Sequence record: OR525698.1
From: Escherichia phage vB-Eco-KMB43
Length of the DNA stretch: 64,000 bases
Reading direction: 5' to 3' (one strand)
Shown here piece after piece: positions 1 through 64,000 of this stretch. A program made the translations under genes and the position numbers. The notes under the pieces are model-generated. The model was given only the letters and a program-made list of their open reading frames with translations, did no database searches and was not told the origin of the DNA. Position 1 is the stretch's first letter; the number at the start of each line of letters is the position of its first letter.

Positions 1-2109
1 TTAAAATTTAACATTCTTAACCAGTTTCATAAAGTCTTGTGCGCGTTTGTCGTTATGCAGAATACGATACCAGTTATCTACAATATCATACAGTAACGGG
101 CTATTCTCTTTAAACTTCGCACAAACTGCTTTAATTCGTTCGTTTGCTGCCGTGAATTTTTCATCACAGATCTTTTTAGTTTCTTCGTCCATAATCCAAC
201 GAGTACGAAGGAGTAACTTGGAAACCTCTTTATTATAATGACGACCGTACAGTCTGTCAATAAATTCTGGAACACAGCGTTCTAGTTCATCGTCATGAAA
301 CAACATAGTGATCACACCCAGATATTCGCCATACCCCAGATGATTGGTCTTAACCTTCTTAGCCAGACCAGCCAGCTTACCGCGAACAAATTCTAGCGCA
401 CATTCCAATTGTTCGTCAACGAGATATTTTTGTGTCTCGTTTCGAGTAATAATATACTTTGTTACCCCGAAGTAGTCAAGCGCCGTATGTAATGTATTTT
501 CACTATAGATCGATTTACGACTACGGCTTTCGAATGCATCACCTACGCGGAACATGTGCAAGCCTGATAACTCGCGAATCTCTGCCGCTTTCATGTGATG
601 GCTGGTTTTATGCCAACTGTCACCAATCTTTTCCATAATATACACGTTAGGCAGCTTGGGAGTAGCTTCACGTTGTGTACGCTCGGTCTTCTCCGGTTTA
701 ACTGCTTTAGCACGCAGATCATCGGCCTCTGATACCTTAATCACGGTCATTTCAGAATCATCATAATACTGTTTGATGTACTCGAAAGTCTCCATATGTT
801 TTTCGTTGCGCTGACGGAACACCAGTACCTTTTTATTGATTCCGTATTCCTGGACCATGCCGTTAAGAGTCAGTGCACGCAGTTTCGGTTTATCGGTATC
901 ATCAATTACACACAGAATATCTTCTTTATGCATCCATACAAAATGCGTAATGTTGTATTGACTGCTAACGAAAGCAGGGCGCAATTTACTGATTGTGTGA
1001 CGAGTACGATACAGAGTATACACCTGACCTTCTACGTCATTAGGCGAATCTTTACCCGCATTCACAAACTTATTATAGATTGCTACCGGATCATCCCATT
1101 GTCCGATCTTACCCATCTTGCTAATAATATTGCGTTGAGTCGATGAATACTCGCTCATAAATTGCGCAAGTTTACGCTCTGTTTTAATGTTGGCGATCTT
1201 TTCTTTAACCTTTTCCAACATCATTTCATTGATTTCTGCAATGCGTTTTTCGATGTTCGCTTTAGTCTCAATTGACAAGTGAACTTCTTCACGCGATGGC
1301 ATAAGGTCTAGATCACCCAACTCAAAATTAATGTAAATGGTCTGGTGCTGGCGGTTTACAGCTTCTAACCATGTTCCGCGAACATATTCATACGGGATCG
1401 GATACTGGATCTTACCCATGATTGCATATACTACATAGGAATCGTTATCACGCCCATTACAAACATAATAATTATCAAAGCTAGGGAAATAATTAATTTC
1501 GATTGCATTGATATTCGGTTTGTGTTCCCCAAAATGACGCAGTACAAATTGTGCTTCTCGATGCCATGTCTGAATGTCTTTTTCTTTCACCGGAATAGTG
1601 ATTTTCAGACCATTGTCTTCACAGGTCGGTTCGTCGAAAATCTGCACCATTTTCGGCATAGAGTTTTGCACAAATGCCGTAAAGCCATAAGCGCGACCAT
1701 TGTAATAGTTTACGATTGTAAAGGTGTCGGTATAGCTATAAGCAGACTTCGCACCTAAACCAAAAGATCCGATATAATCATTAGTCTGGTCTTTTGTTGA
1801 TTCAAAGTAAACCGTAAACAGTTGTTCTAATTCTTTCTTAGACGGAATACCAGTACCATAATCACGCACAGAAAAATACGGTTCGATTGCAGTCGGTAAA
1901 TGAATATCAAACGGACGATCTAAGGTTCCGGCTTCTTTGTGAGTGTCGGTAGCATTGCACGAATACTCACGGACGCAAGCACGCTCACAATATTGATAAG
2001 TGTTCTTAGAAAGCACCATAAAAGCCTTGCTACTTGCTTTCAGTGAAAAATCAACCGCACCGCTCAAGTCACTGCCAAATACTTCTTCATTATCAATATG
2101 CATTTTCAT
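1..2109 (-). CDS. rIIA: rIIA-like protein (GHKL/HATPase-type fold)
   Basis: 702 aa ORF; ATPase-like motifs DYGTGI and GLGAKS; lies downstream of topoisomerase gene 39 as in T4; ATG at 2109 with GAGGA RBS. Confidence 0.75.
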   Translation of the reverse strand: MKMHIDNEEVFGSDLSGAVDFSLKASSKAFMVLSKNTYQYCERACVREYSCNATDTHKEAGTLDRPFDIHLPTAIEPYFSVRDYGTGIPSKKELEQLFTVYFESTKDQTNDYIGSFGLGAKSAYSYTDTFTIVNYYNGRAYGFTAFVQNSMPKMVQIFDEPTCEDNGLKITIPVKEKDIQTWHREAQFVLRHFGEHKPNINAIEINYFPSFDNYYVCNGRDNDSYVVYAIMGKIQYPIPYEYVRGTWLEAVNRQHQTIYINFELGDLDLMPSREEVHLSIETKANIEKRIAEINEMMLEKVKEKIANIKTERKLAQFMSEYSSTQRNIISKMGKIGQWDDPVAIYNKFVNAGKDSPNDVEGQVYTLYRTRHTISKLRPAFVSSQYNITHFVWMHKEDILCVIDDTDKPKLRALTLNGMVQEYGINKKVLVFRQRNEKHMETFEYIKQYYDDSEMTVIKVSEADDLRAKAVKPEKTERTQREATPKLPNVYIMEKIGDSWHKTSHHMKAAEIRELSGLHMFRVGDAFESRSRKSIYSENTLHTALDYFGVTKYIITRNETQKYLVDEQLECALEFVRGKLAGLAKKVKTNHLGYGEYLGVITMLFHDDELERCVPEFIDRLYGRHYNKEVSKLLLRTRWIMDEETKKICDEKFTAANERIKAVCAKFKENSPLLYDIVDNWYRILHNDKRAQDFMKLVKNVKF

Positions 2110-2123
2110 AATATAATCCTCAC

Positions 2124-2381
2124 TTAATTAAAATCTTCTTTGTCCATCTCTGCGTAGATTACATCCCACGCCCATAAATCAATAAACGCATTATATGTCA
2201 CGGTGCAATCGTTGTCAATCACTTCTTTCGCATATTTCTTGATGTTTTCGTAGGAAACTTGCGGATCAATTTTGTGTTTACGAAGATGCGCATATTCATA
2301 CCTCAAACACTCCATAAACAGGTCCATCGATTTCTTTTCTCGATGACACTTGGCGATCAGAAAATCAAAACTTCGACTCAT
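2124..2381 (-). CDS. hypothetical protein (85 aa)
   Basis: ORF in minus-strand early array between 39 and rIIA; no recognisable motif. Confidence 0.4.
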   Translation of the reverse strand: MSRSFDFLIAKCHREKKSMDLFMECLRYEYAHLRKHKIDPQVSYENIKKYAKEVIDNDCTVTYNAFIDLWAWDVIYAEMDKEDFN

Positions 2382-2391
2382 TTTCTACTCC

Positions 2392-2586
2392 TTATACATT
2401 TTCAATCACCCATTGCAGATGGGCTTCTGCGTCAACCAGTTCAGCGCGGCTTTTCTCTAAGCACTTGCTGTATTCTTTACGTTCCCAATCAGCAATTTCG
2501 TTTTTCAGGACTTCTTCATAGTAAGCAATTACGCCTTTCAGGTCTGAAACTTTACGGCTTGCCAGTTCGATGTAATGGTTACGCAT
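2392..2586 (-). CDS. hypothetical protein (64 aa)
   Basis: small ORF in co-oriented array. Confidence 0.3.
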   Translation of the reverse strand: MRNHYIELASRKVSDLKGVIAYYEEVLKNEIADWERKEYSKCLEKSRAELVDAEAHLQWVIENV

Positions 2587-2782
2587 TTTGATTCTCCTTT
2601 GTTACTAGATAACGAATTTGGTCTTGCATTGCAATCAGTTCCCAGCGTGCTACTTTCATCATGGAAACTGCCTCTTTGAACATAATATTAGCTTTTTCCT
2701 TATTCCCTGTCAAGTAGATTTCTGCAATTTTTTCACAAAATTTTTGAGTTTCTTCATTCTTAAACGGTTTCATATAAGTCAA
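2579..2782 (-). CDS. hypothetical protein (67 aa)
   Basis: small ORF in co-oriented array. Confidence 0.3.
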   Translation of the reverse strand: MTYMKPFKNEETQKFCEKIAEIYLTGNKEKANIMFKEAVSMMKVARWELIAMQDQIRYLVTKENQNA

Positions 2783-2839
2783 CCTTTTATTTTCGATGGG
2801 GATATTATGATATATCCCCGATCCAGTGTCAACAGATTT

Positions 2840-3139
2840 TTAATCTTTTTTCAATGCATCCATTACTCGCTCTGCGATCAGTTCTCGTAAGCACTGATAA
2901 CCATGATATTTGATGGCAATGTCACGCAGATCATTAACCAGTTCCCGTACTTCATGGTCTTTCAAATCGTCTCTGTATTTCGATTTAACCGTGTCTTTAG
3001 GTGGATTGCGGATAACCTGAAAACCTTGTTCTGCAATCACTGCGGCTTCGCGCTGGCGTTCATGCTGTACTGTATTTTTGATCAGGTCTGCTTCCATGAA
3101 CTTTGCCATACTCATCATCATGTTATTCTTTTTGCTCAT
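2840..3139 (-). CDS. hypothetical protein (about 99 aa)
   Basis: ORF track extends to 3220 through the promoter; internal ATG at 3139 preceded by AGGA RBS chosen. Confidence 0.35.
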   Translation of the reverse strand: MSKKNNMMMSMAKFMEADLIKNTVQHERQREAAVIAEQGFQVIRNPPKDTVKSKYRDDLKDHEVRELVNDLRDIAIKYHGYQCLRELIAERVMDALKKD

Positions 3140-3173
3140 TATTAAATCCTCATAAAAGAAAAGGGAGACTCCC

Positions 3174-3201
3174 ATTATAGAGAATCTCCCTTGTGTGTCA
3201 A
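3174..3201 (-). promoter_or_regulatory. early promoter with hairpin (TTGACA, 16 nt, TATAAT; -10 inside stem-loop 3163-3190)
   Basis: read on minus strand; stem GGGAGA/TCTCCC encloses the -10. Confidence 0.5.
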
Positions 3202-3204
3202 GTG

Positions 3205-5028
3205 TTATGATTGCATCCAAATTTTGCGCTGATCTGCATCTTCACTATAGAGCAAATCGAATAGCTCTTTATAGTTTTCCGGTAACGTGATGATCTCCAT
3301 GACAGGATCGTTGATCACGCGATGATAGTCTGATTCTGTGAGCGATGCTAAACCTTTGATATATCGAATGTTGTAACCTTTGATATTATCTCGATCGTTC
3401 TCGAAATCTTCTAGGTCATAATACCATCGAACATCATCACCTTTCTTTGGTTCCGCAATGATAATAGGTGTTTTGATAAACCGGATTCGTCCATCTTCGA
3501 ACAATTCAGGCCAACGAGCAAAGAAAGAGATCAGACTAGGTTTAATAGACCCGATCCCGTCAGTATCAGCGTCGGTCATAATCGCAATATTTTTGTATTG
3601 CATAACTTCCAATGCATCAACACCAAATTGCAAGCCTGTGATCGCCATGATGTTAAAAATTTCGGCGTTCTTAACGATCTTTGCCTCCGGTTGTTCCCAC
3701 GTTGTAAGAGTTTTACCTCGCAACGGGAAACCTCCATGTAAATCTTGATCGCGTACAGAGATCAGATAGTTGATCGCGGAATCACCTTCCGTCAAAAACA
3801 GGGTAGTTTCTGCGTCAGTTCCAATAAGGTTAGCTTTAACGTGTTTTGCCACCTTAGCCCGTTTTGCTGCCTTTGCTGCCTTAGTCGCTGCCGCTTTATC
3901 TGCTGCCTCTTTGCGTGCCAGGACGACAGCAATAATAGGCATGATAATGTTTTCTTTCTTCGCAATGACTTTAGCCAGCTTTTTAAAATCAAGATCAATA
4001 TGACGCTTGATATCACCAGTCGGGTTAGTCAAGCGTTCTTTTGTCTGTGAATCAAAACGAAGGTTAGGCAATTCACGAACAATAAGAATACAGGTCAATC
4101 CAGATTTAACCGCAGCTTTAGTAACATCAACCTTATATTCTTTCTTGATTCGTTTTACAATCTCTTCACAAAGATCATCTGTCACGTAGTCTACGTGTGT
4201 TCCCCCGTTTTTGGTAAACAGACCATTAGCAAAGGATACTGATTTAAAACCTTCTCCCTCGACCGCAGGAACTAGGGCAAGTGAAAAGTTTTTATCTTCA
4301 ATGACAAACGGATCATCATTGTATAGTTTAGCATAATCCTTGAACTTACTAACAATACGTTTACCATTAAACTTAAACGTGATCTTAGGAAATATTACGC
4401 TCAATGATTGCAGACGATCATGAACAATATCTAAAACAGAGTTGTCCATCATATAACCTTCGAAGTGGTCGAAGTCTGGGCAAAATGTAACCTTTGTTCC
4501 CTTCAATTTTGATGGTTTCGATGACCATGTGATATTTTCAGCACCGTTTGTACATTGAACGGTCATTTCTGTTTCGCCGTCACAGGTCACACCAGTAAAC
4601 CAATCGCTAAAGAAATTTGACAACGACGACCCCACACCGTTCATCCCTTGCGTTAATCGATTGGTATCATCAAAGTTAGACCCTGCTTTTGTTCGTGTCC
4701 ATGCGGCTACAGGTTGCGGAATCTGCGTACCCTCTGGGGTAGTAACCATATGTTGAGGAATACCGCGACCGTTGTCTGTTACCGTAACAATATTGTTTTG
4801 GATATCGACGCTAATCACATTGGCAAATTCAAAATTAGTGCGGATCGCCTCGTCTACAGAGTTGTCGATGATCTCATCAATGATTTTAACCAGTCCAGGA
4901 ACGTATGAAATTTTTGTCCACTTACCGAACAGGAAACGTTGATGTTCTTCGTAAGTTGTTGATCCTATATACATTCCTGCACGCTTAAGGACATGTTCAC
5001 GATCAGATAAAATGCGGAACTCACTCAT
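3205..5028 (-). CDS. 39: DNA topoisomerase II large subunit (GyrB-like ATPase), continuous gp39 plus gp60-equivalent
   Basis: 607 aa; N-terminus LKRAGMYIGST and DNGRGIP GHKL motifs; length matches fused 39+60 of non-T4 T-even-like phages. Confidence 0.85.
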   Translation of the reverse strand: MSEFRILSDREHVLKRAGMYIGSTTYEEHQRFLFGKWTKISYVPGLVKIIDEIIDNSVDEAIRTNFEFANVISVDIQNNIVTVTDNGRGIPQHMVTTPEGTQIPQPVAAWTRTKAGSNFDDTNRLTQGMNGVGSSLSNFFSDWFTGVTCDGETEMTVQCTNGAENITWSSKPSKLKGTKVTFCPDFDHFEGYMMDNSVLDIVHDRLQSLSVIFPKITFKFNGKRIVSKFKDYAKLYNDDPFVIEDKNFSLALVPAVEGEGFKSVSFANGLFTKNGGTHVDYVTDDLCEEIVKRIKKEYKVDVTKAAVKSGLTCILIVRELPNLRFDSQTKERLTNPTGDIKRHIDLDFKKLAKVIAKKENIIMPIIAVVLARKEAADKAAATKAAKAAKRAKVAKHVKANLIGTDAETTLFLTEGDSAINYLISVRDQDLHGGFPLRGKTLTTWEQPEAKIVKNAEIFNIMAITGLQFGVDALEVMQYKNIAIMTDADTDGIGSIKPSLISFFARWPELFEDGRIRFIKTPIIIAEPKKGDDVRWYYDLEDFENDRDNIKGYNIRYIKGLASLTESDYHRVINDPVMEIITLPENYKELFDLLYSEDADQRKIWMQS

Positions 5029-5127
5029 TATTAAACCTCTTCATAACATAACCATAACTTACTGCAACCGCCACAAAGACGGCTGCAACAATCATATTAA
5101 AAATTGAGTGATTGTCAAGTATATGAC

Positions 5128-5301
5128 TCATGACACGCGCACATTTTTATCATAGTACCCGCCATTAATACCGCGCGGGGCAGTCAATCCCTGTTTGCAT
5201 TCTTTACCACATTCAGGGCATTCTGCCTTTTCACGCTCGGAAATTTTGCGGATTTTCTGAAATTGACCGTGTTCTTCACAAGAATAATCGTATAATGGCA
5301 T
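5128..5301 (-). CDS. FmdB-like zinc-ribbon protein (57 aa)
   Basis: MPLYDYSCEEHG...CPECG, two CxxC pairs; ATG at 5301 with AAGGGGA RBS. Confidence 0.5.
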   Translation of the reverse strand: MPLYDYSCEEHGQFQKIRKISEREKAECPECGKECKQGLTAPRGINGGYYDKNVRVS

Positions 5302-5302
5302 A

Positions 5303-5971
5303 TTATCCCCTTTGTTTCTTAACTGAATTTGGATCTGGATTTTCTGGTAGGTCTTCCAGACCCATAGCATAACGTTGTGCATAGATTAGCATAAGAATAT
5401 CGCGAGCGCAATCATGAATTGCATCATGTGCGATAAAACCATCTAGCGTACCCATTGGTAACGGACACTCACACATCCCGCGATGCATCAATGTACGCTC
5501 AATGGCGGTGCGAACATCTCGGATATTCCAGAATCGCACAGGTTCAAGGCTGAACGTCTCTCGTGTATTGTGTGCACGGCGGATCATATCAACTAGTAAC
5601 GGAATATCAAACGCATTACCGCGTGACCACATTACGGATTTAACCGGATCTACCCCTACGGCTTCACAGAATGCGTTAAAACGCGCTAAACCTTCTTTAG
5701 TTGATACTTCCGTACCATTTGTGATTAATTGCTTTCTCATGCCTTCTGAGGCGGTATTCTTCCACCATTCAACCACACCATGATCAAACACCCTTACACC
5801 TTTCTGGGAAGGAATATCAAATTTTACCAGAAAGGAATTGTCGACCAGTTCTTTAAATGTAGGTGGATTGTGCGGATCTTCTTTAAATCCGATTGCCGCC
5901 ATATTGATAACCGCCCCATCGGGCGGATAACCTAAACTTTCAAAGTCAATCATTAAATCCACTGGAAGCAT
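5303..5971 (-). CDS. dexA: exonuclease A (DnaQ-like 3'-5' exonuclease)
   Basis: DEDD-type exonuclease motifs (DFESLG, HDAIHD); T4 position between 39 and dda; internal ATG at 5971 with GGAGG RBS. Confidence 0.7.
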   Translation of the reverse strand: MLPVDLMIDFESLGYPPDGAVINMAAIGFKEDPHNPPTFKELVDNSFLVKFDIPSQKGVRVFDHGVVEWWKNTASEGMRKQLITNGTEVSTKEGLARFNAFCEAVGVDPVKSVMWSRGNAFDIPLLVDMIRRAHNTRETFSLEPVRFWNIRDVRTAIERTLMHRGMCECPLPMGTLDGFIAHDAIHDCARDILMLIYAQRYAMGLEDLPENPDPNSVKKQRG

Positions 5972-5972
5972 T

Positions 5973-6215
5973 TTAAATATCCTCCGCGATGTGCCGGAAT
6001 AACTCCAGATCATTTTTATCAAGAATGAAACCGCTACAATCAATAATTCCTTTACCGTAATTATCGGTTAATAGTCGGTCCGTTGCCATGTATGCGCGTA
6101 CTTTGTTGTTAAAATTCATTACATGTTGTGCATAGTCACAATGAATCTTTTGACGGTTCCACGCGACAATTGATTGTAGATGTATTACATTAGCCACATT
6201 ATTAATAACAACCAT
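5973..6215 (-). CDS. hypothetical protein (80 aa)
   Basis: ORF between dda and dexA. Confidence 0.3.
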   Translation of the reverse strand: MVVINNVANVIHLQSIVAWNRQKIHCDYAQHVMNFNNKVRAYMATDRLLTDNYGKGIIDCSGFILDKNDLELFRHIAEDI

Positions 6216-6394
6216 ATCAAAACCCTCGCTTAGTGAAATGCTCGATCATTTTATTGATACATTCAGCTTCACTGTCGCCGGATACGTTCCATCCATAATG
6301 ACCCCAACTAAAACACATGGTAACAGTTCCATTGTGACGGCTTACCGTCACATCATTAAATTCTGGGATACTTCGCATAATCATAATAATTTCC

Positions 6395-7786
6395 TCAAAT
6401 ATAGTCTACTCGATACCGCGCACGGGTAACACCCACATATAATAACTGCATTGCCAGTTCAAAGTCAACATTGTCTGTACACATGCAAGGAGTATACAGG
6501 AACACGCGGTCTACGCTGATCCCTTGTGACTTATGAATGGTGCAAGCTGGTAATGCTTTTACATTCAAGAACATACGCTTCATCGTCCAGAAGGAATCCC
6601 AATCTGGTTTAAATTTTGGATTCTCTTTCTTCATTTCGCGATATTGTCCGGCGACCGTATTCAGATAGATAGAGAAAATGTTCTTCTGACGTTGTTCTGT
6701 CAGAATGTTGATTTCTACTAAATCTGGTTTATCTGTAGTGATTCCGACTGCATCTAAACCGACTTTCTGATTTAGGATTTCTTTGTCTTCGTCATCATCG
6801 ACGCTTTCCACTTTCAGAGTATATCCTAAAACTGGTTGCGGATCTACACCCGTGCAACGTAATGTAAATTCACGCGGGATGACCTCTTTAACTCGGATCA
6901 TCTCACCATTGTTAAAAATAACATTGGGAATCTTCTTCCCGCGTTCATCTCGCAGATATTCGATCAATGGTTCCTGAGTAACCAGAATTTCATCTACAAT
7001 CACTGGTTCATCGGTGTTATAAACGCGCTTACGCACAATTTCATTGAGTTTTTCGACGCTCTTGTTAGTGTAGGCCAGAATACGGTTTTCTAGAAGGTCT
7101 TCCGGCGTTTTAACGGTTTCGAAATAATGCTTCATAAACTCCGGCAGAGTTGAGCTATGGAATACACCCTCGTTACCGCACTGCTTTTCGAATACCCATT
7201 TACCATTACGGACAGCGGTCGCCACATCAATTATTGGCGCATTAGATCGTTTAATCTCTGTAAGTTCTACATTCTGAAACCTTTCATCGGTGAAGAAAGG
7301 AGAGATCGACGTTGCACCGCCCGGATCAACTGGTCGTAACTGGTACAGATCACCCACGGCAATAATAACAATTCGACCGTTGATACTCTTCATGAGAATA
7401 TCAAATAGTTTCTTATCGACCATACTCGCTTCATCAACAATGATGATCTGAACATCATCTAGCTTAGGAGTATCTTTTTGCTCAAATACTTGAGTATCTT
7501 CATAGTTGGTCGGGTTTAGTCGCAGTAGTGCATGTAAAGTAAATGCTTGACGACCTACCGCTTTACTCAAAACTTTTTTAGCCTGGTGGGTAGGCGTTGC
7601 CAAAACCACACCAGTTACACCACGGCGGACCATTTCCTGAACAATGAATTTCATCATTGCGGTTTTACCAGTACCAGCCGCACCACGGACAGTTGTATGC
7701 TTCTTTTGTTCAATGCGTTTCATTAGAACATCAAAAGCATGTTTTTGCCCGTCTGTTAACATATCGAAAGTTAATACTCTGCTCAT
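6395..7786 (-). CDS. dda: Dda-like SF1 DNA helicase
   Basis: 463 aa; Walker A GAAGTGKT, Walker B IIIVDEASM; T4 order. Confidence 0.85.
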   Translation of the reverse strand: MSRVLTFDMLTDGQKHAFDVLMKRIEQKKHTTVRGAAGTGKTAMMKFIVQEMVRRGVTGVVLATPTHQAKKVLSKAVGRQAFTLHALLRLNPTNYEDTQVFEQKDTPKLDDVQIIIVDEASMVDKKLFDILMKSINGRIVIIAVGDLYQLRPVDPGGATSISPFFTDERFQNVELTEIKRSNAPIIDVATAVRNGKWVFEKQCGNEGVFHSSTLPEFMKHYFETVKTPEDLLENRILAYTNKSVEKLNEIVRKRVYNTDEPVIVDEILVTQEPLIEYLRDERGKKIPNVIFNNGEMIRVKEVIPREFTLRCTGVDPQPVLGYTLKVESVDDDEDKEILNQKVGLDAVGITTDKPDLVEINILTEQRQKNIFSIYLNTVAGQYREMKKENPKFKPDWDSFWTMKRMFLNVKALPACTIHKSQGISVDRVFLYTPCMCTDNVDFELAMQLLYVGVTRARYRVDYI

Positions 7787-8100
7787 TATCCTAAAATCCT
7801 CACCTTGCGAACACAGATAGTATTGAGTTCTCGCCGTACCCGTTCTTTCTCATATTCAGGAATTTTGTATTCTATACCATCCCGAACAATTTCAGAAGAC
7901 CGGATTATACCAAATTTTCGTTTAGGCACAACCTTGTATTTCGGTTCACCTGCCAATAGACTCTCACAATAATCTATCTGATCACACATTGACGCTAACG
8001 CAGCATCATGTGTTTCGCAAGTTAGGACGCGACCCTTCGCGTCCACTGAGTATTGAAAGAATCCGTCTTTATCACGATAACATACAGCAAATACATGCAT
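7786..8100 (-). CDS. hypothetical protein (104 aa)
   Basis: ORF overlapping dda start by 1 nt. Confidence 0.35.
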   Translation of the reverse strand: MHVFAVCYRDKDGFFQYSVDAKGRVLTCETHDAALASMCDQIDYCESLLAGEPKYKVVPKRKFGIIRSSEIVRDGIEYKIPEYEKERVRRELNTICVRKVRILG

Positions 8101-8855
8101 TATAAACCTACCTTCGCTTTCATCAATTCAATCCACGACGCATCAATCGGAAGCCCGTATTTCACGCGTTCTTTTTGTGCTGGCGTTAAGTTCTCATACT
8201 TAGAAAGAGATTCAATCAAAACGCTGGTATATTTTAGCACGATTTCGGTATTGTTTGCAATAGCCTTAAGTTTTTCTTCTTTCTTGTTGATTTCGCTAAG
8301 TGCTTGCTTGAGATCTGCAATTTTCTGATAACGTTCTTCCATACGGAAGAGAGTATTTTTAATCGCTCGCTCGGCTGCCTCTGCTTTCTCCTGTTCGTTG
8401 TGCTTTTTGTGGCGCTCGATTGCTAATTTCTTTTCTTCGATTGCCATTTCCTGATTTTTGATGCGATTCTCGTTAAGTTCGATCCACTCGATGTACTTCG
8501 CACGTAGGGCAATTTCATCATCAGAAAGTTTACCGTTAGTTCCCAGTTCCTGGATCTCTTTAAGAGATTCGATAGTGTGATTTCCACGGAAAGAATTGTA
8601 TTTCAGTTTAACCGGAATTACATTGCCATCAACATATCCCAGATTGCAATCAATGCGCTCTAAGGAGAGTCCGTCATCACCTTCACCGAAAGCCTCACCT
8701 GAATAGGCACAATGAGTCTGACGGTAAATGTTACGAACAGTGACTAAGCTCATAGAGAAGTCTTTGTTGCGACGTGAAGCACCAGCCATGATAGAGTTCA
8801 GCCGGAAAACAACCAGCGCCAATTCTTCGTTAGATTTAAAAGCAAACAGTTTCAT
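8100..8855 (-). CDS. hypothetical protein with C-terminal coiled coil (occupies T4 srd position)
   Basis: 251 aa; HNH-like N-terminal motif ERID..GYVDGNV; long charged helical C-terminus; own early promoter upstream. Confidence 0.4.
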   Translation of the reverse strand: MKLFAFKSNEELALVVFRLNSIMAGASRRNKDFSMSLVTVRNIYRQTHCAYSGEAFGEGDDGLSLERIDCNLGYVDGNVIPVKLKYNSFRGNHTIESLKEIQELGTNGKLSDDEIALRAKYIEWIELNENRIKNQEMAIEEKKLAIERHKKHNEQEKAEAAERAIKNTLFRMEERYQKIADLKQALSEINKKEEKLKAIANNTEIVLKYTSVLIESLSKYENLTPAQKERVKYGLPIDASWIELMKAKVGL

Positions 8856-8884
8856 AATTGATTCTCCTTAGTTGGTATGTGTGT

Positions 8885-8913
8885 ATTATTGTCTATCTGG
8901 TTTGTGCTGTCAA
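8885..8913 (-). promoter_or_regulatory. early sigma70-like promoter (TTGACA, 17 nt, AATAAT)
   Basis: upstream of ORF 8100-8855. Confidence 0.45.
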
Positions 8914-8916
8914 CAC

Positions 8917-9420
8917 TTAAATTAAAGAAAATTTGTAAATCTCTATCAGATCGCCATTACACGCGTAAACTTCCTCGATCTCATCAAGGATCATGGTCGT
9001 CCCTGTCTTGTATATGCACTCGCGCTCATCTGCCAACATAGCATACAAAGACAGTCGAGTAGTCGGATTGTCATACTCTTTAGATACCACTCGGTCAATA
9101 GCATGTTCGTAATAATTCATGCAAGGCTTGGTAGGTTTTATTGCAATAATCTTTCCTGTTGCATAAACATCGGTTGCAAAGTCCTCTGCTGTTGATTGCA
9201 GTGGCGTAAAGCTCATAGGACGCTCTACAACGAAAGAATCACCTACAATTAAGGTATCCAGCTTACGACCTTCTCTTTTGCTCACACCGCGATACAAGGC
9301 TTCATGATGCACTAACCGTTCAGTCTTTTCGATCAATCCATTAAGGATCGACATATCGATATTTTCTTTAGAGTTCATCAATTCATCAATGATGTTAAGT
9401 TCTTCTGGTGTAAATTGCAT
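8917..9420 (-). CDS. hypothetical protein, possible ModA/ModB-like ADP-ribosyltransferase
   Basis: 167 aa; LYRG and SFTP motifs reminiscent of the ART R-S-E pattern; T4 modA/modB position; weak. Confidence 0.3.
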   Translation of the reverse strand: MQFTPEELNIIDELMNSKENIDMSILNGLIEKTERLVHHEALYRGVSKREGRKLDTLIVGDSFVVERPMSFTPLQSTAEDFATDVYATGKIIAIKPTKPCMNYYEHAIDRVVSKEYDNPTTRLSLYAMLADERECIYKTGTTMILDEIEEVYACNGDLIEIYKFSLI

Positions 9421-9453
9421 AATAAAAAAGCCTCCAATCTTTCGACGGGAGGC
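9421..9453 (-). terminator. rho-independent terminator (hairpin GCCTCC...GGAGGC plus U-run)
   Basis: minus-strand hairpin followed by TTTTTTATT just before ATG 9420. Confidence 0.45.
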
Positions 9454-9482
9454 ATAATAAAACCATTATAGAGTAGTGTCAA
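9454..9482 (-). promoter_or_regulatory. early promoter (TTGACA, 17 nt, TATTAT) overlapping a terminator hairpin
   Basis: between gene 56 stop and ORF 8917-9420. Confidence 0.45.
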
Positions 9483-9489
9483 CTAATTT

Positions 9490-10008
9490 TTAGTAGCCGC
9501 GTTCTTGACGGGCGAAGTTTTCAGCATTTTTCAGATAGTATAGAATAAAGAGTTCTTGAGCGTCAATACCCAGCGGGATCATCTTTGACAGAATGAAGTG
9601 GATCGCGTCCACAAATTCAAATTTCACTTCAAGCTGATCTTCTGGTGACAGTTCAGAGAATTTACGCGCTCGCGCTTCCCCGTGGTTCTTTTTCCACATT
9701 TTCCAGATTGCACTTGCATCTTTACCATTTGACATGCCACCCAGCGATGTGTAAAGCTCTCGTGTTTCGTCTGCGATAGCGTCATCCATCCGTTGCATCC
9801 AATCCAACATTTCACCGCAAGTCTCTAGCTTAGTTGGATTTGGGACCCAATCAAATTTTTCGGATAATGCAACCTGCAAACCAGTTTGCATTTCGAGCAT
9901 CACCTGAAACGGATCTTTACCTTCTGCAATAGCGTGATGATATGCGGCGATAGCCGCGTTAATATCTTTTTCGTTAACCAGACCAGCACAAGAATTAAAT
10001 TCTGACAT
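9490..10008 (-). CDS. 56: dCTP pyrophosphatase, MazG-like
   Basis: N-terminus MSEFNSCAGL aligns with T4 gp56; EFVDAIHF MazG motif; ATG at 10008. Confidence 0.75.
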   Translation of the reverse strand: MSEFNSCAGLVNEKDINAAIAAYHHAIAEGKDPFQVMLEMQTGLQVALSEKFDWVPNPTKLETCGEMLDWMQRMDDAIADETRELYTSLGGMSNGKDASAIWKMWKKNHGEARARKFSELSPEDQLEVKFEFVDAIHFILSKMIPLGIDAQELFILYYLKNAENFARQERGY

Positions 10009-10022
10009 ATTCACCTCATTAA

Positions 10023-11051
10023 TTAAAATTTACAATATTTCATAAACCGCATTTTAGCCATCAGACCTTGTACGGTGTTCTCTTTGATATATTCCATGAT
10101 CTGGTCGCGTGTAGCGCCCTCGTCCTGAATCATGGCGTTAACGTCTTTAGAATGCCACGGGCAACGGTCCCACAATACAATCTTTTCCCCTGCATTGATA
10201 AACTTTTCCAGTCGGTGCATTGTATCGGCAGACCGTGGTTCCGCATCAAGTACAAACACTCGCTGGTCTGGGAAAGGGATTTCATCTAATCCCAAAGTAC
10301 CGCCAGTAATTGCACACCCGTTATCAATAAACAATGAATCGATCGGACCTTCTAAGAAATACACTGGCCTACTCGGATCGGCGCGTTCAAGACCATAGAC
10401 CTTACTCGCTAACTCATGAGTTTTAATCGTCATATATTTGGTCTTTCCGTAATCCTTTCTCAATGCTCGCCCCTGAATGGATTCTATCTTGTTCTCGCGG
10501 TTAAAGATAGGAATCACTAAACGCGGTTCAGGTTGTGGATTCTTGAAAGTATCAGCCTTAATGTGATTTGCTACCTTTTGCCATTCTCTCGTGAAATACA
10601 GAAGGTCCCATTTATCGTGAGGGATGCAACGATCACTGACATACTTTATTATAGGATGATTAGCCGGAAGAGTATCTAATCTCTCGCAGAAAGGCAATGT
10701 TTGCACTTTCTTAATCTCCGGCTTTTCTACCTTTTTCAGTGGCTTGAACGTGGTGTTCTTGTGGTCTCCTTGTTCCTTCCGTCGTTCCATAAGCCATTCC
10801 CTGAATAGGTCCGGCTTATACTGTTTGAGAAATTCACCTAACGGCTGATTGTAGTTACAGTTGAAACAACCACAACGCAAACTATCCTTATAGGTATAGA
10901 TACGGAATCGCGCCATTGTGCTATTCTTTTTGGAATCTCCGCAGATCGGACAACTTGCTACTAACGTAAATGAGTTAGTATGTAACCGCTTGAAATTTCG
11001 TTCGCCGTATAATGCTTTTTCGGCTATTTCATAATCTGCGTAGTAAATCAT
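10023..11051 (-). CDS. 61: DNA primase
   Basis: 342 aa; N-terminal zinc ribbon CPICG...CFNC; same length as T4 gp61. Confidence 0.85.
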   Translation of the reverse strand: MIYYADYEIAEKALYGERNFKRLHTNSFTLVASCPICGDSKKNSTMARFRIYTYKDSLRCGCFNCNYNQPLGEFLKQYKPDLFREWLMERRKEQGDHKNTTFKPLKKVEKPEIKKVQTLPFCERLDTLPANHPIIKYVSDRCIPHDKWDLLYFTREWQKVANHIKADTFKNPQPEPRLVIPIFNRENKIESIQGRALRKDYGKTKYMTIKTHELASKVYGLERADPSRPVYFLEGPIDSLFIDNGCAITGGTLGLDEIPFPDQRVFVLDAEPRSADTMHRLEKFINAGEKIVLWDRCPWHSKDVNAMIQDEGATRDQIMEYIKENTVQGLMAKMRFMKYCKF

Positions 11052-11058
11052 AAGATCC

Positions 11059-11622
11059 TCACTGTATATTTTTACTTCTCTGCTTTCCTATCCAGATCCG
11101 TCTAACTGTTTCCGCATTAACATCATATATTTTTGCGGTCTTTGCCGCAGATCCGGTTCCTTTTAGAGTTTTGATTTCTTCAATCTGATCTTTGGTTAAT
11201 TTAGCCCAATGGTGTGCATCACCATAACACGAACTCAGACCGTGTGTCAATGCATGAATCTGATTTTCTGATTGTGTAACCCATTCAAGATTATATAGGT
11301 CATGGTTTCTTTTGTTTCCATCGATATGATTAACAAACGGCAAATTGTTTACGTTTGGTATAAACGCTTCTGCTTTTGCTCTGTGTATGTATATCGATAG
11401 AGATTTAACCCTAGACCCTGAACTAGTTTTATTACCGTAAGGATCTCTGATTCTTGCTACGGCGTATCCACCGCTTCTTCCGGCTACAGATTCTCTATAA
11501 ATCTTTCCTGTTTTCTTGTTTCTAATGCGTCCATATGAGCTAACCTCGTAGCCTGGCATTTCGACGCCCATATAAACAAGGTCTTTCCATTCTTCTGGAT
11601 GTTCATCACAATACCGTTTCAT
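11059..11622 (-). CDS. HNH homing endonuclease (NUMOD4-like plus HNH)
   Basis: GYEVSSYGRIRN motif and VNHIDGNKRNHDLYNLEWVTQSEN HNH motif; inserted just downstream of primase gene. Confidence 0.75.
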   Translation of the reverse strand: MKRYCDEHPEEWKDLVYMGVEMPGYEVSSYGRIRNKKTGKIYRESVAGRSGGYAVARIRDPYGNKTSSGSRVKSLSIYIHRAKAEAFIPNVNNLPFVNHIDGNKRNHDLYNLEWVTQSENQIHALTHGLSSCYGDAHHWAKLTKDQIEEIKTLKGTGSAAKTAKIYDVNAETVRRIWIGKQRSKNIQ

Positions 11623-11637
11623 GATGTTATTAACCTC

Positions 11638-11841
11638 TTATAGCTCAAATTTCATGAAAGTTCCAACACTTTCATTTTCATTCTCTCCGTTTTCATCTAA
11701 GCCAAATTTATAGACACTACCATCTGGCGATGTGTAAGAGAATACACGAAAACGGCCTACCGGATCAAGTTCTGTAAATTCATATTCTTTTCCGGCTTCA
11801 AAAAGTGCATATGTGCTTTTAAGACATTTCATCGTAATCAT
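11638..11841 (-). CDS. hypothetical protein (67 aa)
   Basis: small ORF; start overlaps upstream stop (ATGA). Confidence 0.35.
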   Translation of the reverse strand: MITMKCLKSTYALFEAGKEYEFTELDPVGRFRVFSYTSPDGSVYKFGLDENGENENESVGTFMKFEL

Positions 11842-11981
11842 TTAAGCGCCACCGACAACAGAATGAGAACTACACCAACATACATTGTGATCTCGGATAA
11901 CTTTTCTGTTTTTGTTTTGTGTCCAGATAATCCGAAAATAACAACACCGATAATAGCGGACAGCAAGCCAACGATAAACAT
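11838..11981 (-). CDS. small membrane protein (47 aa, below ORF-track cutoff)
   Basis: hand-translated MFIVGLLSAIIGVVIFGL..., one TM helix; stop/start overlap with neighbours. Confidence 0.3.
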   Translation of the reverse strand: MFIVGLLSAIIGVVIFGLSGHKTKTEKLSEITMYVGVVLILLSVALK

Positions 11982-11988
11982 GATGATA

Positions 11989-12165
11989 CTAAGCACCGTC
12001 TTTCTCCTTTTTGCGTTTTTCTTTACCCGCTACACTAGGTCCACGATTGGTAATAGATCCGCTCGTTTCACCTGCTGCGATCTTCTCAGGATTGCCGCCA
12101 GCATCGCCAGCGGTCATATCTTCTTTGAGTTTATTTTCTTCAACAAACTGTTTAAATCCAATCAT
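11989..12165 (-). CDS. small hydrophilic protein (58 aa, below ORF-track cutoff)
   Basis: hand-translated MIGFKQFVEENKLKEDM...; ATGA overlap with upstream ORF stop. Confidence 0.3.
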   Translation of the reverse strand: MIGFKQFVEENKLKEDMTAGDAGGNPEKIAAGETSGSITNRGPSVAGKEKRKKEKDGA

Positions 12166-12539
12166 AGAATAATCTCTTTCAGTAAGTCAACAATCTGGTC
12201 TTTCGTCAGTTTATCCTGATTCTCTACAATCTTGATAACACAAGCATTAACATCTTTTCTAGTCACGCGGGAGATCGTTTTAATACGATGAAACGGTTCG
12301 TAGAAATATACTGCTTCATTATAGAGCGCAGCAATTTTTCGACGCATTTGATCTTTATCCGACAAGAAAACAAGTGCTGTTTTATGACCTTCTACACCCG
12401 CCACGTTATATAGTTCAGCAACACCCCAGCGACCTTCCGGTTCAATCATTCCGGCGTGTTTACCGTCGATAAAAATAAGAATATCTCCGTTGAATGCGGT
12501 TTTGAATGCTACATCTTCCGGCGTAATCATATTTTTCAT
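12162..12539 (-). CDS. hypothetical protein (125 aa)
   Basis: ORF in 61-41 intergenic accessory block. Confidence 0.4.
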   Translation of the reverse strand: MKNMITPEDVAFKTAFNGDILIFIDGKHAGMIEPEGRWGVAELYNVAGVEGHKTALVFLSDKDQMRRKIAALYNEAVYFYEPFHRIKTISRVTRKDVNACVIKIVENQDKLTKDQIVDLLKEIIL

Positions 12540-12569
12540 AATATAGTCTCCTTAGAGTTTCATTATAGA

Positions 12570-13205
12570 TCAAGCGAATGTAGAAAGCAAACGTTTTGTT
12601 TCTTTCAGTTGTCGTTCAAGATCTTTGCGTTTCTCTTTAAGTTGCATTTTAGCATTATTTCGCTGTTTTTCAACATCTTTATCAATATGCTTAGTCCAAT
12701 TATCAATATCAGAATAAGTTGGCATACCCAATTCTAGACCTAATGCGGTTGGATACAGGGTAACAGTCCATAAACCGCTAATCTTCTTAAATAGGTCGGG
12801 GTGTAGTGTACTATCTACATCTTCCGGTGTCAACTCTTTTTCTTCTTTCAGTGGTGGGATCTCGTCATATGGTTCCAGTGCATTTACTTTAATATCAGAT
12901 ACCTCATCAAAGAATCCGCGTACATCCGCAGGAAATACACAAGCAATTTCCCAACCGTGATCACGCAGAGAAGTAATATTTTTCACTTCCCCACCATGTG
13001 TGATGATTGATGTGACATTGCCATCAAGGTCCACCGAATTTACGAGAAATGGCTTATCGTCTGTCAGATCATTATAAAACTGGGCTTCGGCTGTAGTCAT
13101 CTCCAGAAACAGATCTCGGATCGGACGACCATCAGGTGCGTTACCTTCCTTGAGAGTATAAAAGCGACTTACGATCCATTTTGGCGGTAAAGCATTAGCA
13201 ATCAT
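12570..13205 (-). CDS. hypothetical protein (211 aa), T4 61.2-like position
   Basis: ORF between primase and helicase; size and position resemble T4 61.2; no motif recognised. Confidence 0.4.
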   Translation of the reverse strand: MIANALPPKWIVSRFYTLKEGNAPDGRPIRDLFLEMTTAEAQFYNDLTDDKPFLVNSVDLDGNVTSIITHGGEVKNITSLRDHGWEIACVFPADVRGFFDEVSDIKVNALEPYDEIPPLKEEKELTPEDVDSTLHPDLFKKISGLWTVTLYPTALGLELGMPTYSDIDNWTKHIDKDVEKQRNNAKMQLKEKRKDLERQLKETKRLLSTFA

Positions 13206-13255
13206 GTTATATCTCCTATCAAATCATTCACCAGCGCCCCGCAGGGCGCATTTTA

Positions 13256-14668
13256 TTAGAAAGTCATGTTATTTGCTAGCTCGTCGAGTTTTTCTCGTTT
13301 CTCGGCTTGCTGTGCGCTTTGTGGTTTAACCTGTGCATTCTCCTGATCTGCGATCTGGTTTGGTACTTCATACCAACGCTGATTTCCTTTTTTCACACCA
13401 ACGTTAAACCGTGAATAATAGTTCTTATCACCGTAACGAGACTTGATCTGCTTCATGAGTTGGACGCCCATTTTAGCCAGGTCTTCGGTTTCGATAACAC
13501 CCAACATAAAATCGGCTGTCGCCGGAAGACCTGCTGATTCAGCGGTATCACTCATGTTAAGGTCGGAAGCATCCCAACCAGCGCGGGTAGTCTGTGCCGC
13601 AGTCCAACCAACAACATCCCACTTAACAAAAAATCCTCGCAGTTCTTCCGCAATCGCCTTAACTAGTGTGTAACTATTTTCAGAGTATACACGCAAGCGA
13701 GACGATGCGCAAATCCCCAGATAGTCAACAATCACAACATCAGGTTTAAACTGTTTCTTGAGTCGCAATTCATTCATTAACGCCTCAAAGTGATTGGAGT
13801 TTGCGCCACCAGTCGGATACTGCTTGATCATCAATTTTCCAACCGGACGATCCCCGATCTTCTTATTCTTAACACGCTTCATGCGTGCGGAATATTCCGC
13901 AAAAGAAACATTACCATTATCCAATTCATCTAATGTAATGTCAAGCAAGTTTGCGTCGATACGTTTGGCTACGACATGCTCTGCCATCTCCATTGAGATA
14001 TACAATACATCATAACCACATTCCATATAATCCGCAGCAAGAGAACACAAGCCAAGCGATTTACCAACGTTTACACCAGCAAGCAACACATTTAGCGTTT
14101 TTCTTTCCGCCCCTCCTTTCGTGATTTTATTCAACATCGGCAGCTTAAACGGGATCTTATTCGCCTTAGTCTGATATAACAGGAATCGTTTTTCAAAGTC
14201 ATTAAACCAGTCATGACCTACATCAGAATCAAACGTAATGGATAGTGCTTCCTGCATAATTTCAGGAATAGCGCCCTCACTAGGCAATTTCTTATTCTGT
14301 TTCTCTTTTGGTAGTTGTGCGTTCGCCTGAATCTCTAGCGCCCGTGACATTGCATTATACATAGCGCGGTCACGAATAAATTTTTCGGTTTCCTTCATTA
14401 ACCAATCAAGGTCTTCCGGTGTATTCTCAAGCGAATCAAGAAGAGTTTTCGCCCCTTCATATGTTGTCTGATTGCCTCTCTCCTTGTCTAAAGCAATCTG
14501 TAATGCAGTTGGTGTAGGAATATTGGAATATTCGTCTACGTGCTTTTTAATCAGCTTATAAATCAGTTTTTCTTCGTCTTCGGTGAAGTAGTCCTCTTTA
14601 AGGTGAGGCCATACATTCGTAAAGAATGCGCCATTGTAAATCAACTGTGAAAAGATAGTTTTAATCAT
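13256..14668 (-). CDS. 41: replicative DNA helicase (DnaB-like)
   Basis: 470 aa; Walker A GVNVGKS; T4 gp41 length and position. Confidence 0.9.
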   Translation of the reverse strand: MIKTIFSQLIYNGAFFTNVWPHLKEDYFTEDEEKLIYKLIKKHVDEYSNIPTPTALQIALDKERGNQTTYEGAKTLLDSLENTPEDLDWLMKETEKFIRDRAMYNAMSRALEIQANAQLPKEKQNKKLPSEGAIPEIMQEALSITFDSDVGHDWFNDFEKRFLLYQTKANKIPFKLPMLNKITKGGAERKTLNVLLAGVNVGKSLGLCSLAADYMECGYDVLYISMEMAEHVVAKRIDANLLDITLDELDNGNVSFAEYSARMKRVKNKKIGDRPVGKLMIKQYPTGGANSNHFEALMNELRLKKQFKPDVVIVDYLGICASSRLRVYSENSYTLVKAIAEELRGFFVKWDVVGWTAAQTTRAGWDASDLNMSDTAESAGLPATADFMLGVIETEDLAKMGVQLMKQIKSRYGDKNYYSRFNVGVKKGNQRWYEVPNQIADQENAQVKPQSAQQAEKREKLDELANNMTF

Positions 14669-14982
14669 ACATAGCCCCCAACTACACGCATAACAAAGGT
14701 CTTGAGTTTATACCAGAAAGTTTCTTTTTTCAACTTTTCTTCTGCTTCTTTGATCTGCGCGGTTAACGCCTTAATGACGTGAGGATATACCACATCACGA
14801 TCTGACGGCGTGGAGTAGTCGACCATAATACCTTTAGTTTCTGGATCGTATTCAACATTATGAATATAGACAATATGATGTTCTCCCTCTTCATCAACAA
14901 TTATCAGTTCCTGGATAACTGTCTTCATTGCTTCTTGAATCAAGCTGTGTGCTTCTTCTAAACTTGTTGGTTTCTTATCCAT
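14665..14982 (-). CDS. hypothetical protein (105 aa), T4 gene 40 position
   Basis: ORF between uvsX and 41; 4 nt overlap with 41 start. Confidence 0.35.
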   Translation of the reverse strand: MDKKPTSLEEAHSLIQEAMKTVIQELIIVDEEGEHHIVYIHNVEYDPETKGIMVDYSTPSDRDVVYPHVIKALTAQIKEAEEKLKKETFWYKLKTFVMRVVGGYV

Positions 14983-15004
14983 AATATAATCCTCTCTAGA
15001 TATG

Positions 15005-15027
15005 AAAAAGGGGCACGTAGCCCCTTT
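15005..15027 (-). terminator. rho-independent terminator after uvsX
   Basis: GGGGC-ACGTA-GCCCC hairpin followed by TTTTT on minus strand. Confidence 0.55.
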
Positions 15028-15037
15028 ACTACCATTG

Positions 15038-16108
15038 TTATGCTAACATATCTTCGATTTCTTTGTCAACTGCTTCGTCGCTGATCACTTGCCCCAGCTT
15101 ATAATGATCGTTGATTGCTTCGTTAAACTTATCGTTTGTCAGAAGTGGTTTCCAGAACTCAATGCTATTGGTTTCTTTAGCACGGAACTTGCGTTCTTCG
15201 GTTTCCATCTCTCCGGTCTCGGTATTTAGGATTGAACGAGAATACCAGCCGTTTGACGGTTTCACTACCCAGCCTAACTCTACAGCCAATTCCAGCAAGC
15301 CGGAATAAGGATCGATACCACCGCTAAATGTTACGCTAATCGGGAACTTAGATTTTTCTTTAACGGTTCGTGATTTTTCCGCATTCAGGATAAAATCATA
15401 ACCAGTAATTTCGGTTCCTTCTTTCTGCTGACGACGACCAATAATGAAAACTTCATTGGCTGAATACATCGCGCCCGTACCGCCGGACATAACGGTCTTA
15501 CTAAACATTTCTTGCGTTTCGTAAGTGTGGTTAATAGCGATGCACGGGATATCATTCATAGTCAGATATGGCGTCACCATACGGAACAAGCCTTTAAGTG
15601 CTTTAGCTCGCGTCATATCCTGTGCGGATTTCTCATTAATCGCGTCTTCAACTTCTTTTTTACTTGCTAAGTTACCGATTGAGTCAATAAAGATGATCAC
15701 TTTATCTTCACGGGTAATTTGCTCAAGCTGGTTCATGATTTCAAATTTAAGTTCTTCGATGTTCTTGATTGGAACATGCACTACGCGATCAGGATCTACA
15801 CCCATAGATTCAAGATAAGCGGGTGTAATACCGAACTCAGAATCAAAGAACAAACACGCCGCATCAGGATTCTGTTTCATGTATGCACTAACACAAGTTA
15901 ATCCCATGTTTGATTTAAAGTGCTTAGACGGACCAGCAAAGAAAATCAGACCAGATTGAAAGCCCTTTTTAAGATCACCTGAAAACGCAATATTCAGCAT
16001 CGGGATCTTAGTGCGAGTATTTGTTTTTTCGTTAAAGAAGCTGGATTTAGACAGTACCGCAGTAGTTTTCAGGGTAGAGTTCTTTTTCAGTTTTTCCAGT
16101 ACAGACAT
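15038..16108 (-). CDS. uvsX: UvsX recombinase (RecA-like)
   Basis: 356 aa; Walker A FAGPSKHFKS; T4 order. Confidence 0.9.
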   Translation of the reverse strand: MSVLEKLKKNSTLKTTAVLSKSSFFNEKTNTRTKIPMLNIAFSGDLKKGFQSGLIFFAGPSKHFKSNMGLTCVSAYMKQNPDAACLFFDSEFGITPAYLESMGVDPDRVVHVPIKNIEELKFEIMNQLEQITREDKVIIFIDSIGNLASKKEVEDAINEKSAQDMTRAKALKGLFRMVTPYLTMNDIPCIAINHTYETQEMFSKTVMSGGTGAMYSANEVFIIGRRQQKEGTEITGYDFILNAEKSRTVKEKSKFPISVTFSGGIDPYSGLLELAVELGWVVKPSNGWYSRSILNTETGEMETEERKFRAKETNSIEFWKPLLTNDKFNEAINDHYKLGQVISDEAVDKEIEDMLA

Positions 16109-16119
16109 TATTAATACCT

Positions 16120-16347
16120 CTATTCAGTTAATCCGTAATACTTTAATTGCTTCATTGTTATTCGATCTTTGTAGTGCTCTTGAATTAACTTTTTCATCGC
16201 ATCAACATCGATCGTCACAAATACTTCGTTGCTGTGATTTCCGTGAACTTTCTTGAAATGCTCTATGCCTTCCTCACGTTCACGTTTAATCTTTTCAATG
16301 TCTCTCATAATATATTTCTCACATTGGCGGGTATCGTAACCCAACAC
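16120..16347 (-). CDS. hypothetical protein (75 aa)
   Basis: only ORF between DNA polymerase and uvsX. Confidence 0.35.
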   Translation of the reverse strand: MLGYDTRQCEKYIMRDIEKIKREREEGIEHFKKVHGNHSNEVFVTIDVDAMKKLIQEHYKDRITMKQLKYYGLTE

Positions 16348-16369
16348 CCGCCATTATACACACTTTATC

Positions 16370-19048
16370 TTAAATGTCAAACAGGTCCGTAAGCGATGCC
16401 ACCTTTTCATATTGCAGCTTTGCAGCCGTGGTAATGTTCTCCAGTGGTTTGACGAAAGTCTTATTAAACAACAAAGGCCAGTCTAACCACTTTAACACCT
16501 CTGATTCAATTTCTGGAGGAATACGAGTACCGGACAACCAACCAAAACAGATTTCTCCAAACGGATTTCGGTCTTTAAGCGGTACAATCATAACCTTCTC
16601 GCCCTCACGAATTGGATCTAGTCCGAATTTTCGAGCATTACGATTATAACACAATACACTCTTAACCGCATACGGACAACCCTTAATCGGATACCCGTTT
16701 GAATCGCTGTATTTCTGTAGGTTGTTTGCGGATGATACCGCAGCAACCTCAAGATAGTCAAGTTTTCTAAATTCTTGCTCAAAAATACCGTAGTATTCCT
16801 GCAATGACTCTTCACCTTCCTGCAACATACGGCGAATACATTCTTTCAGTGATTTCTGACATGCTTTAGGGGTGGAGCTACGTTGCGTTTCCAAGCCCAT
16901 GATTTTTAGCTTAGGTTCAGCAAAGCGCGTTCCTTCCATATCCCAAACATTAAGAGCATAACGCTTTTTACCAGTCCAGAATCCACCGATACCCGCAGAT
17001 TTCAATGGAGGACCAGCAATTGCCTCACGGTCCATAAACATCAAGTGCTCATAGTTGTTCATGTACTCGCATAACTCGCGATATCCCTTGTCGATAATAG
17101 GTTCCATTCGATGTTTACCGAAATTATCAAGGAAGTCAACAAGTTTTTCGGTATCGTCGAAACGGTCTTCCCCGCCAACCTTATCAATAACATTGTTAAC
17201 CAGCACATAAACGGAGTCAGTATCACAATAACGAACATATGCAAAATCAGTTGTTCCGCAAAGTTCGTTTAAGTATTCGTTAATCTTACGCTCAATCCAC
17301 TGAATTGCAAGCTGACCAAACAAGGTGATCGCACTAGCGTTACGGAGATCATAAAAACGGAATTTAGGATTCCCCAACGCACCATAAAGGGAGTTGATCA
17401 AAACTTTTCGAGAAAGCTGGTTTGTATTGCACAAGATCGACTCGTCTTTACATTCTTCCAGCAATTTCTCTAAGGCATCTTTGCTCAATTCAGAAAGCAT
17501 CGATTTAAACGCTTCATCGAAGTCGTGACGCACTTCAACGCTATAGCTAATGGTTCCCCCATAAACATGATTTTCATCGTGTAGAATCGCTTTACAGAGT
17601 TCAGCATTGCGATCACATGCCAACATCATGTTTTTGTACTGCTTACGCTGATCGAATACCTTTTTAATCTCAATCGGTACGATACCGTGAATATCTTTTC
17701 TATACATCCATCCGTTAGGCGAGCAAGAATACTCATCACTCGGACGTGGTGCAGTTTTATTGATATACTCGTGCATCGGTGCAGCATCAAAAGATCCAGC
17801 GATTGTTTCAGGAGAAATATTAACCTGTCGAATAATAGATGGGTACAGACTTGTTAAGTCAAAGCTCATCATCCAACGGTAAGCATTCGGCACAGGTTCT
17901 TTTACGAATGCTCCTGGATACGTCTGCTTAGGCTGTATCTTGTTCTCTGGTACTACTTTACCCTCAGCTTTCAGAGATCCGAAGATAATAGCATCCCATA
18001 CTTTCATCGGGTTATAAACATGGTTAAATTTAATCTTTGCATAGAAACATAGACTATACACCAGATCAATAAAACCACGCTTTTTATCAATCGCCAGCAC
18101 ACGGTCAACGTCGCCGATGTTATAATCTATGTAAAGTTGATGGTTGTCATCACGCAATTTCTTTAACGGACCATCATAATCAACCTTACCGATTCCTGTC
18201 TCGTATTCAGCAACATAATCTAATGCATATGTTGGTTGAGTAGTAAAGCTAAATTTCTTGTACAGGTCAATATAATCAAGGCTTTCGATCCCCATGATCG
18301 TAAATGCTTCACGCTCGTTGCCAAAATCATCCTGCGAGATTCGGGATTTAATCTTACCGCACGGGCTTAGACGGTTAGCGGTTCTACTTCCGAACTTATT
18401 ACTGATACGTTTAATGATATATGGAATATCGAATGTTTCTGTGTTCCAGCCAGTGAAACCAACGGGTCGGTTTTCCTCAAAGAATCGGATGTATTCTAAC
18501 AGCAATTCATCTTCTGTGTCATAGACGTTATAAACAACGCGCTCTACAATATCAGGGCGAAGAATAGACTTGCTTGCTTCCCAGATTTCACCGTTTTTTC
18601 CTTTCAAATCAAATACAAAGAAACGATCATGTACGGAATCATAATGCGTAATAGCATCGATAGGATATTTCGCTTCTTCTGGTTTAGGAAATTCCGGTGC
18701 AGTGACCTCAATATCAACCCAGGCTACACGGATTTTATTTCGGTCATATCGAATCTCGCCTTTATATGTATCGGACAGATAGGAGATGATAAAATCATCC
18801 ATCCCTAGTGCCTCCTGCCCCATTTCTCCCATCTTTTTACGCCATTTGTTGGCCTCGTTCATAGATGGGAATTTTTTAGCAATGCAAGGCTTGCCATAGA
18901 TATCTTTATAATTCGTAACCATACCGGGCGCGGCATGATGAAATAAAGTTGGCGTATATTCAACGTAACGCTCTTGTTCTTGTCCAGCATCATCAATATA
19001 ACGCTCGTAGATCTTATCACCCACTCGCTCACATGACAGAAAATACAT
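16370..19048 (-). CDS. 43: DNA polymerase, family B
   Basis: YCDTDS motif C, exonuclease motifs; N-terminus aligns with T4 gp43 from internal ATG at 19048 (GAAGGAG RBS); track start 19078 is GTG. Confidence 0.9.
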   Translation of the reverse strand: MYFLSCERVGDKIYERYIDDAGQEQERYVEYTPTLFHHAAPGMVTNYKDIYGKPCIAKKFPSMNEANKWRKKMGEMGQEALGMDDFIISYLSDTYKGEIRYDRNKIRVAWVDIEVTAPEFPKPEEAKYPIDAITHYDSVHDRFFVFDLKGKNGEIWEASKSILRPDIVERVVYNVYDTEDELLLEYIRFFEENRPVGFTGWNTETFDIPYIIKRISNKFGSRTANRLSPCGKIKSRISQDDFGNEREAFTIMGIESLDYIDLYKKFSFTTQPTYALDYVAEYETGIGKVDYDGPLKKLRDDNHQLYIDYNIGDVDRVLAIDKKRGFIDLVYSLCFYAKIKFNHVYNPMKVWDAIIFGSLKAEGKVVPENKIQPKQTYPGAFVKEPVPNAYRWMMSFDLTSLYPSIIRQVNISPETIAGSFDAAPMHEYINKTAPRPSDEYSCSPNGWMYRKDIHGIVPIEIKKVFDQRKQYKNMMLACDRNAELCKAILHDENHVYGGTISYSVEVRHDFDEAFKSMLSELSKDALEKLLEECKDESILCNTNQLSRKVLINSLYGALGNPKFRFYDLRNASAITLFGQLAIQWIERKINEYLNELCGTTDFAYVRYCDTDSVYVLVNNVIDKVGGEDRFDDTEKLVDFLDNFGKHRMEPIIDKGYRELCEYMNNYEHLMFMDREAIAGPPLKSAGIGGFWTGKKRYALNVWDMEGTRFAEPKLKIMGLETQRSSTPKACQKSLKECIRRMLQEGEESLQEYYGIFEQEFRKLDYLEVAAVSSANNLQKYSDSNGYPIKGCPYAVKSVLCYNRNARKFGLDPIREGEKVMIVPLKDRNPFGEICFGWLSGTRIPPEIESEVLKWLDWPLLFNKTFVKPLENITTAAKLQYEKVASLTDLFDI

Positions 19049-19080
19049 AATATAAACTCCTTCACTTACGAAAGACACTC

Positions 19081-19109
19081 ATTATAGGGGAATCGACTTA
19101 GTTTGTCAA
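19081..19109 (-). promoter_or_regulatory. early promoter upstream of DNA polymerase gene (TTGACA, 17 nt, TATAAT)
   Basis: inverted repeat ATAGGGG/CCCCTAT flanks the element. Confidence 0.5.
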
Positions 19110-19130
19110 TACCCCTATCCCATCAGTATC

Positions 19131-19493
19131 TTATCGTCCGATCTGATATTTCTCGATCAGTGTCCATTCTTCTTTCTGTTTGAAAGACAATACACGGAAA
19201 TTGTTAACTTCGGTAGTTTCAAAATCACTATCAATCAGGGTACACAGATTCCACTGCGCAAGAAGTTTTGCAATGTTATTACGGCGTAATTCATCTTCCC
19301 ACGTCATTTTAACACTACGACCATCTAATTTCAACAACTCCTTGAAATGAACGATGTAATAGCGCCCCTTCTTCTGGAGAATATGACAAGACTGATACAG
19401 TGTCTTGTCTCGATTGTTGGCAATGCCGCAGCGGGTTAAAGTTTCCTTAATTTTAAGGAAGTTTTCAGGACTAATCAAATTAATTTCAATCAT
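19131..19493 (-). CDS. regA: RegA translational repressor
   Basis: 120 aa; near-identical stretches to T4 RegA (KETLTR.GIANN.DK.LYQSCHILQKKG.YYIVHFKE). Confidence 0.9.
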   Translation of the reverse strand: MIEINLISPENFLKIKETLTRCGIANNRDKTLYQSCHILQKKGRYYIVHFKELLKLDGRSVKMTWEDELRRNNIAKLLAQWNLCTLIDSDFETTEVNNFRVLSFKQKEEWTLIEKYQIGR

Positions 19494-19494
19494 T

Positions 19495-20073
19495 TTACCA
19501 CCTTTCTATAATCTTTTTAAGTCGTTTCCTTTCTGTCTGGTTCTTAGTAACACCCGCCAAAAGTTCATCGGTCGCATACGGTTTAATGTGCTTCAATAAC
19601 TTGTCCATATATCCCTTTTCATTAGCCAAATCGAGATAAAACCGGGCGTCATCCATATTTACACAATATGCTTTCGCCACTGCCATTAAAACCAATTTTT
19701 GGTCCAATTCTTCTGTTAGTTTAGCCCATTTACCGTATCGTTTCCCCTTAGAAATACTCTGTAAGAGATAATCAAAATGCATTTGATCTGGGAGGCCATG
19801 ACCGATTAAATTCATCACATACGCGCTATATAGGCAATCTGCGTGCTGGGAAAGAGCGGTGTTAATCCATCTCTGGTTATATGCAGAATTGTTTCCCACA
19901 TTAACGCGCTGTTTATCTAAGGTGATATGATCCATCAGAGCAAATAATGCATTGTCGGTTTTCTCGGTGAATGTATCCGCTAATTCAGACACCTTTTCCC
20001 AATCACGAGAGCGCCATGCAATTTCATGCTCGTTTAATTGTGTATCATCTTCACCGAAAAATTGACCTAACAT
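19495..20073 (-). CDS. 62: clamp loader small subunit
   Basis: 192 aa ORF immediately upstream of regA and downstream of 44, as in T4. Confidence 0.7.
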   Translation of the reverse strand: MLGQFFGEDDTQLNEHEIAWRSRDWEKVSELADTFTEKTDNALFALMDHITLDKQRVNVGNNSAYNQRWINTALSQHADCLYSAYVMNLIGHGLPDQMHFDYLLQSISKGKRYGKWAKLTEELDQKLVLMAVAKAYCVNMDDARFYLDLANEKGYMDKLLKHIKPYATDELLAGVTKNQTERKRLKKIIERW

Positions 20074-21047
20074 TATACGAACTCCAATTCAACCATTAAT
20101 TGCATTAACAAAAAGACAATGTGAATCTCTTTATCAGCCGCGTGCGCAAACATCTGATTATTTTCACCGATAATCTCAGTGAGACGAATAATAGAAGCTG
20201 GCTTAACTTGAGTATACAACTCATTATAAAGTTTCTTGACAAATTGAGCGTATGTATTGGTATAGCGTGGCGCGAGTTTACGCACATTAGCAAACTGTTT
20301 AGTTTTAAGTGCTTCCACCACATCGGTTACTTCGGTATTGCTACTTTCGATAACCATGCTCAATACGCCAGCATCAATTTTACCATGTTTAGCGTAGCGG
20401 TCCAAAAGTTTCATTACGCGTCGGAAGTCTGGGAAGTTCTGCTTAACCAATTCCGCTAATACGCGCATTTCTTCTACTGGCACACCTTCTTTATCAAGAA
20501 TTGCTTTACACCGGACGATCATTTCTTTCATCATGCGAAGCTGATCATCTTTAGTCGGAGATCCAAACGTGATGGGATCAAATCGAGATCGCAATGCCGG
20601 GATAATACCTTCTAGATCGTTTGCTGTGATAATGAATGTCACGTTGTTTGAGTATGCCTCAGAGAAACTACGCAAGTGTCTTTGAGCGTCAGCCAACCCC
20701 GCTCGGTCATACTCATCGATAATAACAACTTTGCCTTTTTCTCTTTTTTCTTCATCGAGTGATACACTCTGCGCAAAGCGTGTAATCTCATCGCGGATAA
20801 AATCAATCTTACAATCTGCTCCGTTAACAAACAGATAATCAACACCCACATCTTCGCAAAGCGCCTTAGCAACGGTTGTTTTACCAGTACCTGGCGATGG
20901 GCTATGCAGGATCATAGAAGGGATTCGGCCTTGCTTAACAATCTGCGCGAAGATCTTTTTATCTGCTTCCGGCAGAATACATTCAGAAATTGATTTCGGA
21001 CGGTACTTCTGTTCCCACTGAAACTCATTTTCATTAACACTCAGCAT
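20073..21047 (-). CDS. 44: clamp loader large subunit (AAA+)
   Basis: HSPSPGTGKTTVAKALC Walker A; N-terminus aligns with T4 gp44 from ATG at 21047; track start is GTG. Confidence 0.85.
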   Translation of the reverse strand: MLSVNENEFQWEQKYRPKSISECILPEADKKIFAQIVKQGRIPSMILHSPSPGTGKTTVAKALCEDVGVDYLFVNGADCKIDFIRDEITRFAQSVSLDEEKREKGKVVIIDEYDRAGLADAQRHLRSFSEAYSNNVTFIITANDLEGIIPALRSRFDPITFGSPTKDDQLRMMKEMIVRCKAILDKEGVPVEEMRVLAELVKQNFPDFRRVMKLLDRYAKHGKIDAGVLSMVIESSNTEVTDVVEALKTKQFANVRKLAPRYTNTYAQFVKKLYNELYTQVKPASIIRLTEIIGENNQMFAHAADKEIHIVFLLMQLMVELEFV

Positions 21048-21112
21048 ATAATCACCTCTCACAAATTACATCATTAAAACGGGGAGTATTTACACTCCCC
21101 ACAAACATTATA

Positions 21113-21799
21113 TTAGTCGGTGTAGCTGGAGTCAAGGTCACACGCGATCATATAAGATACGGTTTCACTTGCCAGCCATACAGCCTTACGGCGAGTGAAG
21201 CTCAGTTTGTAATCTCCGAAGTCCGTAGCAACCAGTTTCATGTTATCTTTACGAATAAAGAAATGGAAGTCGGCGGTTCCGGTATATTCGCCCATATCAA
21301 GACAAAACATCTCATTAGGATTGTTTTTGTCAATCTCTTCCCAACCTTTGATCATCAGACGACCATCAATCGGAAGAAATTCAAGGCGGTCCACTTTAAG
21401 CTGATTGCTCATTTTCATAAGCTGTTTCAGATCGTCGTTGCTCAGTTCGTAATCTACATCGCTTGCAGGTGGAGTAACTCGGCCTTTCGGTGATACGATA
21501 GCGGCAGCACTAGCACCAGGATAATTAATTTTCAGACGATCATTAGACACACGAATGTTACCAGTGCGGTTATCAACCGTAATATCTGCTTCATCGCCTA
21601 CCAGATTCAGAATACCCAGGAAAGAGTTAAGATCATAGATCCCGATTTCGTGTTCCAGTTCTTGATTCAGAGTCGCTTCACCATATACAACGTTTGTCAT
21701 GTTTTTGGTGATTAGGACGTTTCCTTTTTTCAGGATGATACCTGGGTTAATAGCGGAAAAGTTTTTCAGGGTAGCAATGGTTTCTTTAGTCAGTTTCAT
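21113..21799 (-). CDS. 45: sliding clamp
   Basis: N-terminus MKLTKETIATLKNFSAIN matches T4 gp45; ATG at 21799. Confidence 0.85.
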   Translation of the reverse strand: MKLTKETIATLKNFSAINPGIILKKGNVLITKNMTNVVYGEATLNQELEHEIGIYDLNSFLGILNLVGDEADITVDNRTGNIRVSNDRLKINYPGASAAAIVSPKGRVTPPASDVDYELSNDDLKQLMKMSNQLKVDRLEFLPIDGRLMIKGWEEIDKNNPNEMFCLDMGEYTGTADFHFFIRKDNMKLVATDFGDYKLSFTRRKAVWLASETVSYMIACDLDSSYTD

Positions 21800-21829
21800 C
21801 AAATCACCTTTATCATGTTAATCAATTAA

Positions 21830-22207
21830 TTACGGGTTTACTGCGTGTTCGTTACGAATCTTGAGCATTTTGTTTTGGAAGTTTTCCGCAGCTTGCTCAT
21901 CAATAGCATGAGTATACTTAAATCCAATGTATGCTGTCAAGTATTGTTGCAGAGCATAGACAGTAACAGGATTCTTTGCGGTCTTCTTGCCTTCGAGATA
22001 TATCAGATCACCACGAACATCAAACGCAAGTTTACGACGAATCACATTATCAACAAACTCATCAACAACAAAATGCCAAATGTTGCTATCGGTTCCAATA
22101 TCAAAATTAATCACACAGCCTTGTTTGACATAATCAAACGGTATCGGGAATAGTTTATAGTCAAGTTCGATAAACATTAATTGTTCTTTTAAGCTCATAC
22201 GTTTCAT
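21830..22207 (-). CDS. hypothetical protein (T4 rpbA position)
   Basis: ORF upstream of gene 45; start chosen at ATG 22207. Confidence 0.35.
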   Translation of the reverse strand: MKRMSLKEQLMFIELDYKLFPIPFDYVKQGCVINFDIGTDSNIWHFVVDEFVDNVIRRKLAFDVRGDLIYLEGKKTAKNPVTVYALQQYLTAYIGFKYTHAIDEQAAENFQNKMLKIRNEHAVNP

Positions 22208-22211
22208 TCTA

Positions 22212-22604
22212 TCACTTCCCATCAGCAATTGCGATCAGACGAGTTACTACTACGCTAGCGGCTTCAATCAGCAGTTCATCAGTGTCAATCTGATAACCCT
22301 TTTCGAGAATATCTTTACCTCGAATAGTTTTAGCGCCTTTAGCAATTGAATCATCGTAATACTTGCGCATTGCCGCGATCCATTCTTTTTGCACCATATC
22401 ATCAATATGCGCGTACAGTTCAAAGCGTGCTTGCTGCGGGATAACCTTCATTTTAGCTTTCTCGCTTTCTGGCATTTGTAGTACCCACGCTTTACGGATC
22501 TTGTTCATTGCTCGGTCAAATTCGAGACTGGTTTTCTTGTTCTGAATGTCTGCTACAGTAATTTTAGCCAGGTTTGCGGAAGTAGTCATAATATTAATCT
22601 CCAA
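22212..22604 (-). CDS. hypothetical protein (130 aa)
   Basis: ORF between 46 and 45. Confidence 0.4.
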   Translation of the reverse strand: MEINIMTTSANLAKITVADIQNKKTSLEFDRAMNKIRKAWVLQMPESEKAKMKVIPQQARFELYAHIDDMVQKEWIAAMRKYYDDSIAKGAKTIRGKDILEKGYQIDTDELLIEAASVVVTRLIAIADGK

Positions 22605-22619
22605 AATAAAATCAGTATA

Positions 22620-22850
22620 TCACGTTCTAAAGTTTGTTGCAACCCCAGCATCAGGGTAATCAAGTTTATCAAAGTTGGGGACCAGCATAAACTCATGATG
22701 ACGACAAGACAACATTTTTGTTATGTCTGCATCGCTGTATATGCTGTTTTTCATATCCCCCATACTAACTACATATTCTTCACCGGAATATAGATTGATT
22801 AAGGTATACAATTCTAACTCCGGCTGCGTCACTCTGTCAAATGTTAACAT
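22620..22850 (-). CDS. hypothetical protein (76 aa)
   Basis: small ORF overlapping the 3' end of gene 46. Confidence 0.3.
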   Translation of the reverse strand: MLTFDRVTQPELELYTLINLYSGEEYVVSMGDMKNSIYSDADITKMLSCRHHEFMLVPNFDKLDYPDAGVATNFRT

Positions 22851-24519
22851 TCATTTCAGTGAATCGCCCACGTTTAACCATCTTGAGATGACGGCTAAAA
22901 TCATCAGGGTTATGGTCACGATGGCTGATAATATACACGTTATCATCTAACTTGTCAATGATGGAATCAAGTGCTTTTACGCCTTGAACATCCGTAGCCC
23001 CATCATAAATTTCGTCGAGTACCAACAAAGAAATATTAGTACCAGATACTTTACCAGCAACATCACGCCATGTAAAGAGCATCGCAAGGTCAATACGTGC
23101 CTTTTCGCCTTGACTGAATGATGTATACGAAAACGATTCACGCCCCCGTGATTTGATTGTTTCGTTAAACTCTTCATCTAGCGTAAAGATATAATCCGCT
23201 TCCATAATATCAAGATAATACGCAATCCGATCATTGAAATATGGAATATATTTCTTGACGATAGACGCCTTAACACCGGAATCCTTCAACATTTCTGTTA
23301 CAAATCCACGGTGATATTTTTCAAGAACTAGCTTTGATTTTTCATTAGTAATCTCTACCAGTTCGTGTTCCAGTTTAGCAAGTTCTTCGGAATTGTCAAC
23401 CCTTTCTTTTTGCAATTCCTGCATTGCTTTCTGGATCTGTTTAGCACGACCTACAGATGCCGTTAAATTCGCTCTCTGTGACTCTATATCGCGTTTAATT
23501 TCCAAGACCTTAGTTTGTGCTGCCTGGAAAGAATTTGCTTTCTCGGCGTATTCTACGCGTTTCTCGTCAATCAGAGACAGTTTATGTTCCGCTTGTGCTT
23601 TTTGTTCGCGTACAGTCTGATCATTACCCTGAATGATCGGTTGTGTGCACGTAGGACAGATCCCGCCTTTCTCGTGCATATGGATAACACGGTCAAAGTT
23701 CTGGATCTGCGCACCAATCTGTGCGATAGCAGTATTAATTTTAGCCAATACCGCGCTAGGATCTTCCGGCATGACAACAGCCAATAGCTCATCGGTCAAG
23801 CGCGTTTCTTCGGCTTTAAATGCTTTAGCCGATTCTACCTCTTTATCATACATATTCTGTAAACGCTGGAGATTCTCGGCACTCGCCTTGCTAGCGTCTT
23901 CTATGTACTTTTTATGAGTGTTGATTTGTTGCTGAACGTGATTAGCTTTCATTTCCTGCATTTGGATATTCTGGGTAATCTCGCGCACATACGCTTTATT
24001 CAGTTTATCCATTTCGCCTAGCGTAGCAATATCAAGCAAATCCTCGACCAGTTTACGGCGACCCGCTGCCGGAAGACTCATAAACGGAACATAACCAGCA
24101 GTGCCTAAAACAACGATCTGTTTGAAGCTGGCTAGGTTCATGCCTATGATACCTTCAAAATATTCCTGAAAGTCTTTGGTGCTTGCGCTCTCGTCGATCT
24201 TTTGACCGTCGCGATGCACTTCGAATACTTCCGGTTTTTGACCACGTTTTATATAAAACTCTTTCCCGTCCAGTTCAAACCAGACTTCGACTAACAGTTT
24301 CTTTTTGTTGACGCTGTTAATCAATTGGCCTTTCTTGATACTACGAAACGGTTTACCGAACAACACAAAGCAAAGCGCCTCGATCATTGTTGATTTACCA
24401 GCACCGTTAACACCAGTGATTAGTGTCTTTTTGAATCCGTCTAGCTGAATCTCAACAGGTTCAGCACCCACGCTCATTATATTTTGATAGCGCAAGGTTT
24501 TAAAATTTAACTTTGCCAT
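22837..24519 (-). CDS. 46: recombination nuclease subunit, Rad50/SbcC-like ATPase
   Basis: N-terminus MAKLNFKTLRYQNIMSVG and Walker A GVNGAGKS align with T4 gp46; ATG at 24519; track start is TTG. Confidence 0.85.
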   Translation of the reverse strand: MAKLNFKTLRYQNIMSVGAEPVEIQLDGFKKTLITGVNGAGKSTMIEALCFVLFGKPFRSIKKGQLINSVNKKKLLVEVWFELDGKEFYIKRGQKPEVFEVHRDGQKIDESASTKDFQEYFEGIIGMNLASFKQIVVLGTAGYVPFMSLPAAGRRKLVEDLLDIATLGEMDKLNKAYVREITQNIQMQEMKANHVQQQINTHKKYIEDASKASAENLQRLQNMYDKEVESAKAFKAEETRLTDELLAVVMPEDPSAVLAKINTAIAQIGAQIQNFDRVIHMHEKGGICPTCTQPIIQGNDQTVREQKAQAEHKLSLIDEKRVEYAEKANSFQAAQTKVLEIKRDIESQRANLTASVGRAKQIQKAMQELQKERVDNSEELAKLEHELVEITNEKSKLVLEKYHRGFVTEMLKDSGVKASIVKKYIPYFNDRIAYYLDIMEADYIFTLDEEFNETIKSRGRESFSYTSFSQGEKARIDLAMLFTWRDVAGKVSGTNISLLVLDEIYDGATDVQGVKALDSIIDKLDDNVYIISHRDHNPDDFSRHLKMVKRGRFTEMNVNI

Positions 24520-24763
24520 TAATCCACTCCGCAATCACACATTCCATAATATTAAATGCTAACACATCTTCATCAATGTTGTAAACACTTGCCGCCTTCA
24601 CTTTAACTAGTGTGTCTCTGCGATCTGGCAACATGATCACATAATCCAGTGTCGCCGGATCATATGTCATAAAGGGATCAACATAAATCCCTTTATTCAA
24701 TGCTAGATATTCGCGAAGACCTTCTATAACCCTGTGTCTAAGGTAGGTCATCGATAGAATCAT
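24500..24763 (-). CDS. hypothetical protein (87 aa)
   Basis: ORF inserted between 47 and 46. Confidence 0.35.
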   Translation of the reverse strand: MILSMTYLRHRVIEGLREYLALNKGIYVDPFMTYDPATLDYVIMLPDRRDTLVKVKAASVYNIDEDVLAFNIMECVIAEWINGKVKF

Positions 24764-25356
24764 TTTAGTTTATGTTCCTCTAAAAATTCTTCAATTTCAC
24801 CTTGCAGGTCTTCCGCTTGTTGTTCCAGAATATCGCGAAATTCACCTACAGTCAAGCGATAATCACACTTCACCAGTCGATGTGGGAGAATATACCCTTT
24901 ATACATCGTCTCTGACGCTTCCAGGAATACCCCACTATGCATGACAGAGATCCAACCTGTTAGCGTCAATGGAGTATTCGGAAAATAATATTTGCTGGAT
25001 TGTTTCCACTGGACGAAAGCACCATATACAATCGGATTATATTCACCAACCACACTCTTAATAATGGATTCTACTTTGTCTTTTACAAAGTCGCCAATGC
25101 CCATAGTCACCATCAATTCTTGTGGGTGAATCACTTTAAGGTAACGACGGTAGCCGTCATCATACCACAGCTTAACCACTGGCTGACCCCACATTTTAGC
25201 AATACGCGCTTTCAGATAACCATAGATCGGATTCTTGTAATATGATTGTTTTAGTGTGTACGCGTGCACCAATTCAATAAAATATTCCATTGCTATCGAA
25301 TCAGGATCAGCCGCGACCATAGTCGTATTCATAATATGTTCCTCGTTCAATTTCAT
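24760..25356 (-). CDS. hypothetical protein (198 aa)
   Basis: ORF inserted between 47 and 46. Confidence 0.4.
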   Translation of the reverse strand: MKLNEEHIMNTTMVAADPDSIAMEYFIELVHAYTLKQSYYKNPIYGYLKARIAKMWGQPVVKLWYDDGYRRYLKVIHPQELMVTMGIGDFVKDKVESIIKSVVGEYNPIVYGAFVQWKQSSKYYFPNTPLTLTGWISVMHSGVFLEASETMYKGYILPHRLVKCDYRLTVGEFRDILEQQAEDLQGEIEEFLEEHKLK

Positions 25357-25624
25357 ATTGTTTCAGGTCTTCTAAAAGTTCATCCACTGCTTGTTTCAGT
25401 GTATGACGTAGCGTAAAGTAATAGCTTTCATCAAATTCTATTTCCGCGCGAGGAATAGAGCGAAACTTACACTTAACGGTAGTATCAGTGAGTCGCTTTT
25501 CGACCATCATCCGAACTTCTTCATGCTCTTTGGAATACCATACATCAACGGAGATCCCCTTGCGTCGAGCAAACATAGGCAACGCGGCATTAAATTCCAT
25601 TACTTTTTGTGCAAGTGTTTTCAT
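25307..25624 (-). CDS. hypothetical protein (105 aa)
   Basis: ORF inserted between 47 and 46. Confidence 0.35.
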   Translation of the reverse strand: MKTLAQKVMEFNAALPMFARRKGISVDVWYSKEHEEVRMMVEKRLTDTTVKCKFRSIPRAEIEFDESYYFTLRHTLKQAVDELLEDLKQYEIERGTYYEYDYGRG

Positions 25625-25884
25625 CGTACAGACCCCATAGACCCACGAGCAATAACATTCTGGGTAATATCAGCAACCTTACGAGATACGATGTTTGTTA
25701 GCCCCTCTTTGGTGATATTTTCACGATCAAATGGGATTTCGTCATGAGTCCACAAACCATAGTTAGACCGAAATGATAGCATATACTGACCATCTCGCAC
25801 AACCTCAAATACATGGATCTTAGTGAATTTCGATAAACCTTCGTTGATTTCTTTCAGTGCATTAGTAATCATAACAACCTCCAA
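25621..25884 (-). CDS. hypothetical protein (87 aa)
   Basis: ORF with own promoter-hairpin cassette upstream. Confidence 0.35.
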   Translation of the reverse strand: MEVVMITNALKEINEGLSKFTKIHVFEVVRDGQYMLSFRSNYGLWTHDEIPFDRENITKEGLTNIVSRKVADITQNVIARGSMGSVR

Positions 25885-25897
25885 TCAATTTTTAGAG

Positions 25898-25926
25898 AGT
25901 ATAACGGGGATTTCTCCCCGCGTCAA
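25898..25926 (-). promoter_or_regulatory. promoter-hairpin cassette (TTGACG, hairpin CGGGGAGAAATCCCCG as spacer, TATACT)
   Basis: 17 nt spacer is almost entirely a GC hairpin. Confidence 0.5.
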
Positions 25927-26952
25927 CTAACTTTTTGCGTTATTCACTTCGGCTAAAAGTTCATCAGAAATACGCTTGACCGCCGCAAGTTCTTCCGGTT
26001 CTAGGTTTTGTTCTTCCAGATATTCATAGACCATCTGAATAGTGCTTTTAACTTCAATAACACCTGTTTCCTGTGATGCGCTACTCTCCAGTTTATGGAC
26101 CACTTTTAGCTTGTGTACAACGGCCTCTAACGCGCTTTCTAACTTAGTTAATCCATTATCAGCGACCGTTGCGATAAGACGCACACTAAGCCCTTTAAAG
26201 CGTTCTACATCGATTTTATCATCTGACGGGTAAGTGATACGCACATGATAAGTTTTGTCATTCTGAATAAACTCTTTTTTGTGTGTATCGGTATCGAATA
26301 CCCAAAAACCACGCGGATCGTTTTCGTCACCCGCCGTTAGTGTGTATGGTGTACCAATATACGTTACGTTACCGCCATCACTGATAGTATGAAAGTGACC
26401 CGAAAACACTTCACGGTATTTCTTGAGGAAGTCCGCGCTATAACCTTCGGATTTTAGCCCTTTATAGAAATAGTAACCGGACAATTCCCAATGGCCTACA
26501 CAATATTCGCTGAATGAGTTTTGAATAAACTCTAAAACCTCTGATTTATTGTCATCACAAAACCACGGGAACAGATCAAATGATACACCATCAAAGGTAA
26601 CTGTTTCCGGTTTATCGATAACCTTAATGCAATCATACTGGCTTAACACTTCACGCGGTGCGTTAGGCTGGATCTTGTTTCGTTTAAACATATCATGATT
26701 CCCGACCGTTATATAACAAGTAATACCAGCCTCTTCCAGTAACGGGATGACCTTAGTACGGTTAAATTTCATGGTTTCATGGGTAATTGCTTTTCGGCAA
26801 TCAAACCAATCCCCTGTTTGAATCCATGTCTTAATATTATGCTCTTTGGAGTATTCAACCGCTTTCTTGATGGTATCAAGAATATACTCATGCACCCACG
26901 GATCATCGCCACCGATACCAGTATGCAGATCACCTAAAAGCAAAATTTTCAT
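25927..26952 (-). CDS. 47: recombination nuclease subunit, Mre11/SbcD-like phosphoesterase
   Basis: 341 aa; calcineurin-like motifs GDLHTG, GNHD. Confidence 0.85.
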   Translation of the reverse strand: MKILLLGDLHTGIGGDDPWVHEYILDTIKKAVEYSKEHNIKTWIQTGDWFDCRKAITHETMKFNRTKVIPLLEEAGITCYITVGNHDMFKRNKIQPNAPREVLSQYDCIKVIDKPETVTFDGVSFDLFPWFCDDNKSEVLEFIQNSFSEYCVGHWELSGYYFYKGLKSEGYSADFLKKYREVFSGHFHTISDGGNVTYIGTPYTLTAGDENDPRGFWVFDTDTHKKEFIQNDKTYHVRITYPSDDKIDVERFKGLSVRLIATVADNGLTKLESALEAVVHKLKVVHKLESSASQETGVIEVKSTIQMVYEYLEEQNLEPEELAAVKRISDELLAEVNNAKS

Positions 26953-26993
26953 AGTCTCTTCCTCTCTTCGTTTTCGATGCTCTCACTATATCA

Positions 26994-27020
26994 CAGAAAA
27001 ATAAAAAGGGAAACCCCTTT
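26994..27020 (-). terminator. rho-independent terminator
   Basis: AAAGGG-GTTT-CCCTTT hairpin then TTATTTTT on minus strand. Confidence 0.45.
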
Positions 27021-27043
27021 CAGAGTCTCCCTTATAAAAGCCA

Positions 27044-27331
27044 TTACAGCATACTTAATACCGTTTGCCGTGTACTAATCCACATAGCAGAAAGCAGTTC
27101 TGGCGTGTGTGGCTGTTTGTAGATATCACGTAATTTTCCGATAGCGTAGATATACGCATCACGATTATCATCGATGATAGCTTGTTCAGCCCACCGCTTA
27201 AGGCGTGCAATCTCTCGCGAGTTCTTACGCAAGATCTTTTCCGCTTTCTTAGCGGCTTTAGCCTCTAGTTCTGCTTGTACTTTGTCTACTTCATTCACTG
27301 CAATCTGGTCATGCTGTTCATCGTAAGTCAT
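27044..27331 (-). CDS. hypothetical protein (95 aa)
   Basis: ORF between 55 and 47, where T4 has alpha-gt. Confidence 0.35.
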   Translation of the reverse strand: MTYDEQHDQIAVNEVDKVQAELEAKAAKKAEKILRKNSREIARLKRWAEQAIIDDNRDAYIYAIGKLRDIYKQPHTPELLSAMWISTRQTVLSML

Positions 27332-27332
27332 G

Positions 27333-27566
27333 TTATTTTCCTTCTGGGATATAGTCGATGATTAAAGAAAATTCATCTTCTGATACATTATAGCTATGTG
27401 AGATTGTACCCGTCAAGACCTCAAGATCCGGTGATTTGATATTGCACGGATCGATAATCACCGGAACGCCGCAATCTCTCAAAAATAATTTGGCGAAATA
27501 CGGCACAAGGTCAGTTTCAAACTCTGCTTCTTCCAGCAAACGGGAAATGTTAATTTTCAATCTCAT
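27333..27566 (-). CDS. hypothetical protein (77 aa)
   Basis: ORF between 55 and 47. Confidence 0.3.
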
Positions 27567-28083
27567 AAAATTGGTCCAAGCTAGGCAATTCCTCGGTCAA
27601 TACATCTTCAACCTTTGGCGCTTTCGGTTTATTGACCGATTCCTCGTAGTTGTTGATTTTATCGTAAATGTCCTGTATGAATGCCTCATCAGCAATCTGG
27701 CACATATCAGCGTCGCGTTCGTCATATACATGATGCACAAAATATTTGTATTTTGCGGCTGTCGCTGTTCTCTCTTTTTTAATGCGCTGTACAAAAGCAT
27801 TAAAGCACGCTTGCGTGATGTAAGCATGAGGATTTTTATACTTTGTCTCGTCAAAATTAATCAAACCCTTGACCGCCGCTTCGATTCCATCGTCGATCAT
27901 TTCTTCGCGCCATGTTTGACTATAACCAGAAAAGTTAAAACGACGTGATAGATTTTTAGAGATTTGCATAATTGCCAGGCCGATTTGATCGCTCATTGGC
28001 ACTTGTCGACCTTCTGCCGCAATTCGTTGTTTCCAACGGCAAATTTCTTCGTAAAGCTCTTTATTGTTTACATAATCAGACAC
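27550..28083 (-). CDS. 55: late transcription sigma factor
   Basis: YVNNKEL...RFNFSGY...[22 protein letters not shown] nearly identical to T4 gp55; GTG start with GAGGGTG RBS. Confidence 0.85.
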
Positions 28084-28123
28084 TTCGCACCCTCGCTATT
28101 ATTTAGGAAATAACCCTTTCGGG

Positions 28124-29593
28124 CTATTCCCCATTACCATTATACTTTCTTTGCTTAGTTATCCACACTCTAACCATCTCTACAGATTCACCGTCAGACG
28201 GATCAAGAGTTTTTCCTTTTTTCTTCATGCGGTACTTAAATCCGTTAAATCTTGCATTCTCTTGCTCGTTAAAATCGAACATCTTTTTAAATGATTTTCG
28301 CCCTTTACGCTCACCACATTCTAGCGGAATCATCCGATCTGTTATTACATTGGCATTAGGCAGAAACGTTTTTAGATAATCTACCAACGCCCAATCAGGA
28401 ACATATAGATTAACATTCTCCTTGCTCTCGTTGTCTCTCAAGTTACAACGCAAACATAATTGAAATGCTGGTTCCAGATAATCAGACACATGACGCGCTT
28501 TCAAAAACTCATTTGTTGGGAGATCACAACTATTAGCAAGACCTTTTAAAATATCAATCTCCCATCGTTGAGGGTTAAAGCTGAACATCACAGCAACATT
28601 TTTATGATGAATGTAAGAGTTAAGACCATAAGACCCGTAAGGTATCCGCTCACCAATACCATTTGTGCACGCTTCACGGTCCCGATTCACGGTATAAATG
28701 AAGTCATCACCACATTCATTTTTAACCATATCAACAAGACGTTCAAAGGTATTGTTTGTTTCTGACTGGTGACGCGACCATCGTTCGGAGTCCGTCATAA
28801 GGATGATATTAACTCTATCTGTATTTTTATACTCTTTGAAATATAGTCTGGATTCTAGCGCACTCGGAACAAAATCGCAATTTGCATAGTATCGTAGATA
28901 CTTCCCGCTATATGTATCAAAGAGATTTGCACATGCTATCGTAACCTTTTTAAAGTCTCCCCACGTACCGTGTTTGTTATCGTTCAAGAAAACAATTTTC
29001 GACCCATTCTTCCGGTGTCCTTCGTTATGTTTTACCATAACGTTGATTTTCTTCTCTAATAACGCCTCATAAAGCCCTCTAAGAGAAGAATCGATCATAT
29101 CAGTACCATCCTTCGCACTTTCTATCTTTTCTTTGATAGCGGCCTTCTCAGAGTCTTTTAGAACTAAGTTCTGTAGGCATTCCGATTCGTCGGCGATTGG
29201 TTCGCAATGCTTCGTGATAAGTTCAAGATTAGACTTAAACGGATACTCATTAAATTCAACCAGTTGAGGAACTTCATCAATGTAAAGAGCATAATCACCA
29301 AACATTTTTGAACGTTCCATATTAGATAACGCTGTATGTGTAATGAATATCACATCAGCACCATCTTTAACTGATTGCATTATCGACGCTTGCACTGTCT
29401 TAAGGCTTCTTAGTCTGGTGCTATCAATCAAGACAGCACGACCGCCCATTCTTTTAAACTTATTGTAAGATTGTTCACTTAAAACACGAGATGGCGAAGC
29501 AATAACCGCTTTTTCTTTTGTCTCTAGGACGTGGGAAAGTATAGCATCAGTTTTCCCCGCCGCTGGCAATGCGATTAATGTTTCAATCTTCAT
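28124..29593 (-). CDS. P-loop NTPase of unknown function (489 aa), Cys-rich C-terminal half
   Basis: Walker A ALPAAGKT at residues 8-15, SF2-like Ia PSRVLSEQ, Walker B LYIDEVPQ; no T4 counterpart recognised. Confidence 0.5.
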   Translation of the reverse strand: MKIETLIALPAAGKTDAILSHVLETKEKAVIASPSRVLSEQSYNKFKRMGGRAVLIDSTRLRSLKTVQASIMQSVKDGADVIFITHTALSNMERSKMFGDYALYIDEVPQLVEFNEYPFKSNLELITKHCEPIADESECLQNLVLKDSEKAAIKEKIESAKDGTDMIDSSLRGLYEALLEKKINVMVKHNEGHRKNGSKIVFLNDNKHGTWGDFKKVTIACANLFDTYSGKYLRYYANCDFVPSALESRLYFKEYKNTDRVNIILMTDSERWSRHQSETNNTFERLVDMVKNECGDDFIYTVNRDREACTNGIGERIPYGSYGLNSYIHHKNVAVMFSFNPQRWEIDILKGLANSCDLPTNEFLKARHVSDYLEPAFQLCLRCNLRDNESKENVNLYVPDWALVDYLKTFLPNANVITDRMIPLECGERKGRKSFKKMFDFNEQENARFNGFKYRMKKKGKTLDPSDGESVEMVRVWITKQRKYNGNGE

Positions 29594-29880
29594 TAGAAAC
29601 CCTTACGTCGTGCTTTCTGGCATTTCTTGATCATTTTATCAGAAATTTCGCGCTTAGGTGCAATCTCTTTCACACCGAAAGCACTAATGCCAAATTCAGA
29701 GAGAATATATTCAACTAACAATTCACGCACACGCGCTTTACCGATATTCACGCCGTTATTTTTCAGATATGTCTGGCCTTCGACTTGCATCAGATCTAAA
29801 TCTGCGTCGGTAATATTGATTTCTTCCATGCGCCCAAATCGAGAATAAACCATGTGTGCGATTGCATTGTGTACCAACAT
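29593..29880 (-). CDS. hypothetical protein (about 95 aa)
   Basis: stop overlaps start of the NTPase (TAATG); ATG at 29880 with GAGGA RBS. Confidence 0.35.
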   Translation of the reverse strand: MLVHNAIAHMVYSRFGRMEEINITDADLDLMQVEGQTYLKNNGVNIGKARVRELLVEYILSEFGISAFGVKEIAPKREISDKMIKKCQKARRKGF

Positions 29881-29901
29881 AATATATTCCTCACTCAAGA
29901 A

Positions 29902-30060
29902 TTACTTAATGATACTTACTTTACCAGATCCGTGACAATGAGCGCAACACCCATCACCACGCAATCCTGTTCCGTTACAGTGTTTACACTTCTTCAACGG
30001 TAAAGCCATTATAGCAAATAAAGCAATAATGAACACCGAAACTAAATTCTCAATAATCAT
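29902..30060 (-). CDS. small membrane-anchored zinc-ribbon protein (52 aa, below ORF-track cutoff)
   Basis: hand-translated MIIENLVSVFIIALFAIMALPLKKCKHCNGTGLRGDGCCAHCHGSGK; N-terminal TM helix plus CxxCxGxG repeats. Confidence 0.35.
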   Translation of the reverse strand: MIIENLVSVFIIALFAIMALPLKKCKHCNGTGLRGDGCCAHCHGSGKVSIIK

Positions 30061-30319
30061 AAATCGCCCTCAGTTCTTTATAGCCTCCAATGTGCTCGTT
30101 GTCAATGAATATCTGGGGGTATACAAACCGGAGGCTCTTTGAGTTTAGCCTCCCCGCCAGTTCTTCAATCATATCACGGTCGGGAATAATGTCAACCCCG
30201 ACCTGCTTGAATACTGGTTTAAGTGTATACGGAATACCCAGATCATCCAGTAGCTTCATTGCACTAATACAACCATAACAATGATAAGCCTCTTTCGGTA
30301 TACCGTATATCTCGATCAT
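30050..30319 (-). CDS. glutaredoxin-like protein (NrdH-like)
   Basis: 89 aa; active-site-like CYGC near N-terminus and C-terminal IGGY..L motif; adjacent to anaerobic nrd genes. Confidence 0.55.
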   Translation of the reverse strand: MIEIYGIPKEAYHCYGCISAMKLLDDLGIPYTLKPVFKQVGVDIIPDRDMIEELAGRLNSKSLRFVYPQIFIDNEHIGGYKELRAIYDY

Positions 30320-30819
30320 TTCTCAGCCTTTAATCTTTCCAATTCTTCTTCCAGTTCCTTGATCCGTCGGTCACGTTCAAAGTCACGCTGCAACTTAGTG
30401 GCGAATACTCGTTTAAACTGATTGTAATCATCGATTTTAAACACTTCTTCTTCGCCATAGCGACGTACAGAAACTTCGTAGTTGTTGAAAAATTGTTCCA
30501 ACATTGCATCAGTAGTCAGTTCTGACGACACCACTTTAAAATAACGTTCTTCTGATTGCAAAAACCAGTTGTGCGCGTATTCCCGTACATCATCAACATC
30601 TCGACAGGTGTATGTTTTTCCATCAATTTCAATCGCAGAAACATATTCGATATCTGACGCAATTTTTTCAAAAGCGATAACTTTAAATGTACGGTCACCG
30701 ATAAAGTCTGCTATTGCATCATTTGCAACACTGGTTGCAAATGCTTTCCGCGCTCGATCGTTTTTCCACTGATAGGTCATACCAACAACAAACATATTAC
30801 CAACCTCGCTCTTTACCAA
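30316..30819 (-). CDS. paralog family A member (167 aa), coiled-coil C-terminus
   Basis: shares YQWKND, IEIDGKTY and FATKL motifs with ORFs at 30797-32621 and 36462-39099. Confidence 0.45.
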   Translation of the reverse strand: MVKSEVGNMFVVGMTYQWKNDRARKAFATSVANDAIADFIGDRTFKVIAFEKIASDIEYVSAIEIDGKTYTCRDVDDVREYAHNWFLQSEERYFKVVSSELTTDAMLEQFFNNYEVSVRRYGEEEVFKIDDYNQFKRVFATKLQRDFERDRRIKELEEELERLKAEK

Positions 30820-31621
30820 TCAAAAATTCAACTTCACGACGTTTAATGTCTTCTTGAAGGTCTTTAATCTTCTGGCGATCTTGCATTATTTCGTCCATCT
30901 TGTCAAGTGCTGCGATGAAATCATCGAAACGTTCAAAGGTTTTACCTTCATTTGCTTCGCCAAATTTAACCATTGTCAGGCCGTAACGACTACTAAACAG
31001 ACGTTTCAACTGTCCAACGATTTTAGAATCAGTGGTTATAACTTCCAATTCTTCTACTTCACGAAAGAATTTTCTATCAGAATCAATAAACCAGCTAGTT
31101 CCTTTATGGTCTCTATCTTCGGTTGCGCTCATTAGAGTATGGTCTTTACCATCAATTTCAATTACATCAATTTGCCCACATGGACTAACATTTTTAACAG
31201 TAAAAGGTCTATAATTTATTGCTCGTGCAATAACATAATTAAGGTTAGATACGTTTTCAGCATAATGGCAGAAGTCTGTCATAGCATTCGCATCTTTCCA
31301 AGTATAAGTTTTACCAACTTCCCATTTCTGGGGAACTTCTTCAACTTCACGAAAGAATTTTCTATCGAATGGACTAAAGAAATATGTTGCAGTCCAAATG
31401 TCTTTTCCTGTAGCAGTTTTCGCCGTATGATAAACACCGTCTAGCTCTATTGCATTAATCCAACCGTTGCCATCGATCTCGATGATGGTAAATGGCTTGT
31501 CACCAATAGATGCACTAATATCGCTGTTAAGTGGAGAAAGAACACCTTCTCCGGTAGTAATAAACTCAGTTTTAGCGTTTTCATCTTTCCAAGTGTAAGT
31601 TTTACCAATTTCCCATTTCAT
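30797..31621 (-). CDS. paralog family A member with two tandem domains (274 aa)
   Basis: two internal repeats, each KWE.GKTYTWKD ... RPFTV ... IEIDG ... RKFFREVEE. Confidence 0.5.
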   Translation of the reverse strand: MKWEIGKTYTWKDENAKTEFITTGEGVLSPLNSDISASIGDKPFTIIEIDGNGWINAIELDGVYHTAKTATGKDIWTATYFFSPFDRKFFREVEEVPQKWEVGKTYTWKDANAMTDFCHYAENVSNLNYVIARAINYRPFTVKNVSPCGQIDVIEIDGKDHTLMSATEDRDHKGTSWFIDSDRKFFREVEELEVITTDSKIVGQLKRLFSSRYGLTMVKFGEANEGKTFERFDDFIAALDKMDEIMQDRQKIKDLQEDIKRREVEFLIGKERGW

Positions 31622-31633
31622 AATATATTCCCC

Positions 31634-32134
31634 TTAACCGATTTTATCAAGTTCGTTTAATGCTTTCTCTGCTTCCTGTATAGCTTGCACCCTTTCCGGC
31701 ATTTTGTAAAGAAAATCTTTCAACTCTTCAAAACTGGAGATATGACGCAAGGCGTTAGCACCGATAGCCGCATGTGATTTGCATTCAAAGCGGATTTTAT
31801 AATTATCCATCGCCAATTTGAGAAGGTCTATTAGATCATATTCATGACCAGGTAATAAAACTTCTTTGAAGCACGCTCGGTCACCATCGGAAAACCATAT
31901 ATTATCACCAATATCGATAGAACTAATATAATCCCCTTCGTGATTATAGATTGAACGCACATTACCCCAACGGTCTACCGTAGCGACAGTAAATGGTTTA
32001 TCTAGATATGTAAACATACCATCAATATTAGGTCTTTGTTCGTAACTCCAACAATCACGCAAAATACGCTTTTCGTATTCGCCAACCAACGCATAGGTCT
32101 TACCTTCTTCCCATTTCATAATATTATCTCTCAT
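31634..32134 (-). CDS. paralog family A member (166 aa)
   Basis: MKWEEGKTY ... KPFTV ... CFKEV domain. Confidence 0.45.
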   Translation of the reverse strand: MRDNIMKWEEGKTYALVGEYEKRILRDCWSYEQRPNIDGMFTYLDKPFTVATVDRWGNVRSIYNHEGDYISSIDIGDNIWFSDGDRACFKEVLLPGHEYDLIDLLKLAMDNYKIRFECKSHAAIGANALRHISSFEELKDFLYKMPERVQAIQEAEKALNELDKIG

Positions 32135-32621
32135 TTTTGATACGTGATTCTAATTGGATCATACGGTCGCGCGTTTGCTTGTATTCACGGATAGCACCGA
32201 TCCGGCTAGGCATACCATCTAGGACGCTCTTAATCCCTTCTAGGGTAGTGATTTTAGCAATGCTATTATGTAACCCCATCTTATCGATCAACTGAATGTC
32301 GTAGGCTTCCATAAGCAGACCCAGACGTTCTAAGGTTAGATCTGGTTCTTTAACTTCTTTAAAGAATCGACGTTCACCAGCCCAAAACCACGCACCGTGC
32401 GCACCAATTGGAGTGTCTCGAACAGAAATACATTTACCATCACTTAACGAGATTTCAAGAACATGACCCTCATTACTCATAACCTCGACTGTAAAAGGAC
32501 GTCCATCAAGAAACTCAGCAACTTGACGGTTGATTGACAGTTCAGATTTGGTAAATTCTGCTTTCTTCTCATCACCATCAAGAGTGTACATCTTACCCAA
32601 TTCCCATTTCATAGCAATCAC
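32124..32621 (-). CDS. paralog family A member (165 aa)
   Basis: MKWELGKMY ... RPFTV ... RRFFKEV domain. Confidence 0.45.
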   Translation of the reverse strand: MIAMKWELGKMYTLDGDEKKAEFTKSELSINRQVAEFLDGRPFTVEVMSNEGHVLEISLSDGKCISVRDTPIGAHGAWFWAGERRFFKEVKEPDLTLERLGLLMEAYDIQLIDKMGLHNSIAKITTLEGIKSVLDGMPSRIGAIREYKQTRDRMIQLESRIKNER

Positions 32622-32622
32622 C

Positions 32623-33126
32623 TCAAATAATTTTTACTGGAATACTATTAACAATCTTGTATTGTACTTGATTGTCAGACCCCCGCCACGGCTTCTTCGT
32701 TGGCATATCTTTAATATAACGACCATCGATGAACATGTCAACTGATTCTACAATTTTTCTTTGCTCATCATTCAATTGGTCAAGGGTATAACCAGACCAT
32801 AGCCAAATATCTTTATTTGGCATCCATGATTTTACTTCATCGATGATCCGCTGTACACCCTTTAAATTGCGTTTATACAGTGGATCTCCACCTAAGAATG
32901 TTAGCCCCTGAATAAAATCAGGTCTAAGCAGATCCAGAATCAATCCCATTGTATCATCGGTGAATGGTTCCCCGTTCTTAGGATTGAGTAGACTAGCATT
33001 AAAGCAACCATCACATGCGTGTGAACATCCGGTAACGTAAAGGGAGACTCTCACTCCCTCACCGTTAACCATATCACAATCTTTAATATCGGCATAGCGT
33101 AATTTGCCGTATGTATCAGAACTCAT
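32623..33126 (-). CDS. nrdG: anaerobic ribonucleotide reductase activating protein (radical SAM)
   Basis: CSHACDGC cluster and TFLGGDP motif; ATG at 33126 (track start is TTG). Confidence 0.85.
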   Translation of the reverse strand: MSSDTYGKLRYADIKDCDMVNGEGVRVSLYVTGCSHACDGCFNASLLNPKNGEPFTDDTMGLILDLLRPDFIQGLTFLGGDPLYKRNLKGVQRIIDEVKSWMPNKDIWLWSGYTLDQLNDEQRKIVESVDMFIDGRYIKDMPTKKPWRGSDNQVQYKIVNSIPVKII

Positions 33127-33268
33127 ATTCAATTACCCCGAACTCGTTTACAATCTGCGCTTTATAGTAACCACCGCGAGATGCTAATAGATAAGCTGGG
33201 CTTAGGTATTCGTATTCGCGGATTTCTACTTGTGCGTTTTCAGTTTCCCAAATCAGTAAAGTCCACAT
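33116..33268 (-). CDS. small hypothetical protein (50 aa)
   Basis: ORF track runs through the upstream promoter; internal ATG at 33268 follows a GGAGAATCAAAT RBS. Confidence 0.25.
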   Translation of the reverse strand: MWTLLIWETENAQVEIREYEYLSPAYLLASRGGYYKAQIVNEFGVIEYEF

Positions 33269-33310
33269 ATTTGATTCTCCTGTAAAGTTGTATCTCGTCT
33301 TGATGAATAT

Positions 33311-33339
33311 AGTATAGGGGATCGCGAGATCCCCGTCAA
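33311..33339 (-). promoter_or_regulatory. promoter-hairpin cassette (TTGACG, hairpin GGGGATCTCGCGATCCCC, TATACT)
   Basis: upstream of small ORF and nrdG. Confidence 0.5.
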
Positions 33340-33357
33340 GCATTTATTTTAAAAATC

Positions 33358-33903
33358 TCAAAGTATTCTTTCTAGCCATTCGCGACCAGTCATATGAGTA
33401 CCCGCAATCATAAAATTATGGTCTGGCGAGGACCGAAACATATCTAAAATAAACTTCCGACATTCCTCATAGTCATCACGTTTAAGATAGACCACGTTCT
33501 CGCCAGTGCCAATAACTCCTTTACGATAGCCATGTTCTTTACGCGTAGACCATTGCACAGTATCCTTTTTAACTCGAATCACGATTGGTTCCCAATATCC
33601 AGCACATCCAGCATGACCACACGAACAAGTAAGGAAGTATTGACCCTTTGCTTTGTTCTCATCCCATCCAACATTAATCGGATAACATTCATGAAACAAT
33701 GCTAAAACATCATGTGTCTCGTCAATATCTTTATCGTCAATTCGTGCAGTAAACACCCAAACAGGGATCTTATTACCTATTGGTTCATAATCATCGCCCC
33801 ACTCGTCATAAATAGTTTCTAAGGTCATATCAATATTGATTGATTTTGCCGCGTCAATATGTCGTTGTGCTTTACGTTTACGGTTTAATGATTTCATAGT
33901 CAC
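33358..33903 (-). CDS. hypothetical protein (181 aa)
   Basis: ORF between nrdD and nrdG; Cys/His-rich stretch CSCGHAGCAGYW. Confidence 0.4.
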   Translation of the reverse strand: MTMKSLNRKRKAQRHIDAAKSINIDMTLETIYDEWGDDYEPIGNKIPVWVFTARIDDKDIDETHDVLALFHECYPINVGWDENKAKGQYFLTCSCGHAGCAGYWEPIVIRVKKDTVQWSTRKEHGYRKGVIGTGENVVYLKRDDYEECRKFILDMFRSSPDHNFMIAGTHMTGREWLERIL

Positions 33904-33914
33904 CTCACATTATT

Positions 33915-34454
33915 TCAAAGATCGCGATATTGTACATTATGAAAATGAGAACTTGCATTACCAATATTGTAGATAACAAATTCTTCATCCGGCGCTTGCG
34001 CTACAAATTGAGTATGAGCAACCGCCACAACCTTAAAAATACGATCCGTGATCTTGTGTTTAATTTCTGCCCCTACTTCCATAGGAACATATTCATTTGT
34101 TTCTGTTTCAGTCGCAAAACAGCCATCTTCTTCATAAGCACGAACAAATCGGTCGCAATCAGTACGCTTAACAAATTCAAGAGTATATAATTCTCGTGAA
34201 TTGTCGGTATAGACCAATACAGAATTATTATGATAGCGAATCACATACAGGTTATTATCATCGTCAATTACGCAAAAGCTACGGATTCCTTCGCCTTGAC
34301 TCCAGCAGATATTAACCACCGTTCCTCTAATAAAAAAACTTTCCTTTAAATTAAAACTAGCCAATGTGCTAGCGTGCATTTTAACAACAACGCCATCACC
34401 AATTTCCAGTTTACGAAGTTTAACTTCTTTGCTCAGTACACAAAACATCATCAT
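33915..34454 (-). CDS. hypothetical protein (179 aa)
   Basis: ORF directly downstream of the nrdD terminator-promoter cassette. Confidence 0.4.
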   Translation of the reverse strand: MMMFCVLSKEVKLRKLEIGDGVVVKMHASTLASFNLKESFFIRGTVVNICWSQGEGIRSFCVIDDDNNLYVIRYHNNSVLVYTDNSRELYTLEFVKRTDCDRFVRAYEEDGCFATETETNEYVPMEVGAEIKHKITDRIFKVVAVAHTQFVAQAPDEEFVIYNIGNASSHFHNVQYRDL

Positions 34455-34483
34455 GTTATCCTCTCGTTGTTTTCGATGTGAGC

Positions 34484-34511
34484 ATTATACATTAGCTAAT
34501 CAGGTTGTCAA
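34484..34511 (-). promoter_or_regulatory. early promoter (TTGACA, 16 nt, TATAAT) directly after nrdD terminator
   Basis: consensus hexamers. Confidence 0.55.
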
Positions 34512-34519
34512 CACCCCAA

Positions 34520-34550
34520 AACGAAAAAGCCGACCCTTTCGGATCGGCTG
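34520..34550 (-). terminator. rho-independent terminator after nrdD
   Basis: AGCCGATCC-GAAA-GGGTCGGCT hairpin then TTTTTCGTTTT. Confidence 0.6.
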
Positions 34551-34554
34551 AAAA

Positions 34555-36417
34555 TTACATGTGCTTAACGCGGTTTACCATCTCGGAGTGTTTCCCGTGG
34601 TTAAATGGACGCAGATCAACAGATCCAAGATATCCACTAACGCGACGGATAACATTCATCTTTTCCAGATTGTCATTGCCGCAATCAGGGCAAACAAAAC
34701 CAGACTCGGTCGCTCTCATTTCCTTATTAGATCCGCATACATGACATACATCAGAAGGAGTATTAACACCGAAGTAGTGCAATTTATCCATTGCATAGTC
34801 TACTACAGTTTCAAGACCTTTCAGGTTGTTTTTCATGTCTGGGAACTCAACATAAGAGATCATGCCACCGGACGCCAGCCAGTGATAATCTTTCTCAAAG
34901 TCGATTTTCTCAAACGGTGTGACTTTCCGGTCTACGTCAAGGTGGAATGAGTTGGTGTACCAGTCTTTATCGGTAGCACCCTTAACAATACCAAATTGCT
35001 CTCGGTCCAGTCGATTAAATCGATAGCAAAGGCTCTCGGCTGGAGTACCGTAAAGACTAAACCCAAGTCCGGTTTCGTCCTTCCATTTTTCAGTATAATG
35101 ACGCAAGATCTTAAGAATATGTTTACCGTATCGCTGCGCATCTTCCGAATCAAACGGATGAACACCAAACAGGACGCTCAATACCTCATGTAAACCAATA
35201 TATCCAAGAGAGATACTAGCGCGACCATCTTTCAACACTTCCAAAATTTCATCGTTTTGATGAATACGGAAAAACGCACCTTCGGTATACAGTACAGGAG
35301 CAACATTGGCTTTAGCACCTTTTAAAGCGTCTACGCGACTCATGAGCGCATCAAAGCAAATAGGCATACGATTAGCTAGCTCTTGTTCGAATAGCTCAAT
35401 TCTGCGCATTACAGACGCTTTACCAGCACGACGCGCGGCAATAAGGGCAATACGCGGAAGATTCAGAGTCACAACACCTAAGTTATTACGTCCGTCTAAT
35501 ACTTCCTCGCCTTTCTCATTATGCCACACACCCAGGAAGCTACGACAACCCATCGGGCTAACCGGAACACTAGATCCGGTGATACTACGGTTATTCTTCG
35601 CAGAGATATAATCAGGGTAAAGACGCTTACTAGAACATTCCAATGCAAGTTGCTTAATGTCGTAGTTCGGATCTTCCGGTTTAAGGTTTAATCCTTCTTC
35701 TAAGAACATCACCAGCTTAGGAAACACCGGAGTGATACCATCTTTACCTAAACCTTTAGTTCGAACGTTCAGGATCGCTTTCTGAATCAGTTTTTCTTCC
35801 CAGCTAGTCCCCATACCAAATGTTAAAGTCACAAAAGGTGTTTGACCGTTGGTGGAGAACAAAGTGTTGATTTCATATTCCAACGCTTGATACCCGTCTA
35901 GCGTTTCTTTTTCTGTCTTCTCTTGTGCATAGAGAGTATCCGCTTTGATTCCGTAGGTTTCGGCATCAGCAAGGTGTTTATGATATGTTTTCTCAACGTA
36001 TGGCGCTAAAACCTGATCGATGTTTGCAATTGTGGTCCCGCCATATTGATGACTTGCCACCTGTGCGATAATTTGAGCGGTTACAGCACAAGCAACGCCG
36101 ATTGATTTCGGACTTTCGATTTGTGCGCTACCCAATTTAAAACCATTCTCTAACATGTCTTTGAGGTTAACAAGACAGCAGTTAGTAAACGGCATAGCGG
36201 GTGCATAATCCATATCATGATAATGAATGTCACCGTCTACATGCGCTTTATAGATGTGCTCAGGTAACACGGTTTTAGCAATCTGTTTAGACACAGCACC
36301 AGCAATCAGATCTCGACGTGTCGGGAATGTTCGCGCGTCTTTGTTCGCGTTCTCTTTGCTTACTTCGTTTTCTTTACCCGTTGCGATCTCTGTAATGTCT
36401 TTGATTAGTTTTTCCAT
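34555..36417 (-). CDS. nrdD: anaerobic ribonucleoside-triphosphate reductase (class III, glycyl radical)
   Basis: 620 aa; C-terminal zinc ribbon CHVCG...CPDCG and glycyl-radical-type RRVSGYLG; T4 NrdD length. Confidence 0.9.
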   Translation of the reverse strand: MEKLIKDITEIATGKENEVSKENANKDARTFPTRRDLIAGAVSKQIAKTVLPEHIYKAHVDGDIHYHDMDYAPAMPFTNCCLVNLKDMLENGFKLGSAQIESPKSIGVACAVTAQIIAQVASHQYGGTTIANIDQVLAPYVEKTYHKHLADAETYGIKADTLYAQEKTEKETLDGYQALEYEINTLFSTNGQTPFVTLTFGMGTSWEEKLIQKAILNVRTKGLGKDGITPVFPKLVMFLEEGLNLKPEDPNYDIKQLALECSSKRLYPDYISAKNNRSITGSSVPVSPMGCRSFLGVWHNEKGEEVLDGRNNLGVVTLNLPRIALIAARRAGKASVMRRIELFEQELANRMPICFDALMSRVDALKGAKANVAPVLYTEGAFFRIHQNDEILEVLKDGRASISLGYIGLHEVLSVLFGVHPFDSEDAQRYGKHILKILRHYTEKWKDETGLGFSLYGTPAESLCYRFNRLDREQFGIVKGATDKDWYTNSFHLDVDRKVTPFEKIDFEKDYHWLASGGMISYVEFPDMKNNLKGLETVVDYAMDKLHYFGVNTPSDVCHVCGSNKEMRATESGFVCPDCGNDNLEKMNVIRRVSGYLGSVDLRPFNHGKHSEMVNRVKHM

Positions 36418-36461
36418 TGTATCACCTATGAAAAAGCGGGATTTCTCCCGCTCGTTGATAG

Positions 36462-36956
36462 TTATTTTACCAGTTCTGCTAATTCTTTTTCCGCCGCTTC
36501 CAGTTCAGCTTTCAGTTGTTTGATCTCTTGTCGCTTCTTATTAGCGGCTTCCTGCTTACTATTTCGGATAATCTGATCTAGATATGAATCCCACTCCTGA
36601 ATATTTTTGATAATGTAACCGTCAACATTAATTGGTCGGAGATTTAGTACAGCTTCCAGTTTAGTTGCAAAAACTTTAATTGCTGGTGTGAAGTATTCAT
36701 ACTCGTTATCTTCAAACCAATAGCCTAGACTTGCATTCTCAATACGAAGACGAAGTTCAAGATCAAGGTCTTTATCTTCGGTGTAAAGATCTTGCACATG
36801 CCCCATCGAACTAACAACAACTTTAAAACGAATTTTATCAACACCACCAAACACACCAGTAAGTATACCAGCAATTGAGCTATTAGCGCAAGATTGGTCG
36901 CTGAATGCGTCAAGGTTTTCTTTAGTTACAGTATACCAAACATCTTGTACCCACAT
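36462..36956 (-). CDS. paralog family A member (164 aa), coiled-coil C-terminus
   Basis: GYWFEDNEYEYF..FATKLE motif shared with 30316-30819. Confidence 0.45.
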   Translation of the reverse strand: MWVQDVWYTVTKENLDAFSDQSCANSSIAGILTGVFGGVDKIRFKVVVSSMGHVQDLYTEDKDLDLELRLRIENASLGYWFEDNEYEYFTPAIKVFATKLEAVLNLRPINVDGYIIKNIQEWDSYLDQIIRNSKQEAANKKRQEIKQLKAELEAAEKELAELVK

Positions 36957-36986
36957 AATATAATCCTCTCGTTGTTAAGTGGGAGT

Positions 36987-37014
36987 ATTATAGCATACTC
37001 CCTTCGCATGTCAA
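36987..37014 (-). promoter_or_regulatory. promoter-hairpin cassette (TTGACA; TATAAT in loop of GGGAGTAT/ATACTCCC stem)
   Basis: -35 overlaps stop codon of upstream gene. Confidence 0.5.
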
Positions 37015-38189
37015 ACACTAACTTTTTTCTTTACTGCTTTCACCTTCTGGCGAATTGCTCGAATCTCTTCGATCTCTTTTTCAGTCTCTTTAACAATTTC
37101 TTTGCGATTCTGAATATCTGTATCTAGATTCTCATCGAGTTTAGGAAGCATGTCGATCAAGAACTTTTTAAGGTCTTTCAGGTTGCGAATAACAGTACCT
37201 TCACCCATTACCGCAACACCCACACCATCCGGCAGATCACCAAACAGCTTAACCAGTTCAGACAGATGATCATGATCTTCTAGTGCTTCTTCCGGTTCAG
37301 ATGGCAGTTCAACAAAGTTATAACGTTCATCATTGCTGATCAAGTGATACCAGCAAAGCCCGAAAGATTTCGGTGTATATTCTACACCATCAATTTCAAC
37401 CGCGTCAACACTTCCATAATCATCTACTTTAGTTACCTTAAATCCTTGTCCCAGCTTTTGAACAATTTCAACAACATGACTTGATACAGTTTCAGCGGTA
37501 AACCAATATGGCAAATTATGCTGATTTGGCTTGTAGCGTTCACCTACTTTAAATCTCTGACCATCCGCTTGCATAGCATGAAATTGTTGTTGCGTGATTT
37601 CCGCGAAGTATTCAAATTCGCTACCGTCAAACAAGCAATTCCATTGATCACAAAAACGATCTGCCTTAACAGTTTCACCTTTCGCGGTGATCATGGTAGC
37701 TGATCCGTGCAATTCTTCTTCAACTAAAAAGCCATATTCGACAAAATCAACAAGTTTCATAGCTTCTTTGTGATCTGGATCATGCTCTCCCCAGAATCGC
37801 TTAAATTCTTGCAAACCTTCTGGGGTAAACGAATAACATTTACCTTTTTCAAAGTAAGTCGGCATTGCATCCTCTTTCTTGTTCATCGCTTCGTATGCCT
37901 CTTTTGAGATACGTTTAAAGTATTTGCGCTCATTGTTCATAATCATAGTAGCCCAATAATCCACAATATCATTAGCGGAATAAACTACATCTCCAGCTTC
38001 AATAGTAATAACATGACCGTGGTCATCTTTTTCTAATACTTTAAAGCCCTTTTCTACGATTTCAGCAACCCGAATATGACCACGGCGCGAAGCATCGGTC
38101 AGAATAATTGAATAGCGAGAAAAGTCTAGAAACTCATCTTTACCGCCTTCACGGAATGCATAGTAATGACCTTCAAAGAATTTAGCCAT
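37011..38189 (-). CDS. paralog family A member with multiple repeats (392 aa)
   Basis: repeated GFKVLEKDDHG / GFKVTKVDDYG and ERKYFKRI segments. Confidence 0.5.
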   Translation of the reverse strand: MAKFFEGHYYAFREGGKDEFLDFSRYSIILTDASRRGHIRVAEIVEKGFKVLEKDDHGHVITIEAGDVVYSANDIVDYWATMIMNNERKYFKRISKEAYEAMNKKEDAMPTYFEKGKCYSFTPEGLQEFKRFWGEHDPDHKEAMKLVDFVEYGFLVEEELHGSATMITAKGETVKADRFCDQWNCLFDGSEFEYFAEITQQQFHAMQADGQRFKVGERYKPNQHNLPYWFTAETVSSHVVEIVQKLGQGFKVTKVDDYGSVDAVEIDGVEYTPKSFGLCWYHLISNDERYNFVELPSEPEEALEDHDHLSELVKLFGDLPDGVGVAVMGEGTVIRNLKDLKKFLIDMLPKLDENLDTDIQNRKEIVKETEKEIEEIRAIRQKVKAVKKKVSV

Positions 38190-38220
38190 AATATAATCCT
38201 CTCGTTGTTTAGATGGGAGT

Positions 38221-38249
38221 ATCTTACTACTCCCGTTTCATCATGTCAA
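38221..38249 (-). promoter_or_regulatory. promoter-hairpin cassette (TTGACA; TAAGAT in loop of GGGAGTA/TACTCCC stem)
   Basis: same architecture as 36987-37014. Confidence 0.45.
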
Positions 38250-38830
38250 GCGTTAAATGACTTTTGGATCTCTTTCAGTTCAGCTACTTTATCGGCGCTA
38301 TATTTTGCTTGATGTTCCATGCGCTTAAGCTCACCTTTGATATAGGTTTCTAGCTTAGGTTTATTCTCAATCAGAAAATCTTTCAAGTCATCGGCATTTT
38401 TAAAGTATAGCTGATTGTCAAAGCTAAAATCTTCCAGCGTCAATGATACCAAAGAAGACTTCGCAAACAAGTTAATCAGACCTTCCAGAGATTCTTCTTT
38501 CTTAACTGGTTTCATTTCTTCAAACTGCTTTTTAGTGATGCGTTTAAAGTATTTGCGCTCGTTTGCAGCAATCAGAACAGATGCACCTTCATACCCATGA
38601 GTTTCTACCAGATACACACGCCCCATCGCATCAACAGTGAGAACTTTAAAGCCGTTACAAAGCACGTCATACAAGAACTTATTATGTTGCGGACATCGTT
38701 TGATAAATTCTGCGGCTGTTTCTGCACTACGGAAAGTGTAATAACGACCTCGTTCAAAAACAGCATCATTTGAAGACTTAGCCGGATACAATTTATACGT
38801 TTTCTGTACCATAATATAATCCTCTATCAT
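38246..38830 (-). CDS. paralog family A member (194 aa)
   Basis: NGFKVLTVDAMG and ERKYFKRI motifs. Confidence 0.45.
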   Translation of the reverse strand: MIEDYIMVQKTYKLYPAKSSNDAVFERGRYYTFRSAETAAEFIKRCPQHNKFLYDVLCNGFKVLTVDAMGRVYLVETHGYEGASVLIAANERKYFKRITKKQFEEMKPVKKEESLEGLINLFAKSSLVSLTLEDFSFDNQLYFKNADDLKDFLIENKPKLETYIKGELKRMEHQAKYSADKVAELKEIQKSFNA

Positions 38831-38838
38831 TTCACTAA

Positions 38839-39099
38839 TTAAACAGCACGGAACAGAATGCGCTCACACGGAAGCAGCATAAATTCCCAACGCGGGTCAA
38901 AGTCTTTAGCGGTGTATGTTTTCCCATCAACCGCTATTTCACTTACATAACCAACAGGTGACACTTTAAGAACAGTAAACCCATTCTTGATGACTTCGTA
39001 GGTATCTTTCACCCCTTCGTATTCATCATCTAAGAAGTCTTTATGTGCTTGCTCAGATTTAAAAACATAGGCCACACCGGATTTAAACATCTTACGCAT
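38839..39099 (-). CDS. paralog family A member (about 86 aa)
   Basis: KNGFTVLKV...VDGKTY...ERILFRAV; ATG at 39099 with GGAGAATCAAC RBS; track ORF extends through the promoter. Confidence 0.4.
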   Translation of the reverse strand: MRKMFKSGVAYVFKSEQAHKDFLDDEYEGVKDTYEVIKNGFTVLKVSPVGYVSEIAVDGKTYTAKDFDPRWEFMLLPCERILFRAV

Positions 39100-39130
39100 T
39101 GTTGATTCTCCTTCTTGATTAGATGGGAGT

Positions 39131-39159
39131 ATTTTACTACTCCCATTTCTTATTGTCAA
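39131..39159 (-). promoter_or_regulatory. promoter-hairpin cassette (TTGACA; TAAAAT in loop of GGGAGTA/TACTCCC stem)
   Basis: same architecture. Confidence 0.45.
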
Positions 39160-39162
39160 CTA

Positions 39163-39636
39163 CTATCTTAATCTTTGTATGAATTGTTTCTTATACTTCT
39201 TCGTGATTTCTTCTCGTGTATCAGCGTCACAGTAATCGAAACCTTCTGCGTCCATAATATCAACCATCTCCGCGCGTGTCAAGCGTGAAAATCGTTTTAC
39301 TTTATCAACGGCATATTGAGGATGTAAATGATTGTTGGTGTAGTCTCCTTTGATGTAATTAACATAGTTTGTAGCCCAAACAACGAAATCAGCACCTAAA
39401 GCACCAACACCAAACCGTTTAAAGTCTCCGGTCAACGATCCTTCTAGGCGGTTGCAACACGAATGAAGCAATCCCCTTACTCGGCCTTGCCCTTTCCCAT
39501 CTAGATCATGATCATGGTCAAGATGGTTTTTGCTCATATCCTCAAAAAGTGGCAATTGACAAAGGGGGCAAATGCCCCCCTGTTTTTCGAATAGTTCTTG
39601 TTTGTACTCTTTAGCACTCTTAGCAGTCAGTAACAT
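39163..39636 (-). CDS. 49: recombination endonuclease VII
   Basis: N-terminus MLLTAKSAKEYKQ and CPLCQ...HLDHDHD match T4 endo VII; ATG at 39636 (track start is TTG). Confidence 0.85.
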   Translation of the reverse strand: MLLTAKSAKEYKQELFEKQGGICPLCQLPLFEDMSKNHLDHDHDLDGKGQGRVRGLLHSCCNRLEGSLTGDFKRFGVGALGADFVVWATNYVNYIKGDYTNNHLHPQYAVDKVKRFSRLTRAEMVDIMDAEGFDYCDADTREEITKKYKKQFIQRLR

Positions 39637-39660
39637 AAATTCACCCTCCAAAGAAGGTAT

Positions 39661-39942
39661 TTAACCATTAATCTTGTTTTTGACTACAAAGGATCGGAAC
39701 TCATCAAAACCACCGATATAATCACCGTCATAGAAAATCTGCGGCATGGTGGCAATAACTTCTACCCCTGCGCGATCCTGAATGTCGGCAATGATAGAAT
39801 CAATCTTTACCGGACGACCGTTTTCGTCTACACCATCATTAACCGGAATGTAGATGTAAGGGATCTTACGCGATTCACAAAGGCGCTTTGCATTCTGGCA
39901 ATACTTACAGTTGTAACCTTCAAAACCAAAAATTTCTACCAT
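39661..39942 (-). CDS. nrdC: glutaredoxin/thioredoxin (NrdC-like)
   Basis: CKYCQNAKRL active site and TMPQIF..G..IGGFD resemble T4 NrdC; ATG at 39942. Confidence 0.7.
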   Translation of the reverse strand: MVEIFGFEGYNCKYCQNAKRLCESRKIPYIYIPVNDGVDENGRPVKIDSIIADIQDRAGVEVIATMPQIFYDGDYIGGFDEFRSFVVKNKING

Positions 39943-39943
39943 G

Positions 39944-40699
39944 TTATACCTCATTCAGTTCTATATCAAGTTCATTTTCAATAATATAGGCATTAACTGC
40001 CCGTGCCGCATCATCTTCTGTGTCAAATCTTCCTATATACACACCGCGAACTTTAGCACCGTAATTACCTTGTTTTGGTACTTTGTAAACGTATCTATGA
40101 CGGGAACTTGCTGCTTTTTGGAGCTTCTTGCCATATTCAGACTTTGCATATTCTATATCATCAATCTCGTTTATACAAGACCTATCACCAAAATGTTTCA
40201 ACGCGGCAAGATTATATGCATACGCCGCGCCGATCTCGGAGGGAAAATATCCTAAATGTATCGACTTCCCATCCAACATTATTGCACCAGTCCAATAACC
40301 TTTATTCTTATTAAACGACACACCTTTATACTTCGAATATGTTTTGCATTTGGTCTTGCTCATATTCATATTATTTTGTTTGCGTGTCGTCTCTCTAAGG
40401 TTTTCAATGCGGCTATTATAACGATCTCGGTCTTTATGATCTATATACTTAGGACAATGACCATGAAACATATGATAGATAACACGGTGCATACGTTCGT
40501 ATCGCTCGCCAGTCCATACAATACGATACCCATCGGGGGTATCACTTCCAGCTAATCCGTTTATAACACCTTTTCGGTGCGGGTGAATCTTCCACCTAAG
40601 AAAACCATCATCATAATAAAACCGTGAATGATATAAATCATATAAACGTTTATCTTCTGGAGTCTTGTGTATAACCTCATATTTTAACATTGGTGACAT
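39944..40699 (-). CDS. HNH homing endonuclease with AP2-like DNA-binding domains
   Basis: HRVIYHMFHG...IDHKDRDRYNSRIENLR HNH motif; YKGVSF..GYW...AAYAYNLAALKHFG and YRGVY...AARAVNAY AP2-like modules. Confidence 0.75.
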   Translation of the reverse strand: MSPMLKYEVIHKTPEDKRLYDLYHSRFYYDDGFLRWKIHPHRKGVINGLAGSDTPDGYRIVWTGERYERMHRVIYHMFHGHCPKYIDHKDRDRYNSRIENLRETTRKQNNMNMSKTKCKTYSKYKGVSFNKNKGYWTGAIMLDGKSIHLGYFPSEIGAAYAYNLAALKHFGDRSCINEIDDIEYAKSEYGKKLQKAASSRHRYVYKVPKQGNYGAKVRGVYIGRFDTEDDAARAVNAYIIENELDIELNEV

Positions 40700-41492
40700 A
40701 AACTTCCTTAGTATCGGATTTTTTACCCCCGCTACGATCTAAACAATATGTTTTATCCAGTTCAACAACAGAAACATCATTACGTTCGATAAAATCGAGC
40801 AAATGGTTGTTAACTTTCCCTTTGTGGTGAGTAACATTGCTTAATCCAAACTTAGCACCGCTAGACATTAATGATTCTATCCACATGTAGAATTTAATCT
40901 CTTCTTCTTCACTCCAGAACTTATTATATTCTGCCGACGTGATCCAATATGGCGGATCAAGGAAAACGAAATCACCTGGCAAGATCTCGATCTCGTCATA
41001 GCGACCAGACGTAAAACTGATTCGACCGTCTTTGTTTTCTTCCTTAAAATTCAGGACACGCTCTACCGCGTTTTCGTTAAAAGTCCGGCGACCAAAATTA
41101 GCATTAAATTCGCCCTTCCGGTTATGGCGGTTAATGTTGCTAAAACTATGCTGAATCAACACAAACAGCGATAGCGGATCTGGATTCTCATTATACTTCT
41201 TACGGAATGCCATGTAAGCGTCTTTATCTTCGCGAGACAAACCATTTTCGGCAATAATCCGCTTGATCGTAGAAACCGGATCAGGACACTCGTCAATGGC
41301 CTTGTAAGCGTCAATTAAGCGGTGATCATAGTCATTAGCCAGCACATCCCCTTCGACGTACAGAGACACGCTCAAGCCGCCACAAAAGGCATCAACAAAG
41401 CGGTTATAGTGCTTAGGGAAATACTTACTAACACCGGGCAATAACTTTTCCTTATTGCCAGTATAGGGAATTAAACCTAATGCTTTCTTCAT
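40677..41492 (-). CDS. dam: DNA adenine methyltransferase
   Basis: 271 aa; FxGxG-like DAFCGG and catalytic DPPY motifs. Confidence 0.8.
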   Translation of the reverse strand: MKKALGLIPYTGNKEKLLPGVSKYFPKHYNRFVDAFCGGLSVSLYVEGDVLANDYDHRLIDAYKAIDECPDPVSTIKRIIAENGLSREDKDAYMAFRKKYNENPDPLSLFVLIQHSFSNINRHNRKGEFNANFGRRTFNENAVERVLNFKEENKDGRISFTSGRYDEIEILPGDFVFLDPPYWITSAEYNKFWSEEEEIKFYMWIESLMSSGAKFGLSNVTHHKGKVNNHLLDFIERNDVSVVELDKTYCLDRSGGKKSDTKEVYVTNVKI

Positions 41493-41923
41493 TATCCCTT
41501 CCTCAAATAAGTTCGCTCAATCTCTACCAGTTCGAAAAATTCATTCCAATCACACGGAAAATTGCAGTTTCCAAAATGGTCTTCGTTATAGAGTTCTTTA
41601 CCGGATGGCAGCTTAATATCTGTTACAGTATACCAACCGCAACAATCGCAATCACCCTCAGCAACAGAAACCTTCGTAGGAATTTGCATCATTGCTAGAT
41701 AGGTCGGTACGTCAGACTGTTCAAAGATCATGTAACCTTCATGGTCAAACGAGACAAAATTGTCATCACCCAAAAAAGGAATGTAATGGTCATAATCGGT
41801 TACAGGTTGACCGTGCAATTCCCATTCTACAATTTTAACATTACCACTAAACTTTATACCCATAATTTCAACAAGAAAATGAGTATCGTCAATGTAAATC
41901 TTACTAGGAGTTGGATAAACCAT
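41492..41923 (-). CDS. hypothetical protein (143 aa)
   Basis: ORF; Cys-rich segment GDCDCCGW. Confidence 0.4.
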   Translation of the reverse strand: MVYPTPSKIYIDDTHFLVEIMGIKFSGNVKIVEWELHGQPVTDYDHYIPFLGDDNFVSFDHEGYMIFEQSDVPTYLAMMQIPTKVSVAEGDCDCCGWYTVTDIKLPSGKELYNEDHFGNCNFPCDWNEFFELVEIERTYLRKG

Positions 41924-41933
41924 TATATAATCC

Positions 41934-42230
41934 TCATATCTCAGAGAATAGAATCTCTGTTAGCTTCACTGACTGCTCTCTGAATGTTAGCGTATACTCG
42001 AAAGGAAAGTCAACACCCAACTTCAAAAGAGAATAGCCTACCGCCTCTTTATGCTTATCGGTTAGGGCGATCCTAACCAATTCCCGTTGAATCTCTTTAG
42101 GCGGTGAATGGATAGTAACACGGGTATCATGCAATGTCCAGTCACCATTACGAATTAAGATTAACGGTTTATCGTCATTGAAGATCACCGACCCCTTTCC
42201 GGTCGGTGAGTGTTTTATACTAATCATCAA
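41934..42230 (-). CDS. hypothetical protein (98 aa)
   Basis: small ORF in accessory array. Confidence 0.35.
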   Translation of the reverse strand: MMISIKHSPTGKGSVIFNDDKPLILIRNGDWTLHDTRVTIHSPPKEIQRELVRIALTDKHKEAVGYSLLKLGVDFPFEYTLTFREQSVKLTEILFSEI

Positions 42231-42441
42231 ATTCTAAGAAATATTCTGGAACGATATAACCGTTAAAGTCATTACACTTATAAAAATGTGGTGCATTTAA
42301 TGCTGGATGAGCATTAGTAAAGAGTTTACCCTCTAGAAACAGAATGTAATTAATAGGTCTAATACCGACAGAATCAGGGTCTAAACCTTTTTCTTTCAGT
42401 TCAGCCAGCGTTAAAACTCGTCCAGATCGTAACTTAGCCAT
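42220..42441 (-). CDS. hypothetical protein (73 aa)
   Basis: small ORF in accessory array. Confidence 0.3.
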   Translation of the reverse strand: MAKLRSGRVLTLAELKEKGLDPDSVGIRPINYILFLEGKLFTNAHPALNAPHFYKCNDFNGYIVPEYFLEFDD

Positions 42442-42727
42442 GATTTACCCCTAATTCATCAAGATTATGTCGCAGCATTTCAGAGTATTTTTCTACTTCC
42501 TTGATCTTAGTGTGGATCTCCACGATCTCATCTTCACTATCAGAAAGTTTAATGGCAATAGCGAGCGTGCTTTTACCCGCTTTCACAGTCTCTTTCAGTT
42601 CAGCCAACAGGTCAGCGTGTTTCAATAGTAATTCTTCACGTCGAACATAAGCGACGGTCAAAGCCTCATCAGCAATTTCTAAAGCGTTTTCAGCGACACC
42701 AACAACCATTTTACGAGTAGACAGCAT
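42434..42727 (-). CDS. hypothetical protein (97 aa)
   Basis: small ORF in accessory array. Confidence 0.35.
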   Translation of the reverse strand: MLSTRKMVVGVAENALEIADEALTVAYVRREELLLKHADLLAELKETVKAGKSTLAIAIKLSDSEDEIVEIHTKIKEVEKYSEMLRHNLDELGVNHG

Positions 42728-42741
42728 AAATTCACCTCACA

Positions 42742-43050
42742 TTATTTCACGTTAACGCCGTCATCAATCCAGCCGACGCTATTTGGTTTAACAGTTTTAC
42801 CATAGGATGCATACTTAATCAAGCATGGTTTAACATCATTATCAAATCTTCCTAAACGTACTCCCAAATCAGGAATATCCATGTATGCGGCTTTATATCC
42901 CCATGTGCCATATTCAGAATCAATCTCAACCGGACGGCCTTTAAAAGCATACACTACACCGTGACGGTCAACGATAACATAACAATAACCAGCCGGAAGA
43001 TACACAGTTTCGCCGTAAACTTTAACTGGAGTAGCAGAAGAGATAAACAT
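42742..43050 (-). CDS. hypothetical protein (102 aa)
   Basis: ORF with promoter-hairpin cassette upstream. Confidence 0.35.
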   Translation of the reverse strand: MFISSATPVKVYGETVYLPAGYCYVIVDRHGVVYAFKGRPVEIDSEYGTWGYKAAYMDIPDLGVRLGRFDNDVKPCLIKYASYGKTVKPNSVGWIDDGVNVK

Positions 43051-43084
43051 AATATAATCCTCACATCGTTCATTTGATGCGGCT

Positions 43085-43113
43085 ATTATAGATTAACCGC
43101 ATTTTCATGTCAA
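43085..43113 (-). promoter_or_regulatory. promoter-hairpin cassette (TTGACA, 17 nt, TATAAT in hairpin loop)
   Basis: stem GCGGTTA/TAGCCGC. Confidence 0.5.
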
Positions 43114-43120
43114 ACAGTTT

Positions 43121-43495
43121 TTAAAAATCTTCTTCCGGTTTATATCGACCGTCATCGACTGGTTTTGGACTGAATCCTTTATGCGTGCGCGGCTTCGCTT
43201 CCGGTTTACCAGCAATCATCAAACCAAAACATTTCAGCCCCTTATAACACATAACAATATCAACCACGGTCCACGTTATAGGCCATAAGATTGCAGCAAT
43301 ACAAAATGCTCCTGTATCGACCTCTTTGGTGTCCTTGTCGAATCTGGCGTACAAGCAGAATACTAGATACGAGATCATTGCACCAGTAGTCCAGATATAA
43401 AGCACATTAACAATATCTTGTGTTGTCACATTATCCTCCTTACATGTCTTGCAGTGCATAAAAGCATTTTTCTTCGTAGTCATAGAAAATGTCAA
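43121..43495 (-). CDS. membrane protein (124 aa)
   Basis: two or three hydrophobic helices; start uncertain because of overlap with upstream ORF. Confidence 0.35.
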   Translation of the reverse strand: MTFSMTTKKNAFMHCKTCKEDNVTTQDIVNVLYIWTTGAMISYLVFCLYARFDKDTKEVDTGAFCIAAILWPITWTVVDIVMCYKGLKCFGLMIAGKPEAKPRTHKGFSPKPVDDGRYKPEEDF

Positions 43496-43718
43496 AGTAT
43501 GCTTTTTCTACATACTCACCATTGATCCAAGCGGCAGTAACAATCAGAGTGGTCCAGTTAGATCCGCTCTCAACGGTAAAGGTTTTAATACCCAGCTTCA
43601 CAGCAAGGTCACGAGCAAACTGGTCACAACCACGGCAGGAAGTGATATTGGAAGTTTTGATTTTAAAGCCACCGCGAGTTTTAGAAATTTCTACTTTAGC
43701 GAAAGACAGGTTGCTCAT
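43440..43718 (-). CDS. hypothetical protein (about 92 aa)
   Basis: ATG at 43718 after AGGAGAATCAAA RBS; track ORF extends through the promoter. Confidence 0.4.
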   Translation of the reverse strand: MSNLSFAKVEISKTRGGFKIKTSNITSCRGCDQFARDLAVKLGIKTFTVESGSNWTTLIVTAAWINGEYVEKAYFDIFYDYEEKCFYALQDM

Positions 43719-43760
43719 TTTGATTCTCCTTAAGAAAGTGTGTTTCGTTTTGATGTGTGT

Positions 43761-43789
43761 AGTATAGGGGATCACCGATCCCCTGTCAA
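43761..43789 (-). promoter_or_regulatory. promoter-hairpin cassette (TTGACA, hairpin GGGGATCGGTGATCCCC as spacer, TATACT)
   Basis: 17 nt palindrome exactly fills the spacer. Confidence 0.5.
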
Positions 43790-43806
43790 CAACTTTTTTT
43801 ATGATT

Positions 43807-44127
43807 TTAGTGAATTAACTCTACACCAAAATGAGGCACAGAGAACGCCTTACGAAACACATATTCATCATGTTTAGGAATCGCGCCTAACCTCTCTATT
43901 TCGCTCGCTAACACGATAAACTGTTTATCTGGTGCATATGCCTTGTGTGCTTCAACAACGCACGGAAAACGCGTTTTAGAGAGTTCTGGATAGTTTTCTG
44001 AATCCAGAAGGACAATGAATACCCTGTTACATTGATTGTAGAATCCTGTTTTTGATTTCATCAAGTTTTCTTCTCTGTACAATTCGTGCAATCTTCCTTT
44101 CATGATTTCGTTGGTTCTTGTCTTCAC
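43807..44127 (-). CDS. hypothetical protein (up to 106 aa)
   Basis: ORF; 5' part overlaps the next ORF, true start probably internal. Confidence 0.3.
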   Translation of the reverse strand: MKTRTNEIMKGRLHELYREENLMKSKTGFYNQCNRVFIVLLDSENYPELSKTRFPCVVEAHKAYAPDKQFIVLASEIERLGAIPKHDEYVFRKAFSVPHFGVELIH

Positions 44128-44368
44128 AGTTTACCCACTCAACAAGATCTTTACCTAACTCGAAAGCCCATTCTCGGTCTTGCTTTACATTTTGTAGGTA
44201 TGGACTTTCCGACACTCGACGAAGTGATCTTGTCGTAACAAGAATGATCCCAGGAATGTTCGGATGTTCCTTTCCATATACAATAGGACGCGAGTCACTA
44301 TCAATACCCTGTAAGAAGGTGTATCCTGAATCACTTAGGATCATATACATTTTCATTTCATACATCAC
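44027..44368 (-). CDS. hypothetical protein (113 aa)
   Basis: ORF in accessory array. Confidence 0.35.
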   Translation of the reverse strand: MMYEMKMYMILSDSGYTFLQGIDSDSRPIVYGKEHPNIPGIILVTTRSLRRVSESPYLQNVKQDREWAFELGKDLVEWVNCEDKNQRNHERKIARIVQRRKLDEIKNRILQSM

Positions 44369-44622
44369 AGTTTCCTCAACCAGTTATTAAAGCGAGTAAA
44401 CCATGATGCTTTTCGTGCTTCTTTTACTTTATATGCACGCAAACCACTGAAACACCATTCATAATCATCACTGAAACATGATTCAACAGGAACACCCGCA
44501 TTTCGTAGTTCTCTGGTCTTTATCATGAATCCTTGACATAAGGGGCGACCTTCAACAATGATAGGAAGTTTAACTTTTTCCATGAAAGTATACCCAGCAC
44601 GGTCAATAATTTCAATCTTCAT
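44365..44622 (-). CDS. paralog family B member (85 aa)
   Basis: MKIEI...F.FM..V.LPI.VEG...AGV.V....YEWCF.G shared with 44633-44845. Confidence 0.4.
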   Translation of the reverse strand: MKIEIIDRAGYTFMEKVKLPIIVEGRPLCQGFMIKTRELRNAGVPVESCFSDDYEWCFSGLRAYKVKEARKASWFTRFNNWLRKL

Positions 44623-44632
44623 AATATAATCC

Positions 44633-44845
44633 TCAATTAGTTATAGCGCGTGCTTCGTTGCCAGTAAAGCACCATTCATACTTACGATTATGAATACCTG
44701 AAACAGATACACCAGCTTTGATCAATTCTCCAGTTGCCACAAGAAACGATCCGCCAAACTTCTTACCTTCTACAACAATTGGTAATTCAACACCTTTCAT
44801 AAAGCTAAATGCAATATCTTCTAAAGTAAAAATTTCAATTTTCAT
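44633..44845 (-). CDS. paralog family B member (70 aa)
   Basis: MKIEIFTLEDIAFSFMKGVELPIVVEG...KAGVSVSG...YEWCFTG. Confidence 0.4.
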   Translation of the reverse strand: MKIEIFTLEDIAFSFMKGVELPIVVEGKKFGGSFLVATGELIKAGVSVSGIHNRKYEWCFTGNEARAITN

Positions 44846-45089
44846 TTACATTATCTCCATAGATCTTTCCAGCAATATCAATTTCACCAGCGCGAACATC
44901 TAGGATAAGATGCGGTAGGTGAATGCAGTTTTCCCACCCTACGCGCTTCATTTCTGAAACAGTGACGTAAGCCCATCCGTTCGCTGTAATAAAGTCTACT
45001 TCAACCTTGAGAGGAAAGCAAGACTTTTCTATGTTTTCAAATCCGATAATGTGTTTTGTCGTTGAATATGGAATATATCCGGTGATCAT
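44835..45089 (-). CDS. hypothetical protein (84 aa)
   Basis: small ORF. Confidence 0.3.
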   Translation of the reverse strand: MITGYIPYSTTKHIIGFENIEKSCFPLKVEVDFITANGWAYVTVSEMKRVGWENCIHLPHLILDVRAGEIDIAGKIYGDNVNEN

Positions 45090-45547
45090 TTTGTGATCTC
45101 CTTATACTCAACACACCATAAGCGGGTAGCCCATGATAAACGCTCATAACGCTGGCAGAAATCGGACCATAGATATTGTGTACCGTCTTGCATGGTTGAA
45201 ATATGCGTTTTCTCACCTACTTTCACGAAAGAAGTATTCGATTTTGTGATCTCGACCGGAGTATATCCGAAAGCTGGTTCCAAGTCAACATCTGAACTAA
45301 ATGCTAATTTAACAGAATTTGTTTTTCTGACCGCTGTCCGGTTTCCTTCTGGGTATAGCACAGCAGGTTTAGCGCCTAAGCGGATAAACTCAGTGTTTTT
45401 AATAAACAGAATATCATGATAACCGTCATATTCCGACACTTCCATAGTAACAGGAAAATCGACAGGTTCTAAACCTGGTAGATCTCGCATATCATGAAAG
45501 GTCGCCATCAACTTTTTCATTCTATATTCCTCACTCTTCTGTTTCAT
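45086..45547 (-). CDS. hypothetical protein (153 aa)
   Basis: ORF in accessory array. Confidence 0.4.
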   Translation of the reverse strand: MKQKSEEYRMKKLMATFHDMRDLPGLEPVDFPVTMEVSEYDGYHDILFIKNTEFIRLGAKPAVLYPEGNRTAVRKTNSVKLAFSSDVDLEPAFGYTPVEITKSNTSFVKVGEKTHISTMQDGTQYLWSDFCQRYERLSWATRLWCVEYKEITK

Positions 45548-45767
45548 TTCTTTTATATGGTACTATAACAGGATTAATACAGCAAGCACCAATTACGTTA
45601 TGAGCACCACAATTTAAGCATTTATAATCATGGAACTTATTAAGGAATCGCCCGAACTCATAACCGACCAACGCCGAGTGTACTTGAGTCTCGATCTCAT
45701 CCATATCAGCCAATGTTTTAACCTTCATAATATAATCCTCAAATACTGGTTTTGCGAAGATGGTCAT
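45531..45767 (-). CDS. hypothetical Cys-rich protein (78 aa)
   Basis: CLNCGAHNVIGACC cluster. Confidence 0.3.
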   Translation of the reverse strand: MTIFAKPVFEDYIMKVKTLADMDEIETQVHSALVGYEFGRFLNKFHDYKCLNCGAHNVIGACCINPVIVPYKRNETEE

Positions 45768-46029
45768 TACATGCTTTTAATGCATCAGTCGCGGTGTCAT
45801 AGCGAGTATTATCATAGCACCAATAACCATCTGTCAACTGATAAATTAATCCATCCTTTTTAGCGTCGATGAAAGACAATTCTTTGAAAGTTTCTACTTT
45901 CTTTGCTGATACTCCACGGTCACGGCGTTTATAGAGTTTAGCTAAAACGCGTTCAGCTTGTTCCTCTTTATCGCCAGACAGATCCCAGATGACGTTTCTG
46001 ATATGCTTGATTAATTGTTCAGTGGTCAT
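45739..46029 (-). CDS. hypothetical protein (96 aa)
   Basis: ORF preceded by promoter-hairpin cassette. Confidence 0.35.
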   Translation of the reverse strand: MTTEQLIKHIRNVIWDLSGDKEEQAERVLAKLYKRRDRGVSAKKVETFKELSFIDAKKDGLIYQLTDGYWCYDNTRYDTATDALKACNDHLRKTSI

Positions 46030-46059
46030 ATTTGATTCTCCTTAGTTGGTATGGTTATC

Positions 46060-46088
46060 ATTATACGGGGATTTCTCCCCGTGTCAAC
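46060..46088 (-). promoter_or_regulatory. promoter-hairpin cassette (TTGACA, hairpin CGGGGAGAAATCCCCG, TATAAT)
   Basis: same hairpin as at 25905-25920. Confidence 0.55.
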
Positions 46089-46090
46089 AA

Positions 46091-46312
46091 TTAAATGATC
46101 TCTGCTTCACCGTTAAGGAAGAAAGACCATGTTTTGTTAGGATAGCGAAGCGCCCATGATTCAGCAGTTTTAACACCAGCTTCAAACAATTGACGGCTGG
46201 TTACTTTAGCCATACCATCTTCGATGGCAACGTTTTCAATAATCATCGGGTACTTAGCGCCACGCATGAAACCGAAGCCAGCGGAAGATTTGATAATTTT
46301 AACAGTTGCCAT
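46091..46312 (-). CDS. hypothetical protein (73 aa), distantly family B-like
   Basis: AGFGFMRGAKYPMIIEN...EAGVK pattern; GGAGAATCAAAA RBS. Confidence 0.35.
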   Translation of the reverse strand: MATVKIIKSSAGFGFMRGAKYPMIIENVAIEDGMAKVTSRQLFEAGVKTAESWALRYPNKTWSFFLNGEAEII

Positions 46313-46353
46313 TTTTGATTCTCCTAGAAAGTGTATCTCGTTTCGATGTGTGT

Positions 46354-46382
46354 ATTATGCAATAACACAGGATCGCTGTCAA
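46354..46382 (-). promoter_or_regulatory. early promoter (TTGACA, 17 nt, CATAAT) with conserved downstream block
   Basis: conserved TATAGCATAAT...CATCGAAACGA block. Confidence 0.45.
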
Positions 46383-46400
46383 CACTTTCTAAGAAAAATT

Positions 46401-46685
46401 TTAAACTAATCGAATGTAGCCCAGAATTTCAGCACCTTTAGCCAGACCTAAAACTTCCCATTCAAGGTCGCCGTAGTCATAATTTGCAACCATCAACTGA
46501 CCATTTTTCATGCAGCAATCATGAGAGAAAATTTGCCCCGCATAAACTACGATAGTAATAAACTTTCCTGATTCTGGCGGTGTGGAAGACAAAGCGACCA
46601 TATGACCATTCAGCTTAGTCACCAGTGATGGAACAATAAAATTCGGGCTTACCTGAATACCGTTAAATTCGTTTGTGTCTTTCAT
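46401..46685 (-). CDS. hypothetical protein (94 aa)
   Basis: small ORF. Confidence 0.35.
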   Translation of the reverse strand: MKDTNEFNGIQVSPNFIVPSLVTKLNGHMVALSSTPPESGKFITIVVYAGQIFSHDCCMKNGQLMVANYDYGDLEWEVLGLAKGAEILGYIRLV

Positions 46686-47032
46686 GCCATACCCCTTAAA
46701 ACACTAATAGCATAATCATGCTGGTTATTCATAATATCAATTGCATTGTGATAACGAGCTAAACCATCAAGGATAAATTCTTGTTTATCCTGTTTCAGTT
46801 TGGTATCACGCGCAGCCATAAGAGCATCAAGAACAGGTCCAAAGTGATTATCTAATTCATCTTCGGTTGCAATATTTCCTATTGCCTCGTCGATCCGTGA
46901 TTCTAATGCTTGCTTTTCGTTGATCACTTGCTGGGTATATTCCAACACATCAAGAATATCGCGGGTAACGTCGCCATGATAAGGTATTCCCGCATGAAGA
47001 TGATCAATTAATCGCTGAATATCAATGTTCAT
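46682..47032 (-). CDS. hypothetical protein (116 aa)
   Basis: ORF overlapping neighbours by 4 nt. Confidence 0.35.
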   Translation of the reverse strand: MNIDIQRLIDHLHAGIPYHGDVTRDILDVLEYTQQVINEKQALESRIDEAIGNIATEDELDNHFGPVLDALMAARDTKLKQDKQEFILDGLARYHNAIDIMNNQHDYAISVLRGMA

Positions 47033-47367
47033 TTGTAACCCTCCTCTGAAAGCACATCCCAGATCGTTGAGTCAAGGTGCATTAAATTCCACATAATAGA
47101 GTCATAACTACCGAAGCCAGAAGTAAAAATTACATCACACTGGCGATATGTCTTATGAAAATCGGTGGCTGTCTCTGCATCAATCGGCATATCGTCACCT
47201 GAAAGCACCAGACATTTAAGAATCATAACTCTGTTAGCCGTTGGCGCTTGCTTAGTCTTTTCAGCATATTTTTCGATGATCCGTTTTGCCTTTTCTTCTT
47301 TGATACGTCCAGACCAAATCCGGTTTCGGTATTGATTCATAATAATTTCAATCACATCATTTTGCAT
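47029..47367 (-). CDS. hypothetical protein (112 aa)
   Basis: ORF in accessory array. Confidence 0.35.
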   Translation of the reverse strand: MQNDVIEIIMNQYRNRIWSGRIKEEKAKRIIEKYAEKTKQAPTANRVMILKCLVLSGDDMPIDAETATDFHKTYRQCDVIFTSGFGSYDSIMWNLMHLDSTIWDVLSEEGYK

Positions 47368-47566
47368 TCTTCACGGTCTCCATAATTGTTTTGTAAGCCA
47401 GTTTAAGATGATCACCGAAAAACTTTGCGGTGTTACCCTTCGGATCGCGGAGCATGGTTTCTACGATCTCATCGGCAGTAACAATTTCTCCTTTCTTTGC
47501 TGCATGTTCTACCATATACTTCAAAGTTTCTTCGGAAGCAAGTGCTGCCGCTACTGGATTAATCAT
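47357..47566 (-). CDS. hypothetical protein (69 aa)
   Basis: ORF with AGGAGAATCAAAA RBS and promoter cassette upstream. Confidence 0.35.
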   Translation of the reverse strand: MINPVAAALASEETLKYMVEHAAKKGEIVTADEIVETMLRDPKGNTAKFFGDHLKLAYKTIMETVKNAK

Positions 47567-47596
47567 TTTTGATTCTCCTTTGTTGTCGATGTGTGC

Positions 47597-47625
47597 ATTA
47601 TGCTATACCCTATTCCGGTTGTCAA
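47597..47625 (-). promoter_or_regulatory. early promoter (TTGACA, 17 nt, CATAAT)
   Basis: directly downstream of terminator 47627-47662. Confidence 0.5.
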
Positions 47626-47626
47626 C

Positions 47627-47662
47627 ACCTAAAAACGAAAAAGCCACCCTTTCGGATGGCTT
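47627..47662 (-). terminator. rho-independent terminator
   Basis: AGCCATCC-GAAA-GGGTGGCT hairpin then TTTTTCGTTTTT. Confidence 0.6.
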
Positions 47663-47894
47663 TTGATTATATTTTATTCACGTCCATTTGTATAGTAGTG
47701 TTTGAATCGACCTTTGCTAAACTAGTTAAACATAGTAACCAATTCACCATCCCTTTCCAATGATAACCCTTCCTCGTCTTAGACGGGTCTTCCGATTCGG
47801 CAGTAATTGAACACGCGAAAGTATGAGGAAGCCAAATAGTTGTCTTAATGCTAGTATTCTTTTACTTCTGGTATGCATCCCACGGTGACTAACA

Positions 47895-48296
47895 TTAAGA
47901 CAGTCGAGTGAGTTTATAAATTGTTTTAAAACATAGAGCTTTGATATCGTCTAAAACGCTCTGTAACGAGCTATCAACATCATTATAAATCTCACTAGCC
48001 ATTTGCGTTAACTCTTGCAAATAGGCAATTTCGCTAATCTCCTTGCGGACGACCAACGTTGGCTGATAACGACCAGTGATCCCAATATTGGTTTCAGTGA
48101 AATCATCAACCAATTCTTGCATTTCAAGATAGAACTCTTCTAGAGCCTTATGTTTTGCATAAGATCCAGGACCAGTTACCCCAAAATGCGCAGAATGCAT
48201 ATAAGTAACACTCATCAGACATTCACCGATAAAGCGGTCAACTTTATTAGCTTTCCCCTCTTCGGACGTCTTTCGAAAATCACTGAATTTCATGTT
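47895..48296 (-). CDS. hypothetical protein (about 133 aa)
   Basis: ATG at 48296 (MKFSDFRK) after GGAGAATCGAGAAC; track ORF has an N-terminal extension. Confidence 0.4.
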   Translation of the reverse strand, partial: NMKFSDFRKTSEEGKANKVDRFIGECLMSVTYMHSAHFGVTGPGSYAKHKALEEFYLEMQELVDDFTETNIGITGRYQPTLVVRKEISEIAYLQELTQMASEIYNDVDSSLQSVLDDIKALCFKTIYKLTRLS

Positions 48297-48582
48297 CTCG
48301 ATTCTCCATATTATGCAACATAACAAACTGTTGTGCGGCATATTCCCCCATAATAAAACACTGCTTAGAATCCATACATTTACTACGAGCATACATCTTC
48401 ATAATATGGGCATGAAATTTCTGGCTGGTTTCAATGGAAGGAGATATTTTGTTTACATATACTATCATTGCGCCGTCGAAATAATCAGTAAAGTCACCAG
48501 TTGGATCATATTGATCAGCACTGACACTTCCGACCGCAGTCAAGCATATTGCCGCTGTTAGAGTTTTACGAATAAATGACAT
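48280..48582 (-). CDS. secreted protein with signal peptide (100 aa)
   Basis: N-terminal signal-like MSFIRKTLTAAICLTAVGSVSA; TATAAATA late-promoter motif 34 nt upstream. Confidence 0.4.
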   Translation of the reverse strand: MSFIRKTLTAAICLTAVGSVSADQYDPTGDFTDYFDGAMIVYVNKISPSIETSQKFHAHIMKMYARSKCMDSKQCFIMGEYAAQQFVMLHNMENREHEIQ

Positions 48583-48615
48583 AAGTCATTCCCCCAGATT
48601 AAAAATATTCAGTTA

Positions 48616-48623
48616 TATTTATA
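48616..48623 (-). promoter_or_regulatory. T4-type late promoter motif TATAAATA
   Basis: 34 nt upstream of secreted-protein ORF start at 48582. Confidence 0.4.
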
Positions 48624-48650
48624 ATCTGGGGCTTTATTTATGATTAACTC

Positions 48651-49247
48651 TTATTTGGTAGTACCGTCAATAAAATGTTTACGACACACAGAAACATATT
48701 TATCCTCTGCACCAACTTCTATTTGAGCACCATCGCGAATAACATTACCATCTTTATCTACGCGAAGGACCATAGTCGCTTTCTTGCCACAATGACAAAT
48801 ACCCTTCATTTCGACCAGTTTATCAGCAAATGCCATTAATGCCGTAGATCCTTCAAATAGATTGCCCTGAAAGTCAGTGCGAAGGCCATAGCACAGTACA
48901 GGGATATTAGCATCATCAACAAGCGCACACAAGCCTAAAACATGCTCTTTAGTCATAAATTGGGCTTCGTCTACAAAAACTGCATCTGGACGCCATCGAT
49001 CCGGTCTACGCTTACCTAACGATTCACGATAAACCAAGTCGAAAAGATCATCCGATTTAGTGAAGGTGATCGCTGGAGCACTTAGGCCAATTCGGGAAAC
49101 GACTTCACTTTCTGAATCTCGATTATCAATCGCTGGCTTAAGAATTAATACTCGCATATCACGTTCGGTATAGTTATAAGCACTTTGTAACAGAGAAGTT
49201 GATTTGCCAGCGTTCATAGATGCATAGTAGAAATATAATTGCGCCAT
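48651..49247 (-). CDS. tk: thymidine kinase
   Basis: 198 aa; near-identical motifs to T4 Tk (AMNAGKS, VFVDEAQF, YGLRTDF, CHCGKKA). Confidence 0.9.
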   Translation of the reverse strand: MAQLYFYYASMNAGKSTSLLQSAYNYTERDMRVLILKPAIDNRDSESEVVSRIGLSAPAITFTKSDDLFDLVYRESLGKRRPDRWRPDAVFVDEAQFMTKEHVLGLCALVDDANIPVLCYGLRTDFQGNLFEGSTALMAFADKLVEMKGICHCGKKATMVLRVDKDGNVIRDGAQIEVGAEDKYVSVCRKHFIDGTTK

Positions 49248-49540
49248 TAATTAATCTCCAAAAATCCAACAAGGCCTAAACCGATATAAGTCCAGATACC
49301 AATGAAAAAGATGTTAATGCTCATGGCAAGGATAAACCCTTTCAGAGTTTTGGGATACCCGACCCAATATTCCCGACCATCTTCTAACCGGATCAACTTA
49401 TTGCCTTGCGAGTCCATATCAACTACAACATGTTTATTTCGAGATTGCAATAGATATTGTTTTACAATCTCTACACCCGCCATAATAACAATAACGAAAA
49501 TAAAAGTCCACACAACAAGATTAATGATAGTCTCAAGCAT
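49247..49540 (-). CDS. membrane protein (97 aa)
   Basis: two hydrophobic helices. Confidence 0.35.
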   Translation of the reverse strand: MLETIINLVVWTFIFVIVIMAGVEIVKQYLLQSRNKHVVVDMDSQGNKLIRLEDGREYWVGYPKTLKGFILAMSINIFFIGIWTYIGLGLVGFLEIN

Positions 49541-49775
49541 TTTCTATCACCTCCACCCAATCAGGTGTTTCCTGAAAGACTCCTTCACCTTCATGATGGT
49601 CGCAACCTTTATTGCTGCAATACATCCACCAATCCCACATTCCCCACGGTAAACGCTGCATATCGTCGTTACAGCAAGTGAAGATAATAGGCCAACCACA
49701 TCTAACACATCGGCAGTTTTCCTTCATGTGTGCGGTATTAGGCTTCTTCATAGATGACTCCAATATAATCGACAT
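49533..49775 (-). CDS. Cys-rich zinc-binding protein (80 aa)
   Basis: CRCVRCGW...FTCCNDD...CSNKGCDHHEG. Confidence 0.35.
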   Translation of the reverse strand: MSIILESSMKKPNTAHMKENCRCVRCGWPIIFTCCNDDMQRLPWGMWDWWMYCSNKGCDHHEGEGVFQETPDWVEVIENA

Positions 49776-49978
49776 TTACATTTAGGGCAATGCGGTTCTT
49801 TAATATAATACCCGTCTGTCTTTGGAACACTAACAGGAGCGGTTTTTATATTGTATTCAGTGAAACAACGAAAACAAGTTACGTTTTCTACAGACTGACG
49901 TTTCACCCAATCACCGGAATATAGATCATTTTTATTTGTCATATTCAACCACCACAATGTTAATGTCTGGAGTAGCAA
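49748..49978 (-). CDS. zinc-ribbon protein (76 aa)
   Basis: CFRCF...CPKCKC. Confidence 0.3.
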   Translation of the reverse strand: MLLQTLTLWWLNMTNKNDLYSGDWVKRQSVENVTCFRCFTEYNIKTAPVSVPKTDGYYIKEPHCPKCKCRLYWSHL

Positions 49979-50387
49979 TATTAATGATCTCTTCTACACA
50001 TTCCCACTCAAGGCCACCGATACCGCAACCGATTTTAGGAATATAGAAAGGCTGTATAGCACCTTCAAAAACATCATTGATAGTCTCAAATCCTTTCAGG
50101 ATAGCACCATATTCAGCATTTGGACCCGGTCGGAATTGGGTATAGAGATTCACCCCGCACCAGTTATAACCATTAACTTGATGCGTCCAGACACTAAACC
50201 CACCCAGCTTTTCTACCTTACCGCGAGAAGTTTGCTTGTCAATCTCTAACGCTTGCGGGAACTCTTTCGCGATCTTTGCAGCAATACCAGCGCCCATAGT
50301 ATGAAAACAATTACAACCATGAATTAAATGACCGTTTCCTTGTTTAAACAGGGCGATGAGATCGCCCTTTACAGTATCAATAATCAT
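49932..50387 (-). CDS. macro domain protein, TARG1/DarG-like (ADP-ribose hydrolase family)
   Basis: 151 aa; LIHGCNCFHTMGAGIAAKIAKEFP matches the H-C-x-x-x-M-G-A-G-I-A signature of TARG1-type macro domains. Confidence 0.6.
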   Translation of the reverse strand: MIIDTVKGDLIALFKQGNGHLIHGCNCFHTMGAGIAAKIAKEFPQALEIDKQTSRGKVEKLGGFSVWTHQVNGYNWCGVNLYTQFRPGPNAEYGAILKGFETINDVFEGAIQPFYIPKIGCGIGGLEWECVEEIINIATPDINIVVVEYDK

Positions 50388-50402
50388 AATATAAACCTCT
50401 CA

Positions 50403-50762
50403 TTAGTCACGGGAAGACAACCCAGCCATAAAACGGCTTAACAGTGTGTCGCGATAAGCAAAGCATAATTGCTTATCAGGGGCAGTATCACAAAGGTTGC
50501 GTTTTGTTTTAGCAAAGCTGGCAATACTCAGATCCCATGCTCGATTTTTTCGTTTTTCGTCTCGACCTTGTTTGTATGCTTCGTCGAGTTCAAGTGCGAT
50601 AAAATCACTACACATGTTATCATCATCACAGAAAGTTTTAATGATCTTTTTGTTGATCTCAAATCCTTTGTATTCGAACTTTGGATAAGGGCGCTCATTA
50701 CTAGCAAGCGCACCAGCCGAGAACATCATAGCAATCATAGCAATTATTGTCAACTTTTTCAT
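50403..50762 (-). CDS. secreted/periplasmic protein (119 aa)
   Basis: signal peptide MKKLTIIAMIAMMFSAGALA; several Cys. Confidence 0.4.
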   Translation of the reverse strand: MKKLTIIAMIAMMFSAGALASNERPYPKFEYKGFEINKKIIKTFCDDDNMCSDFIALELDEAYKQGRDEKRKNRAWDLSIASFAKTKRNLCDTAPDKQLCFAYRDTLLSRFMAGLSSRD

Positions 50763-50769
50763 ATATTCC

Positions 50770-51360
50770 TCAATAGCGTTTAGTCTTAAGAATGCCTTTA
50801 CTCTTTAGATGGTTAGCCTTTTTTAGTACGTCATCAGCATAACCTAATCCGGCTTTATAGTTCCATCCAGCATTGTAAGAAGCTAGCGCGAGTCGGATAT
50901 TACCGTTTCGAACATCCAGCCAGTATGCTAACTCATCCATCGCGTAGAATGCAGAAACCTCGCGATTCATGATAAAGTTGATAGTCTGGCGATCACTCAT
51001 TTTAACACCGCGCTTTGCATTTTTCGCTTTCACCGTTTTAAGGTAATTTTGAAATAATCCATAAGCATGATGATTTTTCTTTGGTGCTAAGTTTGCACCC
51101 GCGCTTGATTCTTGCCATGCGATACCCGCCAGGATGTGACCTAAACCCTTTCCGTTATAGCGAATATTCGGATGGTCCTTTTTCAACTTACCGCTTTTCT
51201 CGAATTGCTCGCCGTATTGATAGGCGAAATGTAAATTATCTAGTTGGTGTGCTGTAAAGTTGTCTATCGGCGCTTTTTTGATCGGTGCGCTAGTCGATGC
51301 GTGTGTAGCACCAACGGCTAGTGACAGACTCAATACTATCGCTTTTAGAACTTTTAACAT
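50770..51360 (-). CDS. secreted lytic transglycosylase-like protein (SLT domain)
   Basis: signal peptide; AWQESS, YGLFQ and SYNAG motifs typical of the SLT family. Confidence 0.6.
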   Translation of the reverse strand: MLKVLKAIVLSLSLAVGATHASTSAPIKKAPIDNFTAHQLDNLHFAYQYGEQFEKSGKLKKDHPNIRYNGKGLGHILAGIAWQESSAGANLAPKKNHHAYGLFQNYLKTVKAKNAKRGVKMSDRQTINFIMNREVSAFYAMDELAYWLDVRNGNIRLALASYNAGWNYKAGLGYADDVLKKANHLKSKGILKTKRY

Positions 51361-51446
51361 TAATTTCTCCTGTTTGGCTTAACTTTCTGATTCCATAATA
51401 TAGCCCTATCACCAGAAAGTCAAGCATTATTTTTAACCAATTTCCA

Positions 51447-51869
51447 TTATTGGTCTACCTTCAAAACAACCGCCGACATTTTACCCGCCAGTCGTTTTGG
51501 ATTCTCTATAATCATTCGACAGCATAGACCGTGATACGGCTTGCCGTCTTCAATTAGGTCTACTGTCATCCCGATCCACATGTTACCGTCAGTAATTTCT
51601 AATCGATTAGGTCGGTCTTCCATTTTCAGGAAGTCGAAGATCTCCGGCAAACGAGTTTCTATCTTATTGAATAGTTCCATTGTCTTATGTTCATCGATAT
51701 GACGATCGGTTAGACGGTCGATCATATGCGGACTAAAGCGAATAAAAATATACTCACCATAACCATCATTCAAACACTTTTCTTTGATCTGCGCATTGGT
51801 TTTGCGCATTTCGGTTTCGAAGAATCTACGCAGCTTACTACGGCGAACATGTACGTTAATTGTTTCCAT
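51447..51869 (-). CDS. regB: RegB site-specific endoribonuclease
   Basis: RRSKLRRFFE, RLEITDGNMW, CRMII..RLAGK align with T4 RegB; ATG at 51869. Confidence 0.8.
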   Translation of the reverse strand: METINVHVRRSKLRRFFETEMRKTNAQIKEKCLNDGYGEYIFIRFSPHMIDRLTDRHIDEHKTMELFNKIETRLPEIFDFLKMEDRPNRLEITDGNMWIGMTVDLIEDGKPYHGLCCRMIIENPKRLAGKMSAVVLKVDQ

Positions 51870-51873
51870 TTTA

Positions 51874-52209
51874 TTATCCTTTCTTAAACAAATTGCGAAT
51901 CCAGTATACAAACGGGATTTCTTTAAACTTGAACTTGTCAATAGTTAATTCTTTAGTAGCAAGATGAATACCATAAGCATCATGTGTAACTATATGCCAT
52001 TTTCTATAGTCCAAATGTGAACAACCGTCTGGATCTAGGTTAATAAGAGTTTCTCTCTCACTAGGATTATTTTTCCACAATTTTGTAATAGGATCGCACA
52101 TAATTCGACCTAGCGTACCATGAATAATCTCACAACGGTAAAGTTTTCCAGCAGTGAGATAGGCGCACCCGTCATAGTCGGTATAAACAAACACTTCTTT
52201 AACACTCAT
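51874..52209 (-). CDS. paralog family C member (about 111 aa)
   Basis: DPDGCSHLDYRKWHIV shared with 52270-52706; ATG at 52209 after promoter-hairpin cassette. Confidence 0.4.
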   Translation of the reverse strand: MSVKEVFVYTDYDGCAYLTAGKLYRCEIIHGTLGRIMCDPITKLWKNNPSERETLINLDPDGCSHLDYRKWHIVTHDAYGIHLATKELTIDKFKFKEIPFVYWIRNLFKKG

Positions 52210-52240
52210 TTTAATACTCCTTTGTTGTTTCGATGGGGGT

Positions 52241-52269
52241 ATATTACTACCCCCGATCATGTGTGTCAA
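52241..52269 (-). promoter_or_regulatory. promoter-hairpin cassette (TTGACA; TAATAT in loop of GGGGGTA/TACCCCC stem)
   Basis: same architecture as family at 60748-60776. Confidence 0.45.
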
Positions 52270-52530
52270 CTACTTTTTCAAGATTTTTTTGATTGCATTC
52301 CAAAGACCTTTATTTCCAGGTTGTTTTGGTTCTTCGATCAGTGTCCATGTTCGACCGTCTAAGTGTGCACAATTTTTAAGACAAATAAAAATCTGGTGTC
52401 CCTTATCATCACGGATATAACCACTATTCGCAAATCTTTCATGTGGTGTATATTCATACAGTGTATTAGGTGTAATATACTTGCGGTTACTATAAGGTGT
52501 CATCACATACATCATGGTACTAACTCCCAA
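52270..52530 (-). CDS. paralog family C member (86 aa)
   Basis: YEYTP...GYIRDDKGHQIFICLKNCAHLDGRTWTL. Confidence 0.4.
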   Translation of the reverse strand: MGVSTMMYVMTPYSNRKYITPNTLYEYTPHERFANSGYIRDDKGHQIFICLKNCAHLDGRTWTLIEEPKQPGNKGLWNAIKKILKK

Positions 52531-52706
52531 TTATCACCGCGAAGATGAGAACATCCACCATCAAGAAGGATCGTAATACGATAACCTATATCATCTTTGA
52601 TGTAACCGATTGTCGGTGGATTTTCGTAGTCTCGTGTCGGGGTAAAATCATACATCTTTCCTGGCGTAATATCTTGTCCTTTATTGCTATTGGTATAAAC
52701 TTTCAT
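52512..52706 (-). CDS. paralog family C member (64 aa)
   Basis: YDFTP...GYIKDDIGYRITILLDGGCSHLRGDNWEL. Confidence 0.4.
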   Translation of the reverse strand: MKVYTNSNKGQDITPGKMYDFTPTRDYENPPTIGYIKDDIGYRITILLDGGCSHLRGDNWELVP

Positions 52707-52727
52707 TTTCTTAATCTCCTATATTAA

Positions 52728-53426
52728 CTAACCACGGGTATAGTGTTCCAGAACAACTGTCAGATGAATATATTCTAATAAATCTTTCCAAAAGTCAACA
52801 TCTGGTTCTTCCGGCATACCGTTTTTCTTTGCCTCTTCACGAGCGAGTTTAACACGCTCGTAGAGATCTTTCAATTCTTCCCGCACATTATCAAAGGTTC
52901 TTTCTCCTAACTTACACGCTAAAATAGAAGAACGTCGCGCGAGCGGGAATTGTAGATCACCTGTCTGATAGATTTCAAGTAGCTGATAACCAACACGCAG
53001 AGCATGAGAAAGATCTTTCCAGTTACTGAAATACTTTTCAGATTTGGCTACCTGCTTTTTGAGATAGCCAGACAAACCCCACATACCAACATGATAGAAT
53101 TTATCTCGATGTGTTCGGATGTATTCCCATTCTCTGGAGGATTCAATCAACATGTTACTAGGAGCGTGCACCATGTCAATAGCGCCGATATCGCCTTTAC
53201 ATGCCAGATTGATAAACCGTTTTAGACTGAACATATTAACATCAATATCGTCTTTGGTGTTCTTGATACCTTGACCGCTAGTGCTTTGGTCATAGTGTTC
53301 TTTCATCGATCCTAAGATAATTTCTTTCGCAGTCGGAACAAAGATACCACGATAATCTTTATCGGAATTTTCAGTATCAAGGCCGTATAAGTGAGATCCG
53401 AAGACCATTTTAACCATTGTATGCAT
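52728..53426 (-). CDS. polymerase-beta superfamily nucleotidyltransferase (232 aa)
   Basis: N-terminal FGSHLYGLDTENSDKDYRGIF fits the GS-x(9-13)-DxD minimal NTase signature. Confidence 0.55.
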   Translation of the reverse strand: MHTMVKMVFGSHLYGLDTENSDKDYRGIFVPTAKEIILGSMKEHYDQSTSGQGIKNTKDDIDVNMFSLKRFINLACKGDIGAIDMVHAPSNMLIESSREWEYIRTHRDKFYHVGMWGLSGYLKKQVAKSEKYFSNWKDLSHALRVGYQLLEIYQTGDLQFPLARRSSILACKLGERTFDNVREELKDLYERVKLAREEAKKNGMPEEPDVDFWKDLLEYIHLTVVLEHYTRG

Positions 53427-53469
53427 AATTAAACCCTCAGTTGATTAAGAGATTGCATCATATCATCAT

Positions 53470-53500
53470 AAAACGAAAAAGCCAACCCTTTTCGGATTGG
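53470..53500 (-). terminator. rho-independent terminator after grcA
   Basis: AGCCAATCC-GAAAA-GGGTTGGCT hairpin then TTTTTCGTTTT. Confidence 0.6.
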
Positions 53501-53512
53501 CTTGATGAAAAA

Positions 53513-53929
53513 TTAGAGAGATTCGGTAAAGGTACGAGCGATAACATCACGTTGCTGGTCTGGAGTCAGACTATTGAAGCGCACTGCGTAACCAGAAACG
53601 CGAATTGTAAGCTGCGGGTACTTCTCAGGATGTTCAACAGCGTCCAGCAACATTTCTCGTAACAATACGTTAACATTCAAATGCTGACCACCTTCGACAA
53701 CCGGAGCACCATTATCTACAATCACCGGACGGAAGCTAGTTGTGTGCAGTGCCAGCGAATCGACGTCTTCTGCGGTGATCACATGGTCTTCTGCGAAAGT
53801 TTTACTAACAATTACTTTAGCGCCGATCAGTGCTTTCGGTTCGGATACCAGAATCATAGGCGCGAAGTGTCCACCAATAATAGTACCTTTATGTTCACCT
53901 TTCATGATTTGAATTGCTTTAAATTCCAT
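53513..53929 (-). CDS. grcA: autonomous glycyl radical cofactor, GrcA/YfiD-like
   Basis: C-terminal [11 protein letters not shown]...[39 protein letters not shown] is near-identical to E. coli YfiD. Confidence 0.85.
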
Positions 53930-54064
53930 AATTCACCTCTTATAGATCAGGACGTTCGTCATTAATTTTACCAACCAAAACACCATAGAGTTTATCAGGT
54001 TGGACTTTACGATTCTTATTGATTTTAGCACGGAATCGACGAGCTACGCTATCTTTATTTTTCA

Positions 54065-54556
54065 TTAGTTGATACCTAAGCCAATGAAAATAGGTTGGTC
54101 TTCTACATTACCCATCCCAACACTAAGTCGATTTACTTCTAAAAACTGCAATACGCTGTCAGTAAATCCGCGCATGGTAGTATCTAGGATAAAAATTGTT
54201 TTGTCAAGACTACGACCTCGCCATGTGATCGGATTCAGGAAAGTTCGGATCGACGTACAATCTACATTTGAAATATTTACATTTTCACCGCGACCGCGAT
54301 CTCGGATCGTTTTGGCATGTCCCCGCGTCGTTGAAACGATAAAGACACTATAGCCTTTTCTCGTATAATGGTCATATAACTTGATTGTAGCGTCTGTATG
54401 CCCTGTCTGACGGCCTAAATTGATTGAGACAATGGAATCTAGGTCATCAGCAAAATTGCGTCGCTTACGGCGTTCTATGATGCAATTTACGGCAGAAATA
54501 CACGCAGCATAAATCAAATCTTTACTTTCTAATTCTAAATCAATGTCAATATTCAT
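54065..54556 (-). CDS. hypothetical protein (163 aa)
   Basis: ORF; basic RRKRRN patch; no motif recognised. Confidence 0.4.
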   Translation of the reverse strand: MNIDIDLELESKDLIYAACISAVNCIIERRKRRNFADDLDSIVSINLGRQTGHTDATIKLYDHYTRKGYSVFIVSTTRGHAKTIRDRGRGENVNISNVDCTSIRTFLNPITWRGRSLDKTIFILDTTMRGFTDSVLQFLEVNRLSVGMGNVEDQPIFIGLGIN

Positions 54557-54618
54557 GGTAAAGTCTCCAGTGAACGGGGAGAGATCCTTAGATTGTCTCC
54601 CCGTTGATGGTTAATATT

Positions 54619-55194
54619 TTATTTTGGATCTGGGAAATTCAATAGAGCATATTCTCCATAAAATTTCCTAGCTGCATTATCATAAGCGATTGCAGCTTCG
54701 ATTTCTGTGTCATATTGTCCAAGAACATGTCTTTGTAGGTTGACCATTATACTAGCTCTCCATTTCTTACGCAAATCCTTCCTGTTACACTTACTAACAC
54801 CCTTATACACACTAGAAAACTTTTTAGACTTCTTCTTTCTATTATGTTGATTTTGCGCGTCGGTTGCCTCCCTAAGATTTGGAGGATTGTTATTAGCAGG
54901 ATTACCGTCAATATGATCAATTAATCTAACTTGCGTCCCATGTTCTAGAAACCAAACAACCCTATGCACGAATAAATGAACTCTAGGAAGACCGTCATCT
55001 CTACTATGCCAAAATCGAAGATGACCATCTTTATTTGTTCTGACTTTAACTAAATCGCCGTGTTTATATCTACTCCCTAATGGTCGTCCTTTGATAGCTT
55101 TACTATCGACTCTATAATATAAGATACCCTCTATATGAGCATATCTAAGTTTTATCTCGTTTTGTAGGGATTCATCCCAATATTTAAAAGCCAT
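54619..55194 (-). CDS. HNH homing endonuclease with AP2-like domain
   Basis: HRVVWFLEHG...IDHIDGNPANNNPPNLREAT HNH motif; YKGVS...GQYDTEIEAAIAYDNAARKFYG AP2-like module. Confidence 0.75.
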   Translation of the reverse strand: MAFKYWDESLQNEIKLRYAHIEGILYYRVDSKAIKGRPLGSRYKHGDLVKVRTNKDGHLRFWHSRDDGLPRVHLFVHRVVWFLEHGTQVRLIDHIDGNPANNNPPNLREATDAQNQHNRKKKSKKFSSVYKGVSKCNRKDLRKKWRASIMVNLQRHVLGQYDTEIEAAIAYDNAARKFYGEYALLNFPDPK

Positions 55195-55239
55195 TTTATA
55201 ATCCTCACAAAGCCAGCGATTAAGCTGGCTTGATTTTAG

Positions 55240-55629
55240 TTATACCGGGTCTGGATATACCTTTTTATCGAGTTCCATATGCGGTCCGTCTTTAAAAGTA
55301 ACCCAATCAACACCGCAGATAACAGGAACACCCAATTCTCGACCAGCTTGTTTAAATGCATCCGCGATCATGCGGTAGTATTTCATGTTCCATGTATCCT
55401 TATCTTTCGGATACGCTACAACGTCAACCGCGAAACCGTGAAGATGACGAGATTTCATAGTCTTAGATTTACCTTCCGCAACATATTTCTTTTGCGTTTC
55501 TAGACTACGTACACCTTCCGTAATACCAAAATCGACCGGAGTCAGTTCTAACGCACGATGAACGACTTTTACCAGGTCAGGATGCACACCAACAAGCCGA
55601 TCTTTGCTTCTTTGAGATAATTTAAACAT
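55240..55629 (-). CDS. endolysin, L-alanyl-D-glutamate peptidase (M15/VanY-like)
   Basis: SRHLHGFAVDV...DGPHMEL zinc-binding H..D..H pattern; resembles phage T5-type endolysin. Confidence 0.7.
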   Translation of the reverse strand: MFKLSQRSKDRLVGVHPDLVKVVHRALELTPVDFGITEGVRSLETQKKYVAEGKSKTMKSRHLHGFAVDVVAYPKDKDTWNMKYYRMIADAFKQAGRELGVPVICGVDWVTFKDGPHMELDKKVYPDPV

Positions 55630-55657
55630 TATTCACCCCCTTTGTGAGTGATAATAT

Positions 55658-55849
55658 TTAGATTCCGGCGATCCTGCATAGAGTTCTTGTATTAGCACCA
55701 ATAAGGATAGCATTAACGACAACCATTCCCCAATCAACCCACGGATTATTATAAATGCTAAATCCGTTTGCTAGGCCAAATACAAGCATTCCGGTACACA
55801 TACTCAGAGCAATAATCAACATCACGGTAAAACCAAATGCAAATCTCAT
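55658..55849 (-). CDS. small membrane protein (63 aa)
   Basis: two TM helices. Confidence 0.35.
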   Translation of the reverse strand: MRFAFGFTVMLIIALSMCTGMLVFGLANGFSIYNNPWVDWGMVVVNAILIGANTRTLCRIAGI

Positions 55850-55850
55850 A

Positions 55851-56117
55851 TTATTTTCCTTTTCTCTGTTTACGTTTATAAAAGTAATACATTACCTCAT
55901 CGCGTCCGGTGATCCAACATGCTAGGGCGGTAAACAGGTTTACAATTCCCAACACACCTACGGATGCGGCGCTGTCAACAGACATAGGAACAGTAAAGGC
56001 CATAGCTAACATAGCAACGCCACAAATGACATTAAGCACCATTATAATAAGACCGAAGAAAACCATTGTCAATCCTCCGACACAAGAAAACCAACAATCA
56101 CGCCAGTGATAAGACAT
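55851..56117 (-). CDS. small membrane protein (88 aa)
   Basis: two or three TM helices, basic C-terminus. Confidence 0.35.
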   Translation of the reverse strand: MSYHWRDCWFSCVGGLTMVFFGLIIMVLNVICGVAMLAMAFTVPMSVDSAASVGVLGIVNLFTALACWITGRDEVMYYFYKRKQRKGK

Positions 56118-56260
56118 GATGCGCCGCTAATCAGACAACCCGCACCAAGTGATTCCCACCAGATCAGAGAAGCGACAATAACACAGAATCCCCACACTAC
56201 CGCAATCACAACATAGGCAAGGGTCGCCCAAAACATATATTTGTTCATAATAAATCCCAT
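56069..56260 (-). CDS. small membrane protein (63 aa)
   Basis: two TM helices. Confidence 0.3.
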   Translation of the reverse strand: MGFIMNKYMFWATLAYVVIAVVWGFCVIVASLIWWESLGAGCLISGASCLITGVIVGFLVSED

Positions 56261-56433
56261 TCACCAAACAAATAAGAAAAAAGCCATATCAACAGAAACG
56301 AGGCAATTGATCCGACAAGCAAAATGATATTAGAGAATCCGCCGTCTATCCAGGCGACAAAACAGAATACACCAGTATAGAAGCATAAACCCATTACAAA
56401 ACATACTATAAGCAACCATAGACAAAACGCCAT
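56245..56433 (-). CDS. small membrane protein (62 aa)
   Basis: two TM helices. Confidence 0.3.
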   Translation of the reverse strand: MAFCLWLLIVCFVMGLCFYTGVFCFVAWIDGGFSNIILLVGSIASFLLIWLFSYLFGEWDLL

Positions 56434-56494
56434 AGAAAGCCCTCCAGTGAGCTAATTTAGTGCGGGTAGTACATTACCCTACCCGTATTGTTAA

Positions 56495-56653
56495 TCATCG
56501 CAGAGCTTCTTCTAGCGCGATCCCAAACCATCCACAAACAACGCCCATACAGACAGCTACAAGAAGATTCATTCTCTCTTTAGGGATCATTGCAATCATA
56601 ACAACAACCATACAGAAAGCCATTACCATTGAAGTTAACATTTGTTCAACCAT
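56495..56653 (-). CDS. small membrane protein (52 aa, below ORF-track cutoff)
   Basis: hand-translated MVEQMLTSMVMAFCMVVVMIAMIPKE... Confidence 0.25.
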   Translation of the reverse strand: MVEQMLTSMVMAFCMVVVMIAMIPKERMNLLVAVCMGVVCGWFGIALEEALR

Positions 56654-56656
56654 TTA

Positions 56657-56995
56657 TCACACCTTTAAAGTCATAGACGCATAAACATTAATGCCAGGCC
56701 AGTTAGGATCGCAATTATACTCAACATCCCACAAATAAAGCGGTTTAGATGTATCAGCCAAGTTTTTAAAATCTTCTACCCACATTTCAAGGCTATATGA
56801 TGGATAAACTAGGCTATCATATCCGCCGTAACGTTGGCCTACTGGTCGGTCAGTAAAAACTACCTCAAGATCCGGTAATTCTTTTTCAAGGATAACCGCC
56901 AGCGCATAAATCAGACGGTCTTCCTTGTTACGCTGCCGAAGGACCGTTGTCAGTTGGTTTTTCTGGTTCACTAGCAAGCACCTCCACATTTTCAC
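56657..56995 (-). CDS. hypothetical protein (112 aa)
   Basis: ORF in accessory array. Confidence 0.35.
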   Translation of the reverse strand: MKMWRCLLVNQKNQLTTVLRQRNKEDRLIYALAVILEKELPDLEVVFTDRPVGQRYGGYDSLVYPSYSLEMWVEDFKNLADTSKPLYLWDVEYNCDPNWPGINVYASMTLKV

Positions 56996-57248
56996 AGAAT
57001 GAAATTTTCACAGACACAATTTTACCATAAGTGAAGAATGAATATACATTATCGAGATATTCAACGTCACCTACAATCACATCAAACTGCGGATCAGCAA
57101 CCACCGCAACATATTCTACCAGTTCATCAAGAGAATGCAACTTAATTTCATCAATTCGGCTGTATTTGGTCGCATCTTTAATTTTAAAACCAAGTTCTTT
57201 CAGCTTGTCAATCAGAATTTCACGCGGAGTTTCAAACAGTTTGCTCAT
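56928..57248 (-). CDS. hypothetical protein (106 aa)
   Basis: ORF; 3' overlap with next ORF. Confidence 0.35.
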   Translation of the reverse strand: MSKLFETPREILIDKLKELGFKIKDATKYSRIDEIKLHSLDELVEYVAVVADPQFDVIVGDVEYLDNVYSFFTYGKIVSVKISFCENVEVLASEPEKPTDNGPSAA

Positions 57249-57269
57249 AATATAATCCTCACATTAAAT

Positions 57270-57470
57270 CTAAAATTTGTTAACGACGAATTGCATAATT
57301 AGACTAATCACAAACATTGCAAACCAAGTATAAATGCAACAGATAAAAGCTACATACAATTCAATCTGGTCAGAGAATACACCGGGTAAAAGCATTAGCA
57401 AAATAACAACAGTAAAGACGCTAGCGATACCCGCAACAAAACCAATATCATTTTTACTAATCGTCATCAA
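57270..57470 (-). CDS. small membrane protein (66 aa)
   Basis: two TM helices. Confidence 0.3.
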   Translation of the reverse strand: MMTISKNDIGFVAGIASVFTVVILLMLLPGVFSDQIELYVAFICCIYTWFAMFVISLIMQFVVNKF

Positions 57471-57664
57471 GTCACCGTTTTGTAAAGAAACACAATAAAA
57501 TCCCAGACAAAAAAGACAGTGAAAATAATCATCGTCAAGACAATAAACACTGTCAGATTTTCATCGTTAGTTAATTCATGACCGTCCATCCATATAATCA
57601 CCAGATAAAACATCGAAATCAAGGAGGCGAATACCAAATTATAAAACTCTTCCTTTAATGACAT
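57467..57664 (-). CDS. small membrane protein (65 aa)
   Basis: two TM helices. Confidence 0.3.
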   Translation of the reverse strand: MSLKEEFYNLVFASLISMFYLVIIWMDGHELTNDENLTVFIVLTMIIFTVFFVWDFIVFLYKTVT

Positions 57665-57665
57665 A

Positions 57666-57848
57666 CTACACCTCGTCGCGGCTTAAGTCAACAGCAATTG
57701 CATACAGCATAATTAATATGCTAGCAGATCCGAGAATCAATGCACCCTCACATTTTGAAACTCGCTCATCAAAATGTAACATTATCCATCCGAGGATGTT
57801 AAAGGCGCAGACCGCGCCTATGTTCGCTAACCAATTAATCTTTTTCAT
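57666..57848 (-). CDS. small membrane protein (60 aa)
   Basis: two TM helices. Confidence 0.3.
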   Translation of the reverse strand: MKKINWLANIGAVCAFNILGWIMLHFDERVSKCEGALILGSASILIMLYAIAVDLSRDEV

Positions 57849-57856
57849 AATATACC

Positions 57857-58183
57857 TTAGAAAGAAACAGTTTTCAAGAAATCCAGATTTTTAGTACCGA
57901 AAACAGAAAAGTAGTGTTCTCCTTTTTCGGTTTTAGAGAAAGCGATTGTCTTCTCTACATGGTGACGGAAGCCAGACAGACGATCACCCAGGTCAAGGCG
58001 GCAAGCGTAAGTAGTGCCGTTTTCGAAAGTAACCTCGATTTGAGTTTTGTCATATTCGCTTTCATAGGCTTTTGCTGCTGCGTCCTGTGCTTTACGCTCG
58101 AAGTCTTCGAAGTGGAATACTTCGTTTGCGTTAGCGAATACAGAAGATTCAGAGAAGATAACTTTAACAGATACTGGTTTCAT
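57857..58183 (-). CDS. hypothetical protein (108 aa)
   Basis: ORF with AGGAGTATCAAA RBS and promoter cassette. Confidence 0.4.
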   Translation of the reverse strand: MKPVSVKVIFSESSVFANANEVFHFEDFERKAQDAAAKAYESEYDKTQIEVTFENGTTYACRLDLGDRLSGFRHHVEKTIAFSKTEKGEHYFSVFGTKNLDFLKTVSF

Positions 58184-58225
58184 TTTGATACTCCTTAGTA
58201 GTTCGTGTTTCGTTTCGATGGGTGT

Positions 58226-58254
58226 ATTATGCTATACACCCTCTCTCGTGTCAA
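58226..58254 (-). promoter_or_regulatory. promoter-hairpin cassette (TTGACA, 17 nt, CATAAT in loop of GGGTGTAT/ATACACCC stem)
   Basis: perfect 8 bp stem 58220-58241. Confidence 0.5.
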
Positions 58255-58262
58255 CAACTTTT

Positions 58263-58451
58263 TTAGTCTTTTTTCATAATTTCTAGAGCTGTTTCTACAG
58301 CACCTTTCCAACCCTCCCACATAATGGACATAGTAAGGAAGTTAAAGCACCCGCAGGAATCAACCTTTTTAGAGATAAACCATTCTACAAACGCTTCGCT
58401 CATACCATGCTCTTTAGCGGATTCGCGTAATTGTTCAATTTGGTCTTCCAT
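58263..58451 (-). CDS. hypothetical protein (62 aa)
   Basis: small ORF. Confidence 0.3.
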   Translation of the reverse strand: MEDQIEQLRESAKEHGMSEAFVEWFISKKVDSCGCFNFLTMSIMWEGWKGAVETALEIMKKD

Positions 58452-58473
58452 AGTATCACCTCAACACTTAACG

Positions 58474-58668
58474 TTATTCAAACTCAAACGGTCTATTCAA
58501 CCTATTGTAAAAGTACATATAACAAGCAAAATTATGCTTTGGCTGTACCGTATCAGATAGACACGCTTTTACAGCCTCGCGGTCCGATGGGTCTACACCC
58601 TCAGCTTTAAGTAATGCTAAAATCTGGTTATAGCGTACTCTTAGTTGTACTAATGGTTTATCCCCCAT
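58474..58668 (-). CDS. hypothetical protein (64 aa)
   Basis: small ORF. Confidence 0.3.
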   Translation of the reverse strand: MGDKPLVQLRVRYNQILALLKAEGVDPSDREAVKACLSDTVQPKHNFACYMYFYNRLNRPFEFE

Positions 58669-58677
58669 ATTACCCCC

Positions 58678-58905
58678 TTATAGTTGATCAGCAATGTATG
58701 CGGTGCATTTGCGGAGTTTAGCCATAGCACCACCTTTCATGTCGCTTGCGCCTACAATGTTCATGATCTCTAAGCGATCAGCCGGATTCAGTCTAGTAGC
58801 CCAGATCTGGTTAGCCAGTTCCATTTTACCCATCTGCGGTTCCATCTCAAACATTTCACGCTCAAAGTCGATAATTTCTTTTGCTGCGTCTTTAAAGTTA
58901 ATCAT
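58678..58905 (-). CDS. hypothetical protein (75 aa)
   Basis: small ORF. Confidence 0.3.
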   Translation of the reverse strand: MINFKDAAKEIIDFEREMFEMEPQMGKMELANQIWATRLNPADRLEIMNIVGASDMKGGAMAKLRKCTAYIADQL

Positions 58906-58971
58906 TTTGGTCCTCCCGTTTCGTTGATGGTTGTATTGTAGGGGAGTTATCCTCCCATGTCAACACTTTTA

Positions 58972-59157
58972 TCAGAAATATGCAATATAGTTTGCCAGTC
59001 CTACAGAGTCATCATTCGGCATTGCTTTTACCGCCAGTTCAAACCCTGCTTCAACTTTCTGTTTAGCGGATTCTTCGTTATAACCCCAGATGACCAGAAT
59101 AGCTACTACGTTTTCTTTGCTTACTGCTTTCAGTGCTTTAGTGATGCGACGTGCCAT
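58972..59157 (-). CDS. hypothetical protein (61 aa)
   Basis: small ORF with promoter cassette upstream. Confidence 0.3.
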   Translation of the reverse strand: MARRITKALKAVSKENVVAILVIWGYNEESAKQKVEAGFELAVKAMPNDDSVGLANYIAYF

Positions 59158-59203
59158 AATTTGATTCTCCGTTTAAGAAAGCGTGTTTCGTTTCGATGGG
59201 TGT

Positions 59204-59232
59204 ATTATGCTATAGGCGTGATCTGGTGTCAA
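59204..59232 (-). promoter_or_regulatory. early promoter (TTGACA, 17 nt, CATAAT)
   Basis: downstream of terminator 59254-59286. Confidence 0.5.
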
Positions 59233-59253
59233 CAACTTTTTTAAAAAAATTTT

Positions 59254-59286
59254 AGGCAATAAAAAAGCCACTCCGAAGAGTGGCTT
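59254..59286 (-). terminator. rho-independent terminator closing the ORF-free stretch 59287-59434
   Basis: GCCACTC-TTCG-GAGTGGC hairpin then TTTTTTATT. Confidence 0.6.
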
Positions 59287-59434
59287 ATAGGGAAGGTAGC
59301 GAATCTTCCTTGTCTCCAACCTGCTAGCGGCCTAGCAAGTGAATGCTTTAGCGTACCGGATCACCCCATACGCTGTAATAAATGCGGCTAGGTGACGTCC
59401 AAATCATTCTAACCGCGCTGTCTTTAGTTCACTA

Positions 59435-59653
59435 TTATTTATATCGCTTTCTCTCGCGACGTTTTTGATCTTCTTCCTTGATAGAGTTAAACGCATCAAA
59501 AAGACACATGACACTGATAATGAACATAACCGTATTTTCTACGATATCCCACGGCTTCGCATCAGTACAGATCCCCCAAACGGTAAGAAATGCAAATAGT
59601 GCAGAAGAGATCACAAGCATGATACTTGCTAAGATATAAAAAGTCATTTTCAT
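59435..59653 (-). CDS. small membrane protein (72 aa)
   Basis: two TM helices, basic C-terminus. Confidence 0.3.
   Translation of the reverse strand: MKMTFYILASIMLVISSALFAFLTVWGICTDAKPWDIVENTVMFIISVMCLFDAFNSIKEEDQKRRERKRYK
59436..59443 (-). promoter_or_regulatory. T4-type late promoter motif TATAAATA facing an ORF-free stretch
   Basis: overlaps stop codon of ORF 59435-59653. Confidence 0.35.
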
Positions 59654-59844
59654 GGTTTTACCTCAATTCTTCGATATTCATCACACATCCACGCAGTAAG
59701 CAAGAATCCCAGCACATAAGCAACAAAATACGTTAATGCTTCTTCTGGTTCGGTGCTATGCGCCATCATCAGACCAGCGAGAAAGGTCTTAACAATTACA
59801 TTTAAAATAATTAGCCACGCAAATAATTTCATCGTTTGCCCCAT
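59650..59844 (-). CDS. small membrane protein (64 aa)
   Basis: two TM helices. Confidence 0.3.
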   Translation of the reverse strand: MGQTMKLFAWLIILNVIVKTFLAGLMMAHSTEPEEALTYFVAYVLGFLLTAWMCDEYRRIEVKP

Positions 59845-60068
59845 TTCGGTCGAGTCTTTTCAAACTTATACATCCCGTAACAATCTCGAATCATCCACGT
59901 AACAAGAGCACCAGTCAACACAGACAATACACAGAAGAAGTAAAACGGTCCGGTTGCATTATCAACATGAGCAAGCCAGGTAAAGAAAACACATGCTAAG
60001 AATGTGAAGAACATCATAAAACACAAGAAAGCAAAATATTTTATGCTACTCATAGCGCCACCATACAA
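59829..60068 (-). CDS. small membrane protein (79 aa)
   Basis: two TM helices. Confidence 0.3.
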   Translation of the reverse strand: MYGGAMSSIKYFAFLCFMMFFTFLACVFFTWLAHVDNATGPFYFFCVLSVLTGALVTWMIRDCYGMYKFEKTRPKWGKR

Positions 60069-60156
60069 CAGATCATAAGAAAACCCAACGCAATAAGAAT
60101 TGCATCAAATTTAGTGAACTCCGGTCCACATATCAACATCATTCGTTCCTGTTCAT

Positions 60157-60399
60157 TCATAGATCACAGAGCCATCTTAAAGCACCACATAAAGCGAGCA
60201 GAATACTAGGTATAAACGAGATCAAAACAAGTTTGCAAAAATCATCTAAGGTAATACCGGAATAGATACCAACTGTAACAACACCGATCATCAGACACAG
60301 AAAGAAAACAAATGCAATCAGAAACAAAGTATTGCTAAACAGTTTAGTGATCATTAGACACCCCACGACGATCAATTTCAAAAACTTTTTTATCATCAA
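60157..60399 (-). CDS. small membrane protein (80 aa)
   Basis: two or three TM helices. Confidence 0.3.
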   Translation of the reverse strand: MMIKKFLKLIVVGCLMITKLFSNTLFLIAFVFFLCLMIGVVTVGIYSGITLDDFCKLVLISFIPSILLALCGALRWLCDL

Positions 60400-60547
60400 C
60401 GAAGCATGTCACAACTGCCTCGTTGACTTCCGCAAATTGTTGTGTTACCCACTTAAGGTCAGAGCGAAACAATGTTCTATTAATAACAAATGTTTTACCT
60501 TTCTTATCCATACCCATAAATTTTGCTTTAACCATATCCAATTCCAT
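60344..60547 (-). CDS. hypothetical protein (67 aa)
   Basis: small ORF. Confidence 0.3.
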   Translation of the reverse strand: MELDMVKAKFMGMDKKGKTFVINRTLFRSDLKWVTQQFAEVNEAVVTCFVDDKKVFEIDRRGVSNDH

Positions 60548-60553
60548 ATTATC

Positions 60554-60715
60554 ACCTTATTTGCTAATCGCTAAACCCAATCCGAAGAGAGCACCCGATG
60601 CTACAGTATACCCGAAAGTTTCAAAGGCAGTAAAGATATCTAAGCCGCCAGCTAACAGAGTTGCAGTAAACAGAGTACCAGCTACGAACATAAAAGTTTT
60701 ACCGATAAATTTCAT
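60554..60715 (-). CDS. small membrane protein (53 aa, below ORF-track cutoff)
   Basis: hand-translated MKFIGKTFMFVAGTLFTATLLAGGLDIF...; AGGAGAATCAAA RBS. Confidence 0.3.
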
Positions 60716-60747
60716 TTTGATTCTCCTTTCGTTTGTTTGTGGGGGGT

Positions 60748-60776
60748 ATCTTACTACCCCCGTTTCATGTTGTCAA
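60748..60776 (-). promoter_or_regulatory. promoter-hairpin cassette (TTGACA; TAAGAT in loop of GGGGGTA/TACCCCC stem)
   Basis: same architecture. Confidence 0.45.
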
Positions 60777-60782
60777 CTGTTT

Positions 60783-61157
60783 TTAAGAAAATTTTACTTC
60801 GTCTACAATGTCTTTCATGACATTGATTTCCATTCCGGTCAGAACACGTTGGAACATGTGCTGCACATACGCTTTCAGGTATTCATTTGATGGCTTGCTA
60901 TCGAAAGTCTTTTTAGTGTAGTAGTCATCACCGAAAGCTACTGTAATTACATTTTCGTCGTCGTTCCAAGCGATATAAGCAAATTTGCCGTTATCCCAGA
61001 AGCGAGCACTAATTGCTACTTTTGTTGAATCGAATCCTACTTCGCTGTGAGATTCAAGAACTACTTGCGTGCCAGTTTCTTTATGAATGTAGTAGCGGGA
61101 TACTAAGTCAAAGTTACGGGTGTAGTGACATTCGAATTTATCTTTAAACATCATCAT
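60783..61157 (-). CDS. hypothetical protein (124 aa)
   Basis: ORF with GGAGAATCAAAAA RBS, promoter and terminator cassette upstream. Confidence 0.4.
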   Translation of the reverse strand: MMMFKDKFECHYTRNFDLVSRYYIHKETGTQVVLESHSEVGFDSTKVAISARFWDNGKFAYIAWNDDENVITVAFGDDYYTKKTFDSKPSNEYLKAYVQHMFQRVLTGMEINVMKDIVDEVKFS

Positions 61158-61195
61158 TTTTGATTCTCCTAAGTGTGTTTCGTTTCGATATGTGC

Positions 61196-61224
61196 ATTAT
61201 GCTATAGTCGTTTATGGTTGTCAA
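61196..61224 (-). promoter_or_regulatory. early promoter (TTGACA, 17 nt, CATAAT)
   Basis: downstream of terminator 61228-61262. Confidence 0.5.
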
Positions 61225-61227
61225 CAC

Positions 61228-61262
61228 CTAAAAACAAAAAACCCCGAAAAATTTTTCGGGGT
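61228..61262 (-). terminator. rho-independent terminator after 57B-like gene
   Basis: perfect palindrome CCCCGAAAAATTTTTCGGGG then TTTTTTGTTTTT. Confidence 0.6.
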
Positions 61263-61268
61263 ATAGAA

Positions 61269-61733
61269 TTACAGTTTGGTCGTCCACTCCAGGTCTAGAT
61301 CTTCGACATACTCATGAGATCGGACAATCTCTAAATCGAACTCAAGGTCAGTGCCAAATTTACGCGCACCAACATCATAAGAAAGCGTGATATGCGGTAC
61401 ATATTCAGGATAATCCCACGTCGCACCTAAAGCAGTGCCGATATCGTGTCTGAATTGCATGTAGTCGCTTTCAAATGCCAGCACAAGCGCATTAGTACCG
61501 GATTGAGTTTCAAACACTTTCAGATGGCATAGAGAGCCTAAGAACTTCTCCCCTTCTTCTGGGATAAACGGAACATAGACACGAGAATATAAGATAGTGC
61601 TATGCAGTTTATCACGAGGAACGGCATTAGGCAGATCGTAGAACTCCTGCAATTTTTCAATGCGGTCTAGTGTATCCTCAGTGAATTTAACCGCCGCATA
61701 TGTACCTTTAACGGATTCTCTAAACGGGGTCAT
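61269..61733 (-). CDS. 57B: 2H-phosphoesterase family protein, Acb1-like (T4 57B position)
   Basis: two H-x-T/S-x motifs (HSTILYS, HITLSYD); immediately upstream of 57A and gene 1; ATG at 61733. Confidence 0.6.
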   Translation of the reverse strand: MTPFRESVKGTYAAVKFTEDTLDRIEKLQEFYDLPNAVPRDKLHSTILYSRVYVPFIPEEGEKFLGSLCHLKVFETQSGTNALVLAFESDYMQFRHDIGTALGATWDYPEYVPHITLSYDVGARKFGTDLEFDLEIVRSHEYVEDLDLEWTTKL

Positions 61734-61735
61734 AA

Positions 61736-61996
61736 TCAAGCCTCCGTGATCAGTTCTACTTCCTCTTCTGCTTCTTCTGCGGCTTCGTCTTTAGGGAGAA
61801 GTGCTTTCACTTCTTCGACGATAGCATCAAGGGAAACAGTCCCGTTTTCGTCTGGCTGAATACCCAGAATGCGTACCAGTTCCATCAATACACGCTCACG
61901 ATCTTTCAGTTGGCCTTCTAAGAATGCGGCCTTTTCTTGAGTGTCAAACAGACGTACTTTCAGGACATTAATCATTTGTTCATGCTGATTGGACAT
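61736..61996 (-). CDS. 57A: tail fiber assembly chaperone gp57A-like
   Basis: about 86 aa acidic helical protein between 57B-like gene and gene 1; ATG at 61996 (track start is GTG). Confidence 0.6.
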   Translation of the reverse strand: MSNQHEQMINVLKVRLFDTQEKAAFLEGQLKDRERVLMELVRILGIQPDENGTVSLDAIVEEVKALLPKDEAAEEAEEEVELITEA

Positions 61997-62028
61997 ATTC
62001 ACATCTCCTACTTGTTGATAACTTTTTA

Positions 62029-62685
62029 TTAAATGTTCGCGAGAATCGCGCTTTCAAATTCTTCTAATGTACCATTATTTATGATAATGGTTTCACTGTC
62101 AATAGGCAAAATTCCTTTTTCGGTGGAGTGAGTCGATACAATACCAGTATCACGCTGAATATGCAACACCTTAGCACCCATAGCACGCACGAGAGCAATT
62201 TCAATAGGCTGACGCACATCAACCACTACAAAATAACCTTCTTCATTTTTGCGCTTCATAAACTCATTAACGAAGAGATTACACCAATAAAGCGGATTGA
62301 TCAAGTTAACCATTATATCAGTACCGAGAGTGGTTAACATGAGACGAATAGACCAGACGTTATTATGTTTTTCGCCAATCTCATTAACGACCTTGTAAAT
62401 CTCAGCCAGACGATCACAAGTAAAGGAACTACCTCCATACTTCGAATCTAGCATAAGCAGACACTGAATAAACCACTTATGCGCGGTATAGGTATCAATA
62501 CCTAGATCGGATTCTCTGTCACGCCCTAACCCGTCAAAGTCAAGATAAGTCAGACCTAAGTCTGGTTGACATTCGCACAATATTTCTTTGATCGGTGCTG
62601 CCAGTTGATAACTATGTCCATCAATGATTAACGCGGCAGTGTCTTTTCCTACTCGCTTTTTACCACAAAGTGCAATCAATTTCAT
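62029..62685 (-). CDS. 1: deoxynucleoside monophosphate kinase
   Basis: MKLIALCGKKRVGKDT P-loop and LGTD...RQ..E...RAMGA align with T4 gp1. Confidence 0.8.
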   Translation of the reverse strand: MKLIALCGKKRVGKDTAALIIDGHSYQLAAPIKEILCECQPDLGLTYLDFDGLGRDRESDLGIDTYTAHKWFIQCLLMLDSKYGGSSFTCDRLAEIYKVVNEIGEKHNNVWSIRLMLTTLGTDIMVNLINPLYWCNLFVNEFMKRKNEEGYFVVVDVRQPIEIALVRAMGAKVLHIQRDTGIVSTHSTEKGILPIDSETIIINNGTLEEFESAILANI

Positions 62686-62700
62686 TATATAAGCCTCTTA

Positions 62701-63291
62701 TTACTTTCTAAAAGCAGGGTGCATAGCTTTAATACCTTCCACCCGCTGACGATCCGCCGCCTGAATTGCTGGGCGAGGAACGATCAGTTGACCATCACGT
62801 TCAATGCTCATTGTTTTAAAGGGAAGAATTGCAGTACACACCAGAGATTCATGCATATCATCGGTGTATGTTAACTCAAGTTCCCCCAATTGTGAACACC
62901 AACAACCATAAAAGTTAAAAGTGCACACAATGTTACGTCGTTCGTTGTCCATCATGTGAACTTGAACGGCTTCCGGCATTGAATCCTTCCACGCAGTGGA
63001 GTTACCGTTATTGTAGTCTACTATAGAAAGCATCCATGTGTAAAGGTTTAGATAACTTTCCAAATGCTCATCGACAATAAACCGGACTACCAACGGGTCA
63101 AACTCCACATGACTAGAAGGATAATCAGCAACCGCCAAACCATATTGACCAGCAACTTGCTTAGTCGGTGGAATGGTTATAGCCGGAAGTGTAACACCTT
63201 GAGCATTTAAAGTAAAGCCTTTTGTTAGTTGTCCATCTGGAATATTGATCTGCCAGTTGCTGGGGTTAGCATAGTTAAAGAGATTGGACAT
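62701..63291 (-). CDS. probable tail completion protein (gp3-like late gene)
   Basis: 196 aa ORF following gene 1 as gene 3 does in T4; TAATAAATA late-promoter-like motif 22 nt upstream. Confidence 0.4.
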   Translation of the reverse strand: MSNLFNYANPSNWQINIPDGQLTKGFTLNAQGVTLPAITIPPTKQVAGQYGLAVADYPSSHVEFDPLVVRFIVDEHLESYLNLYTWMLSIVDYNNGNSTAWKDSMPEAVQVHMMDNERRNIVCTFNFYGCWCSQLGELELTYTDDMHESLVCTAILPFKTMSIERDGQLIVPRPAIQAADRQRVEGIKAMHPAFRK

Positions 63292-63312
63292 TTTCGATTC
63301 CTCAAATGAAAA

Positions 63313-63321
63313 TATTTATTA
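63313..63321 (-). promoter_or_regulatory. late-promoter-like motif TAATAAATA upstream of gp3-like gene
   Basis: 22 nt upstream of ATG at 63291. Confidence 0.35.
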
Positions 63322-63445
63322 ACAATTGTCGCTTTGCGACGTGCCGGAGGCACTGACTACTTTTTAACCGAAACAAATTTCTATTATTCTAAAGATCTTT
63401 CTTCGTTTTGGTTATGTTTTAACCAATAACTATATTTTTATACAG

Positions 63446-63454
63446 TAATAAATA
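63446..63454 (+). promoter_or_regulatory. late-promoter-like motif TAATAAATA upstream of plus-strand ORF
   Basis: 26 nt upstream of ATG at 63481. Confidence 0.3.
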
Positions 63455-63480
63455 AAACGGGTACTATACGAGGACTTCTT

Positions 63481-63735
63481 ATGACAGAAGACATTTTGTT
63501 AAAACTCTATGATCGTTTGGATAACGAATTAGCAACATTGCGGGGTGAAGTTCTCTATTTGTCTAAATGCAATACAGATCTGCTTAAGCAGATTGCAGAA
63601 AGGGATGATCAAATAAAATCCCTTTCAGGTGCATTACGTGATCGCGACAAGGCATTAGAGATTTTACAGCGTGTTACCAATAAGGAAGAATTAAAAGACT
63701 TCTTACATGGTTATGCTCATGCTATCGATCTATAA
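63481..63735 (+). CDS. hypothetical coiled-coil protein (84 aa)
   Basis: only plausible plus-strand gene; GAGGA RBS, late-promoter-like TAATAAATA upstream, hairpin downstream. Confidence 0.45.
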   Translation: MTEDILLKLYDRLDNELATLRGEVLYLSKCNTDLLKQIAERDDQIKSLSGALRDRDKALEILQRVTNKEELKDFLHGYAHAIDL

Positions 63736-63740
63736 TAAAA

Positions 63741-63772
63741 AAAAGCCCGTCAATGACGGGCTTAATGTTATG
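63741..63772. terminator. bidirectional terminator hairpin
   Basis: GCCCGTC-AAT-GACGGGC flanked by an A-run on plus (T-run on minus) and TTAATGTT. Confidence 0.5.
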
Positions 63773-63983
63773 CATCCTTCCAAACTTTCCTTGCGTCGTA
63801 TTTCTTGCCTTTTGACATAAACTGATATGTCGGCATATAGATAATATTGCTCCAGTCTTTCGGGCTAATCTCAACAAGTTTTGTTTTAATGTGTCCCGGT
63901 AGATATGCTTTGATCATGTGGTCACTACCACGCATACCTTTTACATCGCTCCATTTGATTTTTAAGCGTGTTTTATTGCTCAA
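63768..63983 (-). CDS. hypothetical protein (71 aa)
   Basis: ORF followed by strong hairpin plus T-run. Confidence 0.35.
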
Positions 63984-64000
63984 GGTAGGAGTAGATGCAT

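Follow-up and report, generated by a model that had tools for sequence, protein, structure and literature searches.

The four small open reading frames between the Mre11-like gene 47 and the Rad50-like gene 46 of Escherichia phage vB-Eco-KMB43, here called orfA to orfD, are best explained, with a probability that we put at roughly 60%, as a Krischvirus-specific early accessory cassette that sits in a recurrent 47-46 slot, is headed by a promoter-hairpin element (PeSL) and is co-transcribed with gp46. The cassette probably serves the interaction with the host. We analyzed a window of 64,000 nucleotides from sequence record OR525698.1. The genome belongs to Krischvirus (the RB49/Phi1/JSE group) and is 97 to 99.6% identical to 58 genomes of this genus, with LF73P4 as the closest isolate (99.6%). 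RB49p035 to RB49p038 (equivalent to EpJSE_00037 to 00040 and BN201_0036 to 0039) correspond to these four genes in both order and position, with 78 to 100% protein identity; they do not differ in kind from the genes in the window, which represents another isolate.

A preliminary description of the region had reported four minus-strand ORFs between the Mre11-like and Rad50-like genes, and they are present exactly as cited. As mechanical ORFs they span 25621-25884 (87 aa), 25307-25624 (105 aa), 24760-25356 (198 aa) and 24500-24763 (87 aa), and gp46 spans 22837-24534. The reported sizes hold for the 105-aa protein and for the 87 aa of orfD, but those of orfA and of the 198-aa protein are probably over-extended. 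The true start of orfA is most likely the ATG at 25872 behind a GGAGG Shine-Dalgarno sequence, giving 83 instead of 87 aa, and that of orfC the ATG at 25332 behind GAGGA, giving 190 instead of 198 aa; both are the annotated starts in JSE, RB49 and other genomes. Likewise, gp46 most likely starts at the ATG at 24519 (MAKLNFK...). The flanking genes are readily assigned: JSE and RB49 list gp47 as gene 47, Pfam Metallophos is recorded on its 92% identical orthologue in L030, and the gp46 orthologue of L030, which is 97% identical, carries Pfam SMC_N and AAA_23.

Table 1. Features of the gene 47-46 region (positions in the window)
Feature	Position	Strand	Basis or remark
gp47 (Mre11/SbcD-like nuclease subunit), 341 aa	25927..26952	-	ORF listing
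orfA, 83 aa, RB49p038 / phrog_15867	25621..25872	-	ORF listing, GGAGG Shine-Dalgarno
orfB, 105 aa, RB49p037 / phrog_15856	25307..25624	-	ORF listing
orfC N-terminal module, residues 1-97	25042..25332	-	helix, three strands, helix (predicted)
orfC C-terminal module, residues 98-190 + stop	24760..25041	-	helix, three strands, long acidic helix (predicted)
orfD, 87 aa, RB49p035 / phrog_14972	24500..24763	-	ORF listing
gp46 (Rad50/SbcC-like ATPase subunit), 560 aa	22837..24519	-	most likely start ATG 24519
PeSL (promoter + hairpin)	25898..25926	-	adjoins gp47 stop codon
Terminator-like hairpin with T-run	27006..27033	-	between a-gt.4 homologue and gp47

The four genes and gp46 form one chain of overlapping stops and starts, of which gp46 is the final member. 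The orfA stop and orfB start share ATGA, the 3' end of orfB overlaps the start of orfC by 26 nt, the orfC stop and orfD start again share ATGA, and the last 20 nt of orfD overlap the start of gp46. The Shine-Dalgarno sequences and overlaps of the chain are conserved. This tight, conserved coupling to gp46 suits a nuclease-related role equally well. OrfA to orfD could be accessory subunits or regulators of the gp46/gp47 nuclease that are made in a fixed ratio with gp46, and they might act as loaders, as inhibitors that delay its activity or as protectors against host anti-nuclease factors. The stop/start overlaps that run through into gp46 speak for such a role, as do the position between both subunits, which is kept in all 58 genomes, and the small ORFs that T4 and several other lineages keep at the identical spot. 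We nevertheless regard it as unlikely, for reasons that emerge from the comparison with other phages.

Contrary to the statement that genes 47 and 46 are adjacent in T4, the latter has 46.2 (87 aa) and 46.1 (68 aa) between them, and the same two genes fill the slot in Mosigvirus. Across the T4-like phages, the slot is occupied in 8 of the 13 lineages surveyed, by at least six protein families that are unrelated to each other. A single ORF of about 90 aa is present in RB43-like, Klebsiella, Ishigurovirus and cyanophage genomes, Lazarusvirus has two ORFs, and the slot is empty in Karamvirus, Jiaodavirus, Gualtarvirus, Tulanevirus and Vibrio K440. The fillers belong to different PHROGs and show no mutual BLAST or hhalign similarity. 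Because the slot is occupied in T4 and Mosigvirus, small ORFs at this place are the rule in many T4-like phages and not a peculiarity of Krischvirus, and the 47-46 junction serves as a slot for recurrent insertion. Judging from the genomes compared, it is the identity and number of the slot ORFs that is genus-specific in Krischvirus. Conservation of the block as a T4-like core had been named as the observation that would speak against an insertion: every one of the 58 Krischvirus genomes has kept the block, but it is absent from the 12 other T4-like lineages surveyed, and hence it is not a T4-like core block.

This diversity bears directly on the nuclease-accessory reading. With at least six unrelated filler families, the position of a gene in the slot says nothing about nuclease function, and in five lineages the two nuclease genes are directly adjacent. 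The earlier suggestion that the insertion adds accessory functions to the nuclease thus finds no support beyond position, given unrelated fillers, five empty lineages and searches that turned up no nuclease-related domain or motif. A short acidic-helix motif, (D/E)E(L/F)L, recurs near the C termini of gp47, orfB and orfC and would fit a nuclease-accessory role, but it is not conserved in orfB of the diverged contigs L017 and L019, and a 13-nt match is near chance expectation. For these reasons we rejected the idea that the 23-nt repeat with which gp47, orfB and orfC end encodes a mimic of the Rad50-binding helix.

T4 46.1 (DUF5487, phrog_2327) and 46.2 (phrog_2192) are likewise small same-strand ORFs that overlap their neighbors. 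They differ from orfA to orfD in being two, not four, and in having no sequence or profile similarity to them; in addition, 46.2 runs into the end of 47 in T4, which leaves that slot without a promoter-hairpin. Homology of the two sets was rejected, since BLASTP and PHROG comparisons were negative (orfA to orfD are phrog_15867, 15856, 16328 and 14972), no Pfam match was obtained at an E-value of ≤1 and hhalign probabilities were ≤0.6%. Homology to the fillers of Lazarusvirus, Pseudotevenvirus, Ishigurovirus, Klebsiella phages and cyanophages was rejected as well (BLASTP, hhalign and PHROG negative). A literature search for the function of T4 46.1 and 46.2 retrieved none.

Within Krischvirus, orfA to orfD are all present in 58 of 58 records, at the same position and with intact frames. 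A tblastn search with orfC and orfD (E-value of ≤1) matched only the 58 Krischvirus records among 50,697 phage records, and 5.8 billion clustered proteins, of which 1.84 billion representatives were scanned exhaustively with HMMER, yielded only Krischvirus-like relatives. Word-index, IMG/VR and JGI metagenome scans contained no wider relatives. One match in the protein scan, the 2,538-aa P0008, was discarded as a tandem-repeat artifact. In the diverged relatives, gp46 and gp47 are 80 to 88% identical to those of the window versus 39 to 40% for orfC. OrfB retains 46 to 50% identity in L017 and L019, orfD has 27% identity in L019 and is absent from L017, and the C-terminal module of orfC occurs as a free-standing 99-aa ORF in L019. 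At the orfA position, both contigs encode a protein without detectable similarity to Krischvirus orfA; homology was rejected at an hhalign probability of 0.7%, and this ORF is hence either a replacement or has diverged beyond recognition. That relatives with 87 to 88% identical gp46/47 miss orfD and have an unrecognizable orfA position is a further argument against a nuclease-accessory role.

The same turnover might suggest that the block is currently mobile, either as a PeSL mini-circle cassette or as an insertion of the homing-endonuclease type. PeSLs have been proposed to mediate cassette excision and insertion via mini-circles (PMC2839356), the presence or absence of orfD and the replacement at the orfA position attest to past cassette turnover, and an HNH homing endonuclease is inserted nearby, upstream of gp47, in RB49, JK32 and MIZ4. 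We consider present-day mobility highly improbable. The block lies at the identical place in all 58 genomes, a single PeSL borders it in the window and orfD overlaps gp46. Moreover, the g46 control of Arbiol et al., which is not PeSL bordered, gave no mini-circle product (PMC2839356). No HNH, GIY-YIG or LAGLIDADG domain was found in orfA to orfD with Pfam and NCBIfam, and the PADLOC defense profiles were empty except for a weak "HEase" match on orfD (E-value of 0.042; 11.5 bits).

The promoter-hairpin noted earlier at the head of the block is exact: TTGACG, a 17-nt spacer (CGGGGAGAAATCCCCGT) and TATACT. The −35 box (25926-25921) and the −10 box (25903-25898) match the consensus at 10 of 12 positions, and their spacing lies within the 16 to 18 nt that we used as a criterion. 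Between them sits the hairpin CGGGGA-GAAA-TCCCCG, in which a stem at 25920-25915 pairs with 25910-25905 around a GAAA loop (25914-25911). The gp47 stop codon TAG is directly followed by TTGACG and then by the GGAGG and ATG of orfA. GTTGAC fits the preference of RB49 early promoters for G at −33. The pattern TTGAC-N18-TATAMT occurs 9 times in the window versus 0.11 expected by chance, and sister copies with GGGGA...TCCCC spacers lie at 33311-33339 and 43761-43789. Sigma-70-like boxes, a stem-loop, an intergenic site before an ORFan and repeated copies are the features of the PeSL class, which was described, with reporter assays, by Arbiol 2010 (PMC2839356); these assays cover other PeSLs only (211/210 and 206/205). 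The element is identical in 11 genomes. In L030 its stem carries a compensatory change from C-G to U-A, and among six PeSLs 94% of the cells are paired and four of the six pairs have changed on both sides. The compensatory change supports a functional role of the hairpin itself.

The PeSL is thus predicted to be a strong early promoter of the sigma-70 type with a stem-loop inside its spacer. The annotation of GEC-3S already includes a promoter located after gene 47 and before the first ORF; Nolan 2006 listed no early promoter at the 47-46 position in RB49. Upstream of gp47, the terminator-like hairpin is likewise annotated in GEC-3S and was predicted in RB49 in the supplement of Nolan 2006. 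It is followed by an extended −10-like sequence, TGaTATAGT, which probably drives gp47. The region contains no late promoter (TATAAATA), an Rfam search of positions 22000-28000 returned no RNA family, and a literature search for Krischvirus transcriptomes found none. RB49 is without MotA and without middle promoters (PMC1524935). Together with the missing late promoter, this favors transcription of the block in the early mode alone.

We hypothesize that host RNA polymerase fires at the PeSL straight after infection and makes a single polycistronic mRNA that runs through orfA, orfB, orfC, orfD and gp46 and onward. Because the hairpin lies upstream of the transcript start, it would form only on RNA coming from gp47. 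It has no U-tract and hence is not a canonical intrinsic terminator; it may end, attenuate or stabilize the upstream gp47 transcript. With transcription starting at the PeSL and the hairpin acting in this way, the transcription of gp47 would be separate to some extent from that of gp46, in a phage with neither MotA nor middle promoters. An uncoupling of 47 and 46 expression by the insertion is plausible from this arrangement, in view of the terminator and promoter before gp47, the stem-loop at the end of gp47 and the separate sigma-70 promoter that heads orfA to orfD and gp46.

Could the cassette be kept mainly for its promoter, with the PeSL supplying early transcription of gp46 and the downstream replication genes and the ORFs being near-neutral passengers? 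Conservation of the PeSL is perfect, in contrast to the variable ORFs, phages of the RB49 type are without MotA and middle promoters, and L017, in which orfD is missing, has a TTGACA-plus-hairpin remnant directly before gp46. Selection on the ORFs argues against this, and we find it quite improbable. Across 11 genomes, dN/dS is 0.22 for orfA, 0.12 for orfB, 0.24 for orfC and 0.15 for orfD, and all four are under purifying selection. The C-module of orfC is as constrained as gp46 (0.026 versus 0.028). In addition, the frames are intact in all 58 genomes, and 1.4 kb of coding sequence is not needed for a promoter. That the frames are chance products of a long spacer between 47 and 46, without a coding role, as small proteins without a database domain might suggest, is refuted by the same selection and conservation data: dN/dS values of 0.12 to 0.24, conserved Shine-Dalgarno sequences and coupled stops and starts, diverged contigs whose homologues are 27 to 50% identical, and a fold of orfC that is predicted with confidence.

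Purifying selection goes along with rapid change. The nonsynonymous rate of orfA to orfD is 3 to 8 times faster than that of gp46/47. OrfA has divergent alleles with up to 17.5% nucleotide distance, and alleles of the orfC N-module diverge by up to 19% at the nucleotide level, both in genomes whose divergence elsewhere is about 2%. The N-module has a dN/dS of 0.36, which is not above 1 and hence does not demonstrate positive selection, and an elevated dS of 0.28, which points to recombination between old alleles. As read from these alleles, the N-module of orfC is hypervariable and exchanged by recombination, and the C-module is invariant. Such fast evolution and shuffled alleles are unlike what one would see in obligate partners of a slowly evolving complex, which is another point against nuclease subunits.

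The 198-aa protein had been said to lack a recognizable motif, and searches against Pfam, NCBIfam, PADLOC and PDB sequences were indeed empty; orfA, orfB and orfD likewise had no match in Pfam, NCBIfam or PDB sequences. The predicted structure of orfC (pLDDT of 90) consists of two helix-three-strand-helix modules. Its C-module carries the invariant motif GVFLEASxTxYxGxILPxR, and orfB has a conserved C-terminal YDYGRG. A PD-(D/E)xK nuclease fold was rejected for orfC, as the D...(D/E)xK catalytic residues on beta-strands are absent. The model weakly resembles type III secretion class I chaperones (the CesT/SycE/SicP/ExsC fold).

In the early accessory cassette that we favor, the most speculative part is what the proteins do. 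OrfA to orfD may be soluble, small alpha/beta protein binders without enzymatic activity that act in host takeover or anti-defense, rather than nuclease subunits. The invariant C-module of orfC could be the common working part and its hypervariable N-module a target-specific interface. More specifically, orfC, together with orfA as a structural relative of one module, could form a new alpha-beta3-alpha phage family, with the N-module as an arms-race interface, that works in anti-defense or as a guard or decoy for the nuclease; we hold this to be improbable in that particular form. If orfC protects the phage Mre11-Rad50 complex (or its DNA ends) against a sensor or an inhibitor of the host, its co-encoding with gp46 makes sense.

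The block resembles the PeSL cassettes of RB49 and phi1 (PMC2839356; Comeau 2014, PMC4122927), which have a like layout of stop codon, −35/G/C-rich stem-loop/−10, Shine-Dalgarno sequence and ORFan ATG, are repeated in the genome and are tied to lineage-specific genes without assigned function. It differs from them in lying inside a conserved replication/recombination module instead of a large hyperplastic region, in that its PeSL heads four ORFs together with an essential core gene, and in having no second flanking PeSL; g46 is treated as not PeSL bordered in PMC2839356. GenBank records have contained both the genes and the promoter from the RB49 genome onward, and a description of the PeSL class dates from 2010; as a genome feature the cassette is of little importance. 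The predicted two-module fold and bipartite evolution of orfC would make it a reasonable candidate for host-interaction screens with Krischvirus therapy phages.

Paralogy among orfA, orfB, orfD and the two halves of orfC was rejected by profile comparison (best hhalign probability, 2.5%). As a separate observation, Foldseek aligned the orfC model with the BFVD model of orfA (the 011D4 orthologue) at a probability of 0.98, a TM score of 0.53 and an E-value of 0.07; this orfA model resembles a single orfC module, the sole hint of paralogy.

The four ORFs between gp47 (Mre11-like) and gp46 (Rad50-like), orfA to orfD, are most likely an ordinary early accessory cassette headed by a PeSL (promoter-early stem-loop) and fixed in Krischvirus in a permissive slot between core genes. 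Across the 4.2 kb surrounding the cassette, the sequence matches 58 genomes of this genus (the "pseudo-T-even" coliphages of the RB49/Phi1/JSE group) at 97 to 99.6% identity, LF73P4 being the top match. All relevant genes of the locus lie on the minus strand, where transcription would pass a terminator-like hairpin, gp47, a 29-nt promoter-hairpin, the four ORFs, and gp46. As mechanical ORFs, the four have exactly the coordinates and lengths listed in the preliminary description (87, 105, 198, and 87 aa); the table gives likely true gene starts, for which we read the sequence and compared how JSE, RB49, and seven other genomes are annotated. The junctions from orfA through orfD to gp46 are kept in 11/11 aligned genomes.

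Features of the gp47-gp46 locus, with protein identity to three metagenomic relatives (contigs L030, L017, and L019) used for rate calibration
Feature	Coordinates	Strand	Length	Details	L030	L017	L019
gp47	26952-25927	minus			92%	88%	80%
Promoter-hairpin (PeSL)	25926-25898	minus	29 nt
orfA	25872-25621	minus	83 aa	GGAGG Shine-Dalgarno	78%	no detectable similarity	no detectable similarity
orfB	25624-25307	minus	105 aa	start overlaps orfA stop as ATGA	83%	50%	46%
orfC	25332-24760	minus	190 aa	GAGGA Shine-Dalgarno; 26-nt overlap with orfB	86%	40%	39%
orfD	24763-24500	minus	87 aa	ATGA overlap	94%	absent	27%
gp46	start ATG 24519	minus		20-nt overlap with orfD end	97%	87%	not on contig

orfA to orfD are real genes, because their frames are intact in 58/58 Krischvirus genomes, homologues occur in diverged metagenomic relatives (27 to 50% identity), and dN/dS across 11 genomes is 0.22 for orfA, 0.12 for orfB, 0.24 for orfC, and 0.15 for orfD. 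Both flanking genes have lower values, 0.057 for gp47 and 0.028 for gp46.

We assign the promoter-hairpin, TTGACG-CGGGGAGAAATCCCCGT-TATACT, to the PeSLs because its sequence anatomy is the same as that published for the RB49 and phi1 elements. The commonest PeSL subclass has the stem-loop between -35 and -10; there are about 50 copies per genome, mainly upstream of ORFans, and other copies showed strong promoter and terminator activity in reporter assays (PMC2839356). The cassette copy directly abuts the gp47 stop codon, lies upstream of the orfA Shine-Dalgarno sequence, and is identical in 11/11 genomes; in L030 a double C-G to U-A change preserves the stem. Pairing holds in 94% of cells across six PeSLs, with 4/6 pairs changed on both sides, and the covariation score of this small sample, which includes paralogues, was reached by 0/500 shuffles. 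The promoter pattern occurs 9 times in the window versus 0.11 expected, and a search of the region for a late promoter motif found none. RB49 lacks MotA and middle promoters, and its 51 predicted early promoters omit the cassette promoter (Nolan et al. 2006, PMC1524935). Two sister PeSLs (window 33311-33339 and 43761-43789, minus strand) share the GGGGA...TCCCC spacer of the cassette copy, with TTGAC(G/A), a GGGGAT...ATCCCC hairpin within the spacer, and then TATACT. Strong sigma-70 consensus sites that lack a hairpin lie at 232, 2190, 19081, 21107, 43085, and 45260.

Owing to its position between -35 and -10, the hairpin is absent from RNA starting at the PeSL promoter and would be carried only by read-through RNA coming from gp47. 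We infer that the PeSL, whose hairpin has no U-tract, could terminate or attenuate the gp47 message while initiating a new one for orfA to orfD and gp46, with the cassette co-transcribed and translationally chained with gp46. The regulatory layout as such has good support from sequence, from comparison, and from what has been published on this element class. Upstream of gp47, a second terminator-then-promoter junction has a design unlike that of the PeSL: a strong, intrinsic terminator-like hairpin with a T-run (window 27033-27006, minus strand) is immediately followed by the extended -10-like sequence TGaTATAGT and then gp47. The GenBank record of GEC-3S already annotates both this terminator and the cassette promoter. 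Little of this is new: the genes (RB49p035-038), the promoter, and the element class are all on record.

Are the four proteins then accessory factors of the Mre11-Rad50 nuclease, the main rival reading and one that the preliminary description had considered? The conserved coupling to gp46 speaks for this, but a survey of the 47-46 junction in 13 lineages disfavours it. Genes 47 and 46 overlap or nearly touch in five (Karamvirus, Jiaodavirus, Gualtarvirus, Tulanevirus, and Vibrio phage K440). The other eight carry one to four ORFs: a single one of 88 to 95 aa in Pseudotevenvirus, a Klebsiella strabovirus, Ishigurovirus, and cyanophage P-SSM3; two in T4, Mosigvirus, and Lazarusvirus (85 and 203 aa); and four in Krischvirus. 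The premise that the two genes are adjacent in T4 was wrong, since 46.2 (87 aa) and 46.1 (68 aa, DUF5487) separate them there, and Mosigvirus has the same pair. Fillers outside Krischvirus belong to PHROGs 2192, 2327, 7762, 470, and, weakly, 8184 (KARL1_176 to none), those of Krischvirus to 15867, 15856, 16328, and 14972; BLASTP and hhalign found fillers to be similar only between T4 and Mosigvirus and in the RB43-like/Klebsiella pair. These dissimilarities mark the 47-46 junction as a recurrent insertion slot whose content in Krischvirus is genus-specific.

Close relatives also argue against nuclease partners, as they have lost or replaced orfD or orfA while gp46 and gp47 are nearly identical. 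The ORF at the position of orfA in L017 and L019 gave an hhalign probability of 0.7%, and in L017 orfD gives way to a spacer of 54 nt (1817-1871) that contains TTGACA plus an ATCCCC...GGGGAT hairpin and precedes gp46. Krischvirus has discrete alleles of orfA and of the first half of orfC, up to 17 to 19% apart in nucleotides, in genomes whose flanks diverge by about 2%. Neighbouring segments give poorly correlated distance matrices, and the alleles have therefore been shuffled by recombination. Such behaviour is that of accessory genes in hyperplastic regions, not of proteins tied to an enzyme that evolves slowly. The proposed lineage-specific content and possible transcriptional uncoupling stand, but nothing connects the ORFs to the nuclease. 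In gp47, the first 300 nt (window 26650-26953) form two alleles about 10 to 12% apart in the genus, with about 2 to 4% in the remainder. This segment borders on the a-gt.4/gp47 spacer (about 26953-27043) and adjoins the site of an HNH/AP2 homing endonuclease present in RB49, JK32, and MIZ4/5 and absent from the window, and the gp47 tract looks like one of homing-endonuclease co-conversion or cleavage resistance.

For orfC, the homology search suggested in the preliminary description returned only Krischvirus-like relatives (5.8 billion clustered proteins; 1.84 billion representatives exhaustively scanned) and zero matches in Pfam, NCBIfam, PADLOC, and PDB sequence searches. A 2,538-aa match was rejected as a repeat artefact. 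Once two diverged homologues joined the alignment, the pLDDT of the AlphaFold2 model rose from 51 to 89.7 (pTM 0.80), with 2/5 models still poor. The predicted fold places two helix-three-strand-helix modules in tandem, one spanning residues 1-97 and the other 98-190. The C-module is invariant across the genus (dN/dS 0.026; family motif GVFLEASxTxYxGxILPxR); the N-module has a dN/dS of 0.36 and elevated dS and may be the specificity end. L019 encodes orfC as ORFs of 86 and 99 aa (864-1413), split exactly at the predicted domain boundary, which could reflect either a genuinely split gene or a frameshift in the assembly. The pattern of evolution, together with a weak resemblance in fold to type III secretion chaperones, suggests that the cassette most plausibly encodes small factors that bind proteins and serve host takeover or anti-defence. 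What interest remains attaches to orfC, a bipartite family that recombines and is a candidate for host interaction.

At their 3' ends, orfC, orfB, and gp47 share a 23-nt direct repeat (74 to 83% identity, two copies having a 13-nt exact core in common; window 24770-24792, 25362-25384, and 25943-25965). It encodes an acidic helix, (D/E)E(L/F)L(E/A)(E/D), which in gp47 falls within the conserved C-terminal helix; diverged orfB homologues do not keep the motif, and the repeat match is near chance expectation. Upstream of gp55, a 489-aa ORF (window 28124-29593, minus strand) is conserved in Krischvirus, and the sole Pfam match on record for its orthologue is a weak one to DEAD helicase; the same position holds a 479-aa ORF in Tulanevirus AS-gz and one of about 480 aa, truncated by the edge of the locus, in Ishigurovirus ZPAH1. 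The orfB and orfD protein clusters include members under bacterial names, such as the partial "Bacillus atrophaeus" protein WP_239815975.1 and E. coli assembly proteins (e.g., H1Y97_004328/9), which are most likely phage contigs or contamination within bacterial assemblies.

Follow-up and report, generated by a model that had tools for sequence, protein, structure and literature searches.

The T4 proteins Dda (SF1B) and UvsW (SF2) are monomeric two-lobe helicases with roles at origins, R-loops and recombination intermediates, and dda is encoded by phage RB49 too. A further group was described by Kazlauskas et al. 2018 (PMC5862659), who predicted SF2-like helicases restricted to viruses and plasmids, with homologs in 'some T4-like phages' as well as fusions to AEP primases. 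In that paper it is pVOG1685 that occurs in 'some T4-like phages'; its sister group, pVOG9714 (SPbeta), is UL9-like, and the supplements give neither the pVOG1685 members nor RB49 (PMC5862659). The RB49 gene RB49ORF044c was entered as helicase-like in 2006. The other described system that bears on this locus is T4 gp55.2, which binds DNA and inhibits E. coli Topo I, as demonstrated for the T4 protein only (PMC4396842). Its mRNA is an early transcript, and the modulation of Topo I by the protein possibly takes place on R-loop substrates (PMC4396842).

Here, a stretch of 64,000 nucleotides from Escherichia phage vB-Eco-KMB43 (OR525698.1; "the window"), an RB49-like Krischvirus, was analysed with regard to a gene for a 489-aa protein that is predicted to be, like Dda and UvsW, a two-lobe helicase encoded by a phage.

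The locus between nrdH and gene 55

The three ORFs considered (489, 95 and 52 aa) are all real and are located on the minus strand. On the coding strand the order is nrdH, the 52-aa ORF, the 95-aa gp55.2 homolog, the 489-aa helicase gene and gene 55, so the 52-aa ORF, which the first-pass annotation had placed after the other two, actually precedes both. The helicase gene is situated within the leftward replication and recombination cluster (dda, 61, 41, uvsX, 43, 44/62, 45, 46/47). The features are listed below, where A1 denotes an alignment of 24 homologs with 32-74% identity and A2 a set of 101 distant relatives with ~20% identity.

28104..28133, minus strand: RNA hairpin with a 13-bp perfect stem and a GAAA loop; the helicase stop codon is inside it and gene 55 is downstream
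28124..29593, minus strand: 489-aa SF2 helicase (predicted), identical or near-identical to RB49p044 (RB49ORF044c); PHROG 2467
28436..28474, minus strand: motif VI EPAFQLCLRCNLR, residues 374-386, with the arginine-finger residues; Q378, R382 and R386 invariant in A1
28949..29257, minus strand: insertion of ~100 aa between motif II and motif III, residues ~113-215
29264..29287, minus strand: Walker B / motif II, LYIDEVPQ, residues 103-110; D106 and E107 invariant in A1 and A2
29549..29572, minus strand: Walker A / motif I, ALPAAGKT, residues 8-15; P10, G13, K14 and T15 invariant in A1
29593..29880, minus strand: 95-aa homolog of T4 gp55.2 (DUF7570), its stop overlapping the helicase ATG (TAATG)
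29902..30060, minus strand: 52-aa protein with a hydrophobic helix (residues ~5-21) and two CxxCxGxG motifs; PHROG 3931, E 4e-10

The 95-aa ORF had been taken for a partner of unknown nature, but it belongs to the known gp55.2 family: it matches Pfam DUF7570 (E 1.4e-28, 99.2 bits vs a cut-off of 27 bits), it is 42% identical to T4 gp55.2 (E 7e-20), and RB49p045 is annotated as gp55.2. It starts at ATG 29880, served by the ribosome-binding site GAGG, in agreement with the RB49 annotation; the program-made ORF list starts the same ORF at a TTG at 29898 (101 aa). The position between nrdH and gene 55 is common to both phages, whereas the next gene differs, since in T4 the slot between 55.2 and 55 is occupied by the unrelated 87-aa gene 55.1 and in KMB43 the 55.2 homolog is followed by the helicase gene. 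A homolog of the 489-aa gene is absent from T4, and direct comparison of the helicase with T4 gp55.1 detected no similarity. The earlier remark that T4 has no such gene is therefore correct for the 489-aa gene and incorrect for its 95-aa partner. The overlap of the helicase start with the 95-aa stop was likewise read correctly, and this arrangement suggests that the two genes are translationally coupled.

The 52-aa ORF, the ATG of which overlaps the nrdH stop, has the single hydrophobic helix that was ascribed to it, but instead of four CxxC-type pairs there are two (C25xxC28 and C39xxC42, each in a CxxCxGxG motif) plus C38. The DnaJ zinc finger consists of four CxxCxGxG repeats and two zinc centres, whereas the two repeats of the 52-aa protein would be enough for one, and here they are joined to an N-terminal hydrophobic helix; the Pfam model DnaJ_CXXCXGXG gives 14.6 bits, below its cut-off of 32.7 bits. 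No similarity to T4 gp55.3 or gp55.4 was found. The gene is present in just two of 29 related phage loci, both in Krischvirus, and the protein is a neighbour, not a conserved member of the helicase unit. A MotA-box-like sequence within this ORF was rejected, as its spacing is wrong for a middle promoter.

The hairpin at the end of the helicase gene has an MFE of -20.3 kcal/mol (z -3.3), and none of 200 shuffled sequences folds equally well. It is non-canonical as a terminator, because no T-run follows it. Sigma-70 and terminator scans gave scores no higher than those of shuffled sequence.

Motifs and predicted fold of the 489-aa protein

The 489-aa protein, which has no experimentally known function, was initially described as an SF2-like ASCE P-loop NTPase, and this holds: Walker A, motif Ia (PSRVLSEQ) and Walker B are intact at residues 8-15, 34-41 and 103-110, respectively. 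The accompanying view that a second helicase lobe is missing is contradicted both by the predicted structure and by motifs IV (FIYTxN, 298-303), V (HGLN, 322-325) and VI (QLCxRxNxR, 378-386) of lobe 2. Motifs I, Ia, Ib, II, III, IV, V and VI are all conserved across the 24 homologs of A1, and K14, D106, E107, G323, N325, Q378, R382 and R386 are invariant among the 101 distant relatives of A2. Lobe 1 comprises residues ~1-112 and 216-250, lobe 2 residues ~255-420, and a basic helical tail occupies residues ~435-489. In the AF2 model (pLDDT 87.3, pTM 0.75) both RecA-like lobes can be aligned to XPD/DinG over 340-366 residues, and the top Foldseek matches in the PDB are XPD, DinG and CasDinG (E 5e-11 to 1e-7); 182 chains match at E <= 1e-3, and among the best 50 of them nearly every one is an SF1/SF2 helicase or a SecA-type motor ATPase. 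PDB sequence searches, both with the protein and with the family profile, found no solved relative, and no NCBIfam model matches the protein. As judged from motifs and model, the protein is confidently predicted to be a complete two-lobe superfamily 2 helicase with the full set of catalytic motifs; it is a member of a known protein class, not a new kind. Homology to a known phage housekeeping enzyme had been named as a point that would speak against the first description; no characterised enzyme was matched, and the protein is nonetheless confidently a helicase.

There is consequently hardly any room for a single-lobe P-loop NTPase of terminase-like or PNK-like type, in which a Cys-rich C-terminal half would possibly bind metal and which would act together with the 95-aa and 52-aa proteins as a module of three genes. 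Walker A and B are indeed present, and the genes lie close together, their stops overlapping the next starts. On the other hand, the predicted SF2 fold has two lobes, and motifs IV to VI are present. The Cys residues number 10 in total (2.0%), with 6 among the 244 residues of the C-terminal half, which does not justify calling that half Cys-rich, and two of the 10 (C130 and C380) are invariant among the 24 homologs. No Pfam, PHROG or NCBIfam match to a terminase or polynucleotide kinase was obtained, so that of the folds first suggested for a profile or structure search SF2-like is supported and terminase-like and PNK-like are not, with SF1/SF2 helicases and related motor ATPases making up nearly all of the listed fold matches. 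The module itself dissolves: the 52-aa gene is Krischvirus-specific and missing at 27 of the 29 related loci, and gp55.2 exists without the helicase in T4.

The sole Pfam match of the 489-aa protein is DEAD, restricted to lobe 1 and just past the cut-off (27.3 vs 26 bits), and no other family passes its cut-off, which could indicate a DEAD-box-type RNA helicase acting on phage or host mRNA or in the degradosome. This is very unlikely. The structural matches of DEAD type span one lobe (~135-165 residues), whereas those to XPD/DinG span both (313-374 residues) and score higher; motif II reads DEVP instead of DEAD, and in motif III (C/x)AN stands in place of the SAT of DEAD-box RNA helicases; and relatives of the protein carry primase-like fusions.

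The comparison with XPD/Rad3/DinG has its own limits. Like them, the 489-aa protein is a stand-alone helicase, of ~500 residues. Its motifs II and III are separated by an accessory insertion of only ~100 residues, at the point where XPD/DinG have the Arch domain. Sequence identity is just 9-15%, and the FeS domain with four Cys between motifs Ia and II is missing: no conserved Cys lies between Q41 and D106 among the 24 homologs, and the FeS cluster is absent. Two accepted members of the subfamily, CasDinG and S. aureus DinG, are likewise reported to lack an FeS cluster. Neither DEAD_2 nor Helicase_C_2 nor HBB of Pfam matches the protein at E <= 1, and none of 44 long relatives is matched by DEAD_2 or Helicase_C_2 at E <= 0.01. 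Because the XPD/DinG models are unmatched and the FeS Cys are missing, polarity and substrate cannot be confidently transferred from XPD/DinG. The polarity may be 5'-3', by analogy with these proteins, and DNA is the presumed substrate.

Family distribution and primase-like fusions

The 489-aa gene is present in 243 of 50,697 phage records. It is kept at one locus in Krischvirus, Pseudotevenvirus, the Aeromonas phage 25 and 65 groups and Roskildevirus, and at the same locus in T4-like phages of Proteus, Morganella, Serratia and Cronobacter; its position upstream of gene 55 is maintained across genera at ~35% identity. The family profile matches 1343 cluster representatives at E <= 1e-3, the family very probably corresponds to PHROGs 2467 and 31024, and it is confined to viruses, integrative elements and, presumably, plasmids.

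Approximately one third of the relatives examined are fusions of ~800 aa to a primase-like domain with PriCT. Among the fetched relatives that exceed 700 aa, 65 of 66 have the same C-terminal domain, and it is also borne by the 762-aa protein of Atu_ph07, which was fetched separately. The domain has invariant DxD and D residues, matches PriCT_1/PriCT_2 as well as the PHROG 'DNA primase' families 9765 (18 of 44), 2135, 17236 and 3228; a search of the PDB with the profile of this extension gave nothing useful. The bacterial fusion copies, which were reached by a degenerate-motif DNA scan of a genome collection, adjoin tyrosine integrases, type I restriction-modification genes and an AIPR gene, and the fused relatives are presumably replication proteins of integrase-bearing elements. 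Other surroundings were less informative. Around the relatives in Atu_ph07 and Pseudoalteromonas phage PH357, every neighbour is a hypothetical protein, the P0043 contig has no informative neighbours, the small high-coverage contigs bearing fusions show no terminal direct repeats (a sign of circularity), and a single-protein scan of IMG/VR with an ~800-aa relative gave no match.

The 489-aa protein probably belongs to the helicase family predicted by Kazlauskas et al. 2018, with which it shares two properties: the status of an orphan SF2-like helicase of T4-like phages, and relatives that are joined to AEP primases from mobile elements. The order of the domains differs, since in the published fusions (PMC5862659) the helicase is C-terminal to an All3500-type primase, whereas in the relatives found here the helicase comes first and the primase-like domain and PriCT are C-terminal to it.

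The island setting also bears on a possible role in counter-defence or host takeover, in which the helicase would strip or remodel host or defence complexes, e.g. CRISPR-effector R-loops or further proteins bound to DNA, and would not take part in replication directly. Its gene is located in a variable region of early accessory genes, it is patchily distributed over the T4-like genera, the structural neighbours of the protein include CasDinG and the defence helicase Hna, and relatives are found in islands with RM and Abi cargo. However, the primase-like/PriCT fusion in these islands indicates a replication module, not cargo, the position upstream of gene 55 is kept at ~35% identity, which is unusual for anti-defence genes with their fast turnover, and no known anti-defence family was matched (in a search that did not include PADLOC). 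We consider such a role quite improbable.

Proposed role and the association with gp55.2

In our view the 489-aa protein is, on balance, probably an accessory ATP-dependent SF2 DNA helicase or translocase in phage replication or recombination. It would act beside gp41, Dda and other phage helicases, opening or remodelling, for example, origins, R-loops or D-loop intermediates. The replication role is inferred from the evidence above, and a distinct need for a further helicase is not evident, as gp41 and Dda are already encoded by the phage. The gene is likely expressed early, because T4 gp55.2 mRNA is an early transcript.

A more specific proposal is that the protein is a dedicated replication initiator, i.e. 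a Rep-like or UL9-like origin helicase that recognises and opens the phage origin. It would be a helicase module derived by domestication from a mobile element's helicase-primase Rep, and gp55.2, by increasing negative supercoiling locally or by stabilising R-loops, would aid origin firing. The fused relatives from integrative elements and from the jumbo phage Atu_ph07 do resemble replication proteins, and the basic C-terminal helical tail of the model could bind DNA. The connection with UL9 points both ways: the sister group pVOG9714 was tied to UL9 in the 2018 paper (PMC5862659), and Herpes_ori_bp (PF02399, UL9-like) weakly matches one of the 44 long relatives (E 0.0086), but the 489-aa protein itself has no match to this model at E <= 1, and no UL9 protein is among its best 50 structural matches in BFVD. 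RB49 and RB43 are devoid of MotA and of the middle promoters that T4 origins use (PMC1524935). However, phage 44RR has MotA and the helicase together, so the two are not mutually exclusive, and the idea that the helicase replaces MotA in origin firing is weakened because phages of the 44RR type have both. Many T4-like phages, moreover, replicate well without the helicase gene. An initiator is therefore unlikely, and the accessory helicase remains the reading that we prefer.

The gp55.2 homolog is located upstream of the helicase gene on the same strand in 28 of the 29 Straboviridae loci, with an abutting or overlapping start in 21, and in some phages inserted genes separate the two. Beside helicase relatives outside Straboviridae, the gp55.2 HMM matched no neighbour. 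A functional link between the two proteins is suggested by this adjacency, although the association may reflect inherited gene order only. In Aeromonas phage 25, a gene overlapping the helicase start is labelled 'DprA-like'; the label has no Pfam support, and the gene has no relationship to the one of 190 aa that precedes 55.2 in phage 65, and for these reasons the annotation was not used as evidence.

The adjacency also permits a bolder and decidedly speculative proposal, to which we give little credence, namely that the gp55.2 homolog and the helicase are a working pair that T4 has lost and that provides an alternative start of replication without MotA-dependent middle promoters. The gp55.2 homolog would block host topoisomerase I locally, so that negative supercoils and R-loops persist on the phage DNA, and the helicase, as the domesticated helicase half of a helicase-primase Rep protein of mobile elements, would use them for opening the origin or loading the replisome.

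What does the presence of this gene mean for the T4-like phages? The protein class is ordinary, and the family was probably predicted earlier in the literature. At the same time, these phages serve as the reference system in work on replication and recombination, and the 489-aa helicase has never been studied. Its placement in a family of more than 1300 clusters gives a widespread 'hypothetical protein' a concrete, testable function and ties accessory helicases of phages to the replication modules of genomic islands. The conserved adjacency to a homolog of a topoisomerase I inhibitor suggests a question of DNA topology, R-loops and replication initiation, and if the helicase and the gp55.2 homolog did prove to be a working pair, T4-like phages such as RB49 and RB43 would gain a different route to start DNA replication.

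Gene order at the locus

The 27500-30400 region is 98.7-99.1% identical to its counterparts in RB49-like Krischvirus phages, for example FL04, kaaroe and RB49, has no anomaly of base composition, and carries every one of its genes on the minus strand. The ORFs are real genes, and homologs of the 489-aa protein are 31-74% identical to it, with 63 invariant columns.

Genes of the locus, in the direction of transcription
30050-30319, minus strand: nrdH
29902-30060, minus strand: 52-aa ORF, ATG overlapping the nrdH end by 11 nt
29593-29880, minus strand: 95-aa ORF, GAGG before the ATG (upstream TTG, 101 aa, in the mechanical ORF list)
28124-29593, minus strand: 489-aa ORF, start overlapping the preceding stop (TAATG), AAGGG 6 nt upstream
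27550-28083, minus strand: gene 55

Preceded by a good ribosome-binding site, the 52-aa ORF encodes one hydrophobic helix and two CxxCxGxG motifs, which are predicted to form one zinc centre. It occupies this position in Krischvirus only and does not belong to a conserved module, contrary to the three-gene module proposed in the first-pass annotation. Inside it, at ~30005-30027 (minus strand), a MotA-box-like TTGCTTTA is followed by TATAAT, but a canonical middle promoter is ruled out by the spacing between TTGCTTTA and TATAAT, which is only 5 nt; RB49 itself has no motA (PMC1524935).

Several further features surround the locus. Just upstream of gene 55, at 28104-28133 (minus strand), an RNA hairpin with a perfect 13-bp stem and a GAAA loop includes the stop codon of the 489-aa ORF (folding energy -20.3 kcal/mol, z -3.3); no T-run follows it, and it may act in the stability or processing of the transcript. 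Between nrdH and nrdG (30316-32621, minus strand) there is a tandem array of four paralogs (167, 274, 166 and 165 aa), with pairwise identities of 24-34% (E 3e-4 to 1.6e-14) and matches to PHROG 5347 and related families of unknown function; the 274-aa paralog contains a ~90-aa domain ('KWExGKTYxW ... FF(R/K)EV') twice. In RB49 (locus L001, 2400-2954) the HNH/AP2 homing-endonuclease gene RB49p040 lies between gene 47 and a-gt.4, whereas at the corresponding place in the window (26952-27044) a-gt.4 comes directly after gene 47, so that the mobile endonuclease is polymorphic for its presence.

Motifs and fold of the 489-aa protein

The Walker A, Ia and Walker B motifs reported in the first-pass annotation are present at the residues it gave, and an alignment of 24 homologs shows them together with motif Ib (VIFITHxAL). 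The same alignment contains VTIAxAN (III), FIYTxNxxR (IV), PYxxHGLNxY (V) and EPAFQLCxRxNxR (VI), and the AlphaFold2 model built from it is confident (pLDDT 87.3, pTM 0.75), its top PDB folds in Foldseek being XPD, DinG and CasDinG (E 5e-11 to 1e-7). Motifs and model together describe a complete two-lobe SF2 helicase; a single-lobe NTPase is the less likely reading. The earlier observation was thus largely real and its interpretation partly wrong: motifs IV-VI, the model and the XPD/DinG folds contradict the claim that a second lobe is missing, and the supposedly Cys-rich C-terminal half belongs to a protein with 10 Cys overall (2.0%), of which only C130 and C380 are invariant. An insertion of ~100 residues between motif II (D106/E107) and motif III (A222/N223) sits at the position of the XPD/DinG Arch domain, to which it may be equivalent.

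At the level of sequence the protein is an orphan. No PDB sequence relatives were found and no NCBIfam model matched; Pfam DEAD reaches only 27.3 bits against a cut-off of 26 bits, and the strong match is to PHROG 2467 (E 3e-175), annotated 'unknown function'. Although XPD/DinG is the closest solved fold, the protein fails the XPD/DinG sequence models and has neither the FeS cysteines of XPD nor an FeS domain.

The wider family and its primase-like fusions

When 1.84 billion cluster representatives were searched with a profile, 1343 proteins matched at E <= 1e-3. Residues K14, D106, E107, G323, N325, Q378, R382 and R386 are invariant in 101 of these, although they are only ~20% identical to the window protein, which indicates that the family is under selection for ATPase chemistry. 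An additional C-terminal domain is present in 69 of 190 examined proteins (36%), nearly all of the 69 being 700-900 aa long. Among the fetched relatives, 66 exceed 700 aa, and 65 of these have the domain; so does the 762-aa protein of jumbo phage Atu_ph07, which was fetched separately. This domain, with invariant DxD and D residues and RYRVxIPT and FYLPC motifs, matches Pfam PriCT_1/PriCT_2 and the PHROG 'DNA primase' families 9765 (18/44), 2135, 17236 and 3228; it is best regarded as a putative primase-like module with PriCT, probably of the AEP type. Helicase homologs in some automatically annotated RB43-like genomes are labelled 'DNA primase', as in Klebsiella phage phi1_146010 (locus L002, 3501-4928), whose homolog lacks such a domain; the primase-fused relatives are probably the source of the label.

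A degenerate DNA scan for the WLDNDGGD motif of the extra C-terminal domain showed that ~30 bacterial loci, mostly in Alphaproteobacteria, encode fusions of this kind. Tyrosine integrases (at three loci), type I HsdM/HsdS genes and an AIPR gene are among the genes beside them, which places the fusions in integrative elements, where they are presumably the replication protein. A split form of the helicase-primase relative, consisting of two ORFs with a 4-nt overlap, occurs in Methylobacterium, Microvirga, Bosea and Salinarimonas, the Walker A part being encoded by an ORF of 160-210 aa and the rest by one of ~700 aa.

Loci with a split helicase-primase relative
L084, 277-2978
L104, 417-2980
L066, 249-2980
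L073, 5888-7998 (second ORF 534 aa, the part inside the fetched stretch, which ends there)
L046, 1363-3953

The recurrence of the split across loci points either to two subunits, conserved as such, or to a programmed frameshift. In several bacterial assemblies the helicase-primase gene is found on a very small contig: L104 (4067 bp, coverage 160), L066 (4221 bp), L084 (2983 bp) and L114 (4652 bp). At least one of these contigs has high coverage, which suggests that they are small replicons in multiple copies or else repeated elements; a test for terminal repeats found none, and circularity is unproven.

SF2-like helicase domains joined to AEP primases were described earlier by Kazlauskas et al. 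2018, who reported closest homologs in 'some T4-like phages' (pVOG1685) and SPbeta (pVOG9714, UL9-like) and predicted a virus- and plasmid-specific helicase family (PMC5862659). RB49ORF044c was tabulated by Nolan et al. 2006 with a weak DEAD/DEAH match (E 0.069; PMC1524935).

Pairing with gp55.2 and possible function

The 95-aa ORF encodes a homolog of T4 gp55.2 (42% identity, E 7e-20; Pfam DUF7570, E 1.4e-28). The T4 protein, which binds DNA and inhibits E. coli topoisomerase I, is an early-transcript product that raises phage fitness, and its preferential action on R-loop-containing DNA is discussed by its authors (PMC4396842). The T4 order is nrdH ... 55.2, 55.1, 55, and T4 gp55.1 (87 aa) has no detected similarity to the helicase. 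Among 29 related IMG/VR loci the gp55.2 homolog is upstream on the same strand in 28, and in 21 of these loci it directly adjoins the helicase start or overlaps it, so that the pairing is old and often translationally coupled. On the other hand, extra genes separate the two in the phage 25 group, Cronus and the PS2 group, no gp55.2-like gene was found beside the helicase outside Straboviridae, and the pairing could be inherited gene order rather than functional partnership. In that phage 25 group the start of the helicase gene is overlapped by a gene annotated 'DprA-like DNA recombination-mediator protein' (Aeromonas phage 25 ORF050c; locus L004, 1929-2504), for which Pfam gave no match at E <= 0.01.

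The helicase gene lies within the large leftward block in which early and middle genes for replication and recombination are grouped (dda, 61, 41, uvsX, 43, 44/62, 45, 46/47). Beyond what is shown here, namely its fold, the conservation of its catalytic residues, the fusion partners and the gene context, the 489-aa protein is most likely an ATP-driven DNA helicase or translocase, an accessory enzyme in phage DNA replication or recombination; a counter-defence role and the activity of an RNA helicase are both less likely. If the analogy with XPD/DinG extends so far, its polarity may be 5'-3' and its substrates may be R-loops, D-loops or origin intermediates. A narrower proposal, that it initiates replication at an origin together with gp55.2, is possible but tentative, since MotA and the helicase are both present in 44RR-type phages and the UL9 signal is marginal.

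The 489-aa protein, itself uncharacterised, belongs to a predicted family of helicases restricted to viruses and mobile elements. To what was known of this family our results add a confident two-lobe model, a catalytic set strictly conserved across more than a thousand clusters, fusions of an N-terminal helicase to a primase-like domain in integrase-bearing elements, and the conserved adjacency of the helicase gene and the gene for the homolog of a topoisomerase I inhibitor.

Follow-up and report, generated by a model that had tools for sequence, protein, structure and literature searches.

The window analysed here, a stretch of 64,000 nucleotides that comprises the first 64 kb of the genome of the RB49-like coliphage (Krischvirus) vB-Eco-KMB43 (OR525698.1), carries 25 intergenic near-consensus sigma-70 promoters on the minus strand, which is the coding strand for every gene in the window. 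Judged by sequence, they display all features by which Arbiol, Comeau, Kutateladze, Adamia and Krisch 2010 (Genome Biol Evol 2:140, PMC2839356) defined the promoter early stem-loop elements (PeSLs) of coliphages RB49 and Phi1. We consider it very probable (about 90%) that they are composite cassettes for early transcription in RB49-like T4-type phages, with a hairpin that acts in RNA, a ribosome-binding site that may be targeted by RegB, and an occasional role in crossover. The elements themselves are already known, and finding them is a correct rediscovery that adds no new element. Comeau et al. 2014 extended the PeSLs to PST/T4 and nt-1/KVP40, and their definition and the related experiments have been published (PMC4122927, PMC2839356, PMC1524935). 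Promoter activity, including lacZ driven by PeSL promoters, termination and mini-circle formation were all demonstrated by experiment (PMC2839356), and the RB49 early-promoter consensus matches 5'-end mapping (PMC1524935). With these lacZ, termination and 5'-end mapping results in print, the tests by which a preliminary description of this DNA proposed to refute itself were already answered.

The phage is 94-97% identical to RB49, Phi1, JSE and GEC-3S, the window is colinear with RB49 from base 1, and ortholog comparison identifies its PeSLs as positional orthologs of RB49/Phi1 elements, which agrees with the PeSL identity proposed in the preliminary description. The RB49 record carries a "hypothetical early promoter" at the equivalents of the sites of genes 43 and 45, and the depositors of GEC-3S annotated promoters at 13/13 orthologous positions of the hyperplastic region. 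As in RB49 and Phi1, the elements combine an AT-rich upstream tract, sigma-70 hexamers and a polyG/polyC stem-loop that lies in the spacer, overlaps the -10, or is placed upstream or downstream; they have a Shine-Dalgarno sequence and start codon at the 3' end, are intergenic, concentrate in the hyperplastic region and flank gene 43. There is no categorical difference, but the window phage has another PeSL variant at the ORF078 position, without the adjacent gp38 cassette.

The preliminary description had counted at least 19 such sites, a number that the present catalogue exceeds, and all seven sites that it gave as examples indeed carry a -35/hairpin/-10 unit on the minus strand. Its expectation that hexamers and hairpins exceed chance also held: 32 copies of the motif TTGACA-N16-18-TANNNT lie on the coding strand and none on the other, compared with a mean of 1.67 and a maximum of 7 in dinucleotide shuffles. 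By the same standard, the ribosome-binding site GGAGAATCAA was observed 11 times (0.14 in shuffles) and the leader CATCGAAACGAAACAC, with up to 3 mismatches, 7 times (0.57 in shuffles). A GC hairpin at or below the 5th percentile of fold energy, relative to 1729 genome-wide windows of 45 nt, is found in 14 of the 25 promoter cores (binomial p = 1.6e-12). The hairpin was presumed present at every site; it is strong in most that were tested (z-scores of -1.9 to -3.8 at 7/8), but weak at 46354 (z = +0.15) and absent at 8885. An independent consensus scanner places the PeSL sites at the top of its ranking, and no dispersed family that an unbiased repeat finder returns is larger than theirs (D1, 9 copies of 62 nt). 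The 20 nt upstream contain 72.6% A+T compared with 59.8% in the background (p = 8e-7).

Five sites, all on the minus strand as are those described further below, lie within 43085-47662, with -10/-35 spans at 43085-43113, 43761-43789, 46060-46087, 46354-46382 and 47597-47625. The first in the direction of transcription (47567..47664) belongs to the upstream-terminator class and has a terminator stem-loop (47639-47664) followed by a T-run, a -35 TTGACA (47620-47625), a -10 CATAAT (47597-47602), the leader CACATCGACAACAA, the ribosome-binding site GGAGAATCAAAA and an ATG at 47566. It heads a unit of 4 genes, from 47357-47566 down to 46401-46685, its 86 nt fold with -23 kcal/mol (z = -2.8), and 8 relatives have orthologs; the 2.1-kb gene of JK32/G2248/Brandy and ORF084.1 of Phi1 are inserted directly upstream of its terminator. 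The element at 46313..46400 (-35 at 46377-46382; -10 CATAAT at 46354-46359) has the leader CATCGAAACGAGATACAC, also the ribosome-binding site GGAGAATCAAAA, and an ATG at 46312, and serves the only single-gene unit of this segment (ORF 46091-46312). Its weak hairpin is AT-rich and lies around the -10, and the relatives show a compensatory T-A to G-C change in a 5-bp stem that encloses the -10. Two elements belong to the spacer-hairpin class. In that at 46030..46090 (-35 at 46082-46087; -10 TATAAT at 46060-46065), the hairpin CGGGGAGAAATCCCCG (46066-46081) occupies the whole 16-nt spacer, the fold z-score is -2.9, and the leader ATACCAACTAA and the ribosome-binding site GGAGAATCAAAT lead to an ATG at 46029 and a unit of 7 genes. 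That at 43719..43800, preceded by an A-rich tract (-35 at 43784-43789; -10 TATACT at 43761-43766), has the hairpin GGGGATCGGTGATCCCC (43767-43783) filling its 17-nt spacer, the leader CATCAAAACGAAACAC, the ribosome-binding site GGAGAATCAAAATG, an ATG at 43718 and a 2-gene unit; among relatives the stem is kept and the loop differs (GGT, ACGT or ACC). Finally, the element at 43051..43120 (-35 at 43108-43113; -10 TATAAT at 43085-43090) has a 9-bp hairpin (43077-43102) that encloses the -10 in its loop and 3' arm (z = -3.3), and two of its stem pairs switch between U-A and U·G among relatives. It uses a second type of ribosome-binding site, GAGGATTATATTATG, with an ATG at 43050, and heads a 9-gene unit.

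Elsewhere, the distal hyperplastic region holds a cluster of five PeSLs (58184..61268) with cores at 61196-61224, 60748-60776, 59204-59232, 58935-58963 and 58226-58254 and terminators at 61241-61262 and 59265-59286, which belong to sites 61196 and 59204. Sites 59204 and 58226 are 89% identical across 62 nt and have an exact run of 33 nt in common. The PeSL at 52241-52269, whose hairpin encloses the -10, lies upstream of the ORF preceding regB, and the PeSL at 51395-51423 (TTGACT/TATTAT), upstream of vs.1, has a core that is unchanged in 7 relatives. The PeSLs at 39131-39159, 38221-38249 and 36987-37014 have GGGAGTA...TACTCCC hairpins that enclose the -10; that at 34484-34511 has an upstream terminator, and that at 33311-33339 the spacer hairpin GGGGATCTCGCGATCCCC. 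Within this group (33311..39159) the repeat finder located a further repeat family, D4, and a mosaic boundary relative to RB49/Phi1 starts 28 nt upstream of 33311. Two PeSLs, 19081-19109 and 16353-16380, lie on either side of gene 43, and those at 25898-25926, 21107-21135, 9454-9482, 8885-8913, 3174-3201 and 2804-2832 likewise fall in the replication-gene half (2804..25926).

Among ten relatives, the hexamers and stems are under purifying selection: 0/150 columns vary in the -35 and 1/150 in the -10, and 2.6% of stem columns vary compared with 16.9% in loops and 15.1% in the non-stem spacer (stems against loops plus spacer, Fisher p = 3e-10). Apart from the one compensatory change, seven stem changes among orthologs toggle between a Watson-Crick pair and a sense-strand G·U, and none produces a sense-strand A·C (binomial p = 0.008), which points to a function of the hairpin in RNA. 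That the hairpins instead act in DNA, as cruciforms, as sites for recombination or replication proteins, or as substrates of the endonuclease VII (gene 49) that the phage encodes, appears very improbable to us. Most stems are perfect palindromes, the two strands have overall equal folding energies in sum (sense -242, antisense -237 kcal/mol), and Arbiol et al. speculate that a specific DNA-binding protein recognises GGGG...CCCC (PMC2839356). However, a role as duplex or cruciform would constrain both strands alike, and so the one-sided retention of G·U on the sense strand (7/7, antisense 0) weakens this explanation; a single protein site is further disfavoured by the variation of hairpin sequence and register from site to site, and GATC (Dam) sites are not enriched (8 compared with 5.0 expected, p = 0.13).

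The preliminary description had many sites directly following a terminator, which overstated the case, as a hairpin with a T-run is found only at 61196, 59204, 47597 and 34484 and, in weak form, at 51395. Hairpins that lie in the spacer or enclose the -10 have just 0-4 U among the 9 nt that follow them and received no sense-strand call from the terminator scanner, so that canonical intrinsic termination is not predicted at 15 of the 25 sites; an RNA-level role is suggested for hairpins without a U-tract. Instead of being terminators, they could be 3'-end stabilisers or processing barriers that shield the message of the preceding unit from 3' exonucleases once it has been read through or cleaved. 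We regard this as rather unlikely, although the short U-tails, the missing scanner calls, the constraint on sense-strand RNA, and the action of phage and host RNases, RegB included, on early transcripts (PMC3014915, PMC1702504) speak in its favour. Against it, one PeSL stem-loop was as strong a terminator as rrnB T1, reducing downstream lacZ to the same extent in a reporter that cannot separate termination from destabilisation (PMC2839356); this stem-loop, PeSL211/210, is the only one tested by experiment and lies outside the window.

The ribosome-binding site had been called almost invariant. The recurrence of GGAGAATCAA is confirmed, but it serves only about half of the sites: the GGAGAATCAA-type precedes 11/24 first genes of units compared with 2/105 other genes (Fisher p = 6e-8), GAGGATTATATTATG precedes 3, and other sequences the remainder. 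The commonest version, GGAGAAUCAAA, agrees in 10 of 11 positions with GGAGRAYARAA, the consensus for cleavage by RegB/S1 (Durand et al. 2006, PMC1702504), the mismatch being a C for the strongly preferred A at position 8. With position 8, the sole departure of the PeSLs, left free, the looser pattern GGAGRAYNRAA is found at 10 places, all of them on the coding strand. Cleavage sites in RB49 consist of GGAG/U followed by an A-rich tract (PMC1702504), and the PeSL site resembles RegB/S1 targets also in being the Shine-Dalgarno sequence of early genes within an unstructured A-rich leader of a phage that encodes regB (51447-51869); it differs in the C at position 8, and the RegB of RB49 type is divergent. 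We thus infer that GGAGAAUCAAA may double as a target of the RegB/S1 endonuclease. The text of the PeSL paper (PMC2839356) contains no occurrence of RegB.

The idea that PeSLs delimit single-gene modules is overstated, as only 6-7 of the 25 units between successive PeSLs contain one gene (median 2-3, maximum 18; within 43085-47662 the sizes are 4, 1, 7, 2 and 9). PeSL positions are mostly conserved among the relatives, and the gene-content differences in the window are mostly homing-endonuclease events rather than PeSL events: of the 21 structural differences that separate the window from ten relatives, about 10 are of endonuclease or intron type. The proposed shuffling of small ORFs as self-contained cassettes is partly supported, but not in its extent. 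Six of the 21 differences have a breakpoint in the PeSL footprint, which covers 4% of the window (1.6 expected, p = 0.003), an enrichment inseparable from a general intergenic preference because much of the intergenic DNA consists of PeSLs; two of the six are homing-endonuclease insertions. Only 4/21 are PeSL-bounded, non-endonuclease gene swaps, one being the loss of the gp38 adhesin gene, and none of these four, relative to the ten relatives, is a self-contained PeSL+ORF unit between two PeSLs; the published RB49/Phi1 model of single ORFans between two PeSLs has no example among the events seen in the window. At the gp38 locus, next to PeSL 46060, the window has 37 bp, whereas RB49, Phi1, JSE, JK32, Brandy, GEC-3S and Makalu_003 have about 910 bp, consisting of a terminator, gp38, a terminator and a different promoter core.

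The elements might be plain strong early promoters with adjacent regulatory hairpins and no special role in gene shuffling, resembling each other through shared functional constraint and vertical descent, with indels landing in intergenic DNA that is mostly PeSL. Nearly all 25 PeSLs occupy the same positions in relatives, multi-gene units are in the majority, PeSL-bounded swaps are few, and exact homology between PeSLs is short, reaching at least 20 nt in only 4/300 pairs. Still, we think that this is improbable. Swap junctions fall exactly in conserved sub-parts, such as the leader, the ribosome-binding site, the -35 edge or the terminator edge: the ORF004 indel has its junction inside leader and ribosome-binding site, between CATCGAAA and AGGAGAATCAAAATG, and in the gp38 replacement it lies between -10 and leader, with homology resuming at ATACCAACTAAGGAGAATCAA. 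Furthermore, the non-orthologous sites 46060 and 25898 have the identical hairpin CGGGGAGAAATCCCCGT, and mini-circles with chimeric PeSLs were detected by experiment (PMC2839356).

The original authors compared PeSLs with integron cassettes (PMC2839356), which likewise have a repeated imperfect palindrome beside small promoterless ORFs and a circular intermediate. PeSLs, in contrast, lack a conserved attC-type structure, each has a promoter, and their exchange presumably relies on the phage's general recombination machinery acting at short homology; we know of no integrase in the PeSL system. The morons of lambdoid phages, reportedly described by Hendrix et al. in 2000, are also accessory genes with their own promoter and terminator, inserted between resident genes. 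A moron is usually one gene, frequently oriented against its neighbours, and its origin is attributed to illegitimate recombination; the regulatory sequences of morons do not form a conserved repeat family, whereas PeSLs do, and PeSL units are co-oriented and mostly multi-gene.

In the composite-cassette reading that we prefer, each element consists of five parts. A tract rich in A/T lies upstream of a near-consensus sigma-70 promoter, which the host RNA polymerase, still unmodified, would use as soon as the phage has infected the cell. The GC-rich stem-loop sits within the spacer, encloses the -10, lies upstream, where it is a true terminator, or lies downstream. The 5' leader is short, A/C-rich and unstructured, its first base would be the A of CATC, and it is joined by a strong ribosome-binding site. 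Early transcription would start at each promoter and cover a unit of 1 to 18 genes. As a hairpin upstream of the start site is present only in read-through RNA from the preceding unit, it would attenuate, terminate or end-stabilise that RNA and so insulate neighbouring units from each other. The phage's own RegB could switch off these early messages by cleaving GGAGAAUCAAA. As the PeSLs are the genome's largest dispersed repeat family, their conserved sub-parts may serve as occasional short-homology crossover points, at which adjacent genes would be gained, lost or replaced.

By megablast with the range 43085-47662 and with 40000-64000, 58-63 phage records were matched at 94-97% identity, all of them Krischvirus, the RB49-like T4-type coliphages, and no record was identical to the window. 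The window runs colinear with RB49, beginning at base 1 with the rIIA gene, and is therefore the first 64 kb of a Krischvirus genome. As almost all of its genes are carried by the minus strand, the elements discussed here must be read on that strand. A relaxed promoter score combined with gene positions gave 25 intergenic promoter sites over the whole window, 17 of which lie in the ORFan-rich region between 33 and 62 kb; a preliminary description of this DNA had claimed at least 19. The pattern TTGACA-N16-18-TANNNT occurs 32 times on the coding strand and not once on the other, whereas dinucleotide shuffles averaged 1.67 matches and never exceeded 7, so that the count lies far above chance. 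The -35 hexamer is an exact TTGACA in 21 of the 25 intergenic sites, the spacer measures 17 nt in 20 and 16 nt in five, and the -10 hexamer has at most two mismatches at all of them; the promoters are oriented toward the downstream gene, with 25-59 nt between the -10 and the start codon in every case. The sequence is enriched in A+T over the 20 nt preceding the -35 (72.6% versus a background of 59.8%, p = 8e-7), and in A alone (40% versus 31%). The same sites were top-ranked by an independent consensus scanner (42.5-62.4 kb), and a repeat finder that used no promoter information grouped them into what is the largest family of dispersed repeats (D1, with nine 62-nt copies, and the sub-families D2, D4, D6, D7 and D9). 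On the minus strand, all seven sites cited as examples in the preliminary description have TTGACA or TTGACG, separated by 16-17 nt from a hexamer resembling TATAAT, and after this a leader, a ribosome-binding site and an ATG. The conservation of the leader and the near invariance of the ribosome-binding site had been overstated, since the full leader CATCGAAACGAAACAC (at most three mismatches) is found at five elements, only its CATC(G)AAA start being common to about twelve, and the ribosome-binding site GGAGAATCAA precedes 11 of the 24 first genes, that is, genes directly behind such an element. This motif is tied to first genes, as it is found on 2 of 105 other genes (p = 6e-8).

Several perfect TTGACA-N17-TANNNT matches are also seen within coding sequences, for example at 2190-2218, 50725-50753, 56044-56072, 39254-39282 and 22930-22958 (minus). 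All of these coding-sequence matches lie on the coding strand, none on the opposite one, and they have no hairpins. Some of them may be internal early promoters; the RB49 record annotates a few internal promoter sites, in genes 41 and 46.

In RB49 and Phi1, 51-52 "promoter-early stem-loops" (PeSLs) per genome have been described by Arbiol et al. 2010 (PMC2839356). Each of these elements has a promoter of the sigma-70 consensus type preceded by AT-rich DNA, a polyG/polyC stem-loop that can take any of five positions and, at the 3' end, a Shine-Dalgarno sequence with its start codon; they cluster in hyperplastic regions and are found on both sides of gene 43 (PMC2839356). Every sequence feature that defines the RB49 and Phi1 PeSLs is found in the window sites, and gene 43 is here likewise flanked by PeSLs (16353 and 19081; the number of a PeSL is the low coordinate of its -10/-35 core). 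For 24 of the 25 sites, RB49, Phi1 or both have an orthologous core at the equivalent position, the exception, 46060, being a replaced variant, and the GEC-3S record carries depositor-annotated promoters at 13 of 13 orthologous positions in 38-62 kb. The identification as PeSLs proposed from the sequence was thus correct, and we put the probability that these elements are PeSLs, an already known feature, at about nine in ten. For PeSLs of RB49 and Phi1, function has been demonstrated: lacZ expression from whole elements is so strong that -35 or -10 mutations arise in most clones, and the stem-loop of one PeSL lowers downstream lacZ to the same degree as rrnB T1 (PMC2839356). A passage in Nolan et al. 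2006 (PMC1524935), citing Desplats et al. 2002, states that 5'-end mapping agrees with the RB49 early-promoter consensus.

The GC hairpins reported for these sites were borne out by folding. When the promoter core from the -35 to about +10 was folded, 14 of 25 cores were at or below the 5th percentile of stability of 1729 background windows (p = 1.6e-12), and z-scores against the folding tool's own shuffles were -1.9 to -3.8 at seven of eight sites tested. Ten hairpins enclose or overlap the -10, five fill the spacer, five lie upstream (four of these with a T-run) and one to three downstream; a hairpin is absent or weak at two to four sites, among them 8885 and 46354. A hairpin followed by a U-tract, as in a canonical terminator, is present at the upstream-class PeSLs 61196, 59204, 47597 and 34484 and also at 3174 and 21107, and at no others. 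The statement that many elements directly follow a terminator was too broad, as a canonical terminator directly precedes only four to five sites. For the 15 hairpins of the spacer and -10 classes, the 9 nt after the stem include 0-4 U, and none of these hairpins was called by the terminator scanner, so that canonical intrinsic termination is not predicted for them. That they form a 3'-end barrier instead is a live alternative, and a promoter-embedded hairpin that lacks a U-tract could act either in this way or as a non-canonical terminator. No Rfam family was matched at gathering score on either strand of the whole window.

Two further structures deserve mention. Behind PeSL 9454 (9421-9489, minus), upstream of modB (8917-9420), a leader hairpin GCCTCC...GGAGGC with T6 stands right before the ATG; it has the look of an intrinsic terminator, and the GGAGG by which modB would be translated, its Shine-Dalgarno sequence, is hidden in the stem, so that a role in attenuation or in the control of translation is possible. 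At 26953-27043 and 53427-53512 (minus), a strong terminator is combined with a TTTTTCGTTTT tail and/or a CATCGAAAACGA-like leader, and the -35 hexamer is absent. These two regions, which belong to repeat family D6, look like PeSL remnants or promoter-less relatives, and both coincide with sites of homing-endonuclease genes in related phages.

Across ten relatives, none of 150 columns varies in the -35 and one of 150 in the -10, and the hairpin stems vary in 2.6% of columns, as against 16.9% in the loops and 15.1% in the non-stem spacer. The stems are thus far less variable than loops and spacer together (Fisher p = 3e-10), which indicates that pairing is conserved beyond the promoter sequence itself. 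All seven one-sided stem changes (at 47597, 43085 twice, 39131, 34484, 21107 and 2804) exchange a Watson-Crick pair with a sense-strand G·U, and none gives the sense A·C that corresponds to a wobble of the other strand (7:0, p = 0.008); in addition, one compensatory change, T-A to G-C, was found at 46354. The pattern speaks for hairpins that would work in the sense-strand RNA rather than for a cruciform or a double-stranded DNA site. Sense and antisense folding energies showed no asymmetry and are uninformative on function at the RNA level. Being located upstream of the transcription start, the hairpins are present only in read-through transcripts of the preceding unit, and this confinement fits the published idea of an attenuator or insulator.

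Several other approaches were given up. Covariation in fixed columns across the paralogous -10-enclosing hairpins was not a fair test, since these hairpins stand in different registers, and it was replaced by the ortholog comparisons. Dam/GATC sites were not significantly enriched in the promoter cores (8 observed, 5.0 expected, p = 0.13). A scan of viral contigs with the skeleton TTGACA-N28-32-CATCGAAA was useless, returning at least 120 single chance matches in unrelated contigs, and the invariant 41-nt core of PeSL 51395 had no match in the contig collection, which therefore added nothing to the ortholog set.

RegB together with ribosomal protein S1 cuts a single-stranded 11-nt site, GGAGRAYARAA, which in T4 is GGAGAAUAAAA, and the RB49 RegB cleavage sites have GGAG/U followed by an A-rich tract (PMC1702504). 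The regB gene, homologous to RB49p094, lies inside the window. The PeSL ribosome-binding site GGAGAAUCAAA matches the RegB consensus at 10 of 11 positions, the mismatch being at position 8. Strict GGAGRAYARAA is not matched in the window, whereas GGAGRAYNRAA, with position 8 free, has ten matches on the coding strand and none on the opposite one. The PeSL leaders are predicted to be unpaired. We infer that the GGAGAAUCAAA ribosome-binding sites may be targeted by RegB, and from the sequence it seems likely that they are coupled to RegB-mediated shut-off; RegB is not mentioned in the PeSL paper (PMC2839356). As a tentative reading, possible rather than probable, the PeSL might be a self-limiting module in which the U-tract-less hairpin acts in the sense read-through RNA and GGAGAAUCAAA serves as a built-in RegB/S1 site; neither of these links is drawn in the PeSL papers examined. 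A second rigid initiation motif, GAGGATTATATTATG, was found 12 times in the window with at most one mismatch (minus), and not at all in shuffles or on the other strand. Start codons behind it include 43050, 44622, 45728, 38189, 36956, 14982 and 2109 (minus); it has no GGAG, and 14 of 17 looser matches are on operon-internal genes. It may mark RegB-resistant genes or be an operator of the RegA type.

The preliminary description also pictured PeSLs as the boundaries of self-contained single-gene cassettes that are shuffled by recombination. When megablast blocks were chained between the window and RB49, Phi1, JSE, FL20, JK32, G2248, Brandy, Makalu_003 and GEC-3S, 21 separate structural differences were obtained, with a minimum size of 100 bp. 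Six of them have a breakpoint in a PeSL footprint, compared with 1.6 expected from random placement with footprints covering 4.0% of the window (p = 0.003), an excess that is inseparable from a general intergenic preference. Two of these six are homing endonucleases, and about 10 of the 21 events are of endonuclease or intron type, judged by Pfam and by annotated endonucleases and split genes in the relatives; four are PeSL-bounded and unrelated to endonucleases. ORF004 (2579-2773), present in the window and missing from JSE, has junctions that fall precisely between leader CCCCATCGAAA and ribosome-binding site AGGAGAATCAAAATG; a mosaic edge starts 28 nt upstream of PeSL 33311; and the terminator of PeSL 47597 has, at its upstream edge, an insertion of a 2.1-kb gene (JK32, G2248, Brandy) or of ORF084.1 (Phi1).

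The fourth event concerns gp38, a 777-bp receptor-binding adhesin gene. RB49, Phi1, JSE, JK32, Brandy, GEC-3S and Makalu_003 carry about 910 bp in which gp38 stands between two terminators and a promoter core of the terminator class follows. In their place, 37 bp with a promoter core of the spacer-hairpin class are found in the window (46053-46091), FL20 and G2248; from ATACCAACTAAGGAGAATCAA onward the sequences are homologous again, and the RB49 counterpart is 6772-7681 of locus L002. A tblastn search gave no match to gp38 elsewhere in the 64-kb window.

In none of the four PeSL-bounded events is a unit of PeSL and ORF flanked by two PeSLs. Exact homology of at least 20 nt is shared by 4 of 300 PeSL pairs, with a maximum of 33 nt, and the units between one PeSL and the next contain a single gene in six to seven cases, two to three genes at the median and up to 18. 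Given mostly multi-gene units, short homology and no doubly flanked unit, the picture of self-contained single-gene cassettes is only partly borne out. For other PeSLs, of RB49 and Phi1, mini-circles with chimeric PeSLs are detectable by inverse PCR (PMC2839356). We regard PeSLs as occasional crossover points and homing endonucleases as the commoner source of change in gene content. Pfam identified free-standing, window-specific HNH_3+AP2 homing endonucleases at 39944-40699 and 54619-55194 and a free-standing HNH_3+NUMOD4 endonuclease at 11059-11622 (all minus), and all three genes are absent at those positions from RB49 and Phi1. Pfam also assigns the insertion that JSE has at PeSL 3174 to the HNH-AP2 homing endonucleases. 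In relatives, endonucleases other than the three window genes are found at window positions 26953, 53439, 35538, 63756, 3201 and 9482. Separately, tandem paralogous ORFs of about 160 aa, spaced by about 490-530 nt, form the repeat families D10-D12 at 30300-32620 (minus), where RB49, Phi1 and JSE have divergent alleles instead at 31833-32593.

The RegB-site match, the sense-strand constraint on the stems, the predominance of endonucleases and the gp38 polymorphism are modest additions that leave the classification unchanged. PeSLs are close to a textbook case for the organisation and remodelling of accessory-gene regions in large lytic phages, and recognising them yields an early transcription map of the genome almost for free. 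The practical value lies in the corrections, namely that homing endonucleases are behind most gene-content differences in the window and that PeSL units are mostly multi-gene. Three small leads follow: a likely RegB coupling of ribosome-binding sites, the signs that the hairpins are selected as RNA, and the gp38 polymorphism, whose PeSL-bounded presence or absence bears on the host range of phages from a group with therapeutic use. If the self-limiting module were true, a gene behind a PeSL would gain strong early expression, upstream insulation and a timed shut-off, and RegB cleavage at PeSL leaders would be the main early-to-later switch in a lineage without MotA-dependent middle transcription.
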